Part shown: positions 1 through 59,711 of the stretch, piece after piece
How the letters are laid out: each line of letters begins with the position of its first letter
Position numbering within the stretch: the first letter of the stretch is position 1
Origin: Vicinamibacteria bacterium
GTDB lineage: Bacteria; Acidobacteriota; Vicinamibacteria; Vicinamibacterales; CAVVIG01
Assembly: GCA_041476545.1 (NCBI GenBank)
Contig: JBGOTP010000001.1
Location: 1-59,711 of the forward strand
Length of the DNA stretch: 59,711 nucleotides
Direction: 5' to 3'
Notes under the pieces: generated by a model
What the model was told of the DNA's origin: nothing
What the model saw: only the letters and a program-made list of their open reading frames with translations
The model's database searches: none
Program-made: the position numbers and the translations under genes

Positions 1-1022
1 CCACCCGGCATGTTCTCGGTGGCCGGCACGATGCCGACGACGCGGATTGGCGCCCCGAGCAGCCCGATTGCACGCATCGCACAGGCGACAGCGGCGCCGC
101 CCGCCATGTCGTCCTTCATTTTCTCCATGCCGTCGGCCGGCTTGATGGAGATGCCGCCGGTATCGAACGTGACCCCTTTGCCGACGAGCCCGAGTACTGG
201 ACCCACCGCGACGCCGGGCGGGTCGTGGCGAAAGACCATGAGCCGTGGAGGCTCGCTGCTGCCGCGAGCGACGCCGAGGAGCAGACCCATCCCGAGAGCC
301 TCGATCTGCTTCTCGTCCAGGATCTCGACCTTGACGCCTCCCCCGCCGGCGATATCGCCGGCCCGCCGCGCAAACTCGCGGGGCGTCAGCGTGTTTCCAG
401 GCTCGTTGGCAAGTTCGCGGGCGAGGTTACTGCACTCGCCGAGCAATTGTCCTCGGGCGACGGCTCCCTCGACGCGCACCTGGCTTTCCGGTGACGTATC
501 CGGGAGCCCCTGGAGCACGATCGTGCACGCGGCCACCGGCGGCGGAATGGGTTCTCCCGTTTGATAGCTCGCCGCATTGAATGCCGCCAGGACGAATCCT
601 TCGGCCACTGCCTGCGCAAAGCCAGCCACGTCGACGTCGCCCGAAGAGTCCGCCACACCCGGACGCAGCACGATCCCGATGCGTGTGGCCCGTCGCTGAC
701 GACTCGCCAATGCGGCCACCGTCGCCAGACGCCGGACGAGGGCGCTACTGAAGTCTCCAGCCGGCCCCGCTCCCACAAGCGCGACGCGCTTCGCTTTCCA
801 TGCACTGTCGACGATGGGCGTGACGAACAGATCGAAGGGCCGCGACGCGAACTCTTTCGACGACAGCGCGCGCGCGATTTCCCCGCCGGTGGCCTGATTC
901 AGCGGACCAAACGCGCCCAGTCCCTCGCCTTCGAACCACGGCACAACGAGGATGTCGACCTCCACGAGGGAGAGCGGAGCGGCGGTGCAGGATAGAGACG
1001 AGGAATTCACCAATGCGGACAT
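1..1022 (-). CDS. pepA: Leucyl aminopeptidase, M17 family (3' end cut by window edge)
   Basis: Not in the ORF track because it runs off the left edge. Reading the minus strand from ATG (1022-1020) gives [12 protein letters not shown]...[83 protein letters not shown]. This is the M17 catalytic-core signature. Confidence 0.85.
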   Translation of the reverse strand, partial: [340 protein letters not shown]

Positions 1023-1045
1023 CGGACTATTATCACTGAGGCGGG

Positions 1046-1074
1046 TTGCCCGCCAACAGCGCGGCCCGTACAAT
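1046..1074 (+). promoter_or_regulatory. Candidate sigma70-type promoter (TTGCCC-17 nt-TACAAT) for the gene starting at 1110
   Basis: TTGCCC at 1046-1051, 17-nt spacer, TACAAT at 1069-1074. A GAGGAG Shine-Dalgarno lies about 8 nt before ATG 1110. Confidence 0.4.
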
Positions 1075-1109
1075 GTGTGCAGACAGGCCAGATTCCGAGG
1101 AGACAAGAA

Positions 1110-1568
1110 ATGAGCCTCATGCCAACTGCCACGCGCGTCCTGGCGGCGTCTCTGGTGTTCGTCATCGCCCTGGCGACGGCGCCGGCGGGGCAGAAGAGTG
1201 ACAAGGCGAAGGCGCCGGACCCCAAGCGCCCAAAAATCAATCTCAAGGCACGCCCGGATGTCGGCATCGCGCCGGTGAAGATTGTCTTCACCGCTGAACT
1301 CTCCGGGGGCTCGGACGATTTCGAGGAGTACTACTGTCCGACAACGGTCTGGGAGTGGGGCGACGGCACGGTCTCGGAATCGAGCGTCGACTGCCCGCCG
1401 TACGAGGCCGGCAAGAGCCAGATCAAACGGCGCGATACGGCCGAGCACACCTACAAGAAGTCCGGACGCATCCGTGTGTATGTCAGCTTGAAGCACCGCG
1501 ACAAGGAAGTCGCGGCCGCCGGCGTCAACATCACCGTGCAGCCGGGCGGATTGGATAACTCAAATTAG
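1110..1568 (+). CDS. Secreted hypothetical protein, PKD/Ig-like fold suspected
   Basis: Internal ATG of track ORF 1077..1568, preceded by an SD. MSLMPTATRVLAASLVFVIALATAPAG looks like a signal peptide. WEWGDGT...HTY resembles the PKD-domain WxFGDG...HxY pattern. Confidence 0.6.
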   Translation: MSLMPTATRVLAASLVFVIALATAPAGQKSDKAKAPDPKRPKINLKARPDVGIAPVKIVFTAELSGGSDDFEEYYCPTTVWEWGDGTVSESSVDCPPYEAGKSQIKRRDTAEHTYKKSGRIRVYVSLKHRDKEVAAAGVNITVQPGGLDNSN

Positions 1569-1590
1569 CTTTCAGCTCTCGGCTTTCAGC
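1568..1590. repeat. GCTTTCAGC-TCTCG-GCTTTCAGC short direct repeat
   Basis: Exact 9-mer twice (1568-1576, 1582-1590), starting on the stop codon of the upstream gene. The same architecture recurs at 17674-17710. Confidence 0.7.
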
Positions 1591-1645
1591 GTCCTTCGTG
1601 TCTCCGTGGTTGAGTCTGTCCTTTTTACTTTTTACTTCTTACTTT

Positions 1646-2320
1646 TCACTTTGGAGGCGCCAGTCTCTTCAACTCCTCATTGAAGTGCTGGACGACGATG
1701 ACGGTGGGCGGCGCGGCGGTCGCATCGCTGCCGGGCGCTTTGACCATCACGAAGCGCCGGCCGTCGGGCGAGACATCGTAGGTCCGGCCGCCTGTTCCGG
1801 TTCCCGCGTCGTAACGCGGCTCGAGCAGTTTTGTCACCGCGCCTGCATTCCACGTCGTCGGCGTGGCCTCGACCGGCACGCGCATCAGCGCGCCGTCCGC
1901 GCCAAAGAAGAACAGCTCTTTGCCATCGTGCGCCCAGACCGGGGTCTTGCCTCCGGCCGTGGAGATCTGCCATTGCCCGGCTGCCGTGTTCGGGAACGGC
2001 CGCACGTAGATCTCTGACCGACCCGTGTTATCGGCGCCGTACGCCAGCCACCGCCCATCGGGCGAGACGACCCCGTCGCGCTCGTCAAACTTCGTCTGCA
2101 GGAGCGGTGTGATCTTCGAAGGCTTCGAGCCGTCGAGCGTGAGCGCCATCAGGTCGCGGGCCATCGTCGGCGTCACTTCATGGAACACGACCGTTCCGTC
2201 CGGCGCGCTGCCGTTGGGGGCCTGTGTATTGGCGCCGGTCGTCAGCCGCTCGGCCATGCCGGTCCCGTCGGCCGCCTGCCACCAGAGGTTGAACGCCCCC
2301 CCGCGTTGCGACGTATACAC
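1646..2320 (-). CDS. TolB-like beta-propeller repeat protein; in-frame continuation of the kinase gene upstream
   Basis: Track ORF of 224 aa (GTG start) with SPDGRWLAY, DGTVVFH and similar propeller repeats. It is in the same reading frame as 2423..4606 and separated only by the TAG at 2423-2425. Confidence 0.7.
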   Translation of the reverse strand: MYTSQRGGAFNLWWQAADGTGMAERLTTGANTQAPNGSAPDGTVVFHEVTPTMARDLMALTLDGSKPSKITPLLQTKFDERDGVVSPDGRWLAYGADNTGRSEIYVRPFPNTAAGQWQISTAGGKTPVWAHDGKELFFFGADGALMRVPVEATPTTWNAGAVTKLLEPRYDAGTGTGGRTYDVSPDGRRFVMVKAPGSDATAAPPTVIVVQHFNEELKRLAPPK

Positions 2321-2422
2321 GATGCGGCGTCCGTCCGGCGTCCAGTTGGGATACTGGTCCGACGCCGGATCGAAGGTCAGCCGCGTCAGCGTGAGCCTCC
2401 GCAGGTCCCAGACCCAGATGTC

Positions 2423-4606
2423 CTACTCCTGGTCCGCGATGTACAACGCGAGGCGCGTCCCGTCCGGCGAAACACGCGCCTGCTGGTAAAAACGCCGCGG
2501 CGCCGCGATGGGCTCTTCTTTCCCCGTCCGGTCGACCCACACGAGTGCGCGCTCCGTGGCAACGGCGGTGGTTCCCGGCGCGTCCACATACACGAGGGTT
2601 CCATCGGTGGCGACCGTGAAATCGCCCGCGCCAACGGCGGTCGTGACTAGCCGCGGCACAACCGGAACCGCCGGGCCGAGCACCGCGAGACGACCGGCGT
2701 CGAAGGGCACCGCCCGGAGCGTGCCCCCGGCGGTGTACACGAGATGACCTTCCCGTCCGCGATTCGGTGAGCCGCTCCCGCTCGCGACAAACTGCGCGTG
2801 GCTCCCGCCCCGCACGAGGACCGTCTGCGTATTCGTGTCGAGATTGAGAACCGCGATTGACGAGGCATCGGGGCCGCCGTTTTGCGCGGCGATCGTGAAG
2901 AGCACCGCCCGGCCCCCGGGCAGGACCTCGGGAAACACGTGATCGGCTTCGCCACGCGCGGTGTCCGGTTTCGTCACCACAGTTGGCGCACCACCGCCGG
3001 CCGGGATGCGCTGCAAGCCGGTGGTGGGACTTGACGTCGCGAAGACGATGGTGTCGTCGGCCAGCCAGGTCGCTCCCCGCGACACGCCGTCGAAAGTCGC
3101 CAGGGCGATTGCCGGGCCGCCGGAGATTGCCACCTTCTTGAGCGTCGTGGTGTCGCCGAAGCCGACCCACTGGCCGTCTGGCGAAATGAACGGGGTGTGC
3201 ACACGGGTGCCGCTGGCAATGACGGCGGGCTCGAGCGCGTCGAGCGACCGGGCGAAGAGCTGCGTGTTGTTATTGCCGACGTAGACGACGCGCGAGCCGT
3301 CGGGGGTGATCGCGAGATCGCGACTGGCGCCGCTGATCGCCAGCGCCGCCGGGCCGGATGCCGTGATCGTCGTGCGCGTGACGCGCGGCGCGATCGGGCG
3401 CGTCGCGAACCAGACGGCCGCGCCGACAATGGCGCTTGCGCCCACCGCCACGGCCGCCAGAACGGCGACGCGTCGCAATTTCGCGCCTCGGGTCGCGACT
3501 GCCGTCGGCGGAGTCTGTTGGGCCGCAGCTCCCGCGGCCGGCTCCGCGTCGAACGCGCCTTCCAGTGCAAGGCGCACGTCGCCCATGTCTCGAATACGCT
3601 GACGCGGGTCCTTCGCCAGACATCGTCGAAGCAGGCGCTGAACGCCCGGCGGCGTCGAGGAGGGAAGCGCGGCCCAGTCGGGCTCCTTCATCAGCACGGT
3701 CGCAAGGGTCATCGAGAGGTCGTTGGCCTCGTCGTTCGACGCCGCGCCCGACGACCCGGGACCGAAGGCGCGCCGGCCCGTCAGCAGCTCGAAGAGGACT
3801 GCGCCGAAGGCCCAGATGTCGGCGCGCTTGTCCACCGTCTTCCCGCGTGCCTGCTCCGGCGCCATGTAGGCGGCAGTGCCGAGGATCATCCCCATCTGCG
3901 TCATGGCGGGTGTCGTAATCGTTGGCGACATCGAGAGGCTTTCCTTACCCGCCCCACCCGGCCCACCTGCCCCTTCCATCGCCTTCGCCAACCCGAAGTC
4001 CAGCACCTTCACGGTGCCGTCGGGCCGGACTTTGATGTTGGCGGGCTTGAGATCGCGATGGACGATCCCCTGCTCGTGGGCGGCTTCAAGCGCGTCCGCG
4101 ATCTGCTTCGCGACTGGCAGCACTTCGTCCAGCGGCAGCCCGGCTTGCCCCGCTGAAGCGCCCGAGGCGCGGAGGTGGGAGCCCTTCGCCTTGCGCCCTT
4201 CGATGTGCTGTGACAGATCCTCACATTCGACAAGCTCCATCACCAGGAACGGAACACCCCGACTTTCTTCCAGTGGCGCTGGGGCCCCACCCCCAGCGCG
4301 AACTGACGCCGACACCTCGCCTCGGATCTCCCCTTCCTCGGCTCGGTGTGGCCGCAGGCGCTCCTGATGTTCCAGTCCGTAGATGGCCGCGATATTCGGA
4401 TGATTGAGCGACGCGAGGACTTCGGCTTCGCGCTGAAAGCGCGCCAGTCGATCGGGGTCCGACGCCACCGACGGCGGGAGGACCTTGATGGCGACCTGCC
4501 GTTTCAGCTTTGTGTCTGTCGCGCGATAGACCTGTCCCATGCCGCCTTCGCCGATCTGGGCGGTGACTTCGTAAACGCCGAGGCGGGTGCCGGGAGTGAG
4601 AGACAA
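2423..4606 (-). CDS. Ser/Thr protein kinase with TM segment and TolB-like beta-propeller repeats
   Basis: Hanks-kinase motifs GEGGMGQVY, VAIKVL, HRDLKPANIKV, DFGLAK, MAPEQ. TM helix VAVLAAVAVGASAIVGAAVWF. Then SPDG/DG..V repeats. Ends at a TAG in the middle of a repeat. Confidence 0.85.
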   Translation of the reverse strand: MSLTPGTRLGVYEVTAQIGEGGMGQVYRATDTKLKRQVAIKVLPPSVASDPDRLARFQREAEVLASLNHPNIAAIYGLEHQERLRPHRAEEGEIRGEVSASVRAGGGAPAPLEESRGVPFLVMELVECEDLSQHIEGRKAKGSHLRASGASAGQAGLPLDEVLPVAKQIADALEAAHEQGIVHRDLKPANIKVRPDGTVKVLDFGLAKAMEGAGGPGGAGKESLSMSPTITTPAMTQMGMILGTAAYMAPEQARGKTVDKRADIWAFGAVLFELLTGRRAFGPGSSGAASNDEANDLSMTLATVLMKEPDWAALPSSTPPGVQRLLRRCLAKDPRQRIRDMGDVRLALEGAFDAEPAAGAAAQQTPPTAVATRGAKLRRVAVLAAVAVGASAIVGAAVWFATRPIAPRVTRTTITASGPAALAISGASRDLAITPDGSRVVYVGNNNTQLFARSLDALEPAVIASGTRVHTPFISPDGQWVGFGDTTTLKKVAISGGPAIALATFDGVSRGATWLADDTIVFATSSPTTGLQRIPAGGGAPTVVTKPDTARGEADHVFPEVLPGGRAVLFTIAAQNGGPDASSIAVLNLDTNTQTVLVRGGSHAQFVASGSGSPNRGREGHLVYTAGGTLRAVPFDAGRLAVLGPAVPVVPRLVTTAVGAGDFTVATDGTLVYVDAPGTTAVATERALVWVDRTGKEEPIAAPRRFYQQARVSPDGTRLALYIADQE

Positions 4607-4702
4607 AGGTCGTCGTGATTATACGGGCCAGGCCGCGCGGACGCGCGGTTTCTTCGAAACCCGGGGACGACCACAGAGTCACGAAAGGGCTACAATTCCC
4701 GG

Positions 4703-4912
4703 ATGCCGTCGACGCGCGATGCGTTCCGCACGACGCTCGACCTGTTCAACACGGGTTTGGACCTCATGCGCCAGAATCTGCGGCGAACGCACCCTCAGGC
4801 GAATGAGGAGGAAATCGACCGCCGACTCCAGCAGTGGCTCCGAGAGCGCCCGGGTGCGGAAGCGGGCGATTGCCCCGGCCGGCCTGTGGACTTGAGCGCC
4901 AGACTCGGGTGA
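4703..4912 (+). CDS. Small helical protein, putative partner (antitoxin-like) of the downstream nucleotidyltransferase
   Basis: 69-aa ORF. Its TGA (4910-4912) overlaps the GTG (4909-4911) of the next gene, a GTGA translational-coupling junction. Confidence 0.55.
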   Translation: MPSTRDAFRTTLDLFNTGLDLMRQNLRRTHPQANEEEIDRRLQQWLRERPGAEAGDCPGRPVDLSARLG

Positions 4913-5499
4913 CATCGCTCGAAGGCGCACTACGCAGGATCAGCACCGAGCTCACTGGAGCTCACGTCCCGTTCGCGCTCGTTGGCGGCTTGGCCGTCTC
5001 CGTTCGAACCGAGCCCCGGTTCACACGCGATGCGGATCTGGCCGTCGCACTGGCCACCGATGCAGAGGCCGAAGCGCTCATTCACAGTCTTCGAACCCGT
5101 CACTACGGGATCGAGGCCGTCGTCGAGCAGGAAGCCGTCGGACGGCTCGCGACCGTGAGACTCACACTCTCGGGTGAGTCCGGAGCGCCAGTTGTCGATC
5201 TCTTATTCGCTTCGTCCGGAATCGAGTCGGAAGTGGTGGCCGATGCCGAACCGATCGACCTCCTGCCGCAGTTGACGATTGGCGTCGCGCGAATCGGGCA
5301 CCTGATCGCGCTGAAGATCCTTTCAAGAGACGACGTAAGGCGTCCGCAGGATCTCGTGGACCTGCGAGCGTTGCTCCGGGTCGCCTCGCCAGGCGAGCTC
5401 ACGCGGGCAAGACAGGCCCTCACCCTGATCGCAGCCCGCGGATACCATCGAGGCCGCGATCTCCCGTCGGAGATGAACAGGCTGTTCTCTCCCGGTTAA
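4909..5499 (+). CDS. Nucleotidyltransferase-fold protein (AbiEii/DUF1814-like minimal NTase)
   Basis: From GTG 4909: VTSLEGALRRISTELTGAHVPFALVGGLAVSVRTEPRFTRDADLAV... This has the hGG..A...R.T.D.D NTase motif. I reject the 25-codon N-terminal extension of the track ORF (4834). Confidence 0.65.
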   Translation: MTSLEGALRRISTELTGAHVPFALVGGLAVSVRTEPRFTRDADLAVALATDAEAEALIHSLRTRHYGIEAVVEQEAVGRLATVRLTLSGESGAPVVDLLFASSGIESEVVADAEPIDLLPQLTIGVARIGHLIALKILSRDDVRRPQDLVDLRALLRVASPGELTRARQALTLIAARGYHRGRDLPSEMNRLFSPG

Positions 5500-5579
5500 G
5501 TGGCCTCGGGGAGCGGCCAGGACCGAGTGGACGTGAATCCCGAGACGTTCGGCGCGCACGGACGTGGCACAATCGCACC

Positions 5580-5693
5580 GTGGACTTCGCAGGCGAATTG
5601 GACGCCGCCGTGGCGTTCCTGACCCAGGGTGGGTTTCGCGTCGCCGTGATCGGCGGCGTGGCCCTTGCCGGGGCTCGAGGAGCGGTGGAATGA
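5580..5693 (+). pseudogene. Possible remnant of a second NTase N-terminus
   Basis: My translation from GTG 5580 is VDFAGELDAAVAFLTQGGFRVAVIGGVALAGARGAVE*. It resembles the N-terminus and GG motif of the 4909 gene but stops before the D.D motif. Confidence 0.25.
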
Positions 5694-5905
5694 ACTTACA
5701 CGGACATCCTGACACGGACGCGATCGACCTCGCGCGCGACGTGCCGACGACCGCCGAAGACGTGGCGATGCTCGGTCGATTGCGGCGTGAGACGCCGTCG
5801 TGGTTCTCACTCACGCCCGCGGAGTTCGAGGCGCTCATCCCGGAAGGCGCGCTTGATCGGTGCCCGGTGACGCGACCTGACGCTCGACCCTTCACGCTGC
5901 CCTGA
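5690..5905 (+). CDS. Hypothetical 71-aa protein
   Basis: Internal ATG of track ORF 5564..5905 (MNLHGHPDTDAIDLARDVPTTAEDVAMLGRLRRETPSWFSLTPAEFEALIP...). The ATG overlaps the TGA of the upstream fragment (ATGA). The Arg-rich N-terminal part of the track ORF looks non-coding. Confidence 0.4.
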   Translation: MNLHGHPDTDAIDLARDVPTTAEDVAMLGRLRRETPSWFSLTPAEFEALIPEGALDRCPVTRPDARPFTLP

Positions 5906-6011
5906 CGCGTCGAGTCCGCTGCCTCCGTGCGACCACGTTGAGCCCATCAGACCGAGAGCAGGCATTTCTCAGACCACCCATGCTATTCTCTACCAGGAGG
6001 AGATAACAGGA

Positions 6012-6239
6012 ATGCCCACCAAGGTCAATGTTGTCCTGGACGACGACGTGAAGGCCGACCTTGATCGCCTCGTCGAGAGCGGGAAACGGAGCCGTGTCAT
6101 CAACGACGCCTTGCGGCGCGCAATCCACCTGATGAGCAGGCGCGCCGCCGGCGCCCGCCTCGACAAGATCCGGACGACGACGAAATCCGTGGCCACCGCC
6201 GACATTGTGAGGCTCGTTCGGCGCGACCGGGGCCGGTAA
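6012..6239 (+). CDS. vapB: Type II antitoxin, ribbon-helix-helix (VapB/CopG-like)
   Basis: 75 aa. MPTKVNVVLDDDVKADLDRLVESGKRSRVINDALRRAI is an RHH pattern. AGGAGG SD upstream. TAATG overlap with the PIN gene. Confidence 0.8.
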   Translation: MPTKVNVVLDDDVKADLDRLVESGKRSRVINDALRRAIHLMSRRAAGARLDKIRTTTKSVATADIVRLVRRDRGR

Positions 6240-6685
6240 TGGCTCCGACCGTGCTCGTGCCCGATGCATCTGTTCTGCTGAAGTGGGTCCTGCGGTCGAA
6301 CGACGAGCCGGATCGCGACCGGGCCCTGGAGCTCAAGACGGCGTGGCTGGACGACGCCTGCGAGCTGGTCGTGCCGAGTCTGTGGGTCTTCGAGGTGGGC
6401 AACATCCTGGGTCTGAAGCATCCGGCCACGGCGGCCGCGTTACTCCAGGCGATGATCGACCTCGGCATCCGCGAAGAAGCGCCGCACGGATACATCGCGA
6501 CGATTGTCAGCCTCATGCGCGGTCACAAGGTGACGTTCTACGATGCCGCGTATCATGCGCTCGCCATCCGCCATCGTGGCACGATGCTCACGGCCGACCG
6601 CGCGTACGTCAAGAAGGCGGCGCGCGCGGGGCACATCAAGCTGCTGAACGATTGGCGCGCGCCTGCAGGGAGCGCCATCTCCTGA
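6239..6685 (+). CDS. vapC: PIN-domain toxin (VapC family)
   Basis: 148 aa. Acidic PIN residues lie in LVPDASVLL, VFEVGN, FYDAAY and LTADRA. Confidence 0.85.
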   Translation: MAPTVLVPDASVLLKWVLRSNDEPDRDRALELKTAWLDDACELVVPSLWVFEVGNILGLKHPATAAALLQAMIDLGIREEAPHGYIATIVSLMRGHKVTFYDAAYHALAIRHRGTMLTADRAYVKKAARAGHIKLLNDWRAPAGSAIS

Positions 6686-6700
6686 GCAGCGGGACTTCCT

Positions 6701-6742
6701 CGATTCCCCGATTACTCGATTCCCCGATTACTCGATTCCCCG
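6701..6742. repeat. Tandem 16-bp repeat CGATTCCCCGATTACT x2.6
   Basis: Units at 6701-6716 and 6717-6732, partial unit at 6733-6742. Spans the convergent junction vapC(+)/JAMM(-) and encodes the last JAMM residues (..GESSNRGIE*). Confidence 0.8.
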
Positions 6743-7116
6743 GTCACCACGAGCGTCACTTCCGTTGACACCCCATTCCCCATCCTGAACAGGCGCGCCT
6801 CAGCCGTGTGTTCGGATCCACCCTCCTCGGTGCCCGCAGCGTCGTCCGCTCGGAGGCTCACAATCAGATACACGTCGTCTGGATACGAGGCTTCGGCGAG
6901 ATCCGTCGGAGACGGTTCGGGCGACGAGTGCGGATGCGAATGATAGAACCCGACTACGCCAAGACCACGCTCACGCGCCACCCGCTGTGCGTCAATGTGG
7001 CCTTTGGGATCCAGCAGGTACCGCGTGGGCTCGTGCGCCACATTGCGGATGCGCACGGCCTCGACGATCTCGTCGTCTGTGCCGACGAGCACGCCGCAGC
7101 ACTCCGCCGGCCGCAC
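6712..7116 (-). CDS. JAMM/MPN+ (Mov34) family metalloprotease
   Basis: The JAMM motif is E..(CG.L.G)...HSHPHSSPEPSPTD (H.H.7S..D). GTG start at 7116. The conserved N-terminal helix appears to extend upstream to 7179 (see findings). Confidence 0.8.
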   Translation of the reverse strand: MRPAECCGVLVGTDDEIVEAVRIRNVAHEPTRYLLDPKGHIDAQRVARERGLGVVGFYHSHPHSSPEPSPTDLAEASYPDDVYLIVSLRADDAAGTEEGGSEHTAEARLFRMGNGVSTEVTLVVTGESSNRGIE

Positions 7117-7229
7117 GTCGCGCGCATGGGCGATGATCGACTCGAGGACGGGGCGGGGAATCGAGAATGCCTGATTCAGTGTTTGGAAGCGTCCGGCTCA
7201 AGTCGGACGCCCTCTTCGAATTCCTGATT

Positions 7230-7256
7230 CTGCGTGCTCTGCGTGCTCTGCGTCTC
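7230..7256. repeat. Tandem 9-mer array CTGCGTGCT CTGCGTGCT CTGCGTCTC
   Basis: Read directly. A sister array (CTGCGTGCT CTGCGGTTT CTGCGGTTA) lies at 44397-44423. Confidence 0.75.
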
Positions 7257-7273
7257 ACGTCGTGAGCAGCGCT

Positions 7274-8465
7274 CTACACCGCTTCCACCGCCATCGCGAT
7301 CCCCATCCCACCGCCGATGCAGAGCGCCGCCACGCCGCGCTTCAGCTTCCTGGCCCGCAGCGCATGCACCAGCGTGGTCAGCACGCGTGCTCCGCTCGCG
7401 CCAATCGGATGGCCAAGGGCAATCGCGCCGCCGTTGACGTTGACCTTCGCTGGATCGATCCCGAGTTCCCTCCTGACAGCCACCGACTGAGACGCAAACG
7501 CCTCGTTCAGCTCGAACAGATCGATCTGATCGATCTTCAATCCCGCGCGATCGAGCGCCTGCCGAACAGCGGACACCGGCCCCATGCCCATGACCATCGG
7601 ATCGACGCCGGTTGACGCATAGCTCAGGATGCGCGCCAGAGGCATCCTGCCTCGCTCACGGGCTTTCCCCGCGGTCGTCATCACGAGGGCGGCGGCGCCA
7701 TCGTTGATACCGGACGCATTGCCGGCCGTCACCGATCCGTCCTTCTTGAACGCCGGCTTGAGCGCCGCGAGTTGCTCCAACGTCGTCGAGGGCCGCAGGC
7801 ACTCATCGGCCTCGACTCTTACAGTCAATACAGAGACGCCCCTCCTCTGCGGAATCTCCACCGGAACAATCTCGGCCTTGAAACTTCCGTTCCCTAACGC
7901 CACGCCCGCCCGCTTCTGACTCTCAGCCGCAAAGGCATCCTGATCCGCACGAGACACGTTGTAACGCGTTGCCACTTCTTCCGCGGTCATCCCCATGTGA
8001 CAGGAATTGATCGCGCAGGTCAGCCCTTCCTGGATCATGGAGTCGATGACGTCGCTGTGACCCATCCGATAGCCCCACCGCGCGTTCGTCAGCAGATACG
8101 GTGCGTTGGACATCGATTCGGTGCCGCCCGCGACAATGGTGTCGACATAGCCGACACCGATCGCCTCCACCGCGTGAACGACGGCCTGCAGCCCCGATCC
8201 GCAAACGCGATTCACCGTTTCCCCAGGTACCTCCACCGGAAGACCTGCCTCGATCGCGGCCTGGCGCGCGACGTTCATGCCGGCACCCGCCTGCAGCACG
8301 CACCCGAGGATCACGTCGTCGACATCGCCTGGCGCCACACCGGCACGGGCGATCGCTTCTCGAACGACGATGGCGCCCAGATGGACCGCCGACAGTTCCT
8401 TGAGCGATCCGCCGAAGGCGCCAATCGGCGTCCGGCAGGCGCTCAGAATCACCGCATCCAGATCC

Positions 8466-8473
<8 letters not shown>
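7274..8473 (-). CDS. atoB: Acetyl-CoA C-acetyltransferase (thiolase II)
   Basis: 399 aa. Motifs: [23 protein letters not shown] (active Cys), [23 protein letters not shown]. Confidence 0.92.
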
Positions 8474-9134
<661 letters not shown>

Positions 9135-9156
9135 ATGATTGCTCTACCACCCACGA

Positions 9157-9549
9157 CTACAACCATCCGAGGCGTTTGAACGCGCCGAACATCAAGTAGG
9201 CACCGAGAGACAAGACGAACGAACCGAAGGCCAGCCGCAGATAGGGTCCCGCGAGGCGATTGGCCGCCACCGCGCCGAAGTACGCGCCGATAGTCACCGT
9301 GCCGGCGAGCACGAAGGCCGCGTAGAAATTGACATTGCCATGGCGGTAGTACTCCAGTACCGCTCCGATGCCCACCGGTGGCAACAGGACGGCCAGGCTG
9401 GTGCCAGTAGCGACGTGTTGCCGGAATCCGACCAGGTAGATCAAGGCAGGCACCATCAGCACTCCGCCGCCAATTCCGAAGACCCCCGAGAGCATGCCTG
9501 AGCACAGGCCAATTCCGATCAGAAGCCACAGTGACGGGTTCGGCATCAT
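9157..9549 (-). CDS. TauE/SafE (DUF81)-type membrane protein, half-size (4 TM)
   Basis: Starts at the internal MMPNPSLWLLIGIGLCSGMLSGVFGIGGGVLMVPALIY of track ORF 9157..9630. G.GGG..M.P is the TauE signature. About 130 aa, versus roughly 250 aa for typical family members. Confidence 0.65.
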   Translation of the reverse strand: MMPNPSLWLLIGIGLCSGMLSGVFGIGGGVLMVPALIYLVGFRQHVATGTSLAVLLPPVGIGAVLEYYRHGNVNFYAAFVLAGTVTIGAYFGAVAANRLAGPYLRLAFGSFVLSLGAYLMFGAFKRLGWL

Positions 9550-9759
9550 CGAACCTTTCGTTTCGTTTCTTGGGTTTACGCATCGCCTTCTCGCCTGCCG
9601 GCGTTTGGGGGCGTCCCAAGCAGACGCCATTGTAGAACGCGGCCAGCTTGCTCGGATCCAGGCATTTCGTCGAGAAAATCACGTGCGGACCGGATTCAGC
9701 CCATCTCAAACACGCGGTATGGTCACGTTTGGAGCCTTGTCGCGTTCGATGGAGGTCAC

Positions 9760-10362
9760 ATGTGGATTCTGAAGCGGTCCTGCCCGGTTGTGGTCCTTGT
9801 GCTCGCTGGCGCAGCATGCCATACACGTCCGCCCGCGGTCTCGCCTTCGAGTCAGTCAGCGGTCTCGTCTCCCAGGACGTCGGCGTCGACTCCGACGGTC
9901 TCACCGCGTCCACCCGCGCCATCCCCACAGCCTGCCCCAACAGCGGCGACCGCTCGCCCGGCGGCCGTTTCAATGAGCGAGGAGGATCTGTTCCGCCTGA
10001 AATCGCTCGACGAACTGAACGCCGAGCATCCGCTCGCCGACACCTTCTTCGACTACGACCAGAATGCACTGCGTGACGATGCCCGGGCCACCCTGCAGAA
10101 AGACGCCGCCTGGCTGTCGAAGTGGCCCCAGACGGTCATCAATATCGAGGGTCACTGCGACGAGCGGGGGACACCAGAGTACAACCTTGCGCTCGGAGAA
10201 CGACGTGCATCGGTCGCAAGGGAGTATCTCGAAGGACTTGGCGTGAGCCCGAGCCGGATCCGCATAGTAAGCCTGGGTAAGGAGGCACCATTCTGTCTGG
10301 AGTCGAACGACGACTGCTGGGCGAAGAACCGCCGAGGACACTTCGTTGTCGTCGGGAAGTAG
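9760..10362 (+). CDS. pal: Peptidoglycan-associated lipoprotein (OmpA-family C-terminal domain)
   Basis: Lipobox LAGAAC, a Pro/Ser-rich linker, then FDYDQNALRDDARATL...INIEGHCDERGTPEYNLALGERRA..V..YL. Confidence 0.88.
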   Translation: MWILKRSCPVVVLVLAGAACHTRPPAVSPSSQSAVSSPRTSASTPTVSPRPPAPSPQPAPTAATARPAAVSMSEEDLFRLKSLDELNAEHPLADTFFDYDQNALRDDARATLQKDAAWLSKWPQTVINIEGHCDERGTPEYNLALGERRASVAREYLEGLGVSPSRIRIVSLGKEAPFCLESNDDCWAKNRRGHFVVVGK

Positions 10363-10370
10363 GGCTCGCG

Positions 10371-10808
10371 TTGCCGAGAGCCAGTGGTCGACGGCTTGCC
10401 ATCCGTGCATCGTTGGCGCTTGCCCTTGTTGCGTGCGCACCGGGCCAAATCGACTCCGCATACTGGTGGCGTTCCCCGCGATTCGTCGCCGCCCTGCAAC
10501 TGAGTTCAGCGCAGGCGTCGCTCATCGACGAGATCTATCGAAACACCTTGCCCGAACGTTTGAAGTGCACCGAACAGGCTGAGGCAGCTCGTGCGCGGCT
10601 CGAACGCCTCCTGGATTCGGACAGGCCCGATGACGAGGTGCTCGAGGCAGCCGCATCAGAGTCGGCTGACGCCGATGCCGCCCGACGCAGCCTTCGAACC
10701 AAGATGCTCTACCGGATGTGGCTCGTGCTCACGCCCGTCCAGCGGTCGCAACTTGCCGAACTTGCGGCGAGCCACCCCACGCTCTCGCGACACGGTGACG
10801 AAGTGTGA
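10371..10808 (+). CDS. Periplasmic Spy/CpxP-like (LTxxQ) lipoprotein
   Basis: TTG start. Lipobox LALALVAC. LSSAQ and LTPVQR motifs in a helical protein. Confidence 0.55.
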   Translation: MPRASGRRLAIRASLALALVACAPGQIDSAYWWRSPRFVAALQLSSAQASLIDEIYRNTLPERLKCTEQAEAARARLERLLDSDRPDDEVLEAAASESADADAARRSLRTKMLYRMWLVLTPVQRSQLAELAASHPTLSRHGDEV

Positions 10809-10843
10809 TCGGAACTCGATCCACATTGCGGCTTGAAGTCGAC

Positions 10844-11494
10844 CTAGGAGATCACGCCGCGTCTGACGGCGTACAACACCAACTCGGCGGTGTTGTGTAT
10901 GTCAAGCTTTTGCAGAATGTGCGCGCGGTGCGTTTCGACGGTAGCGACGCCGACCGAGAGCAGGTCTGCAATCCCCTTGTTGCTGTGGCCTTCAGCAATC
11001 AACTGGAAGATTTCCCGTTCGCGCTCGGACAACGAGGCGAAACGGTCCACGATTCCTTTTTCCTCTAGATGTCGAACGTAGTCGTCGAGCATCACCTTGG
11101 CAACCGCAGGGCTGAAGAACGATTTTCCGGCTGCGACAGCGCTGACGCCCCGAATCAGGTCGGTATCGGCTGAATCTTTGAGCATGTAACCACGCGCCCC
11201 GGCCTTTAGCGCCTGAATGATGTAGGCCTCGTCCGCGTGCATGCTCAGAATCAGGACGCGGACCGAGGGTAAACGGCGCACTATCTGGCGAGTCGCCTCA
11301 ATCCCGTTCAAGAAGGGCATGCCTATGTCGAGAATCGCGACGTCGGGCTCGGTCGACAGCGCCTGACGCACGGCCTCTCGTCCGTCGCTCGCTTCCGCAA
11401 CAACCTCCCAATCTGGTCGTTCTTCGAGGATCTTCCGAAATCCCTGGCGCACGAGGGTGTGATCGTCGCCCACCAGAATTCGCAGCTTACCCAC
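10844..11494 (-). CDS. Response regulator, NarL/FixJ (LuxR HTH) family
   Basis: GTG at 11494 (VGKLRILVGDDHTLV) overlaps the kinase stop by 8 nt. REC motifs DVAILDIGMP. C-terminal LSEREREIFQLIAEGHSNKGIADLL. Confidence 0.88.
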   Translation of the reverse strand: MGKLRILVGDDHTLVRQGFRKILEERPDWEVVAEASDGREAVRQALSTEPDVAILDIGMPFLNGIEATRQIVRRLPSVRVLILSMHADEAYIIQALKAGARGYMLKDSADTDLIRGVSAVAAGKSFFSPAVAKVMLDDYVRHLEEKGIVDRFASLSEREREIFQLIAEGHSNKGIADLLSVGVATVETHRAHILQKLDIHNTAELVLYAVRRGVIS

Positions 11495-12932
11495 CCAGCA
11501 CCTGGCGAGTTGCCTCTTGAGGGACGTCAATTGGGGTCGAATCCGCGCTCGATTCCTCGACGAGTGGAGCACGAGTTTCTGCTGGTACCTCTACGGTCAA
11601 GCGCGTCCCTTTTCCTGGCCCGCTCTCCACGCGAACCGTTCCGCCAAGTTTAGCCGCTCGCTCCCGAATGCCGACGAGACCGAGACCCCGGCTCCCATCG
11701 ACCGAGCGCGTGCTGGTGGCGTCAAATCCGACACCGTCATCTTCGACAGTCACGAGGAGCGTGTTCGTCAGACGCTGGAGGTACACGCGGCAGGTCGTCG
11801 CTCCCGCGTGCTTCGCGACATTGGTCAAGGCTTCCTGTATGATGCGGTAGACCGCCGCCTCGGTTTCGGGCGCGACGCGTTCGTCCATGCGATCGTGGAG
11901 CACGTCGACGCGAATACCGTGTCGTCTCGAAAACCCCTTCAGGTACCACTCCGTTGCGGCAGTCAGACCCAGATCATCGAGTAGCGCTGGGTGAAGCAAG
12001 TGCGACAGATCGCGTACCGTGTGAAGAGCTCCATCAGCAATTGAACGGGCGTCTTCGAGGACATCTGGAGCACCACCTGCGCCATCGATGGCACGCTGGG
12101 CAACTGCGAGCTCGACTTTAATCGCCGTCAGCGCCTGACCGACTTCGTCGTGTAGCTCGCGAGCGATGCTCCGCCGTTCTTCTTCCTGCGCATTGAGCAA
12201 CTTCGCCGAGAGCTGCTGAAGGTCGCGCGTGTTCTGCACGTCCTTCGCTCGCTGCCGGCGAAGGCGATCCTCAAGACGTCCTGCGTACAGCGTGGCGAGC
12301 AGGGCTATGCCTAGGCTTGCGGCAAGGGCGACGCCCAGGCTCTGCCAGATTCGACGCTGGGTCATATGGTACACATCAGCAACCGCGGACTGCTGTTGGA
12401 TGAACGCGCCGCGGTTGAGTGCCTGCGCCTGTTCGGACTGGCCAATCACGAGCTCGCGTTTGGGCATCACGCGGGTGCGCAGCAGCGTGCGAGCTTCCGT
12501 CGGCCATCGCGCGGAGTCTGTGGCTAGCGCGTCCAGCATCGTGCGGCGAAACTCTTCGATTTCGCCGCGCAGCCGCGACACTTCCGCGCGTTCCGTCTCA
12601 GAATCCAGCACGGGCACGTACTGCTGCAACGCCTCGTCGACCACTTTGTACGAGTCCTCCATGCGGCGGCGGTAGTCCACGGCGGTGGCCGGGTCGGGGT
12701 CCAGGAGAGCGTCTCGTACGTAGACCGACCCCAGCAGTACCTGCGTCCGAACGGTCGAGAGCACCTCCTGCGCGCGCATGTACCGTGCGTTGATCGCGGC
12801 AGCTTGTCGTTCGACATCGCCGATCCGACGCGTGAAGTAATACCCGGCGAACAACCAGATTCCGACAACCAGTCCGAACCCGAGAAAAAGTGCGGCTCGG
12901 ATCGGGCGCCCGAGGCGCTCACGCTCCATCAC
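11487..12932 (-). CDS. Sensor histidine kinase, HisKA_3/NarX-like
   Basis: 481 aa. Two TM segments flank a helical sensor. H-box ELHDEVGQALTAIK. HATPase motifs NVAKHA, DDGVGF, GLGLVGIRERA. Confidence 0.88.
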   Translation of the reverse strand: MMERERLGRPIRAALFLGFGLVVGIWLFAGYYFTRRIGDVERQAAAINARYMRAQEVLSTVRTQVLLGSVYVRDALLDPDPATAVDYRRRMEDSYKVVDEALQQYVPVLDSETERAEVSRLRGEIEEFRRTMLDALATDSARWPTEARTLLRTRVMPKRELVIGQSEQAQALNRGAFIQQQSAVADVYHMTQRRIWQSLGVALAASLGIALLATLYAGRLEDRLRRQRAKDVQNTRDLQQLSAKLLNAQEEERRSIARELHDEVGQALTAIKVELAVAQRAIDGAGGAPDVLEDARSIADGALHTVRDLSHLLHPALLDDLGLTAATEWYLKGFSRRHGIRVDVLHDRMDERVAPETEAAVYRIIQEALTNVAKHAGATTCRVYLQRLTNTLLVTVEDDGVGFDATSTRSVDGSRGLGLVGIRERAAKLGGTVRVESGPGKGTRLTVEVPAETRAPLVEESSADSTPIDVPQEATRQVLGG

Positions 12933-13063
12933 AGCGGCATCATATCTCGTGCTGTCGTGTCGGGCGCGGCCTCCACGGTTTTGGTGTCAAGAATACCGGC
13001 CCGACCGGATACGATCAGTCACTGGTTGCGCGTACGCTTCGTGTAACGCTATCGAGTGCCCCC

Positions 13064-13921
13064 ATGCAACCAATCCCCTCGATTCTGGTATTTTGCGACC
13101 TGGACGACACGCTGTTCGAGCCTCATACGTTTTCAGTCGATGCGTCGGCACGGCGCGCGTTGGACCGCATCGAGCGCGAACGACTTCCGGTGGTGTTCTG
13201 TTCGAGCAAGACTCGCGCGGAAATCGAGGTCATTCAGCAGGAACTTGGTATCAACCAGCCGTTCATCTGCGAGGATGGCGGCGCGGCCTTTCTTCCCCAC
13301 GGGTACTTCGGCTCCAGGGCATCCCCGGTCACCGACGTCGCGGGCTACGAGGTCGTGGAATTCGGCCGGCCGCGTGCAGACGTCGTCGCCGCGCTGCATC
13401 GCGCCGCTGATCGGGTGGGCGTGCAGATCGTCGGGTTCAGTGATATGTCGGTAGAGGAGGTTGCAGTCGATTGCGATTTGCCGTTTCTACAGGCGCGACT
13501 CGCAAAGCTGCGTGAGTACAGCGAACCATTCCGTGTTGTTAATGCCACGCACAGCGGAGTTCCGCGTTTGTTCAAGGTGTTGCGCGCGGTGGGGCTCGAG
13601 TGCACGAGTCGCGGTCGCTACTACCACCTCGGATCCAATCGGCTCGGCATCGGTGCCCAGTTTCTTCGCGGCCTGTACCGGCGAGCGTTTGGCGAGGTCA
13701 TGACCGTCGCGTTCGGCGACCACGGGAGCGCTGCGCCGCTCCTGCGGCAAGCGGACATTCCGTTGGTCGTCGCATCCGGCGCCTTTGGCGAGACGGCGCA
13801 TCTGCTGGCCAGCGTTCCAGCCGCTCGTCTCATTGTTGTCGATTCCGTGGGCACATGGGCCGAGGGGATCCTCGAAATCGCAGACGCAGCGCAACTCAGA
13901 AAACGCTCATGTTCAGCCTGA
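13064..13921 (+). CDS. HAD-IIB phosphatase, mannosyl/glucosyl-3-phosphoglycerate phosphatase-like
   Basis: Starts at the internal MQPIPSILVFCDLDDTLF (DxDxT). VVFCSSKTRAEI...PFICEDGGA resembles the MpgP/YedP family. I reject the upstream part of the track ORF. Confidence 0.65.
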   Translation: MQPIPSILVFCDLDDTLFEPHTFSVDASARRALDRIERERLPVVFCSSKTRAEIEVIQQELGINQPFICEDGGAAFLPHGYFGSRASPVTDVAGYEVVEFGRPRADVVAALHRAADRVGVQIVGFSDMSVEEVAVDCDLPFLQARLAKLREYSEPFRVVNATHSGVPRLFKVLRAVGLECTSRGRYYHLGSNRLGIGAQFLRGLYRRAFGEVMTVAFGDHGSAAPLLRQADIPLVVASGAFGETAHLLASVPAARLIVVDSVGTWAEGILEIADAAQLRKRSCSA

Positions 13922-14029
13922 TTGTCATAGCCCGCTGCTGCTCTGTTTCCGCGGCACACGCAGTCTGAACGGGCAGGAGTCCGAATCTTGATGGTCTCCG
14001 ATCGCCGCAAGAAGCAAAGCGAGGTGAGC

Positions 14030-14110
14030 ATGTCTGCATTGAGCTTTCTCTTGGTACTCAACGCGATTATTTTTGTGTACGACCACTCGAAGATGTGGTG
14101 GCGCAAATAA
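14030..14110 (+). CDS. Candidate 26-aa single-TM small protein
   Basis: GAGGTG SD 3 nt before the ATG. MSALSFLLVLNAIIFVYDHSKMWWRK*. Lies in an AT-richer intergenic patch and is below the ORF-track size cutoff. Confidence 0.35.
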   Translation: MSALSFLLVLNAIIFVYDHSKMWWRK

Positions 14111-14126
14111 AGCCCTGCACTACTCC

Positions 14127-14819
14127 TCATTGCCGCACGGTGCGCTTCTCGATGCGCTTTTCGTACGTCGCGCCCTTGAAGAGATGTTTAACGTAAATGC
14201 CTGGCGTGACGACGTGGTCTGGATCGATCTCACCGGGCTCCACGAGATGCTCGACCTCGGCGATCGTGACGCGTGCCGCCGTGGCCATCACCGGATTGAA
14301 ATTGCGCGCCGTTCGCCGGTACACGAGATTGCCGACGCGATCGCCCTTCCACGCCCGGACGAACGCAAAGTCCGCTCGCAGCGGCATCTCGAGGACGTAC
14401 GGCTTGCCGTTGATGAGTCGCGTTTCCTTCCCTTCGGCGACGATGGTGCCGTAGGCGGTTGGCGTGAAGAACCCCCCAATGCCGGCGCCGGCAGCGCGAA
14501 TCCGTTCGGAAAACGTGCCCTGCGGCACGAGATCCACGTCGATTTCCTTCGTCAGGAACTGGCGCTCGAATTCCTTGTTTTCGCCGACGTAGGTCGAGAT
14601 CATCTTCTTGACCTGCCGCGCCTTCAGCAGCACGCCGATCCCGAAATCGTCGACGCCCGCGTTGTTGCTGATAAGCGTGAGGTTCTTCGTGCCTCGGGCG
14701 AGCAGCGCCTGGATCAAGTTCTCGGGAATGCCGCAGAGGCCGAAGCCTCCCATCATGATCGTGGCGCCGTCGGGAACGAGCGCGATGGCCGCGTCCGCAT
14801 TCGCAAGGACTTTGTTCAT
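14127..14819 (-). CDS. scoA: 3-oxoacid CoA-transferase subunit A
   Basis: 230 aa. Collinear with E. coli AtoD (DGATIMMGGFG, LTLISNNAG, VPQGTF.E.IRA.GAGI.GF.T). Confidence 0.92.
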   Translation of the reverse strand: MNKVLANADAAIALVPDGATIMMGGFGLCGIPENLIQALLARGTKNLTLISNNAGVDDFGIGVLLKARQVKKMISTYVGENKEFERQFLTKEIDVDLVPQGTFSERIRAAGAGIGGFFTPTAYGTIVAEGKETRLINGKPYVLEMPLRADFAFVRAWKGDRVGNLVYRRTARNFNPVMATAARVTIAEVEHLVEPGEIDPDHVVTPGIYVKHLFKGATYEKRIEKRTVRQ

Positions 14820-14862
14820 TGAGGCTTGATTATAGTCGGACGCGACAACGACTCTGCCGCTC

Positions 14863-15300
14863 CTATCGCGTCGCGTCGACGGTCCGGACGTGTCCCTGTT
14901 TCGCGTAGCTGAGAATGCGCTTGTCGCATGTCACGAGTGCCGCGCCCGTCAGCCGGGCGGTCGCGATCAGGATGCGATCGGCCGGGTCTCGGTGTAGCGA
15001 TCCGGGAAGGCGTGTGCTTTCGATGGCAATCGAGGGCGAGAGCCCCTTCAGCTGGACGCCGGGGAAGGCCAGCGCCCGTCCCACCCACGTGCGCACATCC
15101 TGAGAGAGCTCGATGCGGTGGATCGCTTGGAGCAGCGCGATTTCCCAGACGGAGATCGTCGAGACAAGGAGATCGCCGCGCTGGACCGCGGCTTCGACGA
15201 GGGGTCCGATCCGCCGCGAGAACCGCTTGGGCTCGTTCTCGACATACCAGACCCAGATGTGTGTGTCGAGCAGGAGCCCGCGATCCGCGTCACGATCCAT
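14863..15300 (-). CDS. vapC: PIN-domain toxin (VapC family)
   Basis: Starts at the internal MDRDADRGLLLDTHIWVW. WEIALL, RDPADRILIATA and LVTCD are PIN acidic positions. Overlaps the antitoxin stop by 11 nt. Confidence 0.8.
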   Translation of the reverse strand: MDRDADRGLLLDTHIWVWYVENEPKRFSRRIGPLVEAAVQRGDLLVSTISVWEIALLQAIHRIELSQDVRTWVGRALAFPGVQLKGLSPSIAIESTRLPGSLHRDPADRILIATARLTGAALVTCDKRILSYAKQGHVRTVDATR

Positions 15301-15622
15301 CGTCCCAGCCTGCGAGCGCCTCCCACGGCTCATCGAGCGGGCTGACGATATCGCCGAGCACCTTGACCGTGCCTTTCATGCTGCCGAGCAGCGGACGCCG
15401 CACCACGCGGATGGGCACCAGCTTGGCGACCGGCGTGCCACGCTTCGTGATGACGTACTCGCCACCCCGGTCGCGCACTTCGTCCATGATGGCGAGACAG
15501 CGGGCCTTGAACTCGCCCGCGGAGATTTCCCGGCTGCCGCCGGCGGGAGCGGCCTCCGGAGCGTAGATCGCGGGAGATTCCCGCACGGAGGACGGGCGTT
15601 GTTTGGGTGTCTGGTATTTCAT
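15290..15622 (-). CDS. Phd/YefM-type antitoxin
   Basis: ISAGEFKARCLAIMDEVRDRGGEYVITKRGTPVAKLVP is the Phd/YefM N-terminal fold pattern. The start is ambiguous (ATG at 15622 or 15628). Confidence 0.75.
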   Translation of the reverse strand: MKYQTPKQRPSSVRESPAIYAPEAAPAGGSREISAGEFKARCLAIMDEVRDRGGEYVITKRGTPVAKLVPIRVVRRPLLGSMKGTVKVLGDIVSPLDEPWEALAGWDDGS

Positions 15623-15644
15623 GACCATGGATCCATGACCATGG
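15620..15644. promoter_or_regulatory. Operator-like repeats at the antitoxin start
   Basis: CATGACCATGG occurs twice (15620-15630, 15634-15644). They bracket the perfect 12-bp palindrome CATGGATCCATG (15626-15637). Confidence 0.3.
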
Positions 15645-15688
15645 TAACACATGCCGCTGCGTCAAGCCCCAACGCGCCCTATCACCCG

Positions 15689-16576
15689 CTACTTCGTCAG
15701 ACGCTCCCGCCATCGGGCCGCAGCTTGAAACACCTCGGTCAGCCGTTCACCGTCGGCGAGATCGCGACGCAGGTCGGTCAGGATGGCGATGAGAGTGTCG
15801 AGCGAGGCGCCAATCTCATCGCTGTTTGTGGCGGCGATGTCCTTCCAGATCTCCGCCGAGCTCGACGCGAGTCTCGTGGTATCGACCAAGCCGCGCCCCG
15901 CGAGCGCCAGTCCTTCGCCGCCGACCGCATCGCCAACCGTCTGCATCAGCGCGCTGGCCGTCAGCTGTGGAAGGTGACTCAGAAACGCCAGCAGACGATC
16001 GTGGGCGCCGGCCCCCATCATCCGCGGCTCGGCGCCAAGTGCCTGAACAAAGGACAGCAGTTGTTCGAGCCCGCCGCCGGGGGCGTCGCCTGACGGCGTG
16101 AAGAGCCACGGACGGCCCTTGAAGAGATCCGGCCTGGCGTGCTCGAGGCCGCTCGCCGCGGACCCTCCGAGTGGATGGCCGCCCACGAACATAAATCGTG
16201 CTGGCAGTCTGCGCGCCGCCTCCACAATCGCGCGCTTCGTGCTGCCGACGTCGGTGATCACGGCCGGCGTTCGTACGTTCTCGTCGAGCTCCTCGAGGAG
16301 CGCGAGATTCTGCCGGACGGGGGCGGCGAGGATCACGACGTCGGCTTCGGCCAGCACGATGAGGTGGTCGGCCGCCACATCGATCGCGTGAAGGCGCATG
16401 GCGGTTTCGAGCACGTCTTTGTTGTCGACGCCGATGACGAGCGCGCTCGGCCAGATCTCGCGGGCCGCCAGCGCGATCGATCCCCCGATCAATCCGAGAC
16501 CGACAATGCCGATGCGTTGGAAGACGGGCGGCTGTCGATCGACAGGCCGCCCGGGTTGGATGACAGGTAGCGCCAC
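15689..16576 (-). CDS. tyrA: Prephenate/arogenate dehydrogenase
   Basis: 295 aa. Rossmann motif IGIVGLGLIGGS. GSTK and GGHP motifs of the TyrA family. Confidence 0.88.
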   Translation of the reverse strand: MALPVIQPGRPVDRQPPVFQRIGIVGLGLIGGSIALAAREIWPSALVIGVDNKDVLETAMRLHAIDVAADHLIVLAEADVVILAAPVRQNLALLEELDENVRTPAVITDVGSTKRAIVEAARRLPARFMFVGGHPLGGSAASGLEHARPDLFKGRPWLFTPSGDAPGGGLEQLLSFVQALGAEPRMMGAGAHDRLLAFLSHLPQLTASALMQTVGDAVGGEGLALAGRGLVDTTRLASSSAEIWKDIAATNSDEIGASLDTLIAILTDLRRDLADGERLTEVFQAAARWRERLTK

Positions 16577-16580
16577 GTCT

Positions 16581-17648
16581 TCAGTCTCTCCGACCGCGGC
16601 CTGCGACGGATTCCAGACAGATCCCGCGGCCGATCGCCGGGGCGATGATGCGGAGTTCGGCCATCAGGCGATCGAACTGCTGCGGGAGCAGGGCCTGGGG
16701 GCCGTCGCTCAGGGCGCGATCGGGATCACCGTGCACTTCGACGAGCAGACCATCGGCACCGGCGGCGACCGCGGCGCGAGCCATGGGAGCGACCATGTCG
16801 CGGCGTCCCGCCGCATGGCTCGGATCCGCGACCATCGGGAGGTGGCTCAGTTTCTTGACGATCGGAATGGACGACACGTCGAACGTGTTGCGGGTGGCCG
16901 TTTCGAACGTGCGGATCCCCCGCTCGCAGAGAATCACTTCGCTGTTGCCACCGCTCAGAATGTATTCCGCCGACAAGAGCAGCTCTTCAATCGTCGCCAT
17001 CAGCCCGCGCTTTAAGAGGACAGGTTTCCGGGCGTGTCCGAGCTCCCTCAAGAGCGTGTAGTTCTGCATGTTGCGGGCCCCCACCTGGAAGATGTCGCAG
17101 TACTCTCCCACGAGCGGGATCTGGCTCACGTCCATCACTTCCGAGACGAGCACCAGCCCCTCCGCCCTGCTGGCGTCGCGCAGGAGGCGGAGCCCCTCCT
17201 CGCCGAGCCCCTGAAAACTGTACGGCGAACTGCGCGGCTTGAACGCACCGCCGCGGAACACCTTGGCACCGGCACGCCTCACGGCCGCCGCCGTCGCCCG
17301 CACCTGCGTCTCGCTCTCAGCGGAACACGGTCCGGCCATCACGATGACTTCATCACCACCGATGCGCACGTCGCCGACGGTAATGACCGTGTTCTCCGGC
17401 TTGAACGTGCGGCTCGCCAGTTTGTAGGGCTCTGAAATGCGCACCACGTCGTGCACGCCGTCGAGCATCTGGATTAGTCCTGGATCGGGCCTGGTCTGCC
17501 CGACGACGCCCAGCACCGTCCGGGTGGCTCCGGTCGATCGGTGCACGTCCATCCCCATCCCCACCAACCGGGCCACGACGAGTTCGATCTGCTCTTCGCT
17601 CGCCCGCTCCTGCATTACGACAACCATGAACTTTCTCGCCTCCACCAC
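16581..17648 (-). CDS. aroF: 3-deoxy-7-phosphoheptulonate (DAHP) synthase, type I-beta with N-terminal regulatory domain
   Basis: 355 aa. KDO8PS-like core (GPCS.ES, KPR.SPYSFQG, LKRG, DPSH) after a ferredoxin-like N-domain. Confidence 0.9.
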   Translation of the reverse strand: MVEARKFMVVVMQERASEEQIELVVARLVGMGMDVHRSTGATRTVLGVVGQTRPDPGLIQMLDGVHDVVRISEPYKLASRTFKPENTVITVGDVRIGGDEVIVMAGPCSAESETQVRATAAAVRRAGAKVFRGGAFKPRSSPYSFQGLGEEGLRLLRDASRAEGLVLVSEVMDVSQIPLVGEYCDIFQVGARNMQNYTLLRELGHARKPVLLKRGLMATIEELLLSAEYILSGGNSEVILCERGIRTFETATRNTFDVSSIPIVKKLSHLPMVADPSHAAGRRDMVAPMARAAVAAGADGLLVEVHGDPDRALSDGPQALLPQQFDRLMAELRIIAPAIGRGICLESVAGRGRRD

Positions 17649-17673
17649 GAATGCCTGGTGCCCGGGTCTCCCC

Positions 17674-17710
17674 GCTCTCAGCTATCGGCTCTCAGCGCTC
17701 AGCCGTCAGC
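17674..17710. repeat. GCTCTCAGC-TATCG-GCTCTCAGC-GCTCAGC-CGTCAGC repeat
   Basis: Read directly. Same 9-5-9 architecture as 1568-1590. Spans the stop codon of chorismate mutase. Confidence 0.7.
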
Positions 17711-18001
17711 GTTCTCCGCTTCGCCGTCTCCATGAACGACTCGCCGCTCGAGGCGGCGCGCCTCGTCGATGATCCGCTCGAACAGTCTCCCGATCGCGTC
17801 GGCGCCGAGCGGTCCCTCTCCCGCGATCTCGCGGACGTGTCTGAGCACGTCCTTTTCTCGATCGGGCTGATACACCTCAACGCCCTGGGCTTTCTTTAGC
17901 TCTCCTACGGCACACACGCACCGGGCGCGCTCGTTGAGCAGGCGCACCAGCACTTCATCCACACGGTCGATGTCGCGTCGCAAATCGTCGAGCGTGGCCA
18001 T
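17699..18001 (-). CDS. Chorismate mutase (AroQ class)
   Basis: Starts at the internal MATLDDLRRDIDRVDEVLVRLLNERARCVCAVGELK, 6 nt after the trpA stop. R..ID..D..L..LL..R is the AroQ signature. Confidence 0.85.
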   Translation of the reverse strand: MATLDDLRRDIDRVDEVLVRLLNERARCVCAVGELKKAQGVEVYQPDREKDVLRHVREIAGEGPLGADAIGRLFERIIDEARRLERRVVHGDGEAENADG

Positions 18002-18006
18002 GTGTG

Positions 18007-18813
18007 TTATGTCCGTCGGACCGGGCACGCGTCTCGCAGCGATCGCGCGTACGCCTCGACCCGATCGATGAGCCCGGGCGACCCGCTCGCCTCGGCAATG
18101 AGTGACACCAGGGCGCTGCCGACCACGGCAGCATCAGCGTATGCGCCCACTTCAGCCACGTGCGCAGGGCGCGAGATACCAAACCCCAGCGCAATTGGCA
18201 GCGTCGTGCACGCGCGGATGCGACGCACCATGGCCTCCGCGCCAGCGGCGACGCTGTCCCGCGCACCCGTGACGCCAAGTCGCGAGATCGCGTAGAGGAA
18301 TCCGCGACCAAGCTCGGCGGCCTTCCGAATCCGCGCGTCAGTCGTCGTCGGGCTCAACAAGAATATGGTATCGAGTCCCGCGGACGCGAGCGACTCGCGG
18401 AAGTCTCCCGCCTCTTCGATAGGCAGGTCGAGCGCCAGCACGCCGTCGACCCCGGCAGCCGCCGCACGCCGCGCAAACTCGCCGACGCCCATCCGCAATA
18501 GCGGATTCGCGTAACTGAACAGCACAATCGGCGCCTTGACGGCGCCTCGTACGCCTTCCACGAGCGCCAGCGCCGCCCGCAAACTGCCGCCGGCCGCCAA
18601 GGCGCGTTCGGTTGCCCGCTGGATGACGGGCCCATCCGCCAGTGGATCCGAAAACGGCACGCCCATCTCGAGCACATCGGCGCCCCCGCGATCCAGCGCC
18701 TTGAGGATCTCGGCCGCGCGCGGCAGATCGGGATCACCGGCCGTCGTGAACGTCACCAAACCGGTCCGCCCCTCGCCGCGGAGGCGAGCAAATGTTTCGT
18801 CGATGCGGCTCAT
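18007..18813 (-). CDS. trpA: Tryptophan synthase alpha chain
   Basis: Starts at the internal MSRIDETFARLRGEGRTGLVTFTTAGDP. Also contains GADVLEMGVPFSDPLADGPVIQ. Confidence 0.92.
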   Translation of the reverse strand: MSRIDETFARLRGEGRTGLVTFTTAGDPDLPRAAEILKALDRGGADVLEMGVPFSDPLADGPVIQRATERALAAGGSLRAALALVEGVRGAVKAPIVLFSYANPLLRMGVGEFARRAAAAGVDGVLALDLPIEEAGDFRESLASAGLDTIFLLSPTTTDARIRKAAELGRGFLYAISRLGVTGARDSVAAGAEAMVRRIRACTTLPIALGFGISRPAHVAEVGAYADAAVVGSALVSLIAEASGSPGLIDRVEAYARSLRDACPVRRT

Positions 18814-18864
18814 GCTAGCGACATTCTTCACCACAGAGGACACAGTGGACACAGAGGCAAAACC

Positions 18865-20073
18865 TCATGTGGTGATTATTTCTTTTCCAAGGTATTTCTC
18901 CACGGTGTGCACGTCCTTATCCCCGCGGCCAGACAGATTGACGAGCACGATCTTCGAAGGGTCGAGATCCCGCGCCACCTTCTGCGCATGGGCGATGGCA
19001 TGCGACGATTCCAGTGCCGGCAGAATGCCCTCCCGCCTGGCGAGCGCCTGAAATGCCGTCAGCGCCTCGGCGTCGCTCACATGCGCGTACGACGCGCGCC
19101 CCATGCCTCTCAGCCAGGCATGTTCCGGTCCGACCGCTGCATAGTCCAGTCCCGCCGAAATCGAATGCGTCGCTTCAATGTTCCCATCGTCGTCCTGGAG
19201 CACGAACGTGCGCGTGCCCTGGAGCACGCCCATACTGCCGCCGGCGAACCGCGCCGCGTGCCGGCCACGGACGATCGCTTCGCCGCCGGCTTCCACACCC
19301 ACCAACTGCACGCTCGTATCGTCCACGAAGGCGTCAAAGATCCCCAGGGCATTGCTGCCGCCACCGACACATGCGACGACGACGTCGGGGAGACGACCGA
19401 CGTGATCGAGCATCTGCGCGCGTGCCTCGCGGCCGATCACGGATTGAAATTCCCGCACCATCAGCGGATACGGATGAGGGCCGAGCACCGAGCCTAGGAG
19501 ATAGTACGTGTCGCCGACATTCGTCACCCAGTCCCGCATCGCTTCGTTGATGGCGTCCTTCAACGTGCGGCTCCCTGCATCAACGCCAATGACCTCGGCA
19601 CCAAGCAGACGCATGCGAAAGACATTCAGCGCCTGGCGCGCCATGTCTTCGGTCCCCATGTAGACGTGGCACTCGAGCCCAAGTAGTGCACATGCGGTCG
19701 CGGTGGCGACGCCGTGCTGCCCCGCTCCCGTCTCGGCAACAATCCGCCGCTTGCCCATCCGGACGGCAAGAAGCGCCTGACCGATGGCGTTGTTGATCTT
19801 GTGCGCGCCGGTATGCGTGAGATCCTCTCGTTTGAGGAAGATCCTGGCGCCGCCCGAGGCCTCGGTCAGCCTCGCGGCCTCCCACGTTGGCGTCGGCCTG
19901 CCGACGTAGTGCTTCAGCAGTCGATCGATCTCGGCTTGAAAAGCGGCCTCATCCCGTGCCGCGAAGTACGCGCGTTCGAGATCTTCAACCGGTGCGACCA
20001 GCGTTTCGGGCACGAAGCGACCACCGAATTCACCGAAATAGCCGTGCGCGTCCGGATCTCTTCTGTGAATCAC
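18865..20073 (-). CDS. trpB: Tryptophan synthase beta chain
   Basis: GTG at 20073 overlaps the trpF TGA (GTGA). [35 protein letters not shown] reject the upstream 65 codons of the track ORF. Confidence 0.92.
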
Positions 20074-20693
20074 TTCTTTGCACCTACTGCGTCGAACAGC
20101 GCCCTCATCTTCTCGTGATCCTTCACGCCCGGCGTTCGCTCCACACCCGACGACACATCGATCCCGAACGGCCCGACCTGCTCTACCGCCTCTGCGACGT
20201 TCCCGGCCGTCAGGCCTCCAGCCAGCCACACGCGCCGGGTTCGCGCGAGCATCGCAGCCGCGGCCCAATCACCCTTCATTCCCGTCCCTCCCCGGCGAAC
20301 CGGATCGTGCGCGTCGACAAGCCACGTCGTGTCCGCGGGCCACTCCCCGAATATCGATTGACCGGCGGTGAGGCTCGCGGCCTTGATCACCGGCAGCCTT
20401 ATCGACGCCGCCATGTCCGGCGTTTCGTCGCCGTGCAGTTGCACATGGGTCAGCCCGGCCGCGCGAGCCACTTGATTCACGTGGGCCACCGTTTGATTCA
20501 CGAAGACACCGACTTTCATCACGGACGCCGGCAGCGACTCGACGATCGCTCGCACGTGATCGGGATCGACATACCGCGGGCTCTCGGGCCAGAACACGAA
20601 CCCGATCGCGTCGGCGCCGCATTCCACCGCCGCCTCCGCATCGACGAGACTCGTGATGCCGCAGATCTTTACCAGCATCAGGCTTGTATCCAT
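20070..20693 (-). CDS. trpF: Phosphoribosylanthranilate isomerase
   Basis: [10 protein letters not shown]...GADAIGFVF...SPRYV. The start may be ATG 20678 instead. Confidence 0.9.
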
Positions 20694-20739
20694 CGCTGAG
20701 CGAACACAATGGACACCGACGACACAAAGAAAGGTCTTG

Positions 20740-21576
20740 TCACTCGGTGTCCGCCGTGGTGATTCGGCTCTCGGACAACAACACCCGCAGCGCTTGGCCC
20801 GGATCCGCTTCCCCCATGAATCGTTCGCCGATGAGAAACGCGTGATAGCCGAGCGACGAGAGGCGCATCAGATCGCCGGCCGTCTTCAAGCCGCTCTCGC
20901 TCACCGCACTCACTCCGGCCGGCATGCGCGCCACCAGCGCCTCTGATGCGTGAACGTCGACCTGCAGTGTTCGCAGATTCCGATTGTTCACGCCGATGAT
21001 GCCGGCACCGGCGCCAAGCGCCACACTCAATTCCTCGTCATTGTGCACCTCGACGAGTGTATCCAGGCCGAGTGCCGCTGCACGTCCAGCCAGTCGCCGC
21101 AGTTCCTCCGGCGACAGCGCGGCCACGATCAGCAGGACCGCGTCGGCGCCGTTCGCCCGCGCTTCCAGAAGCTGGTACTCGGACACGATGAAATCTTTTC
21201 GCAGCAGCGGCGTGGCGACCGCGCCGCGCACCGCCCGCAGATCGTCGAGCGATCCGTCGAAAAAGGTCGGTTCTGTGAGTACCGAAATGGCGGCCGCACC
21301 GGCTGCGGCATAGCCGCGCGCGATCGACACGGGATCGTAGTCCTTGCGAATGACGCCGCGCGACGGCGACCGCCGTTTGCACTCCGCAATCACGTTGACG
21401 CCGCCCTTGCGATCGAGCGCCGCACGAAACACGCCGGGACGGGGCGTCCGCTCCTCCGCCCGCCGCGCAAGCGCGTCCATCGACTCCCGCGCTTCCCGCA
21501 CTTCAACGATGCGGCGCGTTGCCGCGACAATGGCTTCGAGGAGGTCCGCCCCCGAGGCGACGCCAGGACTGCTCAT
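20740..21576 (-). CDS. trpC: Indole-3-glycerol-phosphate synthase
   Basis: VIAECKRRSPSRG, LRKDFIV..YQ..EA, GVNNRNL. Confidence 0.92.
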   Translation of the reverse strand: MSSPGVASGADLLEAIVAATRRIVEVREARESMDALARRAEERTPRPGVFRAALDRKGGVNVIAECKRRSPSRGVIRKDYDPVSIARGYAAAGAAAISVLTEPTFFDGSLDDLRAVRGAVATPLLRKDFIVSEYQLLEARANGADAVLLIVAALSPEELRRLAGRAAALGLDTLVEVHNDEELSVALGAGAGIIGVNNRNLRTLQVDVHASEALVARMPAGVSAVSESGLKTAGDLMRLSSLGYHAFLIGERFMGEADPGQALRVLLSESRITTADTE

Positions 21577-22655
21577 GTGCCCGCCCCCGCGCTCCCGCGA
21601 CCAGGACTCGCGCCTGGCTGCGTATCAGTGCCGGCGCGTCGCTCCTCAATCGACGACAGTGATGCCAACTGATCGAGGGTGCGGCGCGCACCCCCCGAAT
21701 CGATGGCCTCCGCTGCGCGCACGATGCCGTCCTTGATGGATGGTGCGGTGCCGGCAATGAAAAGCGCGGCCCCCGCATTCAGCAGAACGACGTTGCGCGC
21801 GGCGCCGGCTTCGCCGGCTAGAACTCTCTCGATGATGCCCGCATTCTCCCGCGCGTCTCCGCCCTTCAGCGATGCCAGTGGGACCTTGGGCATGCCGACA
21901 TCGCCGGGGTGCAGATAGAAGGTGTGGACCGCGCCCGCGCGACACTCGGAGATCTTCGTATAGCCGGTCGTCGAGATCTCGTCGATGCCGTCGGCCCCAT
22001 GAACCACCCACGCCCGATCGGACCCGAGCAACATGAGCGCCCGCGCCAGCAACTCGGTCAACTCGGGTCGCGGTACACCCACGAGCTGCCGTGTCGCGCC
22101 CGCCGGATTCGTGAGCGGGCCGAGCAGATTGAAGGCGGTCCGGACGCCGAGCGCTCGGCGCGCGCCCGCCGCATGGCGCATCGACGGATGGAACGTCGGC
22201 GCAAAAAAGAATCCGAGGCCCGCCTCATCGAGGCATCGCTCAACGCCGGCGGGCGACGCAGACACCTTCACGCCAAGCGTTTCGAACACGTCCGCGCTGC
22301 CCGACAGGCTCGACACCGATCGATTGCCGTGCTTTGCCACGCGTACACCGCAGGCAGCGACGACGACCGCGACGCAGGAGGAAATATTGAACGTCCCTGA
22401 ACGATCGCCTCCGGTCCCGCAGCAGTCGAACACGGGATCGTGCCGGCGCGACAGCTGCACCGCGTGCGCGCGCATGGTCCGCGCCAGGCCGACGATTTCG
22501 GTCGGCCGCTCGCCCTTCATCGCCAGGCCGATGAGGAATCCCGCAATCTGCGCGTCGGACGCGCGCCCTTCCATCACGTCGGCCATGGCGGCCGCCGCCT
22601 CCTCGCTCGTGAGGTCTTCGCGGCGCATGAGCGTTTCAATCAGGGCCGGAAACAT
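21573..22655 (-). CDS. trpD: Anthranilate phosphoribosyltransferase
   Basis: Starts at the internal MFPALIETLMRREDLTSEEAAAAM, 2 nt after the trpG stop. CGTGGD, KHGNR. ATGA overlap with trpC. Confidence 0.92.
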   Translation of the reverse strand: MFPALIETLMRREDLTSEEAAAAMADVMEGRASDAQIAGFLIGLAMKGERPTEIVGLARTMRAHAVQLSRRHDPVFDCCGTGGDRSGTFNISSCVAVVVAACGVRVAKHGNRSVSSLSGSADVFETLGVKVSASPAGVERCLDEAGLGFFFAPTFHPSMRHAAGARRALGVRTAFNLLGPLTNPAGATRQLVGVPRPELTELLARALMLLGSDRAWVVHGADGIDEISTTGYTKISECRAGAVHTFYLHPGDVGMPKVPLASLKGGDARENAGIIERVLAGEAGAARNVVLLNAGAALFIAGTAPSIKDGIVRAAEAIDSGGARRTLDQLASLSSIEERRAGTDTQPGASPGRGSAGAGT

Positions 22656-22657
22656 GC

Positions 22658-23242
22658 CTAATCCTGGCGTCCCTCGAGGAAGTTGCGAAGAATGTGATGT
22701 CCCTCGGCCGTCAGCACCGACTCGGGGTGAAACTGGACACCGGAGATCGGCAACGTGCGATGACGCAACCCCATAATGATGCCGTCGCCCTGCGTGCGGG
22801 CGGTGATTTCCAGGTCTGCGGGAAAGCCGTCCTCGGAGACGACGAGCGAGTGATAGCGCGAGGCGACGAATGGCTCGGCGATCCCGGTGAACAGGCCTCG
22901 TCCGTTGTGTTCGATCACCGACGTCTTTCCGTGCATGGGAACGGGGGCCCGGACGACTTGACCGCCGAAGACCGCACCAATCGCCTGATGCCCCAGGCAC
23001 ACGCCCAGGATCGGCGTCCGCTGCCCCAGCCTCCGAATCATCTCCATCGTCACGCCCGCATCTTCGGGACGGCCCGGTCCTGGTGAGATGACGATGTGCT
23101 CCGGACGGCGCAACGCAATAGCATCAACGGTCGCGGCATCGTTGCGAACAACGCTGACGGTCGCTCCGAGCTCGCCCAGATACTGGACGAGGTTATAGGT
23201 GAACGAGTCGTAGTTATCCAGGACGAGGACCATACCGAACAT
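22658..23242 (-). CDS. trpG: Anthranilate synthase component II (glutamine amidotransferase)
   Basis: MVLVLDNYDSFTYNLVQYL, GVCLGHQ, FHPES. Start at ATG 23242 or 23233. Confidence 0.92.
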   Translation of the reverse strand: MFGMVLVLDNYDSFTYNLVQYLGELGATVSVVRNDAATVDAIALRRPEHIVISPGPGRPEDAGVTMEMIRRLGQRTPILGVCLGHQAIGAVFGGQVVRAPVPMHGKTSVIEHNGRGLFTGIAEPFVASRYHSLVVSEDGFPADLEITARTQGDGIIMGLRHRTLPISGVQFHPESVLTAEGHHILRNFLEGRQD

Positions 23243-23251
23243 CTTCCTTCT

Positions 23252-23344
23252 GGCAGGGCTGAAGCCCTGCACTACTTTCGCTGACCCGGTCGCAACGCAG
23301 GCCATTTCGCTGACCCGGTCGTAGTGCAGGCCTTCAGGCCTGCC
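23252..23344. repeat. 93-bp inverted-repeat (MITE/REP-like) element between trpE and trpG
   Basis: 24-nt arm GGCAGGGCTGAAGCCCTGCACTAC (23252-23275) and its inverted copy with 2 mismatches (23321-23344). Internal 16-nt direct repeat TTTCGCTGACCCGGTC (23276-23291, 23305-23320). Each arm is itself a hairpin. Confidence 0.8.
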
Positions 23345-24809
23345 AATTCTGCGCGAGCTCGAGCGCCCGCAGCAGCGCGCGCGCCTTGTCGCGCGTTTCC
23401 TGGTATTCAGCCGATGGATCCGAATCCATCACAATGCCGGCGCCAGCTTGCACGTACGCCTTGCCGGCCGACATGATGACCGTGCGGATCGCGATACAGA
23501 AGTCCAGATTGCCCGCGAAATCCAGATAGCCGACGGCGCCCGCATAGAGCCCGCGGCCGGACGGCTCGAGCTCGTGAATGATCTGCATCGCCCGCACTTT
23601 TGGCGCGCCCGAGACCGTGCCGGCTGGGAAGCACGACACCAGCGCATCGAGGCGGTCGCTGCCCGAAGCCAGACGTCCTTCGACAATCGAGGTGAGGTGC
23701 ATCACGTGTGAGAAGCGCTCGATGCCCATGAACTGGGACACGGTGACCGAGCCGAACTCACACACCCGGCCGATATCGTTCCTCCCGAGGTCGACAAGCA
23801 TCAGGTGCTCGGCGCATTCTTTCTGGTTGTGCGCCAGCTCCTCGGCCAGCCTCGCGTCTTCTTCGTTTGTCTTTCCGCGCGGGCGCGTGCCGGCGATCGG
23901 ATGCGTCTCAACGCGCGTACCCTCGACGCGCACGAGCATCTCGGGCGACGAGCCGACAACCGACACGCCGCCCATCCGGATGAAATACATGTACGGCGAC
24001 GGATTCACGTGCCTGAGCGCGCGATAGACCGTGAACGGATCCGCCGACACGTCGGCCTCGAACCGCTGCGACAGCACGACCTGGTAGACGTCGCCGGCGG
24101 CGATGTGCTCTTTGGCCGCCCGCACGTGCGCTTCGAATTGCTCGCGGGTCTGATTGGACCACACATCGAGCACGGTGGACGCCTCGGTCCTCGCCGTCGA
24201 CAGGCTTCTCTCGAGCTCTCGTTCGAGAAACTGGATTTTCGCGCACGCAAACTGATAGAGCGACTCCAGATCGTCGTCTACCGACACTCGCGCGTTGGCG
24301 ATGATGAGAATCCGATGCTGGACGTGATCGAATGCCAGCACCGTATCGAACAGCATGAAGCCCGCCTCGTCGGCGCCATCGGCTCCCGTCCCGAGATCGC
24401 CCAGCACGGGCTCGAACCACGAGGCGGCCCCGTACCCCAGATATCCCACCGCGCCGCCGGTGAACCGCGGCAGGTCCGGCACGGCCGGGGATCGGAAGTC
24501 CGTCATCAACCCGCGCAGCGTCTCGATGAAGGGCCGATCGCTCGTCGTCACCGCGCCGCCGCGCTCGAGTGTGATCGCACCGTCTCGCGCGCGCAGCACC
24601 AGAAACGGATCTTTGCCCAGGAAGGAATATCGCCCGACATGCTCGCCACCTTCGACACTCTCGAGCAGAAAGGCATAGTCCGCGTTCTCGGCGATCTTGA
24701 GGAAGGCCGAAACCGGCGTAAGCAGATCCGCGACCAGTTCCTTGCAGACCGGCACGAAGGTGCCGCGCGTCGCGAGGTCCTTGAATGTTTCAAACGAGGT
24801 GATGTTCAT
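23334..24809 (-). CDS. trpE: Anthranilate synthase component I
   Basis: Starts at the internal MNITSFETFKDLATRGTFVPV. Chorismate-binding core (GDVYQVVLSQRF, GAVGY). Overlaps the aroD/E stop by 20 nt. Confidence 0.92.
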   Translation of the reverse strand: MNITSFETFKDLATRGTFVPVCKELVADLLTPVSAFLKIAENADYAFLLESVEGGEHVGRYSFLGKDPFLVLRARDGAITLERGGAVTTSDRPFIETLRGLMTDFRSPAVPDLPRFTGGAVGYLGYGAASWFEPVLGDLGTGADGADEAGFMLFDTVLAFDHVQHRILIIANARVSVDDDLESLYQFACAKIQFLERELERSLSTARTEASTVLDVWSNQTREQFEAHVRAAKEHIAAGDVYQVVLSQRFEADVSADPFTVYRALRHVNPSPYMYFIRMGGVSVVGSSPEMLVRVEGTRVETHPIAGTRPRGKTNEEDARLAEELAHNQKECAEHLMLVDLGRNDIGRVCEFGSVTVSQFMGIERFSHVMHLTSIVEGRLASGSDRLDALVSCFPAGTVSGAPKVRAMQIIHELEPSGRGLYAGAVGYLDFAGNLDFCIAIRTVIMSAGKAYVQAGAGIVMDSDPSAEYQETRDKARALLRALELAQNWQA

Positions 24810-26274
24810 CGATCGCAAACTCCGCAAGCCGCTCGATTGCCGCCGCCCGCATGACGCCCTCCGCCGGCCGGGCGCCCGTCCACCATTGAAACTGTTCCTC
24901 CGCTTGCGCGACCAGCATGTCGAGGCCGCCGATTGTCTGACAGCCCGCCGCGGCCGCGTCGCGCAGCAGTCGCGTTGCCTGTGGGTTGTAGACAAGGTCG
25001 TACACGACGCGCCCCGTCAAGAGCTCTGCCGGCACCGGCGTCTCGTCAATTTTTGGATGCATGCCGATGGGCGTGCAGTTGACCAGCAGATCCCAGCTGC
25101 CTGGTTCGGGTGGCCAGACGCCGACGTCACCCGACACCATGGCGGCCACTTCCTGCGCGCGCGATCGGGCTCGCGCATGCACGCGGACCGTGGCGCCACT
25201 CGAGGCGAGTCCGACGGCAACAGCCCGTGCCGACCCGCCAGCGCCAAGAACGGACGCACGCATTCCGCTCACCTGGATACCGAGATCCTGAAGAGGCCGA
25301 AGAAATCCGTTGGTGTCCGTGTTGCCGCCAATCCATCGGCTGTTGACCACGCGAATGGTGTTGATGGCCCCAATCCGACGCGCGATCGGGTCCGCCTCGT
25401 CCACTCGCTCGAACAGCGACACTTTGAAGGGAATCGTCACGCTCGCGCCCTTGACGCCGAGTGCGCGCGCGAACGTCACGAAATCGTCGGGATCGGCGGC
25501 GGGCATCGGCAGGTACACCGCGTCGACGCCGGCAGCCTTGAACGCGGCATTGTGCATCGCCGGAGACACGGAGTGCGAAATCGGCGAACCGGTCAGACCG
25601 TAGATGCCGGTCGCTTCTGTCACGGCGCGAAAGCGGTATTCGTGGAGCAGGCGTTTCGGGCTCACCTGCCCCACGTCGCCCATCGCACCGGCGTAGGTCC
25701 ATGCGGATCCGAACCGCTCGGCGAGCACGCGCGTTGCGATGCCCTGTTCTCCCATGGCGATGAGGACCAGCATCCCGTCGCCCTTCATCGCACCACCGAG
25801 ATCCATGAGTGGCAGACAATCGCTCAAGCGGTTGGCCTTCACCGCGATCTTGATGACCGCGGCGCCCGTCTGCCGCATCGCGCGCGCACGGTCGGCCAAA
25901 TCCGCGGGCACGCCCTGGAAGTCGTGCATTGAGAGCACGGTGCGCCGGCCGTAGGCCCTGGTAATCGCGCCACTGAACGCCGCGCGCCATTCGACATCCA
26001 CGTATTCGGCGCCGCAGGCCAGGGCTTCCTCGATCAGCGCACGACGCGCCTCTTCGGATCCCGAACACTGCCCGCCTTCCCACGCCGGCCGGCAGGTGAC
26101 GATCACGGGCCGCGTCCGGTCTGCGAGTGCCTCGCGGACACTTGGATCGCGTACCGAGTCCAGACGCAGCTCGACGAGATCGGCGCCGCCCGTGCTCGCG
26201 GCAGCATCGCGGCGACGGCGAAGCTCCGCCGTCGTGGGCGCCGTGACGGTCACACAGACCAGGGGTTTAGGCAT
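24790..26274 (-). CDS. aroDE: Bifunctional 3-dehydroquinate dehydratase (type I) / shikimate 5-dehydrogenase
   Basis: 494 aa. N-terminal half: VCVTV...VELRLD...IVTCR (AroD type I). C-terminal half: GSPISHSVSPAMHNAAF...LGAGGSARA (AroE). Confidence 0.88.
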   Translation of the reverse strand: MPKPLVCVTVTAPTTAELRRRRDAAASTGGADLVELRLDSVRDPSVREALADRTRPVIVTCRPAWEGGQCSGSEEARRALIEEALACGAEYVDVEWRAAFSGAITRAYGRRTVLSMHDFQGVPADLADRARAMRQTGAAVIKIAVKANRLSDCLPLMDLGGAMKGDGMLVLIAMGEQGIATRVLAERFGSAWTYAGAMGDVGQVSPKRLLHEYRFRAVTEATGIYGLTGSPISHSVSPAMHNAAFKAAGVDAVYLPMPAADPDDFVTFARALGVKGASVTIPFKVSLFERVDEADPIARRIGAINTIRVVNSRWIGGNTDTNGFLRPLQDLGIQVSGMRASVLGAGGSARAVAVGLASSGATVRVHARARSRAQEVAAMVSGDVGVWPPEPGSWDLLVNCTPIGMHPKIDETPVPAELLTGRVVYDLVYNPQATRLLRDAAAAGCQTIGGLDMLVAQAEEQFQWWTGARPAEGVMRAAAIERLAEFAIDEHHLV

Positions 26275-26279
26275 TAGTC

Positions 26280-26317
26280 AAAAAAAAAGCCTCTTCAACC
26301 GGTAGGCTGAAGAGGCT
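26280..26317 (-). terminator. Intrinsic terminator/attenuator hairpin with U-tract
   Basis: Minus strand AGCCUCUUCAGCC-UACC-GGUUGAAGAGGCU (13 bp, one G.U) followed by a U-run to 26280. Ends 5 nt before the aroD/E ATG. Confidence 0.75.
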
Positions 26318-26339
26318 GGGAACATCGTTGTGCAGTGGC

Positions 26340-26399
26340 TCAGGCCAAGGCAGACGCCTCTTCAGAAGTGTTCCAATACCACCACGCCGCTGGACGCAC
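26340..26399 (-). CDS. Candidate Trp leader peptide (19 codons; alternative GTG at 26453 gives 37)
   Basis: GTG MRPAAWWYWNTSEEASALA TGA, with TGG TGG TAT TGG at 26384-26373. Lies between the promoter-like element and the terminator. Confidence 0.55.
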   Translation of the reverse strand: MRPAAWWYWNTSEEASALA

Positions 26400-26462
26400 G
26401 GCCGCCCGGCTTGGGGAACTTGTCGAGCTGGCAAACGAAAAGGCCTTCTGCACTCGGGAAGG

Positions 26463-26492
26463 ACAATACCAGAGCGTGATTCAGCCTGTCAA
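26463..26492 (-). promoter_or_regulatory. Candidate sigma70-type promoter TTGACA-18 nt-TATTGT for the aro/trp operon leader
   Basis: Minus strand TTGACA (26492-26487) and TATTGT (26468-26463). Confidence 0.45.
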
Positions 26493-26524
26493 TCCACGTC
26501 AGTCGGCTCGTCGGGCTGCACCCG

Positions 26525-28879
26525 CTAGAGCTTTTCATTGACGAACCATGGGCGCAGCGCCGCCGGCACATCCGGATGATCAACGGGAGATTGGCGCGAA
26601 GGCTTTTCCAACAGCCGCCACCAGCGGGCTACGCCGTCCGTCAACCCTCGGTTGTAGCGGAGATCTTTGGGAGCGCGGCCGCTGAAGACCACGAATTTGT
26701 CATCTGCTCCGAAGGCGACAAGCGACCGCTCGCGCAAGAATTTCTGGCAGTCCTGGTGCGCGGGATCGAGCCCTATATGCCACTCGCCATACCAGCGGCC
26801 TGCCGGGTCGAGGCGCCCTCCCCACTTCGCCTTGTAGATCATCAATCCGTCGTCGAGGTAGGGCGGCGATCCTCCCAAGCAGAGTCGCGTGCAGCCGAGC
26901 GCATAGGCCCGCTGCACCGAAAACCAATAGAGAGCGGCGAGCGCGCCGTCTTTCACGAGCGACATGTCTCCGTCGCGCCAACCGAGACGCATTGTGCGGT
27001 AACCCTCCGGACATATGCGCGTGAACGCAGCCGCGACGCACGCGCCGTCTCGCATCACCTTCACGAACTCGGTGCCTTCGACCCGCAGTTCTTTGGCCAA
27101 GTGTTTTTCCGGGAGCACATGGCCTTCGCGCCCGTGCCGTCCAGTGATGGCGGGTAGATGAAATCGACTGTAGAATTCAGGTATAAAGGCCGCATCGCAC
27201 GTCACTTCGCTCGTCAGACGACGGCTCCGGATTCGTGCGAGGTCGTTGCTTGCCGACGAGCCGAGACTCGCGCGGTATAACTCAAGGGTTGACGGCAGAT
27301 CCACCGCGACATCGATGAGCTTGGGCATGCGGATGAGTTCGTTGCGTAGCTCTTCCGACACTCTCGTTTCCGAGATCACGGACAGCCCGTAGCGCTGCGT
27401 CAGGCGCCTCGCGATATGCGTGCAGCCCGGCCGGTGCAAGCCCCAACGCATGTTGTAACGCTCGCGATCGCCAAGATAGAGGCGCGCGAAATGATGCCGT
27501 GCATGCGGACTTCCGATAACACCCAAGCCGGCGCCGCCACCCGGTCGGGTGATTTCCAAGTGAATGAAATCCCGGCGCAAACGTCGAGCCCACCCGCGCA
27601 GCCGTTCTAACGAATGGAGCGTCAGGCGGTGCAAAAGCTTGAGGTAGATCCAGGCGCTCGGAAGCGGATCCCGCCATTCCCAAGTCATGTGGTTGTCAGC
27701 GCGCACCAACGACCAAAACAGGGCCCGCAGCCAGCGGCGACGTTCGGATCCGGACAGGGCGCCTTTCGTGCTGCACCAGCCGTTGATGTCCCGCAGCAAC
27801 CAGTGAGCACGGCTGTGAGCCCGATAGTGCTGTACGTCCCCGGTCACCTCTTTCAGCGCAAACTTGTGAAGGCGCGAGGTTGCTTGCAGCGTCAACAGCG
27901 GGAAATTCTCGCCACAGAATATGCTCTGGGCGATTCCTGCTGACAATCTCGGGTTGTTCTCGATGAAATACAGCTTGCCGTCGTCCACGCTACGGATCAA
28001 TTGCATCAGACCGGGGCCGGAGTAGTTATGGCCCCGTACAAAATCGCGGCACGCCGACATCACGTCCTTGGCAATCGGATCTGACAGAAAGTCAACCGCG
28101 AAGCCAGTTCCATCAACCATGTCGGTTCGGAGGGCGTGAGCTTGAAAATACGCGACCAGGACGCCCTTTGCCGCGACAAAGTCGCATTGTTCCAGCCTTC
28201 CTTCGACGTAGCGTTGAATGAGCAGGGCGTCATGCTCAGGCGGCCACACGCTGAACCTGGCTTGGAACTCGTCCGCAGAAGTCAGGATGTACGCTTTACG
28301 GCCGAAAATCTTCGCAGTGGATCGAACGGGTTTGACGATTGCCGGAAATCCGAAGGATCTGACGAAGATGTGCATCTCCTCGAGGGAACCAACCGTTCTG
28401 GTTTCGGGAACCAGGATCCCAACTTGCTGGGCCAATAGATTGGCTCGGCCCTTGTCATGACAGGCCTCAAAAATCGCCGGTGGAACCATGGCGATGTCGA
28501 TGTGTTTTGCCAGGATGTTGGGCAGCCTGCAGAGAGCGGCTGCGCTTGACTCACCCACCGGGAAGACACAGCCAACGTCCGACCGCTCGTCGAGAAACCT
28601 GGACAAGGCCGCCCCGAACGAGGCGGCATCTTTGATTGAAGGGTGCAACCAGGTTTCGTCGCAATACCGGGACCACTCCACTTCGGCACGTCCGCCACTA
28701 CTTCCTACTATGATGCGATAGCCCGCGCGACCGAGCGCCCTCACGACGGCAAGCGTCTGAGCGGTCCGATCCAGAACAAGCACAGATGGACCCGCATTGT
28801 CTCGCAAATCGTTCAGCTGCGAAACGTGACCAGCCGGCATCTCTTTCCCTATCCTCGAGTCGGGATGAAGTTGTCGCAA
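26525..28879 (-). CDS. ATP-grasp domain / GNAT (FemAB- or CelD-like acetyltransferase_6) fusion protein
   Basis: 784 aa. An alternative start at ATG 28840 has a better SD-like GGGAAAGAG. N-terminal half has an ATP-grasp layout (preATP-grasp VLVLD..A..VVRALGRAG, IVKP, LIQRYVEG, FIENNPR). C-terminal half: DGACVAAAF...DGALAALYWFSVQRAYALGCTRLCLGG...YKAKWGG resembles Fem/CelD-type GNAT. Confidence 0.65.
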   Translation of the reverse strand: MRQLHPDSRIGKEMPAGHVSQLNDLRDNAGPSVLVLDRTAQTLAVVRALGRAGYRIIVGSSGGRAEVEWSRYCDETWLHPSIKDAASFGAALSRFLDERSDVGCVFPVGESSAAALCRLPNILAKHIDIAMVPPAIFEACHDKGRANLLAQQVGILVPETRTVGSLEEMHIFVRSFGFPAIVKPVRSTAKIFGRKAYILTSADEFQARFSVWPPEHDALLIQRYVEGRLEQCDFVAAKGVLVAYFQAHALRTDMVDGTGFAVDFLSDPIAKDVMSACRDFVRGHNYSGPGLMQLIRSVDDGKLYFIENNPRLSAGIAQSIFCGENFPLLTLQATSRLHKFALKEVTGDVQHYRAHSRAHWLLRDINGWCSTKGALSGSERRRWLRALFWSLVRADNHMTWEWRDPLPSAWIYLKLLHRLTLHSLERLRGWARRLRRDFIHLEITRPGGGAGLGVIGSPHARHHFARLYLGDRERYNMRWGLHRPGCTHIARRLTQRYGLSVISETRVSEELRNELIRMPKLIDVAVDLPSTLELYRASLGSSASNDLARIRSRRLTSEVTCDAAFIPEFYSRFHLPAITGRHGREGHVLPEKHLAKELRVEGTEFVKVMRDGACVAAAFTRICPEGYRTMRLGWRDGDMSLVKDGALAALYWFSVQRAYALGCTRLCLGGSPPYLDDGLMIYKAKWGGRLDPAGRWYGEWHIGLDPAHQDCQKFLRERSLVAFGADDKFVVFSGRAPKDLRYNRGLTDGVARWWRLLEKPSRQSPVDHPDVPAALRPWFVNEKL

Positions 28880-29231
28880 TCGCCGGCGTGGAACCTACGC
28901 GATTCTCAAAGTACTCTGACCAGAAGACTCATATCACACTGCGACGTAACTGTGACGTGACTCGATCAATCGGGCAAGTTCTACCGAGGTTTACGGCGAT
29001 TTGAGGAGTTGCTCATCGTTCGCGTGTAACACCAAACGCGCCGACCGATTGCCCGTTAGCTGATCGCCGACGTCCGGGACCCACGATTGCTGGGAGCCAG
29101 ACCCGCGGCCTGGCCCCCAGCGTTCCGTGCGGTCAGTGTTCGCTGTCCTCCTTTGGGCTTTCGCGTCGCCCAGCCTTCATGGCATCCGACTGCAGGCGAT
29201 ACCGGGTCATGACGTGACACCGGCGTGGATG

Positions 29232-30005
29232 TCAGCCGGGGAAGCCAGGGTCCGACCGAGTCTGACCCTGGCTGGCCCCTGGCGTCGCGGCCGGTGCCGA
29301 CGGTGTGGACACCGCAGTCGACGTCGCCGGAACCACTGACGTGGAAGCCGGCGCGGCCGTCCTGCCTTTCGACCGACGCGGGATCTCGACCTTCCGATCG
29401 TGCTCCCACGCGGCCAGCGCATCGGCATCGTCGCGCACCACATTGGCGACGATGATGTCGAGCGCGCGGACGGCGTCGAGACCCGACGCGAGCGCCGTCG
29501 CGAGACCTCTGTGTGCAACGGCCTGCCGCTCCTTCCCCGTCTGACGTTCGCGGATCGCCTCGCCGAACATCTCGACAAGGCGTTTGAGATCCGCGACGAA
29601 CGTCTCGGGCATCCCATGCGCGAGAAAGCGATCCCTCACCGACTTCGCGTTGTCGGCGAAGACCCGTCCTGCGCCAAGGACTGCCTGATCCGTCGGTCTG
29701 CTCGACTTCGGCATCTTGAAGAGATCCCCGAAGCCGGGCGACTTTCGGGCGATGACGTGCGCCGTGCGGCTGATCGATTTGATCTCGTCGAACAGCGCCT
29801 GGCGCGCGATCGCCTTGGCCTCTTTTCCCTCTTCCGACGTCTTGCTTTTCGAGTCGTCGTAGGCCGTCAACTGCGTCACCGCCGCGGCGACCGTGGCGAA
29901 CGCCTGGCCGCCTTCCCTCTTTTTCGGGAAGAGGTCACGATGCGCCTCCCGGAAATCACGGACCCTCACGAACATTTCGTACTGACGTGTTTCCTTGGTT
30001 CTCAT
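29232..30005 (-). CDS. Hypothetical all-helical protein with low-complexity Ala/Ser/Thr/Pro tail
   Basis: 257-aa ORF with protein-like composition. I recognise no family. Confidence 0.6.
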   Translation of the reverse strand: MRTKETRQYEMFVRVRDFREAHRDLFPKKREGGQAFATVAAAVTQLTAYDDSKSKTSEEGKEAKAIARQALFDEIKSISRTAHVIARKSPGFGDLFKMPKSSRPTDQAVLGAGRVFADNAKSVRDRFLAHGMPETFVADLKRLVEMFGEAIRERQTGKERQAVAHRGLATALASGLDAVRALDIIVANVVRDDADALAAWEHDRKVEIPRRSKGRTAAPASTSVVPATSTAVSTPSAPAATPGASQGQTRSDPGFPG

Positions 30006-30174
30006 ACCGGACTCCCTGATACGCGCCGGCGGAATGCCGACCGTGCCCGCATGGTCGCCCGGAAGCTGCCCGCCTGTCGTGAGCTGGACGGTGAGTTATG
30101 GTGAGAAAACTTTTCATGCAACGCCAGAAGCCCGAATCGATGTGGAACGGACCCAAACCGACGAGGCTTTGGGC

Positions 30175-30203
30175 TTGAATAGGTCATGCTATCAAGCTAG
30201 AAT
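30175..30203 (+). promoter_or_regulatory. Sigma70-type promoter TTGAAT-17 nt-TAGAAT; predicts a leaderless phd-vapC mRNA
   Basis: TTGAAT at 30175-30180, 17-nt spacer, TAGAAT at 30198-30203. ATG at 30210, only 6 nt after the -10 box. Confidence 0.55.
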
Positions 30204-30209
30204 AGCTCG

Positions 30210-30515
30210 ATGAAGCGGATGAGCATTACGGACGCCAAGAACGGACTGAGCGCGCTCATCGATCGGGTGCGCCACGGCGAGTCGATCATCATCGAGGACC
30301 GCGGCGTGCCGGTGGCCCGGCTCGAATCGGTGGCCGCCCCGGGGCGCGACGTTGAGGGACGCGCGGCGCGCCTGCAGCGGCAGGGGATCCTGCGGCCGCC
30401 CTTGTCGTCCACACCGAAGCGGGTGCTCACCACCAGGCCGCCGACCCCGAAGCGCGGCGCCACCCTGAGCGACGCGGTCATTGCCGAACGGACCGAACGG
30501 CGGGACGCACGATGA
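30210..30515 (+). CDS. Phd/YefM-type antitoxin
   Basis: MKRMSITDAKNGLSALIDRVRHGESIIIEDRGVPVARL. ATGA overlap with the PIN gene. Confidence 0.8.
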   Translation: MKRMSITDAKNGLSALIDRVRHGESIIIEDRGVPVARLESVAAPGRDVEGRAARLQRQGILRPPLSSTPKRVLTTRPPTPKRGATLSDAVIAERTERRDAR

Positions 30516-30937
30516 AGTTCTGGGACAGCTCGGCGCTGGTGCCGCTGCTGGCCGCCGAAACGAGCACGCGCGCGGTGCAGTCCCTGTACACGCGCGACTC
30601 GGAGGCCGTCGTCTGGTGGGGCACGCTCGTGGAGTGCGCGTCCGCCATTGCCAGGCTGGAGCGGGATGGCGCGCTGTCAGCGACGGATGCGGCCGAGTCG
30701 TTCTCGCGGCTCGACGCGCTCGCCCCAAGCTGGATGCAGGTTGATCCGAGCGACGAAATCCGCGAGTCCGCACGGCGTTTCCTGCGTGTGCACCCCTTGC
30801 GCGCTGCCGATGCCCTGCAACTGGCCGCGGCGCTGGCTGCTGCGGAACGTCGACCCTCGACCCTGGCCTTCGTGACCCTCGACGACCGGCTGCGCGAGGC
30901 CGCCGGCAGGGAGGGCTTCCTGATCGAGGTGATTTGA
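30512..30937 (+). CDS. vapC: PIN-domain toxin (VapC family)
   Basis: MKFWDSSALVPLL, LVECASA, LRAADALQLAAAL, FVTLDDRL. Confidence 0.82.
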   Translation: MKFWDSSALVPLLAAETSTRAVQSLYTRDSEAVVWWGTLVECASAIARLERDGALSATDAAESFSRLDALAPSWMQVDPSDEIRESARRFLRVHPLRAADALQLAAALAAAERRPSTLAFVTLDDRLREAAGREGFLIEVI

Positions 30938-30940
30938 TCG

Positions 30941-31107
30941 ACTACCGCCTAAAGGCGGTAGATTCGTCGCGCGACTGAAAGTCGCGACGCGATTCATTCA
31001 CCACCCGCGCCGGAACCCGCCGTCGGCGATCCAGGCTCTCGCCGCCAGTGGCCACCGCCAGCGCCTTTGAGACCGGACCGGCTGAAAGCTGACCGCCTAA
31101 AAGGCGG
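30941..31107. repeat. Cluster of REP-like hairpins (CTACCGCC-TAAA-GGCGGTAG family)
   Basis: Hairpins at 30941-30960, 30969-30985 (CGCGAC-TGAAA-GTCGCG) and 31091-31107 (ACCGCC-TAAAA-GGCGGT). Confidence 0.7.
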
Positions 31108-31381
31108 TGGGATTAGATCTGGCATGAGGATCCTAAATGTCGAACCGCCAAGGCGTCGAGCTACGCTTCCCGACCGCAGATAGAGCAGTCCGTTCCACAG
31201 CCTGATATCAGCGCGACCTGAGGGTACCAGGCGCTGGACGTGGCGTTCGGCCTGTTGACCAGTTGACTGCGCCGAGGGATCCCGGCGGGCGCTACGGAGC
31301 AGGCCTGCTCAAACTGGCGCGGCATGCTACTGGCCTTTCTCCCTTCAGCGCGGATCTTTCCCCTATAATGGAATCGAACCC

Positions 31382-33253
31382 ATGCGTATGAAACAACTTA
31401 CGCTCATGTTCGCCGCAGCGCTGGTCGGCACTGTCCTGCTGTCCGGCCATCTCGGACTCAGGGCAGCGACACGGATCATGCCGGTCTCGGAGATCCGTTC
31501 GGGCATGACCGGCGTGGGCCGCACGGTTTTCGACGGAACCCGCGTCGAAGAGTTCAAGGTTCAGATTCTTGGCGTCATCGAGAACGTCATGGGTCCGCAG
31601 CGCAATCTCGTGCTGGCGCGGCTCGAAGGCGGGCCGCTCGCGCAGTCCGGCGTCATTGCCGGCATGAGCGGCAGTCCGGTGTACATCGACGGGCGGCTCA
31701 TCGGCGCCGTGTCCTACTCGCTCGGCAGTTTTTCGAAGGAACCGATCGCGGGCATCACGCCCATCGAAGAGATGACCGCCGACACCGCCATCGAGTCGCG
31801 GCGGCCGGCCGCCGCCCGGGTCCACATCGACCTGCCACTCACTCCTGATCATCTCGTGGCGGCGTTTCGCAAGGCGCTCAACTGGAACCGGCCGTTCGCC
31901 GACAGGTCCGTCGACGCACAGTTCTCCGGCGTCAGTAGCGTTTCGGGGCTCAGCGGCCCGGAACTGGCGACGCTGCTGCGCCCGATCGCGACACCACTCG
32001 TCATGTCCGGGCCCGGGGGGTTCGCCTCCGACTTCGGCGACATGCTGAGCGCGGCCTTCCGCGATCAAGGCTTCATTCCCATGGCGGCAGGGGCGGCCGG
32101 GCGGTACGGAGAGATGCCGTACGAAGGCCCGCTCAAGGCCGGTGATGCGGTCGGCGTCAATTTCGTCACGGGCGATTTTCTTCTGGGCGCCACGGGCACG
32201 GTCACCCACGTCGACGGCGATCGCGTGTACGCCTTCGGCCACCCGATGTACGGCCTCGGGCCCACCGAGTTTCCCATGACGCGCGCCTACGTCTACACGA
32301 TCCTGCCGAGTCTCAACTCCTCGAGCAAGCTGTCGTCGACCGGCGAAACCATCGGCACCATTCAGCAGGATCGACCGACAGCCATTGCCGGCCGGCTGGG
32401 TCCCGCGCCCCGCATGATTCCCGTGACCGTGACGCTGCGATCGGATCATGCCGCTGAACGCACCTTCCGCTTCAGCGTCGTGAAGGATCAGCTCTTCACG
32501 CCCGTCATGACCTCCTCTGTCATCGCCAATCTGTTTGGGTCCTACGAGCGGCAGTTCGGCGCGTCGACGTTCAGCGTGCAGGGCAAGGTCTTCGTCGCCG
32601 GTCACGAGACGGTGAGCTTCGACGATCTCTTCTCCGGCGACTCCGCCACCATGGGCGCGGCCACATCCGTCATTGCGCCCCTGGCGGCGCTGGTCGGCAA
32701 CGACTACGAGCCGGTGGACATCGAGAAGCTCGACGTGCGAATTGATTCAACCGAAGAGGTGAAGACCGCCACGCTCGAGCGAATCTGGATTGACGACCCG
32801 AAGCCAAGGGCCGGCCGGACCGTGCCGCTCAAGGTCCTGCTTCGGCCGCACCGCGGCGACGACGTTGTCCGCACGATTCAGATTGAGATTCCGGCGAATG
32901 CGAGAGGCAGCCTGTCGCTCGTCGCCTCCGATGGATCCCGGCTGCAGCAGGCGGAGCAGCGGGACGCCCGACTTCCACAGCCCCGCAGCGTGCCCCAGCT
33001 CGTGCGCGCGCTGAACCGCGAACGCCGCAACGACCGGGTCTACGTCAGGCTGCTCAGCTCGGATCCTGGCGCGGTGGTCAACGGCGAACGGCTGGCCGCG
33101 CTGCCGCCGTCGGTCCTCGCGATCATCGAAGGCGACCGGAGCGCGGGCGGCTCGAACTCCCTCAACAGCGCGACGCTCGGCGAATGGGAGATTCCGACCG
33201 AACAGGCCGTCACCGGCAGCCGGACGCTGACGATTTCGGTCACACCGAACTAG
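31382..33253 (+). CDS. Secreted SpoIVB/S55-like serine peptidase family protein
   Basis: 623 aa with a signal peptide. The N-terminal region (MPVSEIRSGMTGVGRTVFDGT..EEF.V.ILGV....GP..NLVLARLEGG......GVIAGMSGSPVYIDG.LIGAVSY) matches the S55 pattern. Confidence 0.7.
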   Translation: MRMKQLTLMFAAALVGTVLLSGHLGLRAATRIMPVSEIRSGMTGVGRTVFDGTRVEEFKVQILGVIENVMGPQRNLVLARLEGGPLAQSGVIAGMSGSPVYIDGRLIGAVSYSLGSFSKEPIAGITPIEEMTADTAIESRRPAAARVHIDLPLTPDHLVAAFRKALNWNRPFADRSVDAQFSGVSSVSGLSGPELATLLRPIATPLVMSGPGGFASDFGDMLSAAFRDQGFIPMAAGAAGRYGEMPYEGPLKAGDAVGVNFVTGDFLLGATGTVTHVDGDRVYAFGHPMYGLGPTEFPMTRAYVYTILPSLNSSSKLSSTGETIGTIQQDRPTAIAGRLGPAPRMIPVTVTLRSDHAAERTFRFSVVKDQLFTPVMTSSVIANLFGSYERQFGASTFSVQGKVFVAGHETVSFDDLFSGDSATMGAATSVIAPLAALVGNDYEPVDIEKLDVRIDSTEEVKTATLERIWIDDPKPRAGRTVPLKVLLRPHRGDDVVRTIQIEIPANARGSLSLVASDGSRLQQAEQRDARLPQPRSVPQLVRALNRERRNDRVYVRLLSSDPGAVVNGERLAALPPSVLAIIEGDRSAGGSNSLNSATLGEWEIPTEQAVTGSRTLTISVTPN

Positions 33254-33264
33254 ACTACGTTCAC

Positions 33265-35604
33265 ATGACCATTCTTCGACGTGCCCGGCAATCCCGGCGG
33301 CCCGGCCGGGCTCGACGAGGGGCCCTCGGCATCGCCGCAAGCCTCGCGGTCCCTGCCGTCACCGTCGGCATCGGCATCATCATTGCCACGCTTCACGCCT
33401 CATCGCCGAAGTTCTTTCAATCCTCGACGCAGGCTGATTTTCTAAAGGGCGACATCGAGAATCTGTCGATCGACAACCGGGGTCAGCTCGTGCTCGGGCC
33501 TTCCACACAGTTGGTGTACGAAACGCCATCGCCGTTCCTATGGGCACTCGCCCCTGGACCGAATGGGACGCTCTTTGTCGGCACGGGCAACGAAGGGAAG
33601 GTCTTCCGCGTGGAGACGCAAGGAGCCCTTGGACGAGGCTCGTCGTTCTTCGACGCCGGCGAACTCGAAGTCCATGCGCTCGCGCCGGCTCCAGACGGCG
33701 GTCTGTACGCCGCCAGTTCCCCCGACGGCAGAATCTACAAGGTGGATCGCAACGGCCGGGCAACGCCCTTCTTCGATCCAGACGACAAGTACATCTGGGC
33801 CCTGGCGAGCGACGCCAAAGGCAATCTGTACGCGGGCACCGGCGACAAGGGTGTCGTATACAAAATTAGCCCGGACGGCAAGGGCGCGCCCTTCTATCGG
33901 ACCAAGGCCACGCACGCGACGGCCCTGGCGTTCGACCGGACCGGCAATCTCCTCGTGGGAACGGAATCGCCGGGACGTCTCCTGCGTGTCGACAGCGAAG
34001 GCCGCGGATTTCTCCTGCTCGACACGCCATTCGGCGAAATCCGGGCGCTGCGCTTCGACGACAAGGGCATGCTCTACGTCGCGGCCGTCAGCGGACGCGG
34101 AGGGAGCGGAGGCGCGCCACCGGTGCCCGTCGACACCCCTGTCCGTTCCTCAGGCGACGCCGCGCGTCCTGGTGTGCCCACGGTCACCGTTGAGGTCAGC
34201 TCAGTGAGCGTCGCCGACACATCCGGCGGCGGATCGAGTCCGGCCTCCGGGGATCGCGGCACGGCGCGCGGCGCTATCTACCGGGTTGCTCCGGACGGCC
34301 TATGGGACGAGCTCTGGGAGTCGCGCGACGACCTGCCGTACGACGTCATCCTGGACAACGACGGCCGGCTCATCGTCGCCACCGGCAACAAGGGAAAGAT
34401 CTATCGCCTCGACGGCGATCCGCTGAGGCCCACCCTCCTCGCGCGCGCCAGCGCCCAGCAGGTGACGGCGCTCTACAAGGATGCGCGGGGAGCGATCTAC
34501 TACGCGACCGCGAATCCGGGCAAACTCTATCGCCTCACTGCGGAGTTCGCCCCTCAGGGCAGCTATGTCTCCGAGGTCCAGGACGCGAAGACAGTCGCAA
34601 CGTGGGGGACGATGAGCTGGCGCGGAACGGTCGGCCCGGCGTCGGCCGGCGCGAAGATAGAAGTCTCCACGCGATCGGGGAACAGCGAAACGCCCGACGA
34701 CATGTGGAGTCCCTGGTCTGCGGCGTATCCTTCGTCGGGCTCCGCGATTACCAGTCCGAAGGCGCGCTATCTTCAATGGCGGGCCGTGCTGAGCGGCAGA
34801 GGACAGGGCCAACAGGGCTCACAGGGCCCCATCCTGACGTCGGCGACCGCGGCGTACTTGCAGAACAATCTGCGGCCTCAGGTGCGATCCATTACCGTGC
34901 ATCCGCCCGGCATCGTCTTTCAGAAGCCCTTCCCGTCTGGCGATCCCGATCTCGCGGGCTTCGACAAACAGACCACGCCCGATCGCAAGCTGTCCGCCGA
35001 CGCGAGCGGATCCCAGGGTTCACCCGGTTCGCCGGCCCTCGGACGCCGCGCCTACGAAAAGGGTCTTCAGACACTGATCTGGAAGGCAGACGATGAGAAT
35101 GGAGACGAGCTCGTCTACGACCTCGACTACCGCCGCGAAGGTGAGTCGACGTGGAAGCCGCTTCGCCACGCGGTGACGGATCCCATTTACGTGTGGGACA
35201 CCACAACAGTGCCGAATGGGACGTACTTCGTCAGGGTGAGGGCATCGGATCTCCCGTCCAACGGCCGCGAGACGGCGCTGACGGGCGAACTCGACAGCTC
35301 ATCTTTCGACATCGACAACTCGCCGCCGCGCTTCTCGACACCGACTGTTCGCGTCGAGGCCGGCCGGACCATTGTCACGTTCGACGTCTCCGACGATCAA
35401 TCGCCGATTCAGCGTGTGGAATCGTCGCGCGACGGCCAGGAATGGTCGGCGGTCTTTCCGAAGGATGGTATTGCGGATTCAAAGCTCGAGCACTACGAGG
35501 TGTCGCTCGAGGGCCCGATCGGCCTGCGCGGCCTCAGTCTTCGCGCCACCGACGCCATGAACAACGTCGCGACGACACAGGTGGAGGCCCCGGCCCAGCG
35601 GTGA
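33265..35604 (+). CDS. Membrane-anchored beta-propeller / Ig-like repeat protein
   Basis: Starts at the internal MTILRRARQ. One TM segment, repeated G.L..GTG..G.VY blocks, and a C-terminal Y_Y_Y/FN3-like region (VPNGTYFVRVRASD). Confidence 0.65.
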   Translation: MTILRRARQSRRPGRARRGALGIAASLAVPAVTVGIGIIIATLHASSPKFFQSSTQADFLKGDIENLSIDNRGQLVLGPSTQLVYETPSPFLWALAPGPNGTLFVGTGNEGKVFRVETQGALGRGSSFFDAGELEVHALAPAPDGGLYAASSPDGRIYKVDRNGRATPFFDPDDKYIWALASDAKGNLYAGTGDKGVVYKISPDGKGAPFYRTKATHATALAFDRTGNLLVGTESPGRLLRVDSEGRGFLLLDTPFGEIRALRFDDKGMLYVAAVSGRGGSGGAPPVPVDTPVRSSGDAARPGVPTVTVEVSSVSVADTSGGGSSPASGDRGTARGAIYRVAPDGLWDELWESRDDLPYDVILDNDGRLIVATGNKGKIYRLDGDPLRPTLLARASAQQVTALYKDARGAIYYATANPGKLYRLTAEFAPQGSYVSEVQDAKTVATWGTMSWRGTVGPASAGAKIEVSTRSGNSETPDDMWSPWSAAYPSSGSAITSPKARYLQWRAVLSGRGQGQQGSQGPILTSATAAYLQNNLRPQVRSITVHPPGIVFQKPFPSGDPDLAGFDKQTTPDRKLSADASGSQGSPGSPALGRRAYEKGLQTLIWKADDENGDELVYDLDYRREGESTWKPLRHAVTDPIYVWDTTTVPNGTYFVRVRASDLPSNGRETALTGELDSSSFDIDNSPPRFSTPTVRVEAGRTIVTFDVSDDQSPIQRVESSRDGQEWSAVFPKDGIADSKLEHYEVSLEGPIGLRGLSLRATDAMNNVATTQVEAPAQR

Positions 35605-35621
35605 GATTCCGACCAGTAAGT

Positions 35622-35685
35622 CGCTACGCTCGTAGCGCAGGCCTTTGGGCCTGCCCGGGACGGCAGGGCTGAAGCCCTGCACTAC
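35622..35685. repeat. Three consecutive REP-like hairpins, including an exact copy of the 24-mer at 23252
   Basis: GCTAC-GCTC-GTAGC, GCAGGCC-TTTG-GGCCTGC, and GGCAGGGCTGAAGCCCTGCACTAC (35662-35685, identical to 23252-23275). Confidence 0.8.
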
Positions 35686-35694
35686 ACCACTGGG

Positions 35695-36576
35695 CTACAC
35701 CGCAGCAGAATTGGCCGCGGCGACGTGGCTCAAGGTAACCCGGCCTTTCGCATCCGGAGACACCGGCGGATCAAGCGGGGTCTTGGTCGCGTGCACCGTG
35801 ATGGCAGCCACGGGCCACACCTTGTTGACGGCGATCGGCAGACCATCGACGCGCGCCGGCTCGTAGCGCTGACGCGCCACGACGCCCATCAGCCTGCTCA
35901 ACGCGATCGCTTCCTCGGTTCCAGGCGCAACCGGCTGCCCGCTGCTCGCGTGCACCAGCTCCAGATTAGTGACGCGCCCTTCACGTGTCACGACACCGGC
36001 CAGCGCATACTCGGCGTTGGCGTAGAAAAAATCCACATCGGTGTCTGAGTCCGCGGCGAACGCCGCGCCGGATGAACGCGACAACAGCAGTCTCGCATCC
36101 ACGACGACCGGAGCGGACCGGCTCACCTCGCTCTGACTCGCTTCCGCCGAGGCCAACGCGTTGACCACGGCGGCGAGAGAATTAGGGTCCTGCTCTTCTC
36201 TTGCGAACCGCATCATGTTGAGCATCATCAGGACGCAGGCCACGGCCGCCACCGACGCGCCAAGCCCGGCGTACACGAGGCGCATGTCCTCGAACATGTC
36301 CTGCACGCGCGCCGCGAACGCCACACGATCTTCGGCGTTCAGGCGACTGACGACACCGCACTGGAAGCCCTGCTCCTCCTCACCGGAGAGATCCGCACGG
36401 TCCCGTGTCGACACACGGATGAGTGATCGCAACGTCCGCAGTTCCGCCAATGCCGCCGCGCACCCCTCGCACCATTCGAGATGCGCGCCCACGGCAATCT
36501 GGTCGCTGACGGCCAACTCGTCGTCGTGAAACGCGTGAAGGCAGCGGCGTGTGGCCGCGCAGGTGAGCATCTTCAT
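35695..36576 (-). CDS. Anti-sigma factor (zf-HC2) with TM segment and TonB-C-like C-terminal domain
   Basis: CAATRRCLHAFHDDEL...HLEWCEGC zinc-finger anti-sigma motif. ATGA overlap with the sigma gene. Confidence 0.75.
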   Translation of the reverse strand: MKMLTCAATRRCLHAFHDDELAVSDQIAVGAHLEWCEGCAAALAELRTLRSLIRVSTRDRADLSGEEEQGFQCGVVSRLNAEDRVAFAARVQDMFEDMRLVYAGLGASVAAVACVLMMLNMMRFAREEQDPNSLAAVVNALASAEASQSEVSRSAPVVVDARLLLSRSSGAAFAADSDTDVDFFYANAEYALAGVVTREGRVTNLELVHASSGQPVAPGTEEAIALSRLMGVVARQRYEPARVDGLPIAVNKVWPVAAITVHATKTPLDPPVSPDAKGRVTLSHVAAANSAAV

Positions 36577-37223
36577 AGTGTCCCCGCTCCTCGTAATTCG
36601 AGGCGGAGGGCCTGTCTGGCCCTGGTCAGGCGCGATTTCACCGTACCGACCGCAACGCCGAGCGAGTACGCGATTTCGTCGTAGCTCAGACCGTCCACCT
36701 CTCTCAAGACAATGGCCGTACGTTGATCAAACGGCAGGCCCTCCAGGGCACGCTGGAGCCGGGCCGCCAGTTCCTTTTGCGCGAACACCCGGTCGGGACC
36801 AGCCGTTCCGCTCGACGGCAACTCGCCGTGCGCGGAGACGTGTGCTTCGAGGGAAATTTGGTCCGCCCGATGGCGACGCCGCCAGAACCGGCGACGATTG
36901 CGCGCCTGGTTGACGGCAATCCGGTAGATCCAGGTGCGGAGGCTCGATTGGCCACGGAACCGATGGATGGTCCGGAAGACGCGCAGAAAGACCTCCTGGG
37001 AGACATCCAGGGCTTCATCGCGGTCGCCGAGGAGATTGACCGCCAGCTGGATGACCATCCGCTGGTGCTCACCCAGCAGCTCCGCGTACGCGATCTCGTC
37101 TCCGTCGGTACAGCGCTGAACGAGCGCGCTTTCGCGGCCACCGACGTCCGACCAGGTCGATGCGCGCGCCTGTTTCACTTGGAAGACCCCAAACGATGTG
37201 GCGTTCCGGGTGCCTGCTTCCAC
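36573..37223 (-). CDS. ECF-type RNA polymerase sigma-70 factor
   Basis: Region 2 (DVSQEVFLRVFR, TWIYRIAVN) and region 4 (REVDGLSYDEIAYSLGVAVGTVKSRLTRAR). The exact start is uncertain. Confidence 0.85.
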   Translation of the reverse strand: MEAGTRNATSFGVFQVKQARASTWSDVGGRESALVQRCTDGDEIAYAELLGEHQRMVIQLAVNLLGDRDEALDVSQEVFLRVFRTIHRFRGQSSLRTWIYRIAVNQARNRRRFWRRRHRADQISLEAHVSAHGELPSSGTAGPDRVFAQKELAARLQRALEGLPFDQRTAIVLREVDGLSYDEIAYSLGVAVGTVKSRLTRARQALRLELRGAGTL

Positions 37224-37268
37224 TATAACGAATTTAGACCCCGAAAGACTCCGAAAGTTCCCCCCGCC

Positions 37269-38069
37269 CTACGACCCCGCCTGAGAATCCGGATCGGCCA
37301 GCTCACGCAGACCGTCACCGACAAAGTTGAATCCGAGCACCAGAAGGGCAATCGCCAGCCCCGGAAAAATCGTCAGATGTGGTGCATCGAGGATATGCGC
37401 TCGCCCCCCATTGAGCATCGTCCCCCAGCTGGGCGTGGGCGGCTGCACCCCCAACCCCAAAAAGCTCAACGACGCTTCGCCGAGAATGGCCCCCGCCATG
37501 CCGAGCGTCGCCTGGACGACTACCGCGGGAAGCGCCGTCGGAATGATGTGGTGCCACAGAATCCGCGCGGGGCCGGCACCGAGCGCGCGTGCGGCCTGCA
37601 CGTATTCGAACTCTCGCGCCCGCAGCGCCTGCCCGCGCACGAGACGCGCATAGCCCACCCATCCGATGATCGTGAGCGCAAACAGGACGTTGACGAGACT
37701 CGGCCCGAGCACCGCCACGAGCGCGATCGCCAGCAGCAATCCCGGAAAGGCCAGGAGCGTATCCACCACGCGGCTGATCACATCGTCGAAGATCCCGCCG
37801 AAATATCCGGCCATCGCGCCGAGCAGCGTGCCGACGCTGGCTGATATCGTCACAACCGTGAGGCCCACGAAAAACGAGATGCGGGCACCGGCCAGGACGC
37901 GCGCCAGAATGTCGCGACCGAGTTCATCGAGTCCGAACGGATGCGCGAGTGTCGGACGGGCCAGGCGAAGCGCCAGTTCCTGCGCGGCCGGGTCGAACGG
38001 CGACAGCATCGGACCGACCAACGCGCCGAGCGCCGCCACGACAATGATCGCGAGGCCGAGCTTCAGCAC
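37269..38069 (-). CDS. ABC transporter permease, DppC/OppC family
   Basis: 266 aa. HPFGLDELGRDILARV and an EAA-loop-like ARALGAGPARILWHHI. Confidence 0.88.
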   Translation of the reverse strand: MLKLGLAIIVVAALGALVGPMLSPFDPAAQELALRLARPTLAHPFGLDELGRDILARVLAGARISFFVGLTVVTISASVGTLLGAMAGYFGGIFDDVISRVVDTLLAFPGLLLAIALVAVLGPSLVNVLFALTIIGWVGYARLVRGQALRAREFEYVQAARALGAGPARILWHHIIPTALPAVVVQATLGMAGAILGEASLSFLGLGVQPPTPSWGTMLNGGRAHILDAPHLTIFPGLAIALLVLGFNFVGDGLRELADPDSQAGS

Positions 38070-38075
38070 GTCCTG

Positions 38076-38996
38076 CTACTCGTACCGGATCCGGGGGTCG
38101 AGGAAGCCATACGTCACGTCCACCAACAGGTTCATCGAGACGTAAATCACCGCGATAAAGAGAATGCACCCCTGCACGGCCGGATAGTCGCGGGCGGTGA
38201 TCGACTGAATGAGCAGCCGCCCGACGCCCGGCCACGCGAAAATCGTTTCGGTCACGACAGCCCCCGTGAGGACGACGCCAAACTGCAGACCGATGACCGT
38301 CACAATCGGGATCAGACTGTTCCGGAACGCGTGCACCAGAACTGCCCGCGTGCGCGAGACACCACGCGCCATCGCGGCGAGCACGTACATCTCGCCCAGT
38401 TCTTCCAGCATGCTCGCACGCGTCATCCGTGCAAGCACGGCAGCGAGCGGCGCGCCGAGCGTGATGGCCGGCAGCACGAGGTGAGCCGGCGTGCCCCGTC
38501 CGGACACGGGCAGCCATCCAAGCGATATCGAGAAGATGATGGCGAGCAGCGGACCCAGCCAGAAGCTGGGCATCGACATTCCGATCAGCGCGACGGTGGT
38601 GGCCGCGTGATCGATGCGGGTGCCGGCCTTGACGGCCGCCAGGATCCCGAGCGGAATCGCGATGACGAGCGCCACCGTCATCGACGCCAGAGCCAGTTCG
38701 AGCGTCGCGGGGAATCGCTGCACGATCTCGCGAACGACGGGCTGATTGGTGCGCAGCGAATTTCCAAGGTCGCCGGTGACGGCCCCCTTCATGAATCCCG
38801 CGTATTGCTCGACAAGCGGACGGTCCAAACCGAGGCGCTCTCGAAGGGCCGCGACGTCCCGCGACGACGCGCTTTCGCCGAGCATGGCCTGCACCGGATC
38901 CCCGGGGACAAGATGGATCAGCGAGAAGACGAGCGTCGCGACGCCGATAAGGACCGGAATCGTGAGAAGGACGCGACGGAGAAGGAAGCGAAGCAT
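38076..38996 (-). CDS. ABC transporter permease, DppB/OppB family
   Basis: 306 aa. MLRFLLRRVLLTIPVLIGVATLVFSLIHLVPGDP. Confidence 0.88.
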   Translation of the reverse strand: MLRFLLRRVLLTIPVLIGVATLVFSLIHLVPGDPVQAMLGESASSRDVAALRERLGLDRPLVEQYAGFMKGAVTGDLGNSLRTNQPVVREIVQRFPATLELALASMTVALVIAIPLGILAAVKAGTRIDHAATTVALIGMSMPSFWLGPLLAIIFSISLGWLPVSGRGTPAHLVLPAITLGAPLAAVLARMTRASMLEELGEMYVLAAMARGVSRTRAVLVHAFRNSLIPIVTVIGLQFGVVLTGAVVTETIFAWPGVGRLLIQSITARDYPAVQGCILFIAVIYVSMNLLVDVTYGFLDPRIRYE

Positions 38997-39052
38997 TGGA
39001 ATGTGCGGTGTGTGGCGCCGTGGATCATTCTAACGGCATCTGTGGGGCCGTC

Positions 39053-42000
39053 CTACTCGGCAATCCCCAGACGCACCATCAGCTTCGTGAGACCCTGACG
39101 CGTCACGCCCAGCTGCTCGGCGGCTTGTGTGCGATGCCCCGCGGTGCGTACGAGCGCCGCGCGGACGAATTGCTCCTCGAAGACGCGGCGGGCATCCTCC
39201 AGGCGCCAGCTCTCGACCGACGGAGCCGCCGCGAAGGGCGGCGGCAGCGCTGTCGGAGGAATGACGCCGCGCCTGGGACTACGTACCGCGAGGGCCGCCA
39301 GGACATTCTGCAGTTCGCGGACGTTTCCCGGCCAGTCGTACGCCGCCAGAGCGGCCATGGTCGACGCCGCCAGCGTGGCGCGACTACCCACGCGCGCGGC
39401 GGCCTCCTGCCAGTACCGGTCCGCGAGCAGGGCGATGTCGTCCCGCCGGTCCCGCAATGGAGGCACGGTGATCCGCACGACGTCCAGGCGGTACAACAGA
39501 TCGACACGAAACCGCCCGGAAGCCGCCTCCCGCCGCAAGTCGCGATTGGTGGCCGCCACGATCCGCACGTCCACTCGCCGGGCGACGTTCTCGCCAACAC
39601 GCCGCAATTCGCCCTCTTGAATGGTCCGCAGGACCTTGGCCTGCGCACGAGGCGACAACTCTCCAATCTCGTCGAGAAACAGCGTGCCGGTGTGCGCCTC
39701 CTCGAACACGCCGGGGCGCTCGATGACCGCGCCGGTGAAGGCGCCCCGTGCGTGTCCGAAGAGCTCGGATTCGACGAGGTCGTCTGGCAGCGCCGCGCAG
39801 TTGATCGAGCAGAACGGGCGATCGCGCCGTGGACCAAGCCGGTGCAGGGCGCGAGCCACGAGCTCCTTGCCGCACCCGCTCTCGCCCTCGACGAGCACCG
39901 CGAAGGGCGCCGCCGCGGCCCGCTCGACGGATCGGCGCACGCCGGCCATGGCCGAACTGACGCCGAGAATCTCACCGAGCGCGGGCACCGCACTGGCGCG
40001 GCCACGGGCAAGAGCCTCGGCCACCACCGGTCCGATCGCCGTCGCCGCGAGTGTGACCGTCAGCGCCGCACGCGAGCGATCGGCCGCCGAGCCGGGCGAG
40101 GCGCCGAGCACCCAGCGTCCCACCAGCACGGCGATCGCATCGCCGCCGTACCGCACTGGCGCACCGCCCTCGATGCTCCCGTCGCAGACGTGGGGCAGAA
40201 TCGGCTGCCCTGCGGCCAGCACGCGTTCCGCCATCCGCGACTGGAAACGGCCTCCCTCCAAAGCCAGCAGGACCCCGTCAGCGGACACGCACGCCACCGC
40301 CGCGGCATCCAGCCGCTTTCTCAGGTAGGCGAGCACGGTGCCGAGAACCGCGCTTCCCTCCTCGGCGCTCTGGCAACAGCGCAGGATGTCCAGGATGTCG
40401 GTCACGACCGCGTGTTCGGCGATCTGTGACCCGGCGGTGCACGCGGGCGCGAACAGCGCAAGCGCTTTCAGCCCCGTCGCCGCGGTGTGGCGCCTCACGA
40501 CGTCGGCGGGAGATGAAGAGGCCGACAACAGATCCCTCAGGAGGGCGCACCGCGCCCGAATCGTCATGGGAAGGTGGGACACGGGAATCCTGGCAATCCG
40601 GCCGAGCAGCGCGTCGGCCGCCCGCGTGTGACCGGTGCGGGAGACGTGCTCCGCGCCAACCAGTCTGGCTCTGAGCGCGCACAACGGCTCTCGGGCGGAC
40701 CTGGCTGCCCGCACACACAGGGCGATGTCGCGCTCCATGGCCACTCGGTCGCCCACCACCATGTGCGCAAAGGCCGCCGCATTGGCCGCACGCGCAATCG
40801 CCGATGGCCCTGCCAGTCGCTCGGCCGCTTCGAGCGCTCCGGCCGCGCCCGCAACGGCCGCCGCAGGGTCGCCGCGCGCCACGGCGATCCGCGAGGAGGC
40901 AATTGCCACCTGGACCTTCAAGGCCTCCGCGATGTCCGTTGATTCGATCGACGCGAGTGTCTGGTGGGCCTCGTCGTAGCGTCCACCCCAGAACAGGCAG
41001 CGGGCGAGGGCCAGACGCGCCTCGGCCGAGCGAAACCAGTCTGTGCTCTCCCGCGCCGATGCCACGGCGCCGTGAAGGACGTTCAGCGCTTCATCTAACC
41101 GCGCGAGATCCGTCCATGCCACGCCGGCCAGAACGGCCGCGTCAATCCAGAGAGACGCGTCTCGATCGGTGTGAGCCACGTACTCCCGAGCCTCGCCGAG
41201 GACGGCTTGCGCCTCCTGCGGACGCCCGCGCAGCAGCAGCGCCTTTGCGAGCGCCAGCCCCCCGCGCGCGGCATCGCCCCAGGCGTGCCGCCGCGCCAGA
41301 CCGCCGATGGCCTGACGGAGGGCGCGACTCCCAGGTTCATGGCGGCCGAGTTCGAGGAGTCTTATGGCCGCCGTCGCTCGCCGTCGAAGCGTCGCCAGTT
41401 CGCCGGCCGCTGGCCACTCAACGTTGGTCGGCCTCGGGACGATCTCGAGCAACGACTGCCGATCCGTCCCTTCCCCATAGGAGACGTGGTGCTCCGCTGC
41501 CTTCGTACCAAGGGCGACCATTCGGGAATTCGGCACGGCGTTGACACCCCACAGGAGTTGGATAAATCGCCCCGGAATCCCTTTCGCGCGCTGTGCGGCC
41601 TGTTCAACCCGGCGCCTCGTCGACACGTCAAGCGATTCGGGTCGAATCGCGTCGACAAGCGCCTCGGCCTCGACGCGATCGAGCGCGAGTCCATCGACAT
41701 GCGGCACTTCCTGACGTCCGGCAAACAGCACCACATGCCCGTGTGGATGACCGAGCGACCACTCGACCAGTCCGCGCCAGCCGGCCACTGGTCCGCTGTC
41801 CACGATCAGACAGAGCGAGCGCCCGTCAAGCATCTTCACCACAGCCTGGGCCACTGCCGGGGCCGTCGCCGGGTTGAGCATCGGCAGCCACACTGGAACG
41901 AAACCCTGGAGTCGGGCGGCCCGTGCCAACTGTTGCATCGCGCTCCGGACGCCCGCGCCAGGTGGTCCCCACAGCGCGAGGGCGCGCGGACGCGCGTCGG

Positions 42001-42505
42001 ACGGCTGAGCGAACAACTCCGCTCCGGCCGTGACCGCGGGCCGGCAGACGAGATGGATGCCGCAGTCGGCGAGGGGGACAATCCGGCTGAAGCCGGAAAT
42101 GTCGTATCCACAACACCCATCCGGCACGACAACCGGCCGGCCGTTATGGGCATGGACGCTGCCCGGCGCGAGATGCCCGGTCGTCAGCCCACTTCCTTCA
42201 AGAAACACAGTCGCCGTTCGCTGCGCACCCTCTGCTTCTCCTGGGGCGCCGCGCCAAGCGGCGCCGCAGCGCCAGGCTTCGAATCGGCGCATTTCACCGT
42301 ACGCCCCGAAATCCACAAGACGGGCAATGCCACGGTGGCGTAGCCGGAAAAACCGATCGCACCGCAGCGCCCATCGCATTTGATCTGACGCGCCTCCGGC
42401 AGTCGACGTCAGCAGCAGCACCTCCTCTCCGCTCGCCAGATCGACGCTTCTCGCTTCCCCTCTTCCTTCATTCCGTACGCCGAAACGATCGGCCATGAGA
42501 TCCAC
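39053..42505 (-). CDS. Sigma54-dependent transcriptional activator with ~730-aa N-terminal extension
   Basis: The C-terminal 420 aa hold the AAA+ sigma54-interaction domain (VLVEGESGCGKELVARALH, GAFTGA, ESELFGH, LFLDEIGEL, RVDVRIVAATNRDL) and an HTH_8 (AAEQLGVTRQGLTKLM). The N-terminus has a P-loop-like WGPPGAG, Ala/Leu-rich TPR-like repeats and a GAF-like segment. Confidence 0.85.
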   Translation of the reverse strand: MDLMADRFGVRNEGRGEARSVDLASGEEVLLLTSTAGGASDQMRWALRCDRFFRLRHRGIARLVDFGAYGEMRRFEAWRCGAAWRGAPGEAEGAQRTATVFLEGSGLTTGHLAPGSVHAHNGRPVVVPDGCCGYDISGFSRIVPLADCGIHLVCRPAVTAGAELFAQPSDARPRALALWGPPGAGVRSAMQQLARAARLQGFVPVWLPMLNPATAPAVAQAVVKMLDGRSLCLIVDSGPVAGWRGLVEWSLGHPHGHVVLFAGRQEVPHVDGLALDRVEAEALVDAIRPESLDVSTRRRVEQAAQRAKGIPGRFIQLLWGVNAVPNSRMVALGTKAAEHHVSYGEGTDRQSLLEIVPRPTNVEWPAAGELATLRRRATAAIRLLELGRHEPGSRALRQAIGGLARRHAWGDAARGGLALAKALLLRGRPQEAQAVLGEAREYVAHTDRDASLWIDAAVLAGVAWTDLARLDEALNVLHGAVASARESTDWFRSAEARLALARCLFWGGRYDEAHQTLASIESTDIAEALKVQVAIASSRIAVARGDPAAAVAGAAGALEAAERLAGPSAIARAANAAAFAHMVVGDRVAMERDIALCVRAARSAREPLCALRARLVGAEHVSRTGHTRAADALLGRIARIPVSHLPMTIRARCALLRDLLSASSSPADVVRRHTAATGLKALALFAPACTAGSQIAEHAVVTDILDILRCCQSAEEGSAVLGTVLAYLRKRLDAAAVACVSADGVLLALEGGRFQSRMAERVLAAGQPILPHVCDGSIEGGAPVRYGGDAIAVLVGRWVLGASPGSAADRSRAALTVTLAATAIGPVVAEALARGRASAVPALGEILGVSSAMAGVRRSVERAAAAPFAVLVEGESGCGKELVARALHRLGPRRDRPFCSINCAALPDDLVESELFGHARGAFTGAVIERPGVFEEAHTGTLFLDEIGELSPRAQAKVLRTIQEGELRRVGENVARRVDVRIVAATNRDLRREAASGRFRVDLLYRLDVVRITVPPLRDRRDDIALLADRYWQEAAARVGSRATLAASTMAALAAYDWPGNVRELQNVLAALAVRSPRRGVIPPTALPPPFAAAPSVESWRLEDARRVFEEQFVRAALVRTAGHRTQAAEQLGVTRQGLTKLMVRLGIAE

Positions 42506-42681
42506 CGCGCCTCCCGATCACCCCGTCTACACATATCCACGCATGTCCACGCACGTCACCCGTGCGCCTGACGGGCCAGATAGGATCGGCAGGCTGCAAG
42601 AATGCGGCCCGACGATTTGCCTAGTGCGCAAAGGCGAGCCCGCCAAAAGCGTGCATTTTTTTCGGATAGAATGAACGCGCG

Positions 42682-43905
42682 ATGCTGCGATTTCTCACCG
42701 CCGGCGAATCACATGGGCAGGCCCTTGTGACCATCCTCGAAGGGATTCCGGCAGGACTCACGATCGACTTTGATGCCATCACGGCTCAACTGCGCCGGCG
42801 CCAGACCGGATACGGCCGCGGACGGCGCATGGCGATTGAATCGGACCGGGCACAGCCCCTGAGCGGCATCCGCCATGGGCGGACGACCGGCTCGCCGATC
42901 GCACTGCTCATTCCGAACAGAGACTGGGAGAACTGGCAGCGGACGATGGCGGTTGAGTCGGCGCCGTCCGGGGAAACGCCTGGCGTCGATCGCCCCATCG
43001 TCACGCGGCCTCGCCCCGGACACGCCGATCTCGCGGGCGTCATCAAGTACGGAAGCGAGGACATTCGCGACATTCTCGAGCGCGCCAGCGCGCGCGAAAC
43101 GGCGGCGCGCGTCGCCGTCGGCGCGGTCGCGCGACAACTGCTGCTCCAGTTCGAAACGGATATCGTGAGCCATGTCGTGTCGATTGGATCCGCGTCGCTT
43201 CCCGATCCGCTCACGGTTTCGTACGAAGACGCAAAGGCGATCGGCGGCGACTCGGCGCTGCACTGTGTCGATCCCGCGGTTGAGCAGCGGATGATCGCCG
43301 AAATCGACGCCGCCCGCGAGGCTGGCGACACGATGGGGGGAAGCTTCGAGGTCATCGGGCACGGTGTTCCCGTCGGCCTTGGCAGCCATATTCAATGGGA
43401 TCGCAAGCTCGATGGTCGGCTCGCGCAGGCCCTCATGTCGATTCCCGCCATCAAGGCGGTGGGCATCGGCCGCGGGCCGGGCGTTGCGTCGCTGCCTGGA
43501 TCACGAATCCACGATGAGATTCTGCCGTCCGCCCGGATCCCGCCGCCCGGCGGCGTGAGCGTTTCGCGCCCGACCAACAACGCGGGGGGTCTCGAAGGGG
43601 GGATGACCAACGGCGAGGATCTGCGCGTCTCCGCCTACATGAAGCCAATCGCGACGCTCATGAAGCCGCTGCGATCCGTTGACCTCACCACGATGACCGA
43701 AAGTCCGGCTGCCATCGAACGCAGCGACGTGTGCGCCGTCTCCGCGGCGGCGGTCGTCGGCGAGGCAATGGTCGCGATCGTGCTGGCCGGGGCGGCGATG
43801 GAAAAATTCGGCGGCGATTCAGTGGATGAGATGATCGAGAACTGGCGGGCCTTCCGTGCCCGAACCGCCGCCAGGTTCACGCGGCGCCCCGAAACACGAG
43901 GATAG
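42682..43905 (+). CDS. aroC: Chorismate synthase
   Basis: MLRFLTAGESHGQALV..LEG.PAG, RRQ.GYGRG.RM, RPGHAD, SARETAARVA. Confidence 0.93.
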   Translation: MLRFLTAGESHGQALVTILEGIPAGLTIDFDAITAQLRRRQTGYGRGRRMAIESDRAQPLSGIRHGRTTGSPIALLIPNRDWENWQRTMAVESAPSGETPGVDRPIVTRPRPGHADLAGVIKYGSEDIRDILERASARETAARVAVGAVARQLLLQFETDIVSHVVSIGSASLPDPLTVSYEDAKAIGGDSALHCVDPAVEQRMIAEIDAAREAGDTMGGSFEVIGHGVPVGLGSHIQWDRKLDGRLAQALMSIPAIKAVGIGRGPGVASLPGSRIHDEILPSARIPPPGGVSVSRPTNNAGGLEGGMTNGEDLRVSAYMKPIATLMKPLRSVDLTTMTESPAAIERSDVCAVSAAAVVGEAMVAIVLAGAAMEKFGGDSVDEMIENWRAFRARTAARFTRRPETRG

Positions 43906-44056
43906 ACCGTCCCCAGCAACGACGGTTACCGCAGAATTCGCAGAGAGCGCAGATCAATAATTCAACACTCAAGCCCGCAATTCGCTCCACCCGTCATGAA
44001 AGAGGCCACAATTTTCACCATACGATATGCGCCGAACCTTGCATACCGGTCGTCGC

Positions 44057-44371
44057 ATGAGAGAACGACTCAATGCTCTCACAGAGCAAATCATCGGCGC
44101 CGCAATCAGGGTTCACCGTGAAATTGGACCGGGAACGCTAGAGTCGACGTGCGAGGCCTGCCTCGCCTTCGAACTTGTCGACCTTGGCCTGGCCGTCGAA
44201 CGACAAAAGCCCCTGCCGCTCGTTTATCGTGGTCGAACGCTCGACTGCGGTTACCGGTTGGACCTCCTGGTGGAGGGCGCTGTGATCGTCGAGGTGAAGT
44301 CAATTCAACGCTTCGAACCTGTACATCGTGAAATGGCTTGTCGACCACGGTCTCAAGCGGGTGGTGAATGA
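44057..44371 (+). pseudogene. GxxExxY-family protein, apparently degraded
   Basis: LTEQIIGAAIRVHREIGPGTLESTCEACLAFELVDLGLAVERQKPLPLVYRG...LDLLVEGAVIVEVKS fits the family. The C-terminal block (VKWLVDHGLKRVVNDFPE*) is in another frame (44325-44384), and the signature Tyr is Cys. Confidence 0.55.
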
Positions 44372-44396
44372 CTTTCCAGAGTAATGGTACCCTTCT

Positions 44397-44423
44397 CTGC
44401 GTGCTCTGCGGTTTCTGCGGTTA
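44397..44423. repeat. Tandem 9-mer array CTGCGTGCT CTGCGGTTT CTGCGGTTA
   Basis: Read directly. Same family as 7230-7256. Confidence 0.75.
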
Positions 44424-44432
44424 ACGTTTCCG

Positions 44433-44942
44433 ATGATCAGGCCCATTCTCAAGTACGGCGATTCGACCCTCCACGATCCGGCGCGTCCCGTGGATGCGTT
44501 CACCGACGCAGTCGACCGCATCATCGGCGACATGACCGAGACGATGTACGCGGCGCCCGGGATCGGCCTTGCGGCCCCGCAAATCGGCGTGCCCCTTCGC
44601 ATCTTCGTCGTCGATCTCTCCCTCGGCCACAACCCCAACGGGCTCATCGTCATGGTCAACCCGGAGTTCGTCGCGCGCGACGGGATGCAGCTCGAAGAAG
44701 AGGGCTGCCTGAGCGTGCCGGGCTTCAATGCCACGGTCGTCCGTCCGTCCCGCGTGACCGTGAAGGGGCTGGATCGCACGGGCCAGGAGTACCAGCGCGA
44801 AGGGACGGAACTCCTGGCCCGCGCCTTTCAACACGAGATGGATCATCTCGACGGCACGCTGTTTGTGGATCATCTCCGCGGCATCAAGCGCGACCTCATC
44901 GTGCGCAAAATTCGCAAGCTCACGCGCGCGGGGAAATGGTAG
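44433..44942 (+). CDS. def: Peptide deformylase
   Basis: GIGLAAPQIG, EGCLSVPG, HEMDHL. Confidence 0.95.
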   Translation: MIRPILKYGDSTLHDPARPVDAFTDAVDRIIGDMTETMYAAPGIGLAAPQIGVPLRIFVVDLSLGHNPNGLIVMVNPEFVARDGMQLEEEGCLSVPGFNATVVRPSRVTVKGLDRTGQEYQREGTELLARAFQHEMDHLDGTLFVDHLRGIKRDLIVRKIRKLTRAGKW

Positions 44943-45922
44943 ACAGCCGTTCGCTGCGGGTGGTCTTCTTCGGCACGCCGGCGTTCGCGGTGCCGGCGTT
45001 CGAGGCGCTGCGCACGTCCCGCCATACCGTTGTGGCGGTGGTGACGCAGCCCGACCGGCCGAGCGGCCGCGGTCAGAAAACGACGGACGCTCCGGTCAAG
45101 GCGCGGGCCGTCCTGGCGGGTCTTCCGATCCTGCAGCCGGCCAGTCTCAGGGATCCGGTCTTCATCTCATCGCTCGCCGCCTTCAACGCGGACCTTGGCG
45201 TCGTCGCTGCCTACGGCAAGATCTTGACGGAAGCCGTGCTGGCCCTCCCCCGCCTCGGCATGGTCAACGTGCATGCCTCACTGCTTCCCAAATATCGAGG
45301 CGCGGCGCCGGTGCATCGGTCCATCATCGCGGGAGAGCGCGAAACCGGCGTGACAATCATGCGTGTCGTCCGGGCACTCGACGCGGGACCAATGCTCGCT
45401 GCGACGCGTCGGCCCGTCGCGCCAGACGAAACAAGCGAGCAGGTGGAGCGGGATCTTGCACAGATGGGAGCTTCCCTTCTCGTGTCAACCATCGACGGAA
45501 TGACCGCAGGCACAGTCAACGAGATTCCGCAGGACGACGGCGCGGCGACCTATGCGGCTCGTCTGACGAAGACAGACGGGTTGATCGACTGGTCCGTCGG
45601 GGCGCGTCGCGTTCACGATCTGATTCGCGGCCTGCATCCGTGGCCACACGCGTACACGTTCACGAAGGGCCAGCGCCTCATCCTGTTGCGGGCGGCTGTT
45701 TCAGACACGCCGGCCCGCGACGCCGACGGGAACGCTGCGGGTCACCCCGCCGCGCCTGGAGCCATTCTCGCGGCCGCCGGTGACGATCTCCGGATCGCGT
45801 GCGGCGATGGAATCCTCCGGGTCCTGGAGCTGCAGGCTGAGGGGACGCGACCGATGACCGTCCGTGATTTCCTCGCCGGCCATCGCCTGATGCCTGGCGA
45901 CCGATTCACATCGACCCCATGA
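44936..45922 (+). CDS. fmt: Methionyl-tRNA formyltransferase
   Basis: ATG at 44936 overlaps the def stop. RVVFFGTPAFAVP, QPDRPSGRG, VNVHASLLPKYRGAAP. I reject the first 184 codons of track ORF 44384..45922 because they overlap def in another frame. Confidence 0.93.
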   Translation: MVDSRSLRVVFFGTPAFAVPAFEALRTSRHTVVAVVTQPDRPSGRGQKTTDAPVKARAVLAGLPILQPASLRDPVFISSLAAFNADLGVVAAYGKILTEAVLALPRLGMVNVHASLLPKYRGAAPVHRSIIAGERETGVTIMRVVRALDAGPMLAATRRPVAPDETSEQVERDLAQMGASLLVSTIDGMTAGTVNEIPQDDGAATYAARLTKTDGLIDWSVGARRVHDLIRGLHPWPHAYTFTKGQRLILLRAAVSDTPARDADGNAAGHPAAPGAILAAAGDDLRIACGDGILRVLELQAEGTRPMTVRDFLAGHRLMPGDRFTSTP

Positions 45923-47286
45923 TCGGTCCGGCGCGGATCGCCGCGTACGATATCCTCTCGGCGGTCTCAGCTGGACGGGCCGATCTGCCAACTGCGATCG
46001 ACCACGCGCGCGCATCCCTCACCGACAACCGCGACCGGGCACTCGCCAGCGAAATTGCGACCGGCGTTCAGCGGTGGCGCGCCGCGCTGGATCACCTCAT
46101 CGTGCAGTTCTCGAAGCGATCGCTCGATCGCCTGGACCCGGCCATCATCGAGATTCTGCGCATCGGCCTGTACCAGCTGCTGCATCTCACGAGAGTCCCG
46201 GCCCCGGCGATTGTCGATGATGCGGTCGACATGAGCCGGCGTGCGGGAAAGAGCAGCGCGAGCGGCTTCGTGAACGCGGTATTGCGAACGGCGGTCCGGA
46301 CGCGAAGGGCGGTGCCGCTTCCCAAACGGCCCGCGAATCCGGCGGATCGCGACGCCGCACTGGAGTACCTGAGCATCACGTTGTCGCATCCGCGATGGCT
46401 CGTGTCCCGCTGGTACGATCGTCTCGGCTTCGACGTCACCGAATCCTGGCTGCGTTTCAACAACGAACCGGCTCCGCTGACGCTTCGGACCAATCGTCTG
46501 CGTGCATCACGGGACGAGGTCCATGCGCGGCTGGAGACACTCGGCGTTCGTACCCGGCCCGGGCAGTTCGCGCCCGACGCGCTGATCGTCGAGGAAGGTC
46601 GTCCGACAGGAGAGGCCTTCGTCATTCAGGACGAAGCCTCGCAGCTCGTGACGCTGCTGGCTGGCGCCATGCCCGGGGCACTGGTACTCGACGCGTGCGC
46701 CTCACCTGGTGGCAAGGCCACGGCGCTCGCCGCGGCGATCTCGGCCGGCCCCCTTCGAACGAACTCACGCCCTGGCAGGCTTGTCGCCTGCGATGTTCGT
46801 GGACGACGTATGGACCTGCTTCGCCGCACAATCGCAGCGACCGGCGCGGAGAGGATCTGGCTCGTTCAGGCCGATCTGCTCGAACCGCTGCCCTTTCGTG
46901 TGCCGTTCGACTGCGCGATTGTTGATGCGCCCTGCTCCGGTCTGGGCACACTGCGTCGCGATCCGGACATCCGGTGGCGCCGGCACGAGTCCGACTTGGT
47001 CGCGCTTGGCGACGCGCAATTGAGGATGCTTCGCCACGCCGCCGGTGTGATCGCACCGGGCGGACGCCTCGTCTATGCCACTTGCTCGACCGAGCCCGAA
47101 GAGAACGAGCACATCGCCGAACAGTTCCTCCGGTTGTCGCCAGACTTTGTCGCGCTCGACGCCAGGCACGCACATCCGCTGCTACCCGCGTCGGTCGTCG
47201 ACCATCGCGGCCATCTGCGCACGACCCCGGACCGTCATGGGCTCGAAGGGTTCTTCGGGGCAGTATTCCGGAAGAATGACTTGTAG
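45919..47286 (+). CDS. rsmB: 16S rRNA (cytosine967-C5)-methyltransferase
   Basis: N-terminal NusB-like domain. DACASPGGK, DAPCSGLGTLRRDPD, TCS. ATGA overlap with fmt. Confidence 0.88.
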   Translation: MIGPARIAAYDILSAVSAGRADLPTAIDHARASLTDNRDRALASEIATGVQRWRAALDHLIVQFSKRSLDRLDPAIIEILRIGLYQLLHLTRVPAPAIVDDAVDMSRRAGKSSASGFVNAVLRTAVRTRRAVPLPKRPANPADRDAALEYLSITLSHPRWLVSRWYDRLGFDVTESWLRFNNEPAPLTLRTNRLRASRDEVHARLETLGVRTRPGQFAPDALIVEEGRPTGEAFVIQDEASQLVTLLAGAMPGALVLDACASPGGKATALAAAISAGPLRTNSRPGRLVACDVRGRRMDLLRRTIAATGAERIWLVQADLLEPLPFRVPFDCAIVDAPCSGLGTLRRDPDIRWRRHESDLVALGDAQLRMLRHAAGVIAPGGRLVYATCSTEPEENEHIAEQFLRLSPDFVALDARHAHPLLPASVVDHRGHLRTTPDRHGLEGFFGAVFRKNDL

Positions 47287-47303
47287 TACGATCTTCCCGC
47301 CCA

Positions 47304-48026
47304 ATGGCCTTGAGAACGCGCGTCTGGAGTGCGGGCAAGGTGCTCGTGCTGGCCGGAGCTCTGATTGTCACGTATCTCGTGTTCGGCGCTGCAGCGATGC
47401 GTGTCGCCCTGATGGCGCGCGAGGTGCAGGTTCCCGATTTCACAAATCGCACGGCGAACGAGGCCACGGCGCTTGCCAACGATCTCGGCCTGGCGATTAA
47501 GGTAGACGACAATCTTCGCCTGGATCCCAAGATACTGGCGGGGCGCGTGCTCGCCCAGGAACCCGCGGCTGGAACCGCGACGCGACGACAGCGAAGCGTC
47601 AAGGTCTGGTTGAGTTCAGGACCGCGCGCCACGAAGGTGCCGGCACTGACGGGCGAGACTGAGCGAACCGCGCAGCTGCGCCTGTCGCAGGACGGTCTCA
47701 TCGTCGCGAGCGTGTCGGAAATCCGGTCGCCGGCCTACCCGCTCGATGTCGTGGTCGCCCAGGATCCCGCGGCGAATGTGGCCGCTGCGCAGGTGTCGCT
47801 GCTCGTCAACCGCGCCGAGTCGGGGGGCACGTTCGTGATGCCCGACTTGATCGGCGTCAGCGCCGACCGCGCCGCCACGATTCTTCGCAACCACGGGTTT
47901 CGCGCGGCCATTGTCGGGTCGACTCCCTATCCGGGCGTCGGTCCCGGAGTCATCCTGCGTCAGAGCCCGCAAGCCGGATTTCAAATTGCGCCGGGCGAAC
48001 CCATCTCTATTGAGGTCAGTCGTTGA
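47304..48026 (+). CDS. PASTA-domain membrane protein
   Basis: One TM segment, then three PASTA-like repeats (VPDFTNRTANEA, VPALTGETERTA, MPDLIGVSADRA). Confidence 0.8.
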   Translation: MALRTRVWSAGKVLVLAGALIVTYLVFGAAAMRVALMAREVQVPDFTNRTANEATALANDLGLAIKVDDNLRLDPKILAGRVLAQEPAAGTATRRQRSVKVWLSSGPRATKVPALTGETERTAQLRLSQDGLIVASVSEIRSPAYPLDVVVAQDPAANVAAAQVSLLVNRAESGGTFVMPDLIGVSADRAATILRNHGFRAAIVGSTPYPGVGPGVILRQSPQAGFQIAPGEPISIEVSR

Positions 48027-48709
48027 GCGTACGGATTGCGCCGTCGATTCTATCGGCCGACTTTGCCAGACTGGGCGAAGCCGTCGCCGCGGTTGAGCGT
48101 GGCGGAGCCGACCTGCTTCACGTCGATGTGATGGACGGCCACTTCGTCCCGAACATCACCATCGGTCCCGTGGTGGTTCGGTCGCTCAAGCGGGTGGCCA
48201 GGATTCCGCTCGACGTGCACCTCATGATCACCGATCCCGATCGATACATCGAGGCGTTTGCCGAAGCGGGCGCTTCCATGATCTCGGTGCACGTGGAAGT
48301 GCTTCCCCACCTGCACCGTACGGTTCAGGCCATCAAAGCTCTCAACGTGCGGGCTGGGGTCGTCCTGAATCCGTCGACGCCTGTCATCGCGCTCGAACAG
48401 ATCGCCGGCGACGTGGATTTCGTGCTCCTGATGTCGGTCAACCCCGGATTCGGCGGTCAGACTTTCATTCCGCGATCCGAGTCTAAGGTCCGGGAGGTGC
48501 GGGACATGCTCAACCGGAGCGGGAACGTCGCGGCGGCGATCGAAATCGACGGCGGTGTCGACCTGCAAACCGTGGGTCGTGTCGTCGCGGCAGGCGCGCG
48601 AATTCTCGTCGCCGGTTCCGCGATATTCAATTCTCCGGATCCTGAACGCGCCACGCGCGAGCTGAAGGCCGCCGCCCAGGCAGCGGCGCCTCCGGCTGCC
48701 GCCCATTGA
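48023..48709 (+). CDS. rpe: Ribulose-phosphate 3-epimerase
   Basis: TTG start (TTGA overlap). IAPSILSADFA.L, HVDVMDGHFVPN, MSVNPGFGGQ.F. Confidence 0.93.
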   Translation: MSVRIAPSILSADFARLGEAVAAVERGGADLLHVDVMDGHFVPNITIGPVVVRSLKRVARIPLDVHLMITDPDRYIEAFAEAGASMISVHVEVLPHLHRTVQAIKALNVRAGVVLNPSTPVIALEQIAGDVDFVLLMSVNPGFGGQTFIPRSESKVREVRDMLNRSGNVAAAIEIDGGVDLQTVGRVVAAGARILVAGSAIFNSPDPERATRELKAAAQAAAPPAAAH

Positions 48710-49128
48710 GCGCCGCCGCATCGGTATCACGTGTGCGCGTGCGCTATGCCGAAACGGACCAGATGGGTGTCGTGTACTACGCGAACTACCTCGTCTGGTT
48801 CGAGGTCGGACGTACCGATCTGCTGCGCGAAGCAGGCTGGACGTATCGGTCGATGGAAGCCGACGGGTTCTCTCTCCCGGTGACCGAGGCCCATTGCGCC
48901 TACTGTCAATCCGCGCGCTATGACGACGACCTCGAGATCAGGACGACCGGAACGCTCGTCTCACCGGTGCGGGTGCGGTTCGAGTACGAGGTGGTGCGCG
49001 CCGGAGATGGCACCGTGCTGGCGCAGGGGCACACCGTGCATGCAACGCTCGACCGCGGTGGCCGTCCCTGTCGCCTTCCCGAACGCGTGCGGGCAATCCT
49101 CAATCGGACCCGTCCCGGCACGCCGTAG
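48706..49128 (+). CDS. ybgC: Acyl-CoA thioesterase, YbgC/4HBT family
   Basis: VRVRYAETDQMGVVYYANYLVWFEVGR hot-dog thioesterase signature. TTGA overlap with rpe. Confidence 0.85.
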   Translation: MSAAASVSRVRVRYAETDQMGVVYYANYLVWFEVGRTDLLREAGWTYRSMEADGFSLPVTEAHCAYCQSARYDDDLEIRTTGTLVSPVRVRFEYEVVRAGDGTVLAQGHTVHATLDRGGRPCRLPERVRAILNRTRPGTP

Positions 49129-49208
49129 CGCGCACATGGGCGACACGGGGGGGGCGCATGGAGACGACAGCGCGGGAAACCGCGGCGACGTATACAATAT
49201 TTGGAGAC

Positions 49209-50024
49209 ATGGCTCGAATCGCCCTTCGGCGCATCTCGTTGATGGCCTCGACCCTCGCACTGGCGTGCGCCGTTGGCTGCGCGAATTCCGGATCCGGACG
49301 CGTCGTGCCGGTCGGCACACCGCAACCGGATCAGTTCCTGTTCGAAAAAGGGATGGAGGCGCTCGCCAAGAACAAGTGGCTGACGGCGCGGGAGTACTTC
49401 AAACAGGTCAACGAAACCTATGTGCAAAGCCCCCTGCGTCCCGACGCCAAGCTTGGCGTCGGCGACACGTATCTGGGAGAGGGCGGCTCGGCGTCGCTCG
49501 TGCTCGCCATCAACGAGTTTCGAGAGTTTCTCACCTTCTATCCTCTCAACCGTCGTGCCGACTACGCGCAGTACAAGCTCGGGTACGCGCACTTCCGCCA
49601 GATGCGGGGGGCGCCGCGGGATCAGACCGAAACCAGAGCAGCCATCAAGGAATTCGACGCATTCGTCGTGAAGTATCCAAACAGTGCGTATCTCGCTGAA
49701 GTGAGAGAGAAGCTCCGCGAGGCCAAGGATCGCATCGCGGAGGCGGAATTCCGGGTCGGTCGCTTCTATTACCAGCAGGCGAAGTTCTATCCGGCGGCGA
49801 TCGCCCGCTTCAACGCGATTCTCAAAGATGATCCGGAATTCACGGGCCGAGACAGCGTCTATTTCTATCTCGGCGAGGCTCTGCTGAAGGTGAAGCTGGA
49901 CGCCCAGGCGCTCCCCTACTACGAAAAGATCGTCAAGGAATTCGGCAAGAGCGAGTACCTCGACGAGAGCCGCAAGCGGATCGCCGAGCTGAAGGCGCAG
50001 GCCGAAGCGAGATCGCGATCATGA
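49209..50024 (+). CDS. bamD: Outer membrane protein assembly factor BamD
   Basis: Starts at the internal MARIALRR.. with lipobox LACAVGC. TPR-like: FEKGMEALAKNKWLTAREYF...YPNSAYLAEV...RIAEAEFRVGRFYY. Confidence 0.85.
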   Translation: MARIALRRISLMASTLALACAVGCANSGSGRVVPVGTPQPDQFLFEKGMEALAKNKWLTAREYFKQVNETYVQSPLRPDAKLGVGDTYLGEGGSASLVLAINEFREFLTFYPLNRRADYAQYKLGYAHFRQMRGAPRDQTETRAAIKEFDAFVVKYPNSAYLAEVREKLREAKDRIAEAEFRVGRFYYQQAKFYPAAIARFNAILKDDPEFTGRDSVYFYLGEALLKVKLDAQALPYYEKIVKEFGKSEYLDESRKRIAELKAQAEARSRS

Positions 50025-50615
50025 CACGCGCGACGAGCCGACCTTACGATCGTCCATCGCGATCGGCAGGCGCGCGAAATTGAACCGCCTGAAGTAGTCG
50101 GCGGCCGAGACGAGCGCGGTCACCACGGCCACCCAGAGCGCGACCTGTCCAATCACGACAAAGCCCCGCAGGTGCTCCTTGCCGAGGATGAGCGCCAGAA
50201 TCGCCACAATCTGCGCCACCATTTTGATTTTGCCGAGGAGCGACGCCGGCATCGCCACACCACGTGTGTAGAGGAAGCTTCGGAGTGCGGTCACCGCGAA
50301 GTCCCGGCCGAGAACAATCGCGACCATCCAGGCCGACGCGAGTCCCATCTGCACCAGCGAGATGAACGCCGCTACCGTCAACAGCTTGTCCGCCAGCGGA
50401 TCGATGAACTGACCGAATGCCGTCACCTGCTGCCGCCGACGGGCAAAGTATCCGTCGAGCCAATCCGTCAGCGACGCGACACCGAAGATCGCCGCGCCGA
50501 CGAGCTCCTTCGGCACGCCAAAGATCATCCGTCCTTCGAACGTCGTGAGCAGCACGACGACGAGCAGGGGGACCAGGAAGATGCGCGTGACCGTAAGTGA
50601 ATTCGGCAGGTTCAT
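50019..50615 (-). CDS. pgsA: CDP-diacylglycerol--glycerol-3-phosphate 3-phosphatidyltransferase
   Basis: NLPNSLTVTRI, DWLDGYFARR....T.FG.F.DPLADK (CDP-alcohol phosphatidyltransferase motif). Confidence 0.9.
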   Translation of the reverse strand: MNLPNSLTVTRIFLVPLLVVVLLTTFEGRMIFGVPKELVGAAIFGVASLTDWLDGYFARRRQQVTAFGQFIDPLADKLLTVAAFISLVQMGLASAWMVAIVLGRDFAVTALRSFLYTRGVAMPASLLGKIKMVAQIVAILALILGKEHLRGFVVIGQVALWVAVVTALVSAADYFRRFNFARLPIAMDDRKVGSSRVS

Positions 50616-50648
50616 GCGCGTAGGCCCATGATATCATCGGTGGTTGCG

Positions 50649-51734
50649 ATGAAGGCGATTCTGCTTGCGGGGGGCAAGGGCACGCGACTCCGTCCGCTCA
50701 CCATTCACACACCGAAACCGATCGTGCCGATTTTCGATCGGCCGTTCCTCCACTATCAGCTCGACCTGCTGAAACAAGTGCCCGAGATCGACGAGGTGAT
50801 CCTCAGCCTGAACTATCAGCCGAGGCGGATCGAGGAGATTTTCGGCGATGGGAGCAACAGCGGCCTGAGCATTCGCTATGTCGTCGAACCGGCGCCGCTC
50901 GGCACCGGCGGCGCCATTCGCTACGCCGGCGAGAAGGTGCGCGAATCGGTCGTGGTCTTCAACGGCGATGTGCTGACCGAGATCGATCTGGCAGCAGTCA
51001 TCGCGCTCCACCGCGAACGCCACGCCAAGGCCACCATCGTCCTGACTCCGGTCGACAATCCGAGCGCGTACGGCCTGGTGGAAACCGATGCCCAGGGCAA
51101 CATTCAGCGATTTCTGGAGAAACCCAAGCCCGACGAGATCACGTGCGACACCATCAACGCCGGTATCTACGTGCTCGAACCCGAAACCTTCGATCGCATT
51201 CCCAAAGATACGCCATGGTCGATCGAGCGAAGCTTCTTCCCGTCGCTCGTCGAACAGCACGAAACGTTCATCGCATACGTCTATCGCGGGTATTGGATCG
51301 ACATCGGCACGACGGAGAAATACACGCAAGTCCATCACGACATCATGGACGGGCGCTTTCGGACATCTCTCTTCGGTGACGGCACGAAGACGGTCGTCTC
51401 GCCGCTGGCGCGCCTCGACGAGGGCGTCACGCTCGACGGCCCGTGCTTCATCGATGAGGGCGTGGTCGTGAAGACCGGCGCCCGTATCGGCGCCTACAGC
51501 GTCATCGGCCGCCAGTGCCACATCGAGGAGCACGCCACGGTCGAACGGTCGATTGTCTGGGCCAACACCCGAATCAGTCAGGAAGCGATCGTTCGCCGGT
51601 CCATCCTCGGACGACATTGTCATGTCGGGCGCAATGCGATCGTGGACGGCAGCCGGGGTGGCCCGGACGCGGACGGCGCGGCCGACATCGTCCTGGGGGA
51701 CAAGTCCGTGGTCACCGATTACAGTCGGATCTGA
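50649..51734 (+). CDS. Mannose-1-phosphate guanylyltransferase-type NDP-sugar pyrophosphorylase with LbH C-terminal domain
   Basis: MKAILLAGGKGTRLRPLT...PKP. C-terminal hexapeptide repeats. Confidence 0.85.
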   Translation: MKAILLAGGKGTRLRPLTIHTPKPIVPIFDRPFLHYQLDLLKQVPEIDEVILSLNYQPRRIEEIFGDGSNSGLSIRYVVEPAPLGTGGAIRYAGEKVRESVVVFNGDVLTEIDLAAVIALHRERHAKATIVLTPVDNPSAYGLVETDAQGNIQRFLEKPKPDEITCDTINAGIYVLEPETFDRIPKDTPWSIERSFFPSLVEQHETFIAYVYRGYWIDIGTTEKYTQVHHDIMDGRFRTSLFGDGTKTVVSPLARLDEGVTLDGPCFIDEGVVVKTGARIGAYSVIGRQCHIEEHATVERSIVWANTRISQEAIVRRSILGRHCHVGRNAIVDGSRGGPDADGAADIVLGDKSVVTDYSRI

Positions 51735-51735
51735 G

Positions 51736-53085
51736 ATGAATCCAGCGATTTTCAAAGCGTACGACGTTCGCGGAACCTATCCCGACGAGATCGACGAGGA
51801 GACGGCGCGCCACATCGGCGCGGCGTTCGTGACGTATCTGAAAGCCAAACGGATCGCCCTCGGACGCGACATGCGTCTCTCCTCCCCCGCACTCGCCGCG
51901 GCGTTCATCGAGGGCGCCACATCGCAGGGCGCCGACGTCGCTGACTACGGCATGATTCCGACCGACATGCTGTACTTCGCCGTCGCAACGGATGCCCATG
52001 ACGGCGGCGTGGAGATCACCGCCTCGCACAATCCGAAGCAGTACAACGGCATGAAGATGGTGCGCCAGGGGGCGTTTCCCCTGAGCGGCGATGCCGGCAT
52101 CTCCGACATCCGCGACATGATTGCCGGCCATCGGCTGCCGCCACCGGCCGCGCGACCGGGACAGGTGACGACCAGACACGCGCTCGATGCCTACATTGCG
52201 CACGTCATGTCGTTCATCGATCCAGCCCTCGTGCATCCCTTCAAGGTGGTGCTCGACGCGGGGAGCGGCATGGGCGGCCTCGTCGCGCCGAAACTCTTCG
52301 ACCGTCTGCCGTGTCACACCTCGCGCCTCTGCTTCGAGATCGACGGACGTTTCCCACACCACGAGGCCAATCCCCTCATCGAGGAGAATCGCCGCGACAT
52401 CGTCGAACGCGTCGTCGCGGATGGCGCGGACATCGGCATTGCGTGGGATGGCGACGCGGATCGCTGCTTCTTCATCGATGGCACGGGCGAATTCGTGCCG
52501 GGAGATTTCATCACGGCGCTCCTGGCGGAGGCGTTTCTCCTGCGCGATCCTGGCGCCACGATCATTTATGATCTCCGGGCGAGCTACGCGGTCAAGGATG
52601 TCGTGGCCGCGCACGGCGGCACGTCGCTGATGAACCGGGTCGGTCACGCGTTCTTCAAGAAGCGGATGCGCGACACCAACGCCGTGTTCGGCGGAGAGGT
52701 CACCGGACACTACTACTTCCGCGACAACTTCTATGCCGACAACGGCTTCATCCCGGCGCTGCTCATTCTCGAGTTGATGTCGAAGAAGAAGCAGAGCCTG
52801 CACCAGCTGCTCGAGCCGCTGCGACGCCGCTATTTCATTTCCGGCGAGATCAACACCAAACTGCCGGCGATGGATGCCGTGTCGGCGACACTCGACGCGA
52901 TCGCGCGCCGGTACAAGGATGCGCGGCAATACTCGCTCGACGGCCTTTCCGTCGAGTATCAGGACTGGCACTTCAACGTACGCGCGTCGAATACGGAACC
53001 GCTGGTGCGGTTGAATCTGGAAGCCACCACGCCGGAGGCTATGGCGGCAAGGCGGGATGAGGTGCTGGCGCTGATTCGAGCGTGA
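51736..53085 (+). CDS. Phosphomannomutase/phosphoglucomutase
   Basis: Starts at the internal MNPAIFKAYDVRG, 1 nt after the upstream stop. TASHNP, DGDADR, GGE.TGH. Confidence 0.92.
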   Translation: MNPAIFKAYDVRGTYPDEIDEETARHIGAAFVTYLKAKRIALGRDMRLSSPALAAAFIEGATSQGADVADYGMIPTDMLYFAVATDAHDGGVEITASHNPKQYNGMKMVRQGAFPLSGDAGISDIRDMIAGHRLPPPAARPGQVTTRHALDAYIAHVMSFIDPALVHPFKVVLDAGSGMGGLVAPKLFDRLPCHTSRLCFEIDGRFPHHEANPLIEENRRDIVERVVADGADIGIAWDGDADRCFFIDGTGEFVPGDFITALLAEAFLLRDPGATIIYDLRASYAVKDVVAAHGGTSLMNRVGHAFFKKRMRDTNAVFGGEVTGHYYFRDNFYADNGFIPALLILELMSKKKQSLHQLLEPLRRRYFISGEINTKLPAMDAVSATLDAIARRYKDARQYSLDGLSVEYQDWHFNVRASNTEPLVRLNLEATTPEAMAARRDEVLALIRA

Positions 53086-53100
53086 TAAACTTTTGGAGAC

Positions 53101-53174
53101 GCGGGCTTAGCATAGTGGTAATGCTCTGGCTTCCCAAGCCAGTTAGACGGGTCCGATTCCCGTAGCCCGCTCCA
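53101..53174 (+). tRNA. tRNA-Gly (anticodon CCC), CCA-encoded, with unusual C at T-loop position 55
   Basis: Manual cloverleaf: acceptor GCGGGCT/AGCCCGC, D arm GCAT/ATGC, anticodon arm CTGGC-TTCCCAA-GCCAG, T arm ACGGG-TCCGATT-CCCGT, discriminator U, CCA. Confidence 0.85.
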
Positions 53175-53260
53175 GCCTTCGCTCGCTGCGCGAGCTTCGG
53201 CTGGGCAGGCCAGCCTTGCGTTTCCACTGCGCGAGCTTCGGCTGGGCACGCCAGCCTTGG
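53172..53260. repeat. Tandem ~38-41-bp repeat beginning on the tRNA-Gly CCA end
   Basis: Units at 53172-53209 and 53210-53250, partial unit at 53251-53260. Shared core CCAGCCTT...CTGCGCGAGCTTCGGCTGGGCA. Confidence 0.8.
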
Positions 53261-53284
53261 GTCTGAACCTCTAACCTCCGACCG

Positions 53285-53998
53285 CTAACCTCTCGGATTG
53301 AAGCGATACCCCACCCACGGCTCGGTGACCAGATAACGGGGATTCGCCGGATCCGGCTCCAGTTTCTTCCGCAGCTGGCCCATGAACACGCGGAGGTATT
53401 CGGGCTGTTCCTGCGACGCCTCACCCCACACGGCTTCGAGCAGCGCCGCATGTGCAATGACGCGATTGGGCCGCCGCGCCATGTAGACGAACAGATCGAA
53501 CTCTTTCGGCGTGAGCCGGATTTCCCGGCCGTGCGCGATCACCCGTCGCGTGTCGAGATCGATCTTGAAATCCCCCGCCTCGAACGACGCGGGCTCCTGC
53601 GCCGTCGTGCCAGGGCCGCGTCGAAGCGCCGCGCGCACGCGCGCCATCAGCTCGTCAATCCCGAACGGCTTGGTGACGTAGTCGTCGGCACCCGAGTCGA
53701 GCGCCTCGACCTTGGACCGTTCCTCGCCCTTGACCGACAGCACGATAATCGGCACAGTCGAGAGAGCCCGGATGCGGCGGCACAACTCAATGCCGTTCAT
53801 GTGCGGCATGTACAAGTCGGTGATCACCAGTTCCGGATTCCATTCCTTGAAGTCCGCCAGCGCGGCTTCGCCCTCGGCGGCCGTGTGCACCTGGTAGCCC
53901 TGGCTCGTCAGAACCGTGCGCAGCACGCGAGTGATCTGCGATTCGTCGTCGACGACGAGCACACGGGACTTCTCGACGGCGATGGGTTGAGCCTGCAT
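53285..53998 (-). CDS. OmpR-family response regulator (KdpE-like)
   Basis: VLVVDDE, ITDLYMPHMNG, SGADDYVTKPF. Winged-helix C-terminus (GYRF). Confidence 0.88.
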   Translation of the reverse strand: MQAQPIAVEKSRVLVVDDESQITRVLRTVLTSQGYQVHTAAEGEAALADFKEWNPELVITDLYMPHMNGIELCRRIRALSTVPIIVLSVKGEERSKVEALDSGADDYVTKPFGIDELMARVRAALRRGPGTTAQEPASFEAGDFKIDLDTRRVIAHGREIRLTPKEFDLFVYMARRPNRVIAHAALLEAVWGEASQEQPEYLRVFMGQLRKKLEPDPANPRYLVTEPWVGYRFNPRG

Positions 53999-54042
53999 GG
54001 GGTTCTCCCTCCCTCGGCGGACCTGATCAGGTACGCCCTGCG

Positions 54043-55269
54043 TTAGAGAGAGACCGCGATTGGCGCGGTCTCTCCTTCATCTCTCGACGTCACTGTGCGG
54101 AGCGGCAGTGCAATGACGACGGCCGTGCCCCGGCCGGACGGTCGCGCCTCAATCCAGATGCGTCCAGCCTGCGCCTCGACGAGCCGCCTCGCAATCGGCA
54201 GGCCCAGACCGACGCCCGCCGCCCGGCGGGGATCAGCGGCCTCCCGTCCCGGGACGCGAAAGAACTTCTCGAAGACCTGCTCCCGAAGTTCGGGAACGAT
54301 GCCCGGCCCCTCGTCGGTGATGACGATGCGCGCGTGGCCCTCGTTGTCGCGCGCGGTCGTCACGCCGATGTCGGTGCCGGCCGGCGCGTATTTGCTCGCG
54401 TTGTCGAGCAGGATATAGATCACTTCGGCGATGGCGGCGGCATCGACCGGCAGCGCCGGCAGATGGTCGTCGAGCGCCAGGCGCACGTGGTGGTACCGCG
54501 TCACCGTGCCGGCCCGCGCGAGCCCGGCTTTCACAATCGCGTCGAGATGCACGGCCGGTGTCCCATGCGCCTCGGACGGGTCCCGATGGTCGGCCTTGGA
54601 CAGTCCCTCGATGAAGCGATTGAGGCGATCGGATTCCTCATCGATCACTTCGAGCAGTTCGCGCCGCCCTTCCGCGGGAAGGGTTCCCCGCTGATTCCAG
54701 TCGTTCGAGCCCATCAGCGCGGTCACCGCCGCTTTGATGGCGGTCAAGGGCGTCCGCAGGTTGTGTGTGAGCGCATCGAGCAGGGCGGCCTTGAGCTGTT
54801 CGTTGCGCCGCGCGGCTTCCGCCTCGCTCGCCCGATCGAAGGCGAACTGCAGTTCCTGGTAGAGCCGCTCGATCTCCCGTCGTCCCGTCTGCGCCTCCAC
54901 GTGCCGGCGCTCGGCGCGCGCGGCCAGCTCGCCGACAACAATGGCCGTAATCGTAAAGGTGGAGAACGCCACCCAGTCGTTGGGATCTTCAAAGCGCGCC
55001 GCGCCAACCGGAGACAGAAAATAGTACGAGAATCCAAGCGCCGCCGACGCGGACGCCAGCAGCCCCGGACCCGTCCCCCATGTCCGCGCGATGATGAGCA
55101 CGGCGAGCAGCAGCACCGGCGCCGCCGCTTCGGCCGTAATGGCTGGCGTCATGTGCAGGGCCGCCACGCACGGCGCGATGATCATCGTCGCCGAAAGGTA
55201 AGCGAGTGCGCGCGCGCGTGCCGTCCGCTGCATGATCCCGACCGATCCCATTATAGGCGGCGGATTCAC
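54043..55269 (-). CDS. Sensor histidine kinase with DUF4118-type membrane domain (C-terminal half of KdpD-like kinases)
   Basis: Membrane domain ...GFSYYFLSP...F...DWVAF..F. H-box LTHNLRTPLTAI. HATPase motifs DEGPGI, GVGLGLPIAR. Confidence 0.85.
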   Translation of the reverse strand: MNPPPIMGSVGIMQRTARARALAYLSATMIIAPCVAALHMTPAITAEAAAPVLLLAVLIIARTWGTGPGLLASASAALGFSYYFLSPVGAARFEDPNDWVAFSTFTITAIVVGELAARAERRHVEAQTGRREIERLYQELQFAFDRASEAEAARRNEQLKAALLDALTHNLRTPLTAIKAAVTALMGSNDWNQRGTLPAEGRRELLEVIDEESDRLNRFIEGLSKADHRDPSEAHGTPAVHLDAIVKAGLARAGTVTRYHHVRLALDDHLPALPVDAAAIAEVIYILLDNASKYAPAGTDIGVTTARDNEGHARIVITDEGPGIVPELREQVFEKFFRVPGREAADPRRAAGVGLGLPIARRLVEAQAGRIWIEARPSGRGTAVVIALPLRTVTSRDEGETAPIAVSL

Positions 55270-55328
55270 GCGGGCGCGTGCCTCCGCGCTATTATGCTTT
55301 CCTTGTGTCCGACCCGCGCCGGATCGAC

Positions 55329-55826
55329 ATGCTGCTGACCGCCGAGGAGATTCGCCGGCGTGTCGGCGACATCGCCGCCCAAATCACTCGCGATTGCCCG
55401 GATGGCGTCCACGTCGTCGCGGTGATGAAAGGCGCCTTCGTCTTCCTGTCCGATTTGATCAGGCAGATGGATGGTCCTGTCACGGTCGATTTCATCGCGC
55501 TGGCGAGTTACGCGGACGGCACCACCAGTTCCGGCGACGTGCGAGTGCTCACGGATGCTGACACGGACATCGCGGGCCGCGACGTGGTCCTCGTCGAGGA
55601 TATCGTCGACAGCGGCCTGACGCTCACGGCGCTGCACGCGCTCCTCCGTGCCCGCGCACCCAGAACCTTGCGGACGGCGTGCCTGCTCAGCAAGCCCTCC
55701 CGGCGGCAAGTGGACGTGAAGGTCGAGTACATCGGCTTCACCATCGATGATCACTTCGTCGTGGGGTACGGCCTCGACCATGCCGGCCGGTATCGCAATC
55801 TGCCGTACATCGCGGTGTTGACGTGA
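55329..55826 (+). CDS. hpt: Hypoxanthine phosphoribosyltransferase
   Basis: Collinear with E. coli Hpt (VLVEDIVDSGLTL, LLSKPSRR, VVGYGLD...YRNLPYI). The start may be GTG 55305 or ATG 55278. Confidence 0.9.
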   Translation: MLLTAEEIRRRVGDIAAQITRDCPDGVHVVAVMKGAFVFLSDLIRQMDGPVTVDFIALASYADGTTSSGDVRVLTDADTDIAGRDVVLVEDIVDSGLTLTALHALLRARAPRTLRTACLLSKPSRRQVDVKVEYIGFTIDDHFVVGYGLDHAGRYRNLPYIAVLT

Positions 55827-55900
55827 CGCTTCGTGTTAGTCTCACTACACCTGCGCCATCGACCGTGAACTGAACGCGCGTACGTTCATCGTGCCGGGCC

Positions 55901-56761
55901 TTGGGAATGCATACCATGCCACAACGCCACGCATCGGAATCCGATCGCCGCGCGCGCACACCGACCGACACCGAGCGGTGGTCGACCGCGCTGACGTCCA
56001 TTGCGCCGAACTCGATTCTCATCCGCGGCTATCCCGTGGACGAGATGATGGGACGGCTGTCGTTTGCCGACGCCGTCTATCTGCTCCTGATGGGGGAACT
56101 ACCCACGCCCGCGATCGGCCGCATGCTGAATGCGGTGCTCGTGTCCTCCCTCGATCACGGCGTGACCCCGCCGTCGACGCTGGCCGCGCGCAATGTCGCC
56201 ACGTCCGGGGCGCCGCTCAAGGACTGCGTCGCAGCGGGCATTCTCGCGTTTGGGCGGCATCACGGTGGCGACATCGAGTCGTGCATGCGTTTTCTCGACC
56301 GCGGGCTGACGCTCGTGCGCGGCGGCCGTTCGGTGCGGCAGGCAGCCGACGAGATCATCGCCGACTGCGTGCGCGACGGCCAGGCACCGCCTGGATTCGG
56401 CCATCGCTTCCACACGCGGGATCCCCGTGCGTCGCGGCTATTTCAGATGGCTCTCGAACTGGAGCTCGAGGGCGAGCACGTGCGGATGATCCGCGCGGCG
56501 GAACGGGCGCTCGACGCCCGCGAGGCGGACACGGGCCGGCATCTGCCGGTGAACGTGGACGGAGCCATTGCGGCCGTCTGCGCGGATCTCGGATTCGCGT
56601 ACGAACTGGGCAATGCGATCTTCCTGATTTCCCGTCTGCCCGGCCTCATCGCGCACGCGCACGAAGAGCGGACGCGCCAGGCACCGATGCGGCAGATCGA
56701 TCCGAAGGATCACGACTACGACGGGTCCGCGGCGCGCCGCCTGCCCGAAGGCCGAAAGTAG
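55901..56761 (+). CDS. Citrate-synthase-fold protein, citryl-CoA lyase-like
   Basis: 286 aa. IRGYPVDEMMG.LSFADAVYLLL.GELP, DHG..PPST.AAR, GHRFHTRDPRA. Confidence 0.75.
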   Translation: MGMHTMPQRHASESDRRARTPTDTERWSTALTSIAPNSILIRGYPVDEMMGRLSFADAVYLLLMGELPTPAIGRMLNAVLVSSLDHGVTPPSTLAARNVATSGAPLKDCVAAGILAFGRHHGGDIESCMRFLDRGLTLVRGGRSVRQAADEIIADCVRDGQAPPGFGHRFHTRDPRASRLFQMALELELEGEHVRMIRAAERALDAREADTGRHLPVNVDGAIAAVCADLGFAYELGNAIFLISRLPGLIAHAHEERTRQAPMRQIDPKDHDYDGSAARRLPEGRK

Positions 56762-56792
56762 CGCGAGGCGCGATGATATAGTTACGTCAAAA

Positions 56793-56869
56793 GGGCGCTT
56801 AGCTCAGCTGGTTAGAGCGCGTGCTTCACACGCACGAGGTCGGGGGTTCGAGCCCCTCAGCGCCCACCA
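56793..56869 (+). tRNA. tRNA-Val (anticodon CAC), CCA-encoded
   Basis: Manual cloverleaf: GGGCGCT/AGCGCCC acceptor, GCTC/GAGC D arm, CGTGC-TTCACAC-GCACG, GGGGG-TTCGAGC-CCCTC, A, CCA. Confidence 0.9.
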
Positions 56870-56997
56870 TTCAACCGCAGTAAAGACAATCACTTAGCGA
56901 AGTTGGCAAAAACGAAGAGGGCGCGAGCCTGCCCTTTGGGGACGGTTTGGGGACGGTTTGGTGGCACTTTGAAGGCGGTCTCCTGTCGTCAAAATAG

Positions 56998-57013
56998 CTT
57001 TTGATATCAAAAG
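56998..57013. repeat. Perfect 16-bp palindrome CTTTTGATATCAAAAG
   Basis: Read directly. Preceded by the tandem 11-mer TTTGGGGACGG x2.x at 56935-56967. Confidence 0.8.
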
Positions 57014-57046
57014 TCGGTAGGCTGTTTCCGGGCTGAAGGCGGGTCG

Positions 57047-57727
57047 TCAGTCCCTGTGGAGGACGGCTGGATGTCGACGCGAGATCGCAAAAATGGCCGG
57101 CCAACCAAGAACGCCGATCGGAGAGCACCGGCAGGAATATTGGCGCTGCAGCGCGAGCTGAGGGTCCGACTCGTCAGCTCGGGGGGACGCCCATCGGATC
57201 CCAGCGCCGACAATTCGCCGGCTCGTGACCCTCAAGAAGGACGTCTGGAAGGACCTGCAACGGCACGCTGCCCTGCTCTCAAGGCTCGGCCAGGGCGTCA
57301 GTCCGGGACAGTTCGCGGCGATGCGAGTCAGATCGTAATACGACGCGATCGGCATCGAACCGACGGCTTCAAGGCAGCGAGCAAGAAGTCGGTCACACAG
57401 CTGCCGCCAGTCTTCGCCGGTCGGAATCGCATGAACCGGCACTTCCATCTCGACCCATGAATCCGGAAAGGTACTCTCGATCGCCTCCGCTATCGGGAGC
57501 ACCACTTTCCGAAATCGGTCGTCGTCTTCTCGACGTCGCTGATACGTGTCGAGTGACGTGTGCTCGACGGCATGACGGGTGTTCTTGCGGTCGACGATGG
57601 CGTCACAGCCACCCTGCCCCGGCTTCTCTCGGTCGGGGTGCTCGACGACCGTGATCGGAGACCTTTCAATTCTTCCGATCACGGTGCACCAGCCGTCGAT
57701 GGCGCGATCTTCGCGTTCCGTGTTCAT
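57047..57727 (-). CDS. Hypothetical protein, N-terminal PD-(D/E)xK-like (restriction-endonuclease-fold) motif; C-terminal third doubtful
   Basis: 226-aa track ORF. The first ~135 aa look protein-like (..VEHPD..x10..CDAIVDR..TRHAVEHTSL..). The last ~90 aa are Arg/Cys/Ser/Trp-rich and overlap a better-looking plus-strand reading. Confidence 0.45.
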   Translation of the reverse strand: MNTEREDRAIDGWCTVIGRIERSPITVVEHPDREKPGQGGCDAIVDRKNTRHAVEHTSLDTYQRRREDDDRFRKVVLPIAEAIESTFPDSWVEMEVPVHAIPTGEDWRQLCDRLLARCLEAVGSMPIASYYDLTRIAANCPGLTPWPSLESRAACRCRSFQTSFLRVTSRRIVGAGIRWASPRADESDPQLALQRQYSCRCSPIGVLGWPAIFAISRRHPAVLHRD

Positions 57728-57860
57728 GGTTAAGGCATGGATAAAGTTGATGCTATCGCCATTTCAACTGCATACGCCAACTCCCTGCTCGACCCGCTGT
57801 TGGATCGCCCGGCCTGAGTCAGCCTCGCGGGTCGCTCAGCAACTGAAGCAGCATGCCGCG

Positions 57861-58955
57861 CTACTTCGACGACAGCGCGGTCATGATGTCAACGGCCGTC
57901 GGTCGCTTGCTCTGCTCAAATTCAAGCATCTGCCGGATGAGGAAGTTCGTTTGTGAATCTGTGGACGCGTCCGCAAACGCCTTAGCGCCGACGACGAACG
58001 GGTCTGGGGTGTCACCAGTCAGCATTTCGTACCAACTGATACCCAACGCGTAGATGTCGCTCGCTGCGGTAGCTTCGTGCGGCGCGACTCTCTGTTCATG
58101 GGCCATGTAGTACCAAGAGCCCAGTTGGATAGATGCCTTCGTGATTGTTGCGGCGGAAGTGAACGCTGGATTCATATCCGACCACCGAACGATGCCGAGA
58201 TCGCCGAGCACGTACCGATCGCCGAAGCGAAGAATGTTGTGCGGCTTTACGTCGCGATGAACGCACCCCATGTCGTGCAGATACTTAAGTCCGGTGGCGC
58301 TCGCGGAGATCACGAGACGAGCCTGATCGGCGGTCAGGGGCGCAGCCTCGATTTGCGCACCAAGCGACTGATCGGCCAACTCCATGACCAAGAATGGGTG
58401 CCCATCGTAGGTGCCTCGATCAATGTGCGTAACGATATTCGGGTGTGAAAGCGCTGCCCCGTTCTCCGCCTCTCGTGAGAATCGACGTTTCACATCGTTG
58501 AGCATCGAGGGGTCAAGCAAGTCCGCCCGAGGATCCACGACCTTGATGGCGAACTCCTTTCGGCCGACGACGCGCTGACACCGCCACACTTGCGCCACGG
58601 CGCCACGTCCCAGCTCAACGACGAGTTCGTAGTCGAAGTCTCTCGCCTTGAATCGAAGGCCAGGCGACAGGGCCAATGTTGCTGGCCTGATCTGTGTGAA
58701 TGCGTTGTCGATGTCTTCCTTTGTGATCAACGCACCATCTCGCCGAACGCGAAACTTCGCATGCTCGATAGGACGCAAGCTAGTCGTCGGCGTCAAGAAA
58801 GGTGCGAACGCGTTCTTGCTGTTGTGTGCTTCGAGAGTGGCTGGACTCCACTCAGTCGCGGCCATCAGCTCGACAGCCGTGACGATGTCTCCTTCTTTCT
58901 TGCTCTTCAGGTGTTGCTGGAACCGCTCAAGCCACGGTCGGAGTTTCTTGGCCAT
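57861..58955 (-). CDS. Ser/Thr protein kinase with ~110-aa N-terminal domain of unknown function
   Basis: LGRGAVAQVW, FAIKVV, HRDVKPHNIL, LGDLGIVR, YMAHEQ. The likely start is MAKKLRPW (ATG 58955), 5 nt after the upstream stop. The track ORF starts at 58982. Confidence 0.8.
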   Translation of the reverse strand: MAKKLRPWLERFQQHLKSKKEGDIVTAVELMAATEWSPATLEAHNSKNAFAPFLTPTTSLRPIEHAKFRVRRDGALITKEDIDNAFTQIRPATLALSPGLRFKARDFDYELVVELGRGAVAQVWRCQRVVGRKEFAIKVVDPRADLLDPSMLNDVKRRFSREAENGAALSHPNIVTHIDRGTYDGHPFLVMELADQSLGAQIEAAPLTADQARLVISASATGLKYLHDMGCVHRDVKPHNILRFGDRYVLGDLGIVRWSDMNPAFTSAATITKASIQLGSWYYMAHEQRVAPHEATAASDIYALGISWYEMLTGDTPDPFVVGAKAFADASTDSQTNFLIRQMLEFEQSKRPTAVDIMTALSSK

Positions 58956-58960
58956 TGGCG

Positions 58961-59401
58961 TTAGCGCAGCTGGCGGTGCCACGATCTCAAGACCACCGCT
59001 CTGCGCTCCGCCGTCGCCGGTGAGAGGCCGCTGAGACGCGAGATTCTGTCGCCGATCTTCTTCACATCCACTTCGGGCACGGACAGCAGGTTTGGAGCAA
59101 TGAGCTGGACCGAGGCGCAGTCGCTGACGGCGCTCGCCAGCTGCTTCTTTTCTTCAGGCGTGCCGACTTCCGTTGCGAGCAAACGCTTGGCACGAGGTGT
59201 CAGCTCGGGCTCGCCTTCAGGCTTCAGAAAGCCGAGAACCCGAGCCGCTTGCAGGCGGTAGCGAACGTGACGTTCCGAGAACTTCGTTTTCTCGGCCAAA
59301 TCCTTGACGGCAGTGGTCGGCGACACCGGTATCGCCTCCAGCAAGCGCCGGACAAGTGCGAGGGAATCCGCCTGCGGAACGTCTGAGGTCTTGAGCTTCA
59401 C
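58961..59401 (-). CDS. Hypothetical protein, winged-helix-like N-terminus
   Basis: 146-aa ORF with protein-like composition (..TAVKDLAEKTKFSERHVRYRLQAARVLGFL..). First gene of a three-gene minus-strand cluster. Confidence 0.6.
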   Translation of the reverse strand: MKLKTSDVPQADSLALVRRLLEAIPVSPTTAVKDLAEKTKFSERHVRYRLQAARVLGFLKPEGEPELTPRAKRLLATEVGTPEEKKQLASAVSDCASVQLIAPNLLSVPEVDVKKIGDRISRLSGLSPATAERRAVVLRSWHRQLR

Positions 59402-59512
59402 GGTCGGGCTTGCCCCGCGGGCATCTTACCGAAAGCGTCGGAGCGATGGTAGCGGGCAGCTGTGGAGGCATCGTGTGACCCGGGCTGTCACACCTTCGGT
59501 TACACTCAGGGC

Positions 59513-59711
59513 GTGCCAACCGCGGTCAAGATCGCATCGGAAACTGTTGCCCCTCCGCTCAAGTGGGCTGGCGGTAAACGCTGGCAAATACCGCACTTAC
59601 TGCCGCTGTGGCAATCGCACACTGGGCGCCGTCTCGTCGAGCCTTTTTGCGGCGGCTTGGCTGTCTCTCTGGGACTTCGTCCTCGGGCCGCGCTCCTCAA
59701 TGACGCCAATC
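59513..59711 (+). CDS. Dam-family (D12 class) N6-adenine DNA methyltransferase, 3' part beyond window
   Basis: Not in the ORF track because it runs off the right edge. My translation from GTG 59513 is VPTAVKIASETVAPPLKWAGGKRWQIPHLLPLWQSHTGRRLVEPFCGGLAVSLGLRPRAALLNDAN. It carries the KWAGGK, EPF.GG and LND.N motifs. The frame is open from 59453, with an alternative GTG at 59462. Confidence 0.8.
   Translation, partial: MPTAVKIASETVAPPLKWAGGKRWQIPHLLPLWQSHTGRRLVEPFCGGLAVSLGLRPRAALLNDAN

Follow-up and report, generated by a model that had tools for sequence, protein, structure and literature searches.

Between an upstream 784-aa ORF and the aroD/E fusion gene that heads an aromatic amino acid operon, the minus strand of the window (the whole stretch of DNA analysed, 59,711 nt) contains a short region that raises the question of whether, and in response to which amino acids, transcription into the operon is controlled. 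The first-pass annotation had read the region as a ribosome-mediated Trp attenuator. All the elements it named were found at the positions it gave, and comparative evidence from conservation, covariation, spacing, an open frame and linkage to the operon supports this reading. Judged from sequence, the element is very probably a ribosome-mediated leader-peptide Trp attenuator of an 11-gene aromatic operon. The features expected of such an attenuator are present, namely a cluster of cognate codons ahead of a biosynthetic operon (a WWYW run, with the operon encoding trpEGDCFBA), an intrinsic terminator, with covariation, that separates the leader ORF from the first structural gene, and an antiterminator exclusive with that terminator, one strand of which would be freed by a stalled ribosome and blocked by a ribosome at the stop codon, as judged from pairing, folds and spacings. 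The comparison set consisted of 77 related genomes (Vicinamibacterales, Acidobacteriota; AroD/E 54–72% identical) and about 30 metagenome contigs. An alignment of the orthologous intergenic regions, which the annotation had proposed as a check, revealed conserved Trp codons and compensatory stem changes.

The promoter that would drive the leader has a score of 10/12 plus TG and is the best sigma-70-like promoter in a 12.5-kb scan. The TTGACA and TATTGT hexamers and their 18-nt spacing had been recognized before and are found on the minus strand at the coordinates in Table 1. This promoter is conserved: the −10 consensus among relatives is TAnnGT (TATCGT in 35 of 79 loci) and the spacer measures 18 nt in 61 of 79. 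Downstream, with the aroD/E ATG at 26274 on the minus strand, Pfam identifies the aroD/E fusion, trpE, trpG, trpD, trpC, trpF, trpB, trpA, chorismate mutase, DAHP synthase (FXD type) and tyrA, bearing out the earlier description of an aro/trp operon that includes DAHP synthase, chorismate mutase and tyrA. Two loci (L081 and L082) have the identical 11 functions in identical order, and the arrangement aroDE-trpE-trpG-trpD is syntenic in 74–80 of 80 loci. The sequencing runs that contain the window sequence are DNA from sediment metagenomes only, with no RNA run among them.

Table 1. Features of the leader region and operon (window coordinates)
Feature	Coordinates	Strand	Basis or remark
−35 hexamer TTGACA, leader promoter	26487–26492	−	exact in 66/79 aligned loci
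Extended −10 box TGgTATTGT (TATTGT 26468–26463, preceded by TGn)	26463–26471	−	18-nt spacer to −35
Segment 1, CCCGAGUGCAGAAGGCCUUUUCGU, candidate anti-antiterminator / pause helix arm; contains the GTG start	26435–26458	−	MFE fold
Leader ORF, long form (most likely), GTG 26453, 37 codons plus stop, VQKAFSFASSTSSPSRAAVRPAAWWYWNTSEEASALA	26340–26453	−	translation; conserved start position
Internal GTG, 19-codon form, MRPAAWWYWNTSEEASALA, TGA 26342–26340	26397–26399	−	less likely start
Regulatory run TGG TGG TAT TGG (W-W-Y-W)	26373–26384	−	codon run in 79/79 leaders
Segment 2, core CUGAAGAGGC (26365–26356), antiterminator 5′ strand; extension to 26345 pairs with segment 1	26345–26365	−	inverted repeat
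Inner hairpin within the antiterminator; leader stop UGA (26342–26340) in its loop	26331–26352	−	folds
Segment 3, AGCCUCUUCAGCC, antiterminator 3′ strand and terminator 5′ arm	26305–26317	−	common to both structures
Segment 4, GGUUGAAGAGGCU, terminator 3′ arm	26288–26300	−	94.6% paired; RNAalifold
U-run, nine U, intrinsic terminator	26280–26288	−	first U closes stem
Operon, 11 genes	15689–26274	−	Pfam and synteny

Immediately ahead of the operon lies a terminator with a 13-bp stem (26317–26305 with 26300–26288), a 4-nt loop and a folding energy of −22.5 kcal/mol, by far the strongest in the 12.5-kb scan. Its T-run ends 5 nt ahead of the aroD/E ATG, as previously described, and all relatives have a T-run behind the hairpin. 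The helix formed by segments 3 and 4 is 94.6% paired across relatives, against 33–60% when slid, with compensatory changes, that is, changes on both sides, at five pairs. RNAalifold recovers this 3:4 helix from the alignment unaided and returns only that one, as expected because the alternative folds are mutually exclusive. An SD-like element (GAAGAGG) in the terminator 3′ arm had led to the suggestion that translation of aroD/E might be masked as well; with 15 nt between its GAGG and the aroD/E ATG the case for masking is weak in the window, whereas in about a quarter of relatives a distance of 8 nt makes masking plausible.

The strand that competes for the terminator 5′ arm lies inside the leader ORF. 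That is, CTGAAGAGGC (26365–26356) is 100% complementary over 10 nt to GCCTCTTCAG (26316–26307), so that the complementarity between segments proposed in the first-pass annotation is exact in the window, and both helices of the proposed 2:3 versus 3:4 competition are conserved in register. The motif GAAGAGGC occurs seven times in the 59.7-kb window (2.5 expected), three of them in the leader element, and a similar segment is found inside the leader ORF in all relatives. Across 78 distinct sequences, 94.5% of the cells of the 2:3 helix are paired, against 37–52% when the helix is slid, a comparison in which the structure, having been taken from the window itself like that of the 3:4 helix, is favoured over its slid versions. 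Four pairs of this helix have changed on both sides, these changes, as well as those in the 3:4 helix, resting on few independent events, since segments 2, 3 and 4 are very conserved. In three loci (L055, L057 and L069) all three strands have changed together (CUGGAGAGGC / GCCUCUCCAG / UUGGAGAGGC), and in a fourth (L045) the three strands have likewise co-changed, with different sequences. Because the sequences are related, shuffle controls overstate significance. When the 79 loci were folded independently without segment 4, at least 60% of the terminator 5′ arm paired into the leader ORF in 92% of them. The variation in segment 2 consists of A to G changes that replace Glu by Gly and yet keep a G·U pair, which suggests that the constraint on this segment acts on the RNA. 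Within the antiterminator, the inner hairpin is 67% paired (17–47% when slid), both sides having changed at each of its seven pairs, and it is found in about two-thirds of the loci.

The codons that would be read by the ribosome before it enters segment 2 are equally characteristic. The WWYW run noted earlier, with three Trp codons in four at 26384–26373, corresponds to a leader consensus of A-W-W/R-W-Y-W in relatives, in which the Trp codons are kept. All 79 leaders have 2–4 Trp codons within six codons (two in 24 loci, three in 46 and four in 9), while the rest of the leader contains 0.2% Trp and 1.6% Tyr. The Tyr codon in the run is invariant (79/79; TAT 61, TAC 35). The TAT codon of the window would therefore not be filler, and this invariance suggests that the leader senses Tyr as well as Trp.

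Two in-frame GTG codons could start the leader, and both ORFs described in the first-pass annotation do exist. Its preference for the 19-codon ORF from GTG 26399 did not hold up, and the relatives favour the 37-codon form from GTG 26453 that it had listed as an alternative. In the window, GTG 26453 lies 9 nt past the −10 box; the distance from −10 box to start has a mode of 9–10 nt in relatives, and an in-frame ATG, GTG or TTG is found 6–15 nt past the −10 box in 58 of 71 loci, the other two frames having one in 1 and 14 loci. Moreover, no stop codon interrupts the Trp frame between promoter and run in 67 of 71 loci, compared with 27 and 53 for the other frames. Most likely, then, the actual leader is the 37-codon form. 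With a start at GTG 26399 the attenuator would be the same, with segment 1 falling in a 5′ UTR of about 55 nt, untranslated and free to act as a pure RNA element, and an in-frame GTG about five codons ahead of the Trp run does recur in roughly one third of relatives. We regard this version as improbable, given that a start 3–9 codons ahead of the run is absent in many relatives (e.g. L001–L003, L007, L010, L013, L015, L017, L023, L026, L030 and L041), that what is conserved is instead the start 9–12 nt past the −10 box, with a frame already open from the promoter, and that GTG 26399 has no properly spaced Shine-Dalgarno sequence; the only purine-rich stretch, GGGCGG, ends 2 nt ahead of this GTG, too short a distance for an SD. 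Because GTG 26453 is only 9 nt past the −10 box, the 5′ UTR of the transcript would be about 0–6 nt long and leave no room for an SD, and the leader transcript is predicted, with its start site placed from the promoter-to-start distance, to be near-leaderless. The leader in the window thus combines a GTG start with the lack of an SD, and we know of no demonstration of efficient leaderless initiation at GUG in Acidobacteriota; that the leader ORF is translated we infer from the conservation of its frame and start position.

The spacing of these parts fits a switch set by the position of the ribosome. The gap separating the last Trp codon and the segment 2 core measures 9 nt in 52 of 74 loci, and the one separating this core and the stop codon 13 nt in 59 of 74, spacings that can be read against generally known ribosome footprint sizes. 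In terms of energy, the 2:3 structure is best before segment 4 exists (−23.7 kcal/mol), whereas afterwards the terminator state is best (−35.2 vs −24.3 kcal/mol). These modelled energies are consistent with a kinetic switch; since equilibrium strongly favours the terminated state, regulation would depend on kinetics. In the proposed mechanism, the attenuator would set the share of polymerases from the promoter at 26492–26463 that enter the operon. Transcription would start a few nucleotides before GTG 26453, and a ribosome would load at or near the 5′ end and translate the 37 codons. With charged tRNA-Trp (and possibly tRNA-Tyr) plentiful, the ribosome would pass the W-W-Y-W run, cross segment 2 and reach the stop 13 nt beyond, where it would cover or sterically block segment 2 while segments 3 and 4 are made; the 13-bp hairpin with its nine-U tail would then form and transcription would end 5 nt before aroD/E. 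With charged tRNA-Trp scarce, the ribosome would stall on the run and segment 2 would stay exposed, because the reach of a stalled ribosome roughly equals the 9-nt gap between the last Trp codon and the core of this segment. The exposed segment 2 would pair with segment 3 as soon as the latter emerges, the terminator would come too late and the polymerase would read on. We infer from the sequences compared where transcription starts, that the leader is translated, that ribosomes stall on it and that the operon responds to Trp or Tyr.

A further element, segment 1, which the first-pass annotation had not noticed, is more restricted. For the window, the predicted duplex of segment 1 with segment 2 plus the 3′ extension of the latter has an energy of −28.0 kcal/mol (z = −2.55), and the core complementarity has p = 0.005. 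Among closer relatives 9 of 42 show this core signal at p ≤ 0.05 (2.1 expected), among distant ones 0 of 32, and duplex energies compared with shuffles over the relatives revealed no general 1:2 pairing (mean z = −0.43). This argues that segment 1 is real in the window and confined to part of the clade. As modelled, segment 1 would serve as an anti-antiterminator: in the window, and in some of its close relatives, the segment containing the start codon would pair with segment 2 and enforce termination when the leader is untranslated. The Trp codons are not inside segment 1. In the window, a ribosome stalled at the run would already be more than 50 nt past segment 1 and would leave it unmasked. 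The 1:2 pairing is also the stronger one (−28.0 vs −18.6 kcal/mol) and might re-form and defeat antitermination, unless it is hindered sterically by the stalled ribosome or by queued ribosomes over segment 1. Pairing of the Trp run (GGUGG) with a conserved GCCACC past the stop, as an E. coli-like segment 1, was considered as well and gave no signal (mean z = −0.47).

A pair of alternative structures is not in itself proof of a ribosome as the sensor, and the switch could be real while being set by a trans-acting factor, for instance a protein like TRAP, a small molecule or, as in T-boxes, an uncharged tRNA, with the Trp-rich ORF incidental. Bacillus subtilis does run a comparable aromatic supraoperon by TRAP. 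We consider such a factor very unlikely in the present case. TRAP requires 9–11 regularly spaced (G/U)AG triplets, 2–3 nt apart, whereas the leader has only four irregular ones, separated by gaps of 95, 19 and 48 nt, and TRAP attenuation was rejected as a candidate. Furthermore, cmscan of 26100–26700 against Rfam, including T-box, riboswitch and Trp_leader (RF00513) families, returned at E ≤ 10 only two chance eukaryotic matches. An incidental ORF, moreover, would not keep 2–4 Trp codons, an invariant Tyr codon, an open frame, a promoter-proximal start and the 9-nt and 13-nt spacings over 79 loci.

The leader-peptide attenuator is also tied to the operon wherever it was found. An ORF with the Trp run, followed by a strong terminator ahead of aroD/E, is present in 77 of 77 relatives having upstream sequence, and this conservation speaks most decisively against a chance arrangement. 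A gene-agnostic scan of metagenomes yielded 25 more complete units, of which 24 precede aroD/E and one ends at a contig end; regarding a wider regulon, the complete unit was found only ahead of aroD/E among the 120 hits of this pattern, 89 of which were chance matches without terminator and without aroD/E. In the whole window no other attenuator-like unit was detected, this being the sole strong terminator preceded by a mini-ORF with a codon run. These associations indicate that the unit travels with the operon and not with the upstream gene, and the notion that the hairpin is the mere terminator of the 784-aa ORF, which in the window is co-oriented and ends about 210 nt before it, with the Trp ORF and the 10-nt complementarity arising by chance, is effectively refuted by a strong promoter lying between the two, by synteny (a homolog of that ORF precedes aroD/E in 0 of 80 loci while the hairpin is always present, and the neighbouring upstream gene is divergent in L081 and L082) and by conservation of the whole unit.

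The closest functional parallel is the E. coli trp attenuator (trpL; Trp_leader RF00513). As in that system, a leader ORF with tandem Trp codons is followed by an intrinsic terminator directly ahead of the first structural gene, antiterminator and terminator have a strand in common, and a stalled ribosome would free the upstream strand that a ribosome at the stop would block; the window has a candidate 1:2 helix as well, which would favour termination. There is, however, no sequence or structure homology (no Rfam match at E ≤ 10), and the design differs in several respects: the predicted leader has 37 codons instead of 14 and no SD, and would be near-leaderless; the Trp codons come after segment 1 and ahead of segment 2, whereas those of E. 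coli are within segment 1; the stop follows segment 2 by 13 nt, whereas that of E. coli precedes it; much of the clade lacks segment 1; the run contains an invariant Tyr codon; and the operon also has common-pathway and Tyr-branch genes. In the latter respect the locus resembles the B. subtilis supraoperon, in which trp genes form one unit with common-pathway genes and tyrA under a 5′-leader choice between antiterminator and terminator, the sensor there being TRAP bound to (G/U)AG repeats of a kind not found here.

The first-pass annotation had regarded leader-peptide Trp attenuation as described mainly for Proteobacteria and some Actinobacteria. This is too narrow, as 14 leaderless leader-peptide attenuators, including that of trpEGD, have been predicted in Deinococcus deserti, where the transcription start of the trpEGD leader was mapped 1 nt before its start codon (PMC4007540). 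Polycysteine leaderless short ORFs are likewise described for mycobacteria (10.1101/834739). Like these leaders, the one described here would be translated from the very 5′ end without an SD; it belongs to another phylum and is unrelated in sequence, and its transcription start is deduced from the promoter-to-start distance, whereas the starts of those leaders were mapped. In Corynebacterium glutamicum, ribosome-mediated attenuators, trpL and aroR, act on aromatic biosynthesis genes (Neshat et al. 2014, as summarised in PMC11802643). In that summary, aroR has a mixed Phe-Tyr-Phe run, controls a DAHP synthase operon and is unaffected by Tyr availability (PMC11802643). A Tyr codon within a run is thus no proof of Tyr sensing. 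The likeness to aroR consists of a mixed run (here Trp/Tyr) ahead of an operon with DAHP synthase outside the Proteobacteria; in C. glutamicum, trp and aroF have two separate attenuators, whereas here one leader precedes both gene sets.

A bolder reading, which we put forward tentatively and rate as possible rather than probable, is that a near-leaderless leader whose W...W-Y-W/Y run is invariant serves as a bivalent Trp and Tyr master switch of the whole aromatic supraoperon (DAHP synthase, aroD/E, Trp branch, chorismate mutase and tyrA). Conserved across Vicinamibacterales, the switch would give Acidobacteriota their first defined family of leader-peptide attenuators, with a three-segment core to which a fourth segment, containing the start codon, has been added in one sub-clade. 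Acidobacteriota are abundant in soils and sediments, and to our knowledge almost nothing is known about their gene regulation. A genome-wide survey from 2010 noted that hardly any of the attenuators predicted in Acidobacteriota could be given a function (PMC2965389). We found no description of the present leader element in the literature and no Rfam family for it. The element leaves the concept of attenuation unchanged and would place its classical design in an order of poorly studied soil and sediment Acidobacteria. With about 110 examples it constitutes a well-delimited regulatory RNA family that can be used for annotation, and its leaders are suggestive of routine translation from very short or absent 5′ leaders in this lineage. 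Moreover, it may be a case of a single leader integrating two amino-acid signals to gate the enzymes of the common pathway, the Trp branch and the Tyr branch.

The promoter, the Trp-codon frame, the 10-nt pairing and the terminator that the first-pass annotation had placed ahead of the aro/trp operon were all found at the coordinates claimed when the minus strand was read. Pfam agreed with the extent proposed for the operon, including DAHP synthase, chorismate mutase and tyrA: an aroD/E fusion is followed by trpE, G, D, C, F, B and A, and then by chorismate mutase, a DAHP synthase that carries an FXD domain, and tyrA. In a 12.5-kb scan, the leader promoter was the best sigma-70-like match and the leader hairpin by far the strongest terminator, and in the whole window this element alone had a codon-run mini-ORF ahead of a strong terminator. 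The 8-mer TGGTATTG occurs twice on the minus strand (repeat D2), at 26464-26471 in the extended -10 box and at 26374-26381 in the Trp/Tyr run, which is probably a coincidence.

Features of the leader region upstream of aroD/E
Feature	Position	Strand	Remarks
Intergenic region	784-aa ORF stop (26525) to aroD/E ATG (26274)	minus	250 nt
-35 box	26492-26487	minus	TTGACA; 18-nt spacer to -10 box
-10 box	26468-26463	minus	TATTGT, TGn just before
Long leader ORF	start GTG 26453	minus	37 codons; translation VQKAFSFASSTSSPSRAAVRPAAWWYWNTSEEASALA, then stop
Short leader ORF	start GTG 26399	minus	19 codons
Trp run	26384-26373	minus	TGG TGG TAT TGG
Segment 2 core and its complement	26365-26356 (CTGAAGAGGC); 26316-26307 (GCCTCTTCAG)	minus	perfect complementarity; inverted repeat I2
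Inner hairpin	26352-26331	minus	UGA stop in loop; conserved stretch around stop codon
Leader stop	26342-26340	minus	TGA
Terminator hairpin	26317-26305 with 26300-26288	minus	13 bp and nine U; inverted repeat I1

AroD/E homologs were from Acidobacteria without exception. A one-genome-per-species scan gave 80 related loci (54-72% AroD/E protein identity), nearly all labelled Vicinamibacterales or Acidobacteriota, and matches to the window sequence were confined to sediment-metagenome DNA runs. The leader unit was present in 77 of the 77 relatives having upstream sequence. Each has a reading frame containing a Trp-rich stretch (consensus A-W-W/R-W-Y-W), a segment resembling GAAGAGGC, a stop codon, and a GCCUCUUCAG...UGAAGAGGC hairpin followed by a run of U. 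Metagenome contigs were also scanned with a gene-agnostic leader pattern. Of its 120 matches, 25 had a complete leader and terminator, with aroD/E about 105-190 nt beyond 24 of them (the 25th reaches the contig end), six had aroD/E but failed the strict terminator filter, and 89 were chance matches with neither terminator nor aroD/E. The unit is thus specific to the aromatic operon, and no wider regulon was seen among these 120 matches. Six related bins (L011, L019, L020, L032, L043 and L072) are labelled Bifidobacterium breve, Bifidobacteriaceae, Betaproteobacteria or Burkholderiales; their AroD/E proteins are 62-66% identical to that of the window, those with upstream sequence have the Vicinamibacterales-type leader, and their public labels look wrong, through mis-binning or mislabelling. 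The terminator lies 0-42 nt from aroD/E except in loci L053 (about 220 nt; leader 3664-3779, aroD/E at 4001) and L047 (about 140 nt, including a run of N).

The alternative pairings proposed for the window stood up in an alignment of 79 leader sequences (A2), in which the Trp codons and both helices are conserved, with changes on both sides. The terminator (segments 3 and 4) was 94.6% paired in register versus 33-60% when one arm was slid by 1-3 columns, and the antiterminator (segments 2 and 3) 94.5% versus 37-52%, in sequences that share kinship and for a structure whose derivation from the window gives it an advantage over the slid controls. Both-side changes were seen at five terminator and four antiterminator pairs, one of the latter being A-U in 62 sequences, G-U in 9 and G-C in 6. 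In three loci (L055, L057 and L069) all three strands changed in concert, to CUGGAGAGGC, GCCUCUCCAG and UUGGAGAGGC, and the most divergent locus, L045, has the same switch logic in different sequences. Strong conservation of all three strands leaves few compensatory events that count as independent. Variation in segment 2 is almost wholly A to G, which turns Glu codons into Gly yet leaves segment 3 paired through G.U, so that the constraint fits RNA pairing and not the peptide. When loci were folded singly without segment 4, 92% of them had at least 60% of the terminator 5′ arm base-paired with the leader ORF; RNAalifold, which outputs a single structure, recovered the terminator alone. Relative to L004 and L005, to which it is close, locus L007 (3848-3966) has lost 1 nt right after the Trp run, which brings a stop directly behind the run (WRWYWS, then stop) and leaves segment 2 and the terminator intact; the change reflects either a fault in the assembly or natural variation, with the ribosome halting ahead of segment 2 in the latter case.

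The Trp frame is open from promoter to run in 67 of 71 loci; the two remaining frames are open in 27 and 53. The promoter is conserved, with TTGACA exact in 66/79 loci, an 18-nt spacer in 61/79 and a -10 consensus TAnnGT (TATCGT in 35 loci). Among the 71 good-promoter loci, 58 have an in-frame ATG (31), GTG (22) or TTG (5) 6-15 nt past the -10 box, with a peak at 9-10 nt, against 1 and 14 in the other frames; GTG 26453 of the window lies at 9 nt. With transcription starting, as is usual, some 7 nt past the -10 box, the predicted 5′ UTR is 0-6 nt and the transcript leaderless or nearly so. Of the two starts offered initially, GTG 26453 thus gains from the conserved spacing, and we favour the 37-codon leader on this comparative ground. 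For the window alone, an attenuator with the short leader is conceivable but improbable: many relatives lack a start a few codons ahead of the run, and no SD is suitably spaced from GTG 26399. A conserved motif of about 45 nt, GTTATAcgGGAGAAGTGCTTgCTGGTCAAGGAGAAATGG, was found in 38/79 relatives (e.g. L001, L003, L005, L018, L024 and L081) and not in the window; it ends about 9 nt upstream of the leader -35 box (e.g. L081:9685-9725). Its opposite strand reads TTGACC-17-TATAAC, and the ATG of the neighbour follows after about 11 nt, which identifies it as a divergent promoter serving the adjacent gene (a Peptidase_S55 in both L081 and L082). The 5′ UTR there would again be very short, which suggests that such promoter-to-start spacing is normal in this lineage. 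The proposed masking of the aroD/E SD is weak for the window, where 15 nt separate the segment 4 GAGG from the ATG, too far for an SD. Of the 39 relatives with a defined start, ten have a spacing of 8 nt, ten one of 11-14 nt and 19 one of at least 15 nt; such masking is plausible in some relatives and no conserved feature.

A switch set instead by a factor (TRAP, T-box or riboswitch) is unlikely, as an Rfam scan gave no relevant match at E<=10, (G/U)AG triplets are only four and irregular, and the coding signature would be left unexplained. That the hairpin is simply the upstream gene's terminator was rejected, a homolog of the 784-aa ORF lying upstream of aroD/E in 0/80 relatives and the neighbour in L081 and L082 being on the opposite strand.

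The 784-aa ORF (26525-28879, minus) has weak ATP-grasp matches, below the Pfam cut-off, and adjoins the operon in no relative. Directly after tyrA comes a 127-aa ORF without Pfam match (15330-15713, minus), which shares 4 nt with an ORF for a PIN domain (14863-15333, minus). The two might form a toxin-antitoxin pair of VapBC type, inserted between tyrA and the CoA-transferase genes; in L082 those genes adjoin tyrA directly. In that locus trpF-trpB and DAHP synthase-tyrA are single-gene calls (L082:15499-17409 and L082:18623-20647), which may be true fusions or missed stop codons.

As the predicted mechanism, ribosome-mediated attenuation is well supported by sequence comparison. Going by known ribosome footprints, a ribosome that stalls while the last Trp codon occupies its A site extends about 9 nt downstream, and 52/74 loci have 9 nt between the end of that codon and the segment 2 core, so segment 2 would be just exposed. 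The stop codon lies 13 nt past the core in 59/74 loci (only 1 nt in one sub-clade of seven), and a ribosome there would overlap the 3′ end of the core. Before segment 4 is made, the best fold 3′ of the stalled ribosome contains the antiterminator (-23.7 kcal/mol); with segment 4 present, the terminator state is at -35.2 versus -24.3 kcal/mol with the antiterminator enforced. Since the terminator wins at equilibrium, antitermination must depend on kinetics, as it does in classical attenuators. In the window MFE fold, 26458-26435 (segment 1, GTG start included) pairs with segment 2 and a 3′ extension (-28.0 kcal/mol, z = -2.55; complementarity to the core, p = 0.005). Over the relatives this broad duplex was non-significant (mean z = -0.43), full-length folds paired segment 2 with the 5′ region in 32/74 loci and left it unpaired in 21, and contiguous complementarity to the core was significant in 9/42 closer relatives (2.1 expected) and 0/32 distant ones. 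This points to a three-segment core design with a fourth segment added in part of the clade, where it would likely enforce termination when the leader is untranslated. As a ribosome stalled at the window's run leaves segment 1 uncovered and its pairing with segment 2 is the stronger, the model needs steric hindrance or queued ribosomes to keep that helix from re-forming. The inner hairpin was 67% paired versus 17-47% slid, with both-side changes at all seven pairs, and is found in about two-thirds of loci; it is enclosed by the antiterminator loop, and the terminated state contains it too.

The predicted mechanism is that of a classical ribosome-mediated attenuator. Compared with E. coli trpL, the leader is longer, has no SD and carries a mixed Trp/Tyr run, its operon differs in breadth, its regulatory codons separate segment 1 from segment 2 where those of trpL are part of segment 1, and the stop codon follows segment 2 rather than preceding it. 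The element is no member of the enterobacterial Trp_leader family (Rfam, E<=10). Its nearest functional relatives are the C. glutamicum trpL and aroR attenuators and the leaderless leaders of Deinococcus and mycobacteria. In Deinococcus deserti, leaderless leader peptides are documented, one of them on trpEGD, with a TSS 1 nt before the start codon (PMC4007540). No published account of the present element was found in the searchable literature, and a 2010 survey stated that the attenuators predicted in Acidobacteria had essentially no annotation (PMC2965389).

The six-codon run holds two Trp codons in 24 loci, three in 46 and four in 9, and Trp makes up 0.2% of the leader outside it. A Tyr codon is within the run in 79/79 leaders, at a fixed position immediately ahead of the last Trp or Tyr. 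Both TAT (61) and TAC (35) are used in the run while Tyr is rare elsewhere in the leader (1.6%), so that what is conserved is the meaning of the codon. Caution is called for, since the C. glutamicum aroR leader (Phe-Tyr-Phe, ahead of DAHP synthase) showed no effect of Tyr availability (PMC11802643). Even so, because the operon closes with chorismate mutase, DAHP synthase and tyrA, as it also does in L081 and L082, an attractive reading is that the leader would sense both Trp and Tyr.

What the first reader, a model, noticed from the sequence alone, without database searches (positions are those of the whole stretch)
56870..59711. tRNA-Val-adjacent island: wHTH protein - Ser/Thr kinase - PD-(D/E)xK-like protein, divergent from a Dam-family methylase (candidate undescribed defence-like module)
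Immediately 3' of tRNA-Val the sequence becomes visibly AT-richer and gene content changes from housekeeping to accessory. A minus-strand cluster encodes three proteins. (a) A 146-aa protein with a winged-helix-like N-terminus. (b) 5 nt after its stop, a 364-aa Hanks-type kinase (GRGAVAQVW, AIKVV, HRDVKPHN, DLG) with a ~110-aa N-terminal domain I do not recognise. (c) 133 nt later, a protein whose N-terminal 135 aa carry a restriction-endonuclease-like pattern (..PD..x10..D-AIV-D..x8..VEHT..). A Dam/D12-class N6-adenine methyltransferase (KWAGGK, EPF.GG, LND.N) is transcribed divergently from a 110-bp shared control region and runs off the window. Kinase-based phage defence is known (Stk2 abortive infection; PglW in the Pgl/BREX type 2 system, which also couples a kinase to an adenine methylase). 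This compact wHTH-kinase-nuclease-like arrangement does not match any described system that I know of. No integrase or att repeat is visible, so the island probably continues beyond 59711.
Basis: partly seen in the sequence, partly recalled or inferred. Interest (0 to 1): 0.7.

Follow-up and report, generated by a model that had tools for sequence, protein, structure and literature searches.

The report
Kinase-linked methylase and nuclease gene module

Summary
The proposed trio, however, is not the conserved unit.

- **ORF3 (57047-57727):** it is the truncated N-terminal 135 aa of an unrelated ~280-aa family. It occurs next to no other kinase of this family and lies outside the module's conserved 3' end.
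- **What recurs:** the same wHTH-fused kinase sits within 3.5 kb of a DNA N6-adenine methylase in 31 of 47 lineages. Among lineages with at least 2 kb of flank on both sides the figure is 12 of 15. The methylase is Dam-type, beta-class, or both.
- **Usual partners:** a ~135-aa PD-(D/E)xK nuclease (Pfam PDDEXK_11) translationally coupled to the methylase, and the 146-aa wHTH protein. Gene order and orientation vary widely.
- **Control:** none of 80 generic-kinase loci (1.22 Mb) has any of these partners.
- **The 146-aa protein** is a free-standing copy of DUF7226, the C-terminal domain of a REBASE-type type II restriction enzyme.
- **The methylase-nuclease pair** also occurs alone, on an ICE-like element and in T4-like cyanophages.

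PADLOC v2 and NCBIfam have no specific model for the nuclease or the wHTH protein, and I found no paper describing the module.

Most likely this is a compact restriction-modification-like system placed under Ser/Thr-kinase/wHTH control. The logic resembles PglW/PglX, MADS and Ambrosia, but it is not a member of any of them. Function is inferred, not shown.

The parts
56793..56869 (+). tRNA-Val (anticodon CAC). It marks the boundary between housekeeping DNA and accessory DNA.
   Evidence: ARAGORN. G+C drops after it.
56870..57322 (.). Unassigned spacer, not part of the module. It holds a tandem GGGGACGGTTT x2 at about 56938-56959 and the unrelated read-through tail of the ORF3 frame. It also holds a + strand frame-shifted small reading frame at about 57072-57330.
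   Evidence: Sequence. No similarity to any fetched locus. No Pfam hit for the reconstructed small peptide.
57323..57727 (-). Truncated remnant (aa 1-135) of an unrelated ~280-aa protein family with no known domain. It is not part of the conserved module.
   Evidence: The 226-aa ORF is listed. Homologues P0242-P0251 are 279-285 aa and match only the N-terminal 59-71% of it. By tblastn the clear similarity stops after '...ASYYDLTR', residue ~135. The family is absent from all 68 other loci searched. Its genomic context elsewhere is unrelated.
57777..57829 (-). Conserved 3' element that ends the wHTH-kinase operon. It contains an imperfect hairpin, CCCGC...GCGGG.
   Evidence: It is 85% identical over 53 nt to the sequence just after the 421-aa third gene of L001-L004. 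The fold is not significant (z=-1.7).
57861..58955 (-). Hanks-type Ser/Thr kinase of 364 aa. The N-terminal winged-helix domain is aa 1-108 (58632-58955). The kinase domain is aa 109-358 (57882-58631).
   Evidence: Pkinase matches at E=1.8e-32. K138, D235, N240 and D252 are invariant in 34 homologues. The N-domain AlphaFold model has pLDDT 84.6 with H-b-H-H-b-b topology, and its best fold matches are MarR, ArsR, MukBEF and ORC chains. More than 100 full-length homologues exist, down to 42% identity.
58961..59401 (-). A 146-aa winged-helix protein that is a free-standing DUF7226 domain. Its gene ends 5 nt before the kinase start, so the two form one operon.
   Evidence: Pfam hits are weak: HTH_AsnC, HTH_24 and a near full-length DUF7226 match at E=0.018. 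An HMM built from its orthologues hits the DUF7226 C-terminus of a 431-aa type II REase at E=1e-11 to 8e-13. The alignment is shown. It was found directly upstream of the kinase in 15 of 47 lineages.
59402..59512 (.). Divergent control region of 111 bp. It contains the palindrome GTGTGAC-N7-GTCACAC at 59473-59493, which is a candidate operator. It also contains a conserved TAAGAT box on the kinase-operon side.
   Evidence: Alignment with four relatives shows the arms conserved and the spacer variable. The repeat is perfect in the window only. No sigma-70 consensus promoter was found.
59513..59711 (+). N-terminal 66 aa of a Dam-family (D12 class) N6-adenine DNA methyltransferase, cut by the contig end. 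In relatives it is followed, with a 4-bp overlap, by a ~139-aa PDDEXK_11 nuclease.
   Evidence: MethyltransfD12 matches at E=7e-8 and TIGR00571 at E=7e-9. It is 83% identical to the L002 orthologue, which scores 173 bits against TIGR00571's 114.85 cut-off. Synteny with L002, L005, L091 and L093 is shown.

Best explanation
The window's last 2 kb are one half of a mobile, conserved module.

**Parts of the module**
1. An N6-adenine DNA methylase. It is Dam-type here; in other lineages it is a beta-class N6_N4 methylase, or both are present.
2. A minimal ~135-aa PD-(D/E)xK nuclease (PDDEXK_11), translationally coupled to the methylase. Here it would lie just beyond the contig end.
3. A 146-aa DUF7226 winged-helix protein.
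4. A Ser/Thr kinase with its own N-terminal winged helix, encoded directly after the DUF7226 gene.

**Proposed mechanism (inferred)**
- The methylase and nuclease act as a compact restriction-modification-like pair. The methylase marks resident DNA and the nuclease attacks DNA in the wrong methylation state.
- The kinase and wHTH pair is a phospho-signalling layer on top of this pair.
- The DNA-binding kinase responds to infection or to foreign DNA and phosphorylates the DUF7226 protein and/or the nuclease.
- That phosphorylation switches either expression or nuclease targeting. Expression control would act through the palindrome in the shared promoter. Nuclease targeting is suggested because DUF7226 is the C-terminal domain of a true type II enzyme.

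**Shown versus inferred**
- Shown: gene content, homologies, folds and the conserved linkage.
- Inferred: methylation-sensitive cleavage, the phosphorylation targets and the anti-phage role.

The third ORF of the finding is an unrelated truncated gene.
For: **Linkage**
- tblastn and HMM maps of 68 loci show the kinase next to a methylase in 31 of 47 lineages. The figure is 12 of 15 among lineages with at least 2 kb on both sides.
- PDDEXK_11 is present in 10 of those 15, and an REase-DUF7226 fusion in one more.
- At least seven different gene orders and orientations occur.
- Control: 0 of 80 generic-kinase loci (1.22 Mb) have any partner.

**Methylase class is swapped but a methylase is kept**
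- 17 lineages have Dam only, 9 have N6_N4 only and 5 have both.

**Nuclease**
- The PDDEXK_11 Pfam hit is above threshold.
- The AlphaFold model has pLDDT 86.5.
- Foldseek matches a restriction-endonuclease-like fold: AF1548, HindIII, the BspD6I small subunit, Hjc and Can2.
- The gene overlaps the methylase gene by 4 bp.
- The same pair stands alone on an ICE-like element and in T4-like cyanophages.

**DUF7226 as a restriction-enzyme domain**
- In L109 and L116 the kinase lies about 2.2 kb downstream of a Dam gene followed by a 431-aa DUF6996-DUF6997-DUF7226 protein.
- That protein is a full-length match to the PADLOC type II REase model (E=5e-50) and carries a D...EAK motif.
- The wHTH HMM hits its C-terminus.

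**Kinase**
- The catalytic residues are invariant and it is an RD kinase. The activation-loop motif FTSAGTIT is conserved.
- The N-domain has a winged-helix topology.
- In other proteins that N-domain is fused to DUF3644 plus an EC042_2821 REase-like domain, to AAA_14 plus DUF4143, or to AAA_21/AAA_15. One such protein sits beside a gene with the Shedu SduA_C domain.

**Operator-like palindrome** in the divergent promoter is conserved in the close clade.

**Precedents for phospho-signalling joined to methylase and nuclease**
- Ambrosia (10.1101/2025.09.30.679545).
- PglW (PMC12839542).
- MADS (10.1101/2023.03.30.534895).
Against: - No experiment has been done, and the nuclease gene itself is not in the window.
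- In the L002-type clade of PDDEXK_11 the canonical acidic residue of (D/E)xK is Ser (S-L-K), so activity may be altered.
- PDDEXK_11 is unusually conserved for a restriction enzyme, at 72-100% identity over the best 120 clusters.
- PDDEXK_11 matches no PADLOC REase model.
- GATC is not avoided in the genome window (O/E 0.95).
- The wHTH gene was not detected in about two thirds of lineages (many on short contigs) and PDDEXK_11 was not detected in some. The 'four-gene' unit is therefore a core of kinase plus methylase with optional parts.
- Three lineages with long flanks have no partner at all (L088, L092 and L139).
- The palindrome is conserved only among close relatives.
- Whether the kinase regulates, senses or kills is not distinguishable from sequence.
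Confidence: 0.55

Rival explanations
1. There are two independent systems that merely share islands. One is a small type II R-M-like pair (methylase plus PDDEXK_11). The other is a separate single-gene abortive-infection kinase of the PD-T4-6 or Stk2 kind with its own wHTH partner. No functional coupling exists between them.
For: - The Dam-PDDEXK_11 pair exists without the kinase.
- The kinase domain scores well against PD-T4-6 models (E=1.4e-44).
- Three kinase lineages with long flanks lack a methylase.
- Neighbours are often other defence-type genes: an HEC-01-like ATPase in L090, and Fic in L005.
Against: - Adjacency is far tighter and more consistent than island co-residence would give. 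Gaps are 0-150 nt in many loci. PDDEXK_11 lies directly upstream of the kinase in L102, L108, L110 and L113. An N6_N4 methylase abuts the kinase in L126 and L127.
- Linkage is kept through many rearrangements and through replacement of the methylase class.
- 0 of 80 control kinases show it.
- The PD-T4-6 hits cover only the generic kinase domain.
Confidence: 0.2
2. This is not host defence. It could be a mobile-element establishment or counter-defence cassette: a self-protecting methylase, a nuclease against competitors, and a kinase that rewires host proteins. Alternatively it could be an epigenetic regulatory circuit in which kinase and wHTH control an orphan-like Dam methylase.
For: - The methylase's best PADLOC match is the 'orphan methyltransferase' model.
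- The pair occurs on an ICE-like element with a serine recombinase, ParB and TraG, and in lytic cyanophages.
- One methylase-kinase pair lies in a predicted viral contig near a tail-tube gene.
- GATC is not avoided.
- A phage kinase that disarms host defences appears in the literature list (PMC13645617).
Against: - Most occurrences are chromosomal contigs of soil bacteria. No family member was found in 72,556 plasmids and only one in IMG/VR.
- The consistent presence of a nuclease fits restriction better than pure regulation.
- The N-domain's other fusion partners are typical defence effectors.
Confidence: 0.15
3. One reading: the functional unit is the trio of wHTH protein, kinase and the downstream 'PD-(D/E)xK-like' ORF3.
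For: - The three genes are on the same strand and close together in this window.
- ORF3 has a PD...D...EHT pattern.
Against: - ORF3 is found beside the kinase only here.
- It is truncated at residue ~135 of ~280.
- It lies beyond the operon's conserved 3' element.
- Its family lives in unrelated contexts.
- It has no Pfam, PADLOC, NCBIfam, PHROG or PDB sequence match.
- The position after the kinase holds unrelated genes in other lineages: a 421-aa protein, or a 419-aa protein with a weak NUDIX hit.
Confidence: 0.03

Closest known systems
BREX type 2 / Pgl (PglW kinase with PglX methylase)
   Same: It uses the same parts list. A restriction-endonuclease-fold domain, an active Ser/Thr kinase and winged-helix DNA-binding modules work together with an N6-adenine methylase. 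PglW is described as NERD-REase plus pseudo-kinase plus kinase plus three wHTH domains (PMC12839542).
   Different: - Here the parts are separate small proteins rather than one 1400-1600-aa PglW.
- The methylase is a small Dam-type or beta-class type II enzyme, not PglX/BrxX.
- No PglZ or PglY/BrxC was annotated in the loci with Pfam tables.
- The kinase scores 40.8 bits against the PglW model, whose cut-off is 990.
Ambrosia (AbrR, AbrA, AbrB, AbrC, AbrD)
   Same: It is an experimentally validated defence system in which a phospho-signalling pair controls an N6-adenine methylase plus a nuclease. The pair is a kinase and a wHTH-containing regulator. It is the closest match in logic.
   Different: - Ambrosia uses a histidine kinase/HATPase and a REC-wHTH response regulator, an HNH type IV-like nuclease and an XRE repressor.
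- It is found in Gammaproteobacteria.
- Here there is a Hanks-type Ser/Thr kinase, a DUF7226 wHTH protein and a PD-(D/E)xK nuclease, in soil Acidobacteriota, Myxococcota and others.
- No component is homologous beyond the methylase superfamily.
MADS (methylation-associated defence system)
   Same: It is a methylation-based defence operon that includes a protein kinase (mad6) and an N6 methylase (mad2). The window kinase hits the mad6 models (PADLOC E=1.7e-42; NCBIfam 101 bits), and an N6_N4 partner methylase hits mad2.
   Different: - MADS has 8 genes with a type I-like specificity subunit and a bipartite target.
- The kinase score of 101 bits is far below the MAD6 cut-off of 460 and is of the same order as the generic kinase hits.
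- No other mad component is present.
PD-T4-6 and Stk2 (single-gene Ser/Thr-kinase defences)
   Same: They are Hanks-type kinases acting in phage defence. The best PADLOC hit of the kinase is PD-T4-6 (E=1.4e-44).
   Different: - The hit covers only the kinase domain (residues 108-318).
- The PD-T4-6 and Stk2 matches do not extend into the family-specific N-terminal winged helix.
- Those systems are filed as stand-alone kinases, without a methylase or nuclease partner.
- The Stk2 match is weak (51.8 bits).
Type II R-M systems with a controller (C) protein
   Same: A small methylase and nuclease cassette is accompanied by a small HTH protein, and a palindromic operator lies in the promoter region.
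   Different: - C proteins are XRE-type HTH proteins. Here the small protein is DUF7226, which is homologous to a restriction-enzyme C-terminal domain.
- It is co-transcribed with a kinase, not with the nuclease.
- PDDEXK_11 is not a recognised REase family in PADLOC.

Membership tests
Dam family / D12-class N6-adenine DNA methyltransferase (TIGR00571, PF02086) | The profile match is above the curated cut-off, with the N-terminal SAM-binding motifs. | tested here: met
   - The window fragment scores PF02086 32.9 bits against a cut-off of 22.
- Its TIGR00571 score is only 35.8 bits because just 66 aa are present.
- The complete orthologue in L002 (83% identical over the fragment) scores 173 bits against 114.85.
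Dam family / D12-class N6-adenine DNA methyltransferase (TIGR00571, PF02086) | GATC specificity. | not testable with these tools
   This needs a methylome or an enzyme assay. GATC O/E of 0.95 in the window is uninformative.
Hanks-type (eukaryote-like) Ser/Thr protein kinase (PF00069) | The Pkinase profile is above threshold, and the catalytic Lys, HRD Asp, Asn and DxG Asp are intact. | tested here: met
   The score is 113.2 bits against a cut-off of 31.7. K138, D235, N240 and D252 are invariant in 34 family members.
DUF7226 (PF23871) | Profile match over the whole domain. | tested here: inconclusive
   - The direct Pfam score is 15.3 bits, below the cut-off of 27, but it covers positions 14-133 of 142.
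- An HMM of the window protein's orthologues matches the bona fide DUF7226 domain of the L109 and L116 proteins (Pfam E=1.4e-24 for L109) at E=1e-11 to 8e-13.
- Conserved motifs align.
- Homology is therefore supported even though Pfam's own threshold is not reached.
Classical type II restriction-modification system | A methylase with an adjacent endonuclease gene. | tested here: inconclusive
   - The endonuclease gene is not in the window because the contig ends.
- In relatives a PDDEXK_11 gene overlaps the methylase stop by 4 bp.
- It has a PD-(D/E)xK fold.
- It matches no PADLOC REase model.
Classical type II restriction-modification system | The nuclease cuts the unmethylated cognate site and the methylase protects that site. 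| not testable with these tools
   This needs biochemistry or genetics.
BREX type 2 / Pgl | PglW, PglX, PglY and PglZ are present, with PglZ as the defining component. | tested here: not met
   - The kinase scores 40.8 bits against the PglW cut-off of 990.
- The methylase is Dam-type.
- No PglZ or BrxC-like gene appears in the Pfam gene tables of L001-L005 and L086-L090.
MADS | A MAD6 kinase equivalog and the eight-gene operon with a specificity subunit. | tested here: not met
   The NCBIfam MAD6 score is 101 bits against a cut-off of 460. The operon composition differs.
PD-T4-6 | A match to the PD-T4-6 kinase models as a stand-alone defence gene. | tested here: inconclusive
   - The HMM hit is strong (E=1.4e-44) but limited to the generic kinase domain.
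- PADLOC models carry no curated cut-off.
- The extra N-terminal wHTH and the fixed methylase partner argue against simple membership.
PD-(D/E)xK nuclease (claimed for ORF3) | A restriction-endonuclease-like fold with D...(D/E)xK catalytic residues. | not tested
   - There is no sequence-profile or PDB sequence match.
- The conserved pattern is PD...CDA...EHT, with no Lys in the third position.
- The window copy is truncated in any case.

The most novel reading that the evidence does not exclude
This is a previously undescribed family of kinase-gated restriction-modification systems. A Hanks-type kinase carries its own winged-helix DNA reader. It licenses, or redirects, a minimal PD-(D/E)xK nuclease by phosphorylating a detachable DUF7226 specificity or regulatory subunit. 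The partner methylase can be either Dam-type or beta-class. The family is spread by horizontal transfer through soil Acidobacteriota, Myxococcota and other phyla. The underlying methylase-nuclease pair also occurs in T4-like cyanophages.
Probability: 0.3. Interest if true: 0.8.

Novelty: new variant of a known kind. Interest (0 to 1): 0.66.

Why it matters
[quoted passage not shown] How the kinase talks to the DNA enzymes is unresolved in all of them.

This module would be the smallest such system so far. It has three or four small, separately encoded proteins, each tractable for biochemistry and structure work. It also carries a natural 'Rosetta stone', because DUF7226 is fused to a true restriction enzyme in some loci. 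Together these make the question directly testable.

The module also assigns a likely role to two Pfam families of unknown function (PDDEXK_11 and DUF7226). In addition it defines a new winged-helix sensor domain shared by several defence-type effectors.

Tried and rejected
- **Exact-sequence look-ups of the three window proteins** found no record. Contexts therefore came from homologues.
- **The single genome-contig scan was wasted**. I reused them as a negative control.
- **Third-gene comparisons.** The 421-aa gene of the closest relatives, the 419-aa Sorangium gene and ORF3 were compared in two pairs, and neither pair is related. The idea of a conserved third effector was dropped.
- **Kinase N-domain versus DUF7226.** Profile comparison found no relation.
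- **PDDEXK_11 versus the nuclease half of the 431-aa REase.** No detectable relation.
- **PDB sequence searches** with the profiles of PDDEXK_11, the N-domain, DUF7226 and ORF3 gave nothing significant. The only hit was a marginal Ku70 SAP match for the N-domain (E=0.004).
- **GATC or other palindrome avoidance** as a hint of specificity: none found.
- **att repeats and an integrase in the window tail:** none.
- **Plasmid collection:** no family member.
- **Literature searches** for the Pfam names and for kinase, methylase and nuclease combinations found no description of this module.
- **The palindrome as a universal operator** was rejected, because it is conserved only in the close clade.
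- **The ORF3 fold** was not modelled because the structure jobs were exhausted.

Full report
**1. Observation**

- tRNA-Val(CAC) lies at 56793-56869.
- G+C falls from 0.65-0.70 to 0.58-0.62 after it.
- On the minus strand there are three ORFs:
  - a 146-aa ORF at 58961-59401;
  - a 364-aa kinase at 57861-58955, starting 5 nt after the first gene's stop;
  - a 226-aa ORF at 57047-57727, 133 nt further on.
- The kinase has a Pkinase domain at residues 109-358 (E=1.8e-32) and an unannotated 108-aa N-terminus.
- A Dam/D12-class methylase reading frame starts at GTG 59513, 111 nt from the 146-aa gene, and runs off the window.
- No att repeat or integrase is present.
- The kinase's record lists 59711 bases as its longest contig, so the window appears to be the whole contig and cannot be extended.

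**2. The third ORF is not part of anything conserved**

- Its homologues are 279-285 aa (two shorter fragments aside) and match only its N-terminal 59-71%.
- tblastn of a full-length homologue against the window shows clear similarity to residue ~135 ('...ASYYDLTR'), after which it decays. No other frame carries the missing 145 residues.
- The gene is therefore a truncated remnant. The rest of the 226-aa frame is read-through.
- Among 68 other loci searched, nearly all carrying the kinase family, no second copy of ORF3 occurs.
- Elsewhere its family sits beside an IS3 transposase and a radical-SAM/TIR/nSTAND cluster, with no kinase or Dam gene.
- A 53-nt stretch between the kinase and ORF3 (57777-57829) is 85% identical to the sequence just after the last gene of the operon in the closest relatives.
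- The operon's conserved 3' end therefore lies before ORF3.
- ORF3 and its family have no Pfam, PADLOC, NCBIfam, PHROG or PDB sequence match. Its fold was not modelled.

**3. What is conserved instead**

The kinase belongs to a well-defined family.

- There are more than 100 full-length ~360-aa homologues down to 42% identity.
- The N-terminal domain is conserved along with the kinase domain, and all catalytic residues are invariant.

Contexts of homologues were collected in three ways.

- Exact-protein look-ups gave loci L001-L005 and L086-L090.
- A metagenome scan with family-specific motifs gave 58 more loci.
- I mapped neighbours with tblastn and with HMMs built from the loci themselves.

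After collapsing kinases at 95% identity there are 47 lineages.

| Partner within 3.5 kb | All 47 lineages | 15 lineages with ≥2 kb on both sides |
|---|---|---|
| DNA methylase | 31 (17 Dam only, 9 PF01555 N6_N4 only, 5 both) | 12 |
| ~135-aa PDDEXK_11 (PF20472) | 17 | 10, plus 1 with an REase-DUF7226 fusion |
| 146-aa wHTH protein | 15 | 8 |

Most lineages without a partner sit on short contigs.

The arrangements differ widely:

- nuclease and methylase divergent from wHTH and kinase, which is the window's type;
- all four genes co-directional, in either order;
- nuclease directly before the kinase;
- methylase abutting the kinase;
- a convergent arrangement.

The 80 generic-kinase loci from a failed genome scan served as a control. 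They contain none of these partners in 1.22 Mb. The linkage is therefore real and is preserved through rearrangement and through replacement of the methylase class.

**4. The parts**

*Methylase.*
- The complete orthologue passes the Dam-family NCBIfam cut-off (173 bits against 114.85).
- Its best PADLOC match is an 'orphan methyltransferase' model.

*Nuclease.*
- PDDEXK_11 overlaps the methylase stop by 4 bp.
- Its AlphaFold model (pLDDT 86.5) has a restriction-endonuclease-like fold. The best matches are AF1548, the R2 element's endonuclease domain, HindIII, Can2, the BspD6I small subunit and Hjc, at TM 0.4-0.55. This shows the fold but no close relative.
- Two subtypes exist, with E-C-K or S-L-K at the (D/E)xK position. 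Both keep a GG[ST]AE[QE]K motif.
- The family is highly conserved and has no PADLOC REase model.

*The methylase-nuclease pair on its own.*
- It occurs without any kinase in a chromosomal locus (L149) and on an ICE-like element (L150-L152) with a serine recombinase, ParB, AIPR and TraG.
- It also occurs as a Dam-type methylase plus PDDEXK_11 (phrog_6124) in T4-like cyanophages S-RIM50 and ACG-2014b.

*The 146-aa protein.*
- It has only weak direct Pfam hits, including a near full-length DUF7226 match at E=0.018.
- In L109 and L116 the kinase lies about 2.2 kb downstream of a Dam gene followed by a 431-aa DUF6996-DUF6997-DUF7226 protein.
- That protein is a full-length match to PADLOC type II REase model PDLC03513 (E=5e-50) and has a D...EAK motif.
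- The HMM of the 146-aa family hits its C-terminus at E=1e-11 to 8e-13, and shared motifs (ERxxxY, GLxxxTxxRRA..L.SW) align.
- The small protein is thus a detached copy of a restriction-enzyme domain.

*Kinase N-domain.*
- It folds as a winged helix (pLDDT 84.6, H-b-H-H-b-b). The best structural matches are MarR, ArsR, MukBEF and ORC chains, though only at E≥0.02.
- It is rare, with 138 hits among 1.84 billion representative proteins.
- In other proteins it is fused to DUF3644 plus an EC042_2821 REase-like domain, to AAA_14 plus DUF4143, or to AAA_21/AAA_15 ATPases.
- One such protein sits next to a gene with the Shedu SduA_C domain.
- It is not detectably related to DUF7226.

**5. Regulatory and boundary features**

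- The 111-bp divergent region contains the perfect palindrome GTGTGAC-N7-GTCACAC (59473-59493), just upstream of the Dam start.
- Its arms are conserved and its spacer varies in four relatives whose kinases are 67-88% identical. A TAAGAT box on the kinase-operon side is also conserved.
- More distant relatives have other sequences there.
- Close relatives carry the module in different places, for example next to recA in L001 and L002 or near a Fic gene in L005. This fits a mobile cassette.
- The slot after the kinase is empty here. It holds a 421-aa protein of unknown function in the 88%-identical clade, a 419-aa protein with a weak NUDIX hit in Sorangium, and a large Cap4-like/AAA/SEC-C protein in L109.
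- In L090 an HEC-01-like ATPase pair lies next to the module.

**6. Interpretation**

The best-supported reading is a compact restriction-modification-like pair (methylase plus minimal PD-(D/E)xK nuclease) that has recruited a phospho-signalling layer. That layer is a DNA-binding Hanks-type kinase and a DUF7226 wHTH protein encoded in one operon.

- The kinase is predicted to be active. It is an RD kinase with a conserved Ser/Thr-rich activation loop.
- Two non-exclusive modes of action fit the data.
  - *Transcriptional control.* The wHTH protein would act on the shared promoter through the palindrome, in the manner of a C protein. This resembles the experimentally studied Ambrosia system, where a kinase and a wHTH regulator switch on a methylase and a nuclease during infection.
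  - *Post-translational control.* The wHTH protein would act as a detachable DNA-recognition subunit of the nuclease. This is suggested by the REase-DUF7226 fusion.
- Everything about activity, targets and phenotype is inference.

I give this reading 0.55. The rivals are:

- two unrelated neighbours (0.2);
- a mobile-element establishment or counter-defence cassette, or a purely epigenetic circuit (0.15);

**7. Comparison with known systems**

- **PglW/PglX (BREX type 2)** combines the same kinds of domain but fused and with PglZ/PglY. None of these is matched here.
- **MADS** has a kinase and a methylase but eight genes and type I-like specificity. The MAD6 score is far below its cut-off.
- **PD-T4-6 and Stk2** match only through the generic kinase domain.
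- **Ambrosia** shares the logic but none of the families.
- PADLOC v2 has no model for PDDEXK_11, DUF7226 or the third genes.
- NCBIfam 20.0 offers no specific family.
- No paper in the library mentions PDDEXK_11 or DUF7226, and other keyword searches found no description.
- I cannot exclude that it is listed under another name in a resource not available here.

**8. Verdict**

  - The kinase, wHTH and Dam association is a genuine, widespread and apparently undescribed module.
  - Its nuclease is PDDEXK_11, which lies off the contig, not ORF3.
- It is best classed as a new variant of the known theme 'methylation-based defence coupled to protein phosphorylation'.
- Interest is 0.66. The system is small, recurrent and directly testable, but so far supported only by comparative genomics.

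Noticed in passing
P0311-P0384 group, P0333, P0365; L159 2149-3459: The kinase's N-terminal winged-helix domain is a rare, swappable module. In other proteins it is fused to DUF3644 plus an EC042_2821 restriction-endonuclease-like domain (~430 aa), to AAA_14 plus DUF4143, or to AAA_21/AAA_15 ATPases. About 85-aa proteins consisting of little more than the domain also appear in the hit list. One DUF3644 fusion lies next to a gene with the Shedu SduA_C domain.
   Followed up: partly
L158 2096-3417 (Cyanophage S-RIM50 NC_031242.1 37941-39262); 39 phage records (all Synechococcus phages or cyanophages): In S-RIM50 a Dam-type methylase is immediately followed by a PDDEXK_11 homologue (phrog_6124, annotated hypothetical). 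The homologue is present in all 39 records. The methylase-nuclease pair is thus conserved from soil bacteria to lytic cyanophages.
   Followed up: partly
L109 4552-12848 and L116: A larger cluster runs as follows: Dam, a 431-aa type II REase (DUF6996-DUF6997-DUF7226), a 331-aa unknown protein, an N6_N4 methylase on the opposite strand, the kinase, then a 955-aa protein. The 955-aa protein has a weak Cap4-nuclease-like N-terminus, an AAA_22/AAA_16 domain and a C-terminal SEC-C motif.
   Followed up: partly
L150-L152 (Acidobacteria bacterium SCN 69-37, MEDJ01000006.1): A Dam-PDDEXK_11 pair without the kinase sits inside an ICE-like region. The region has a serine recombinase, two ParB/RepB genes, an AIPR abortive-infection gene, and TraG-like and T2SSE-type ATPases.
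   Followed up: no
L157 2889-4887 (IMGVR_UViG_2917587430_000001): An N6_N4 methylase directly followed by a family kinase lies in a 48% G+C predicted viral contig, near a gene with a weak phage tail-tube match. It is the only family member found in IMG/VR.
   Followed up: partly
window 57777-57829: This 53-nt element is 85% identical to the sequence that follows the 421-aa third gene in L001-L004. It contains an imperfect hairpin. The 421-aa gene therefore behaves as an insertion or deletion between the kinase and a shared operon end.
   Followed up: yes
window 59473-59493: The perfect palindrome GTGTGAC-N7-GTCACAC lies about 20 nt upstream of the Dam start codon. Its arms are conserved and its spacer is variable in four related loci.
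   Followed up: partly
window 56938-56959 and about 57072-57330 (+): A tandem GGGGACGGTTT x2 lies just after the tRNA. A + strand reading frame needs one frameshift to give an ~89-aa peptide (…GGRPSDPSAPTIRRLVTLKKDVWKDLQRHAALLSRLGQGVSPGQFAAM…). It has no Pfam match and no similarity to any fetched locus.
   Followed up: partly
L005 8565-9414: In this 77%-identical relative the Dam gene is broken into three frames and is a likely pseudogene. PDDEXK_11, the wHTH gene and the kinase remain intact. An intact nuclease without its methylase would be unexpected for a classical R-M pair.
   Followed up: no
L090 11087-12735; L115 2571-3698 / L117 1531-2658: In L090 an HEC-01A-like AAA_15/AAA_21 ATPase plus a 178-aa partner lie convergent to the kinase. 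In L115 and L117 a second, different 375-aa kinase gene lies convergent to the family kinase.
   Followed up: no
L097/L098 3407-4548 (L097 coordinates), L119, L135, L092/L094/L095: Several family kinases are frame-shifted, interrupted or N-terminally truncated. This suggests frequent decay of the module.
   Followed up: no
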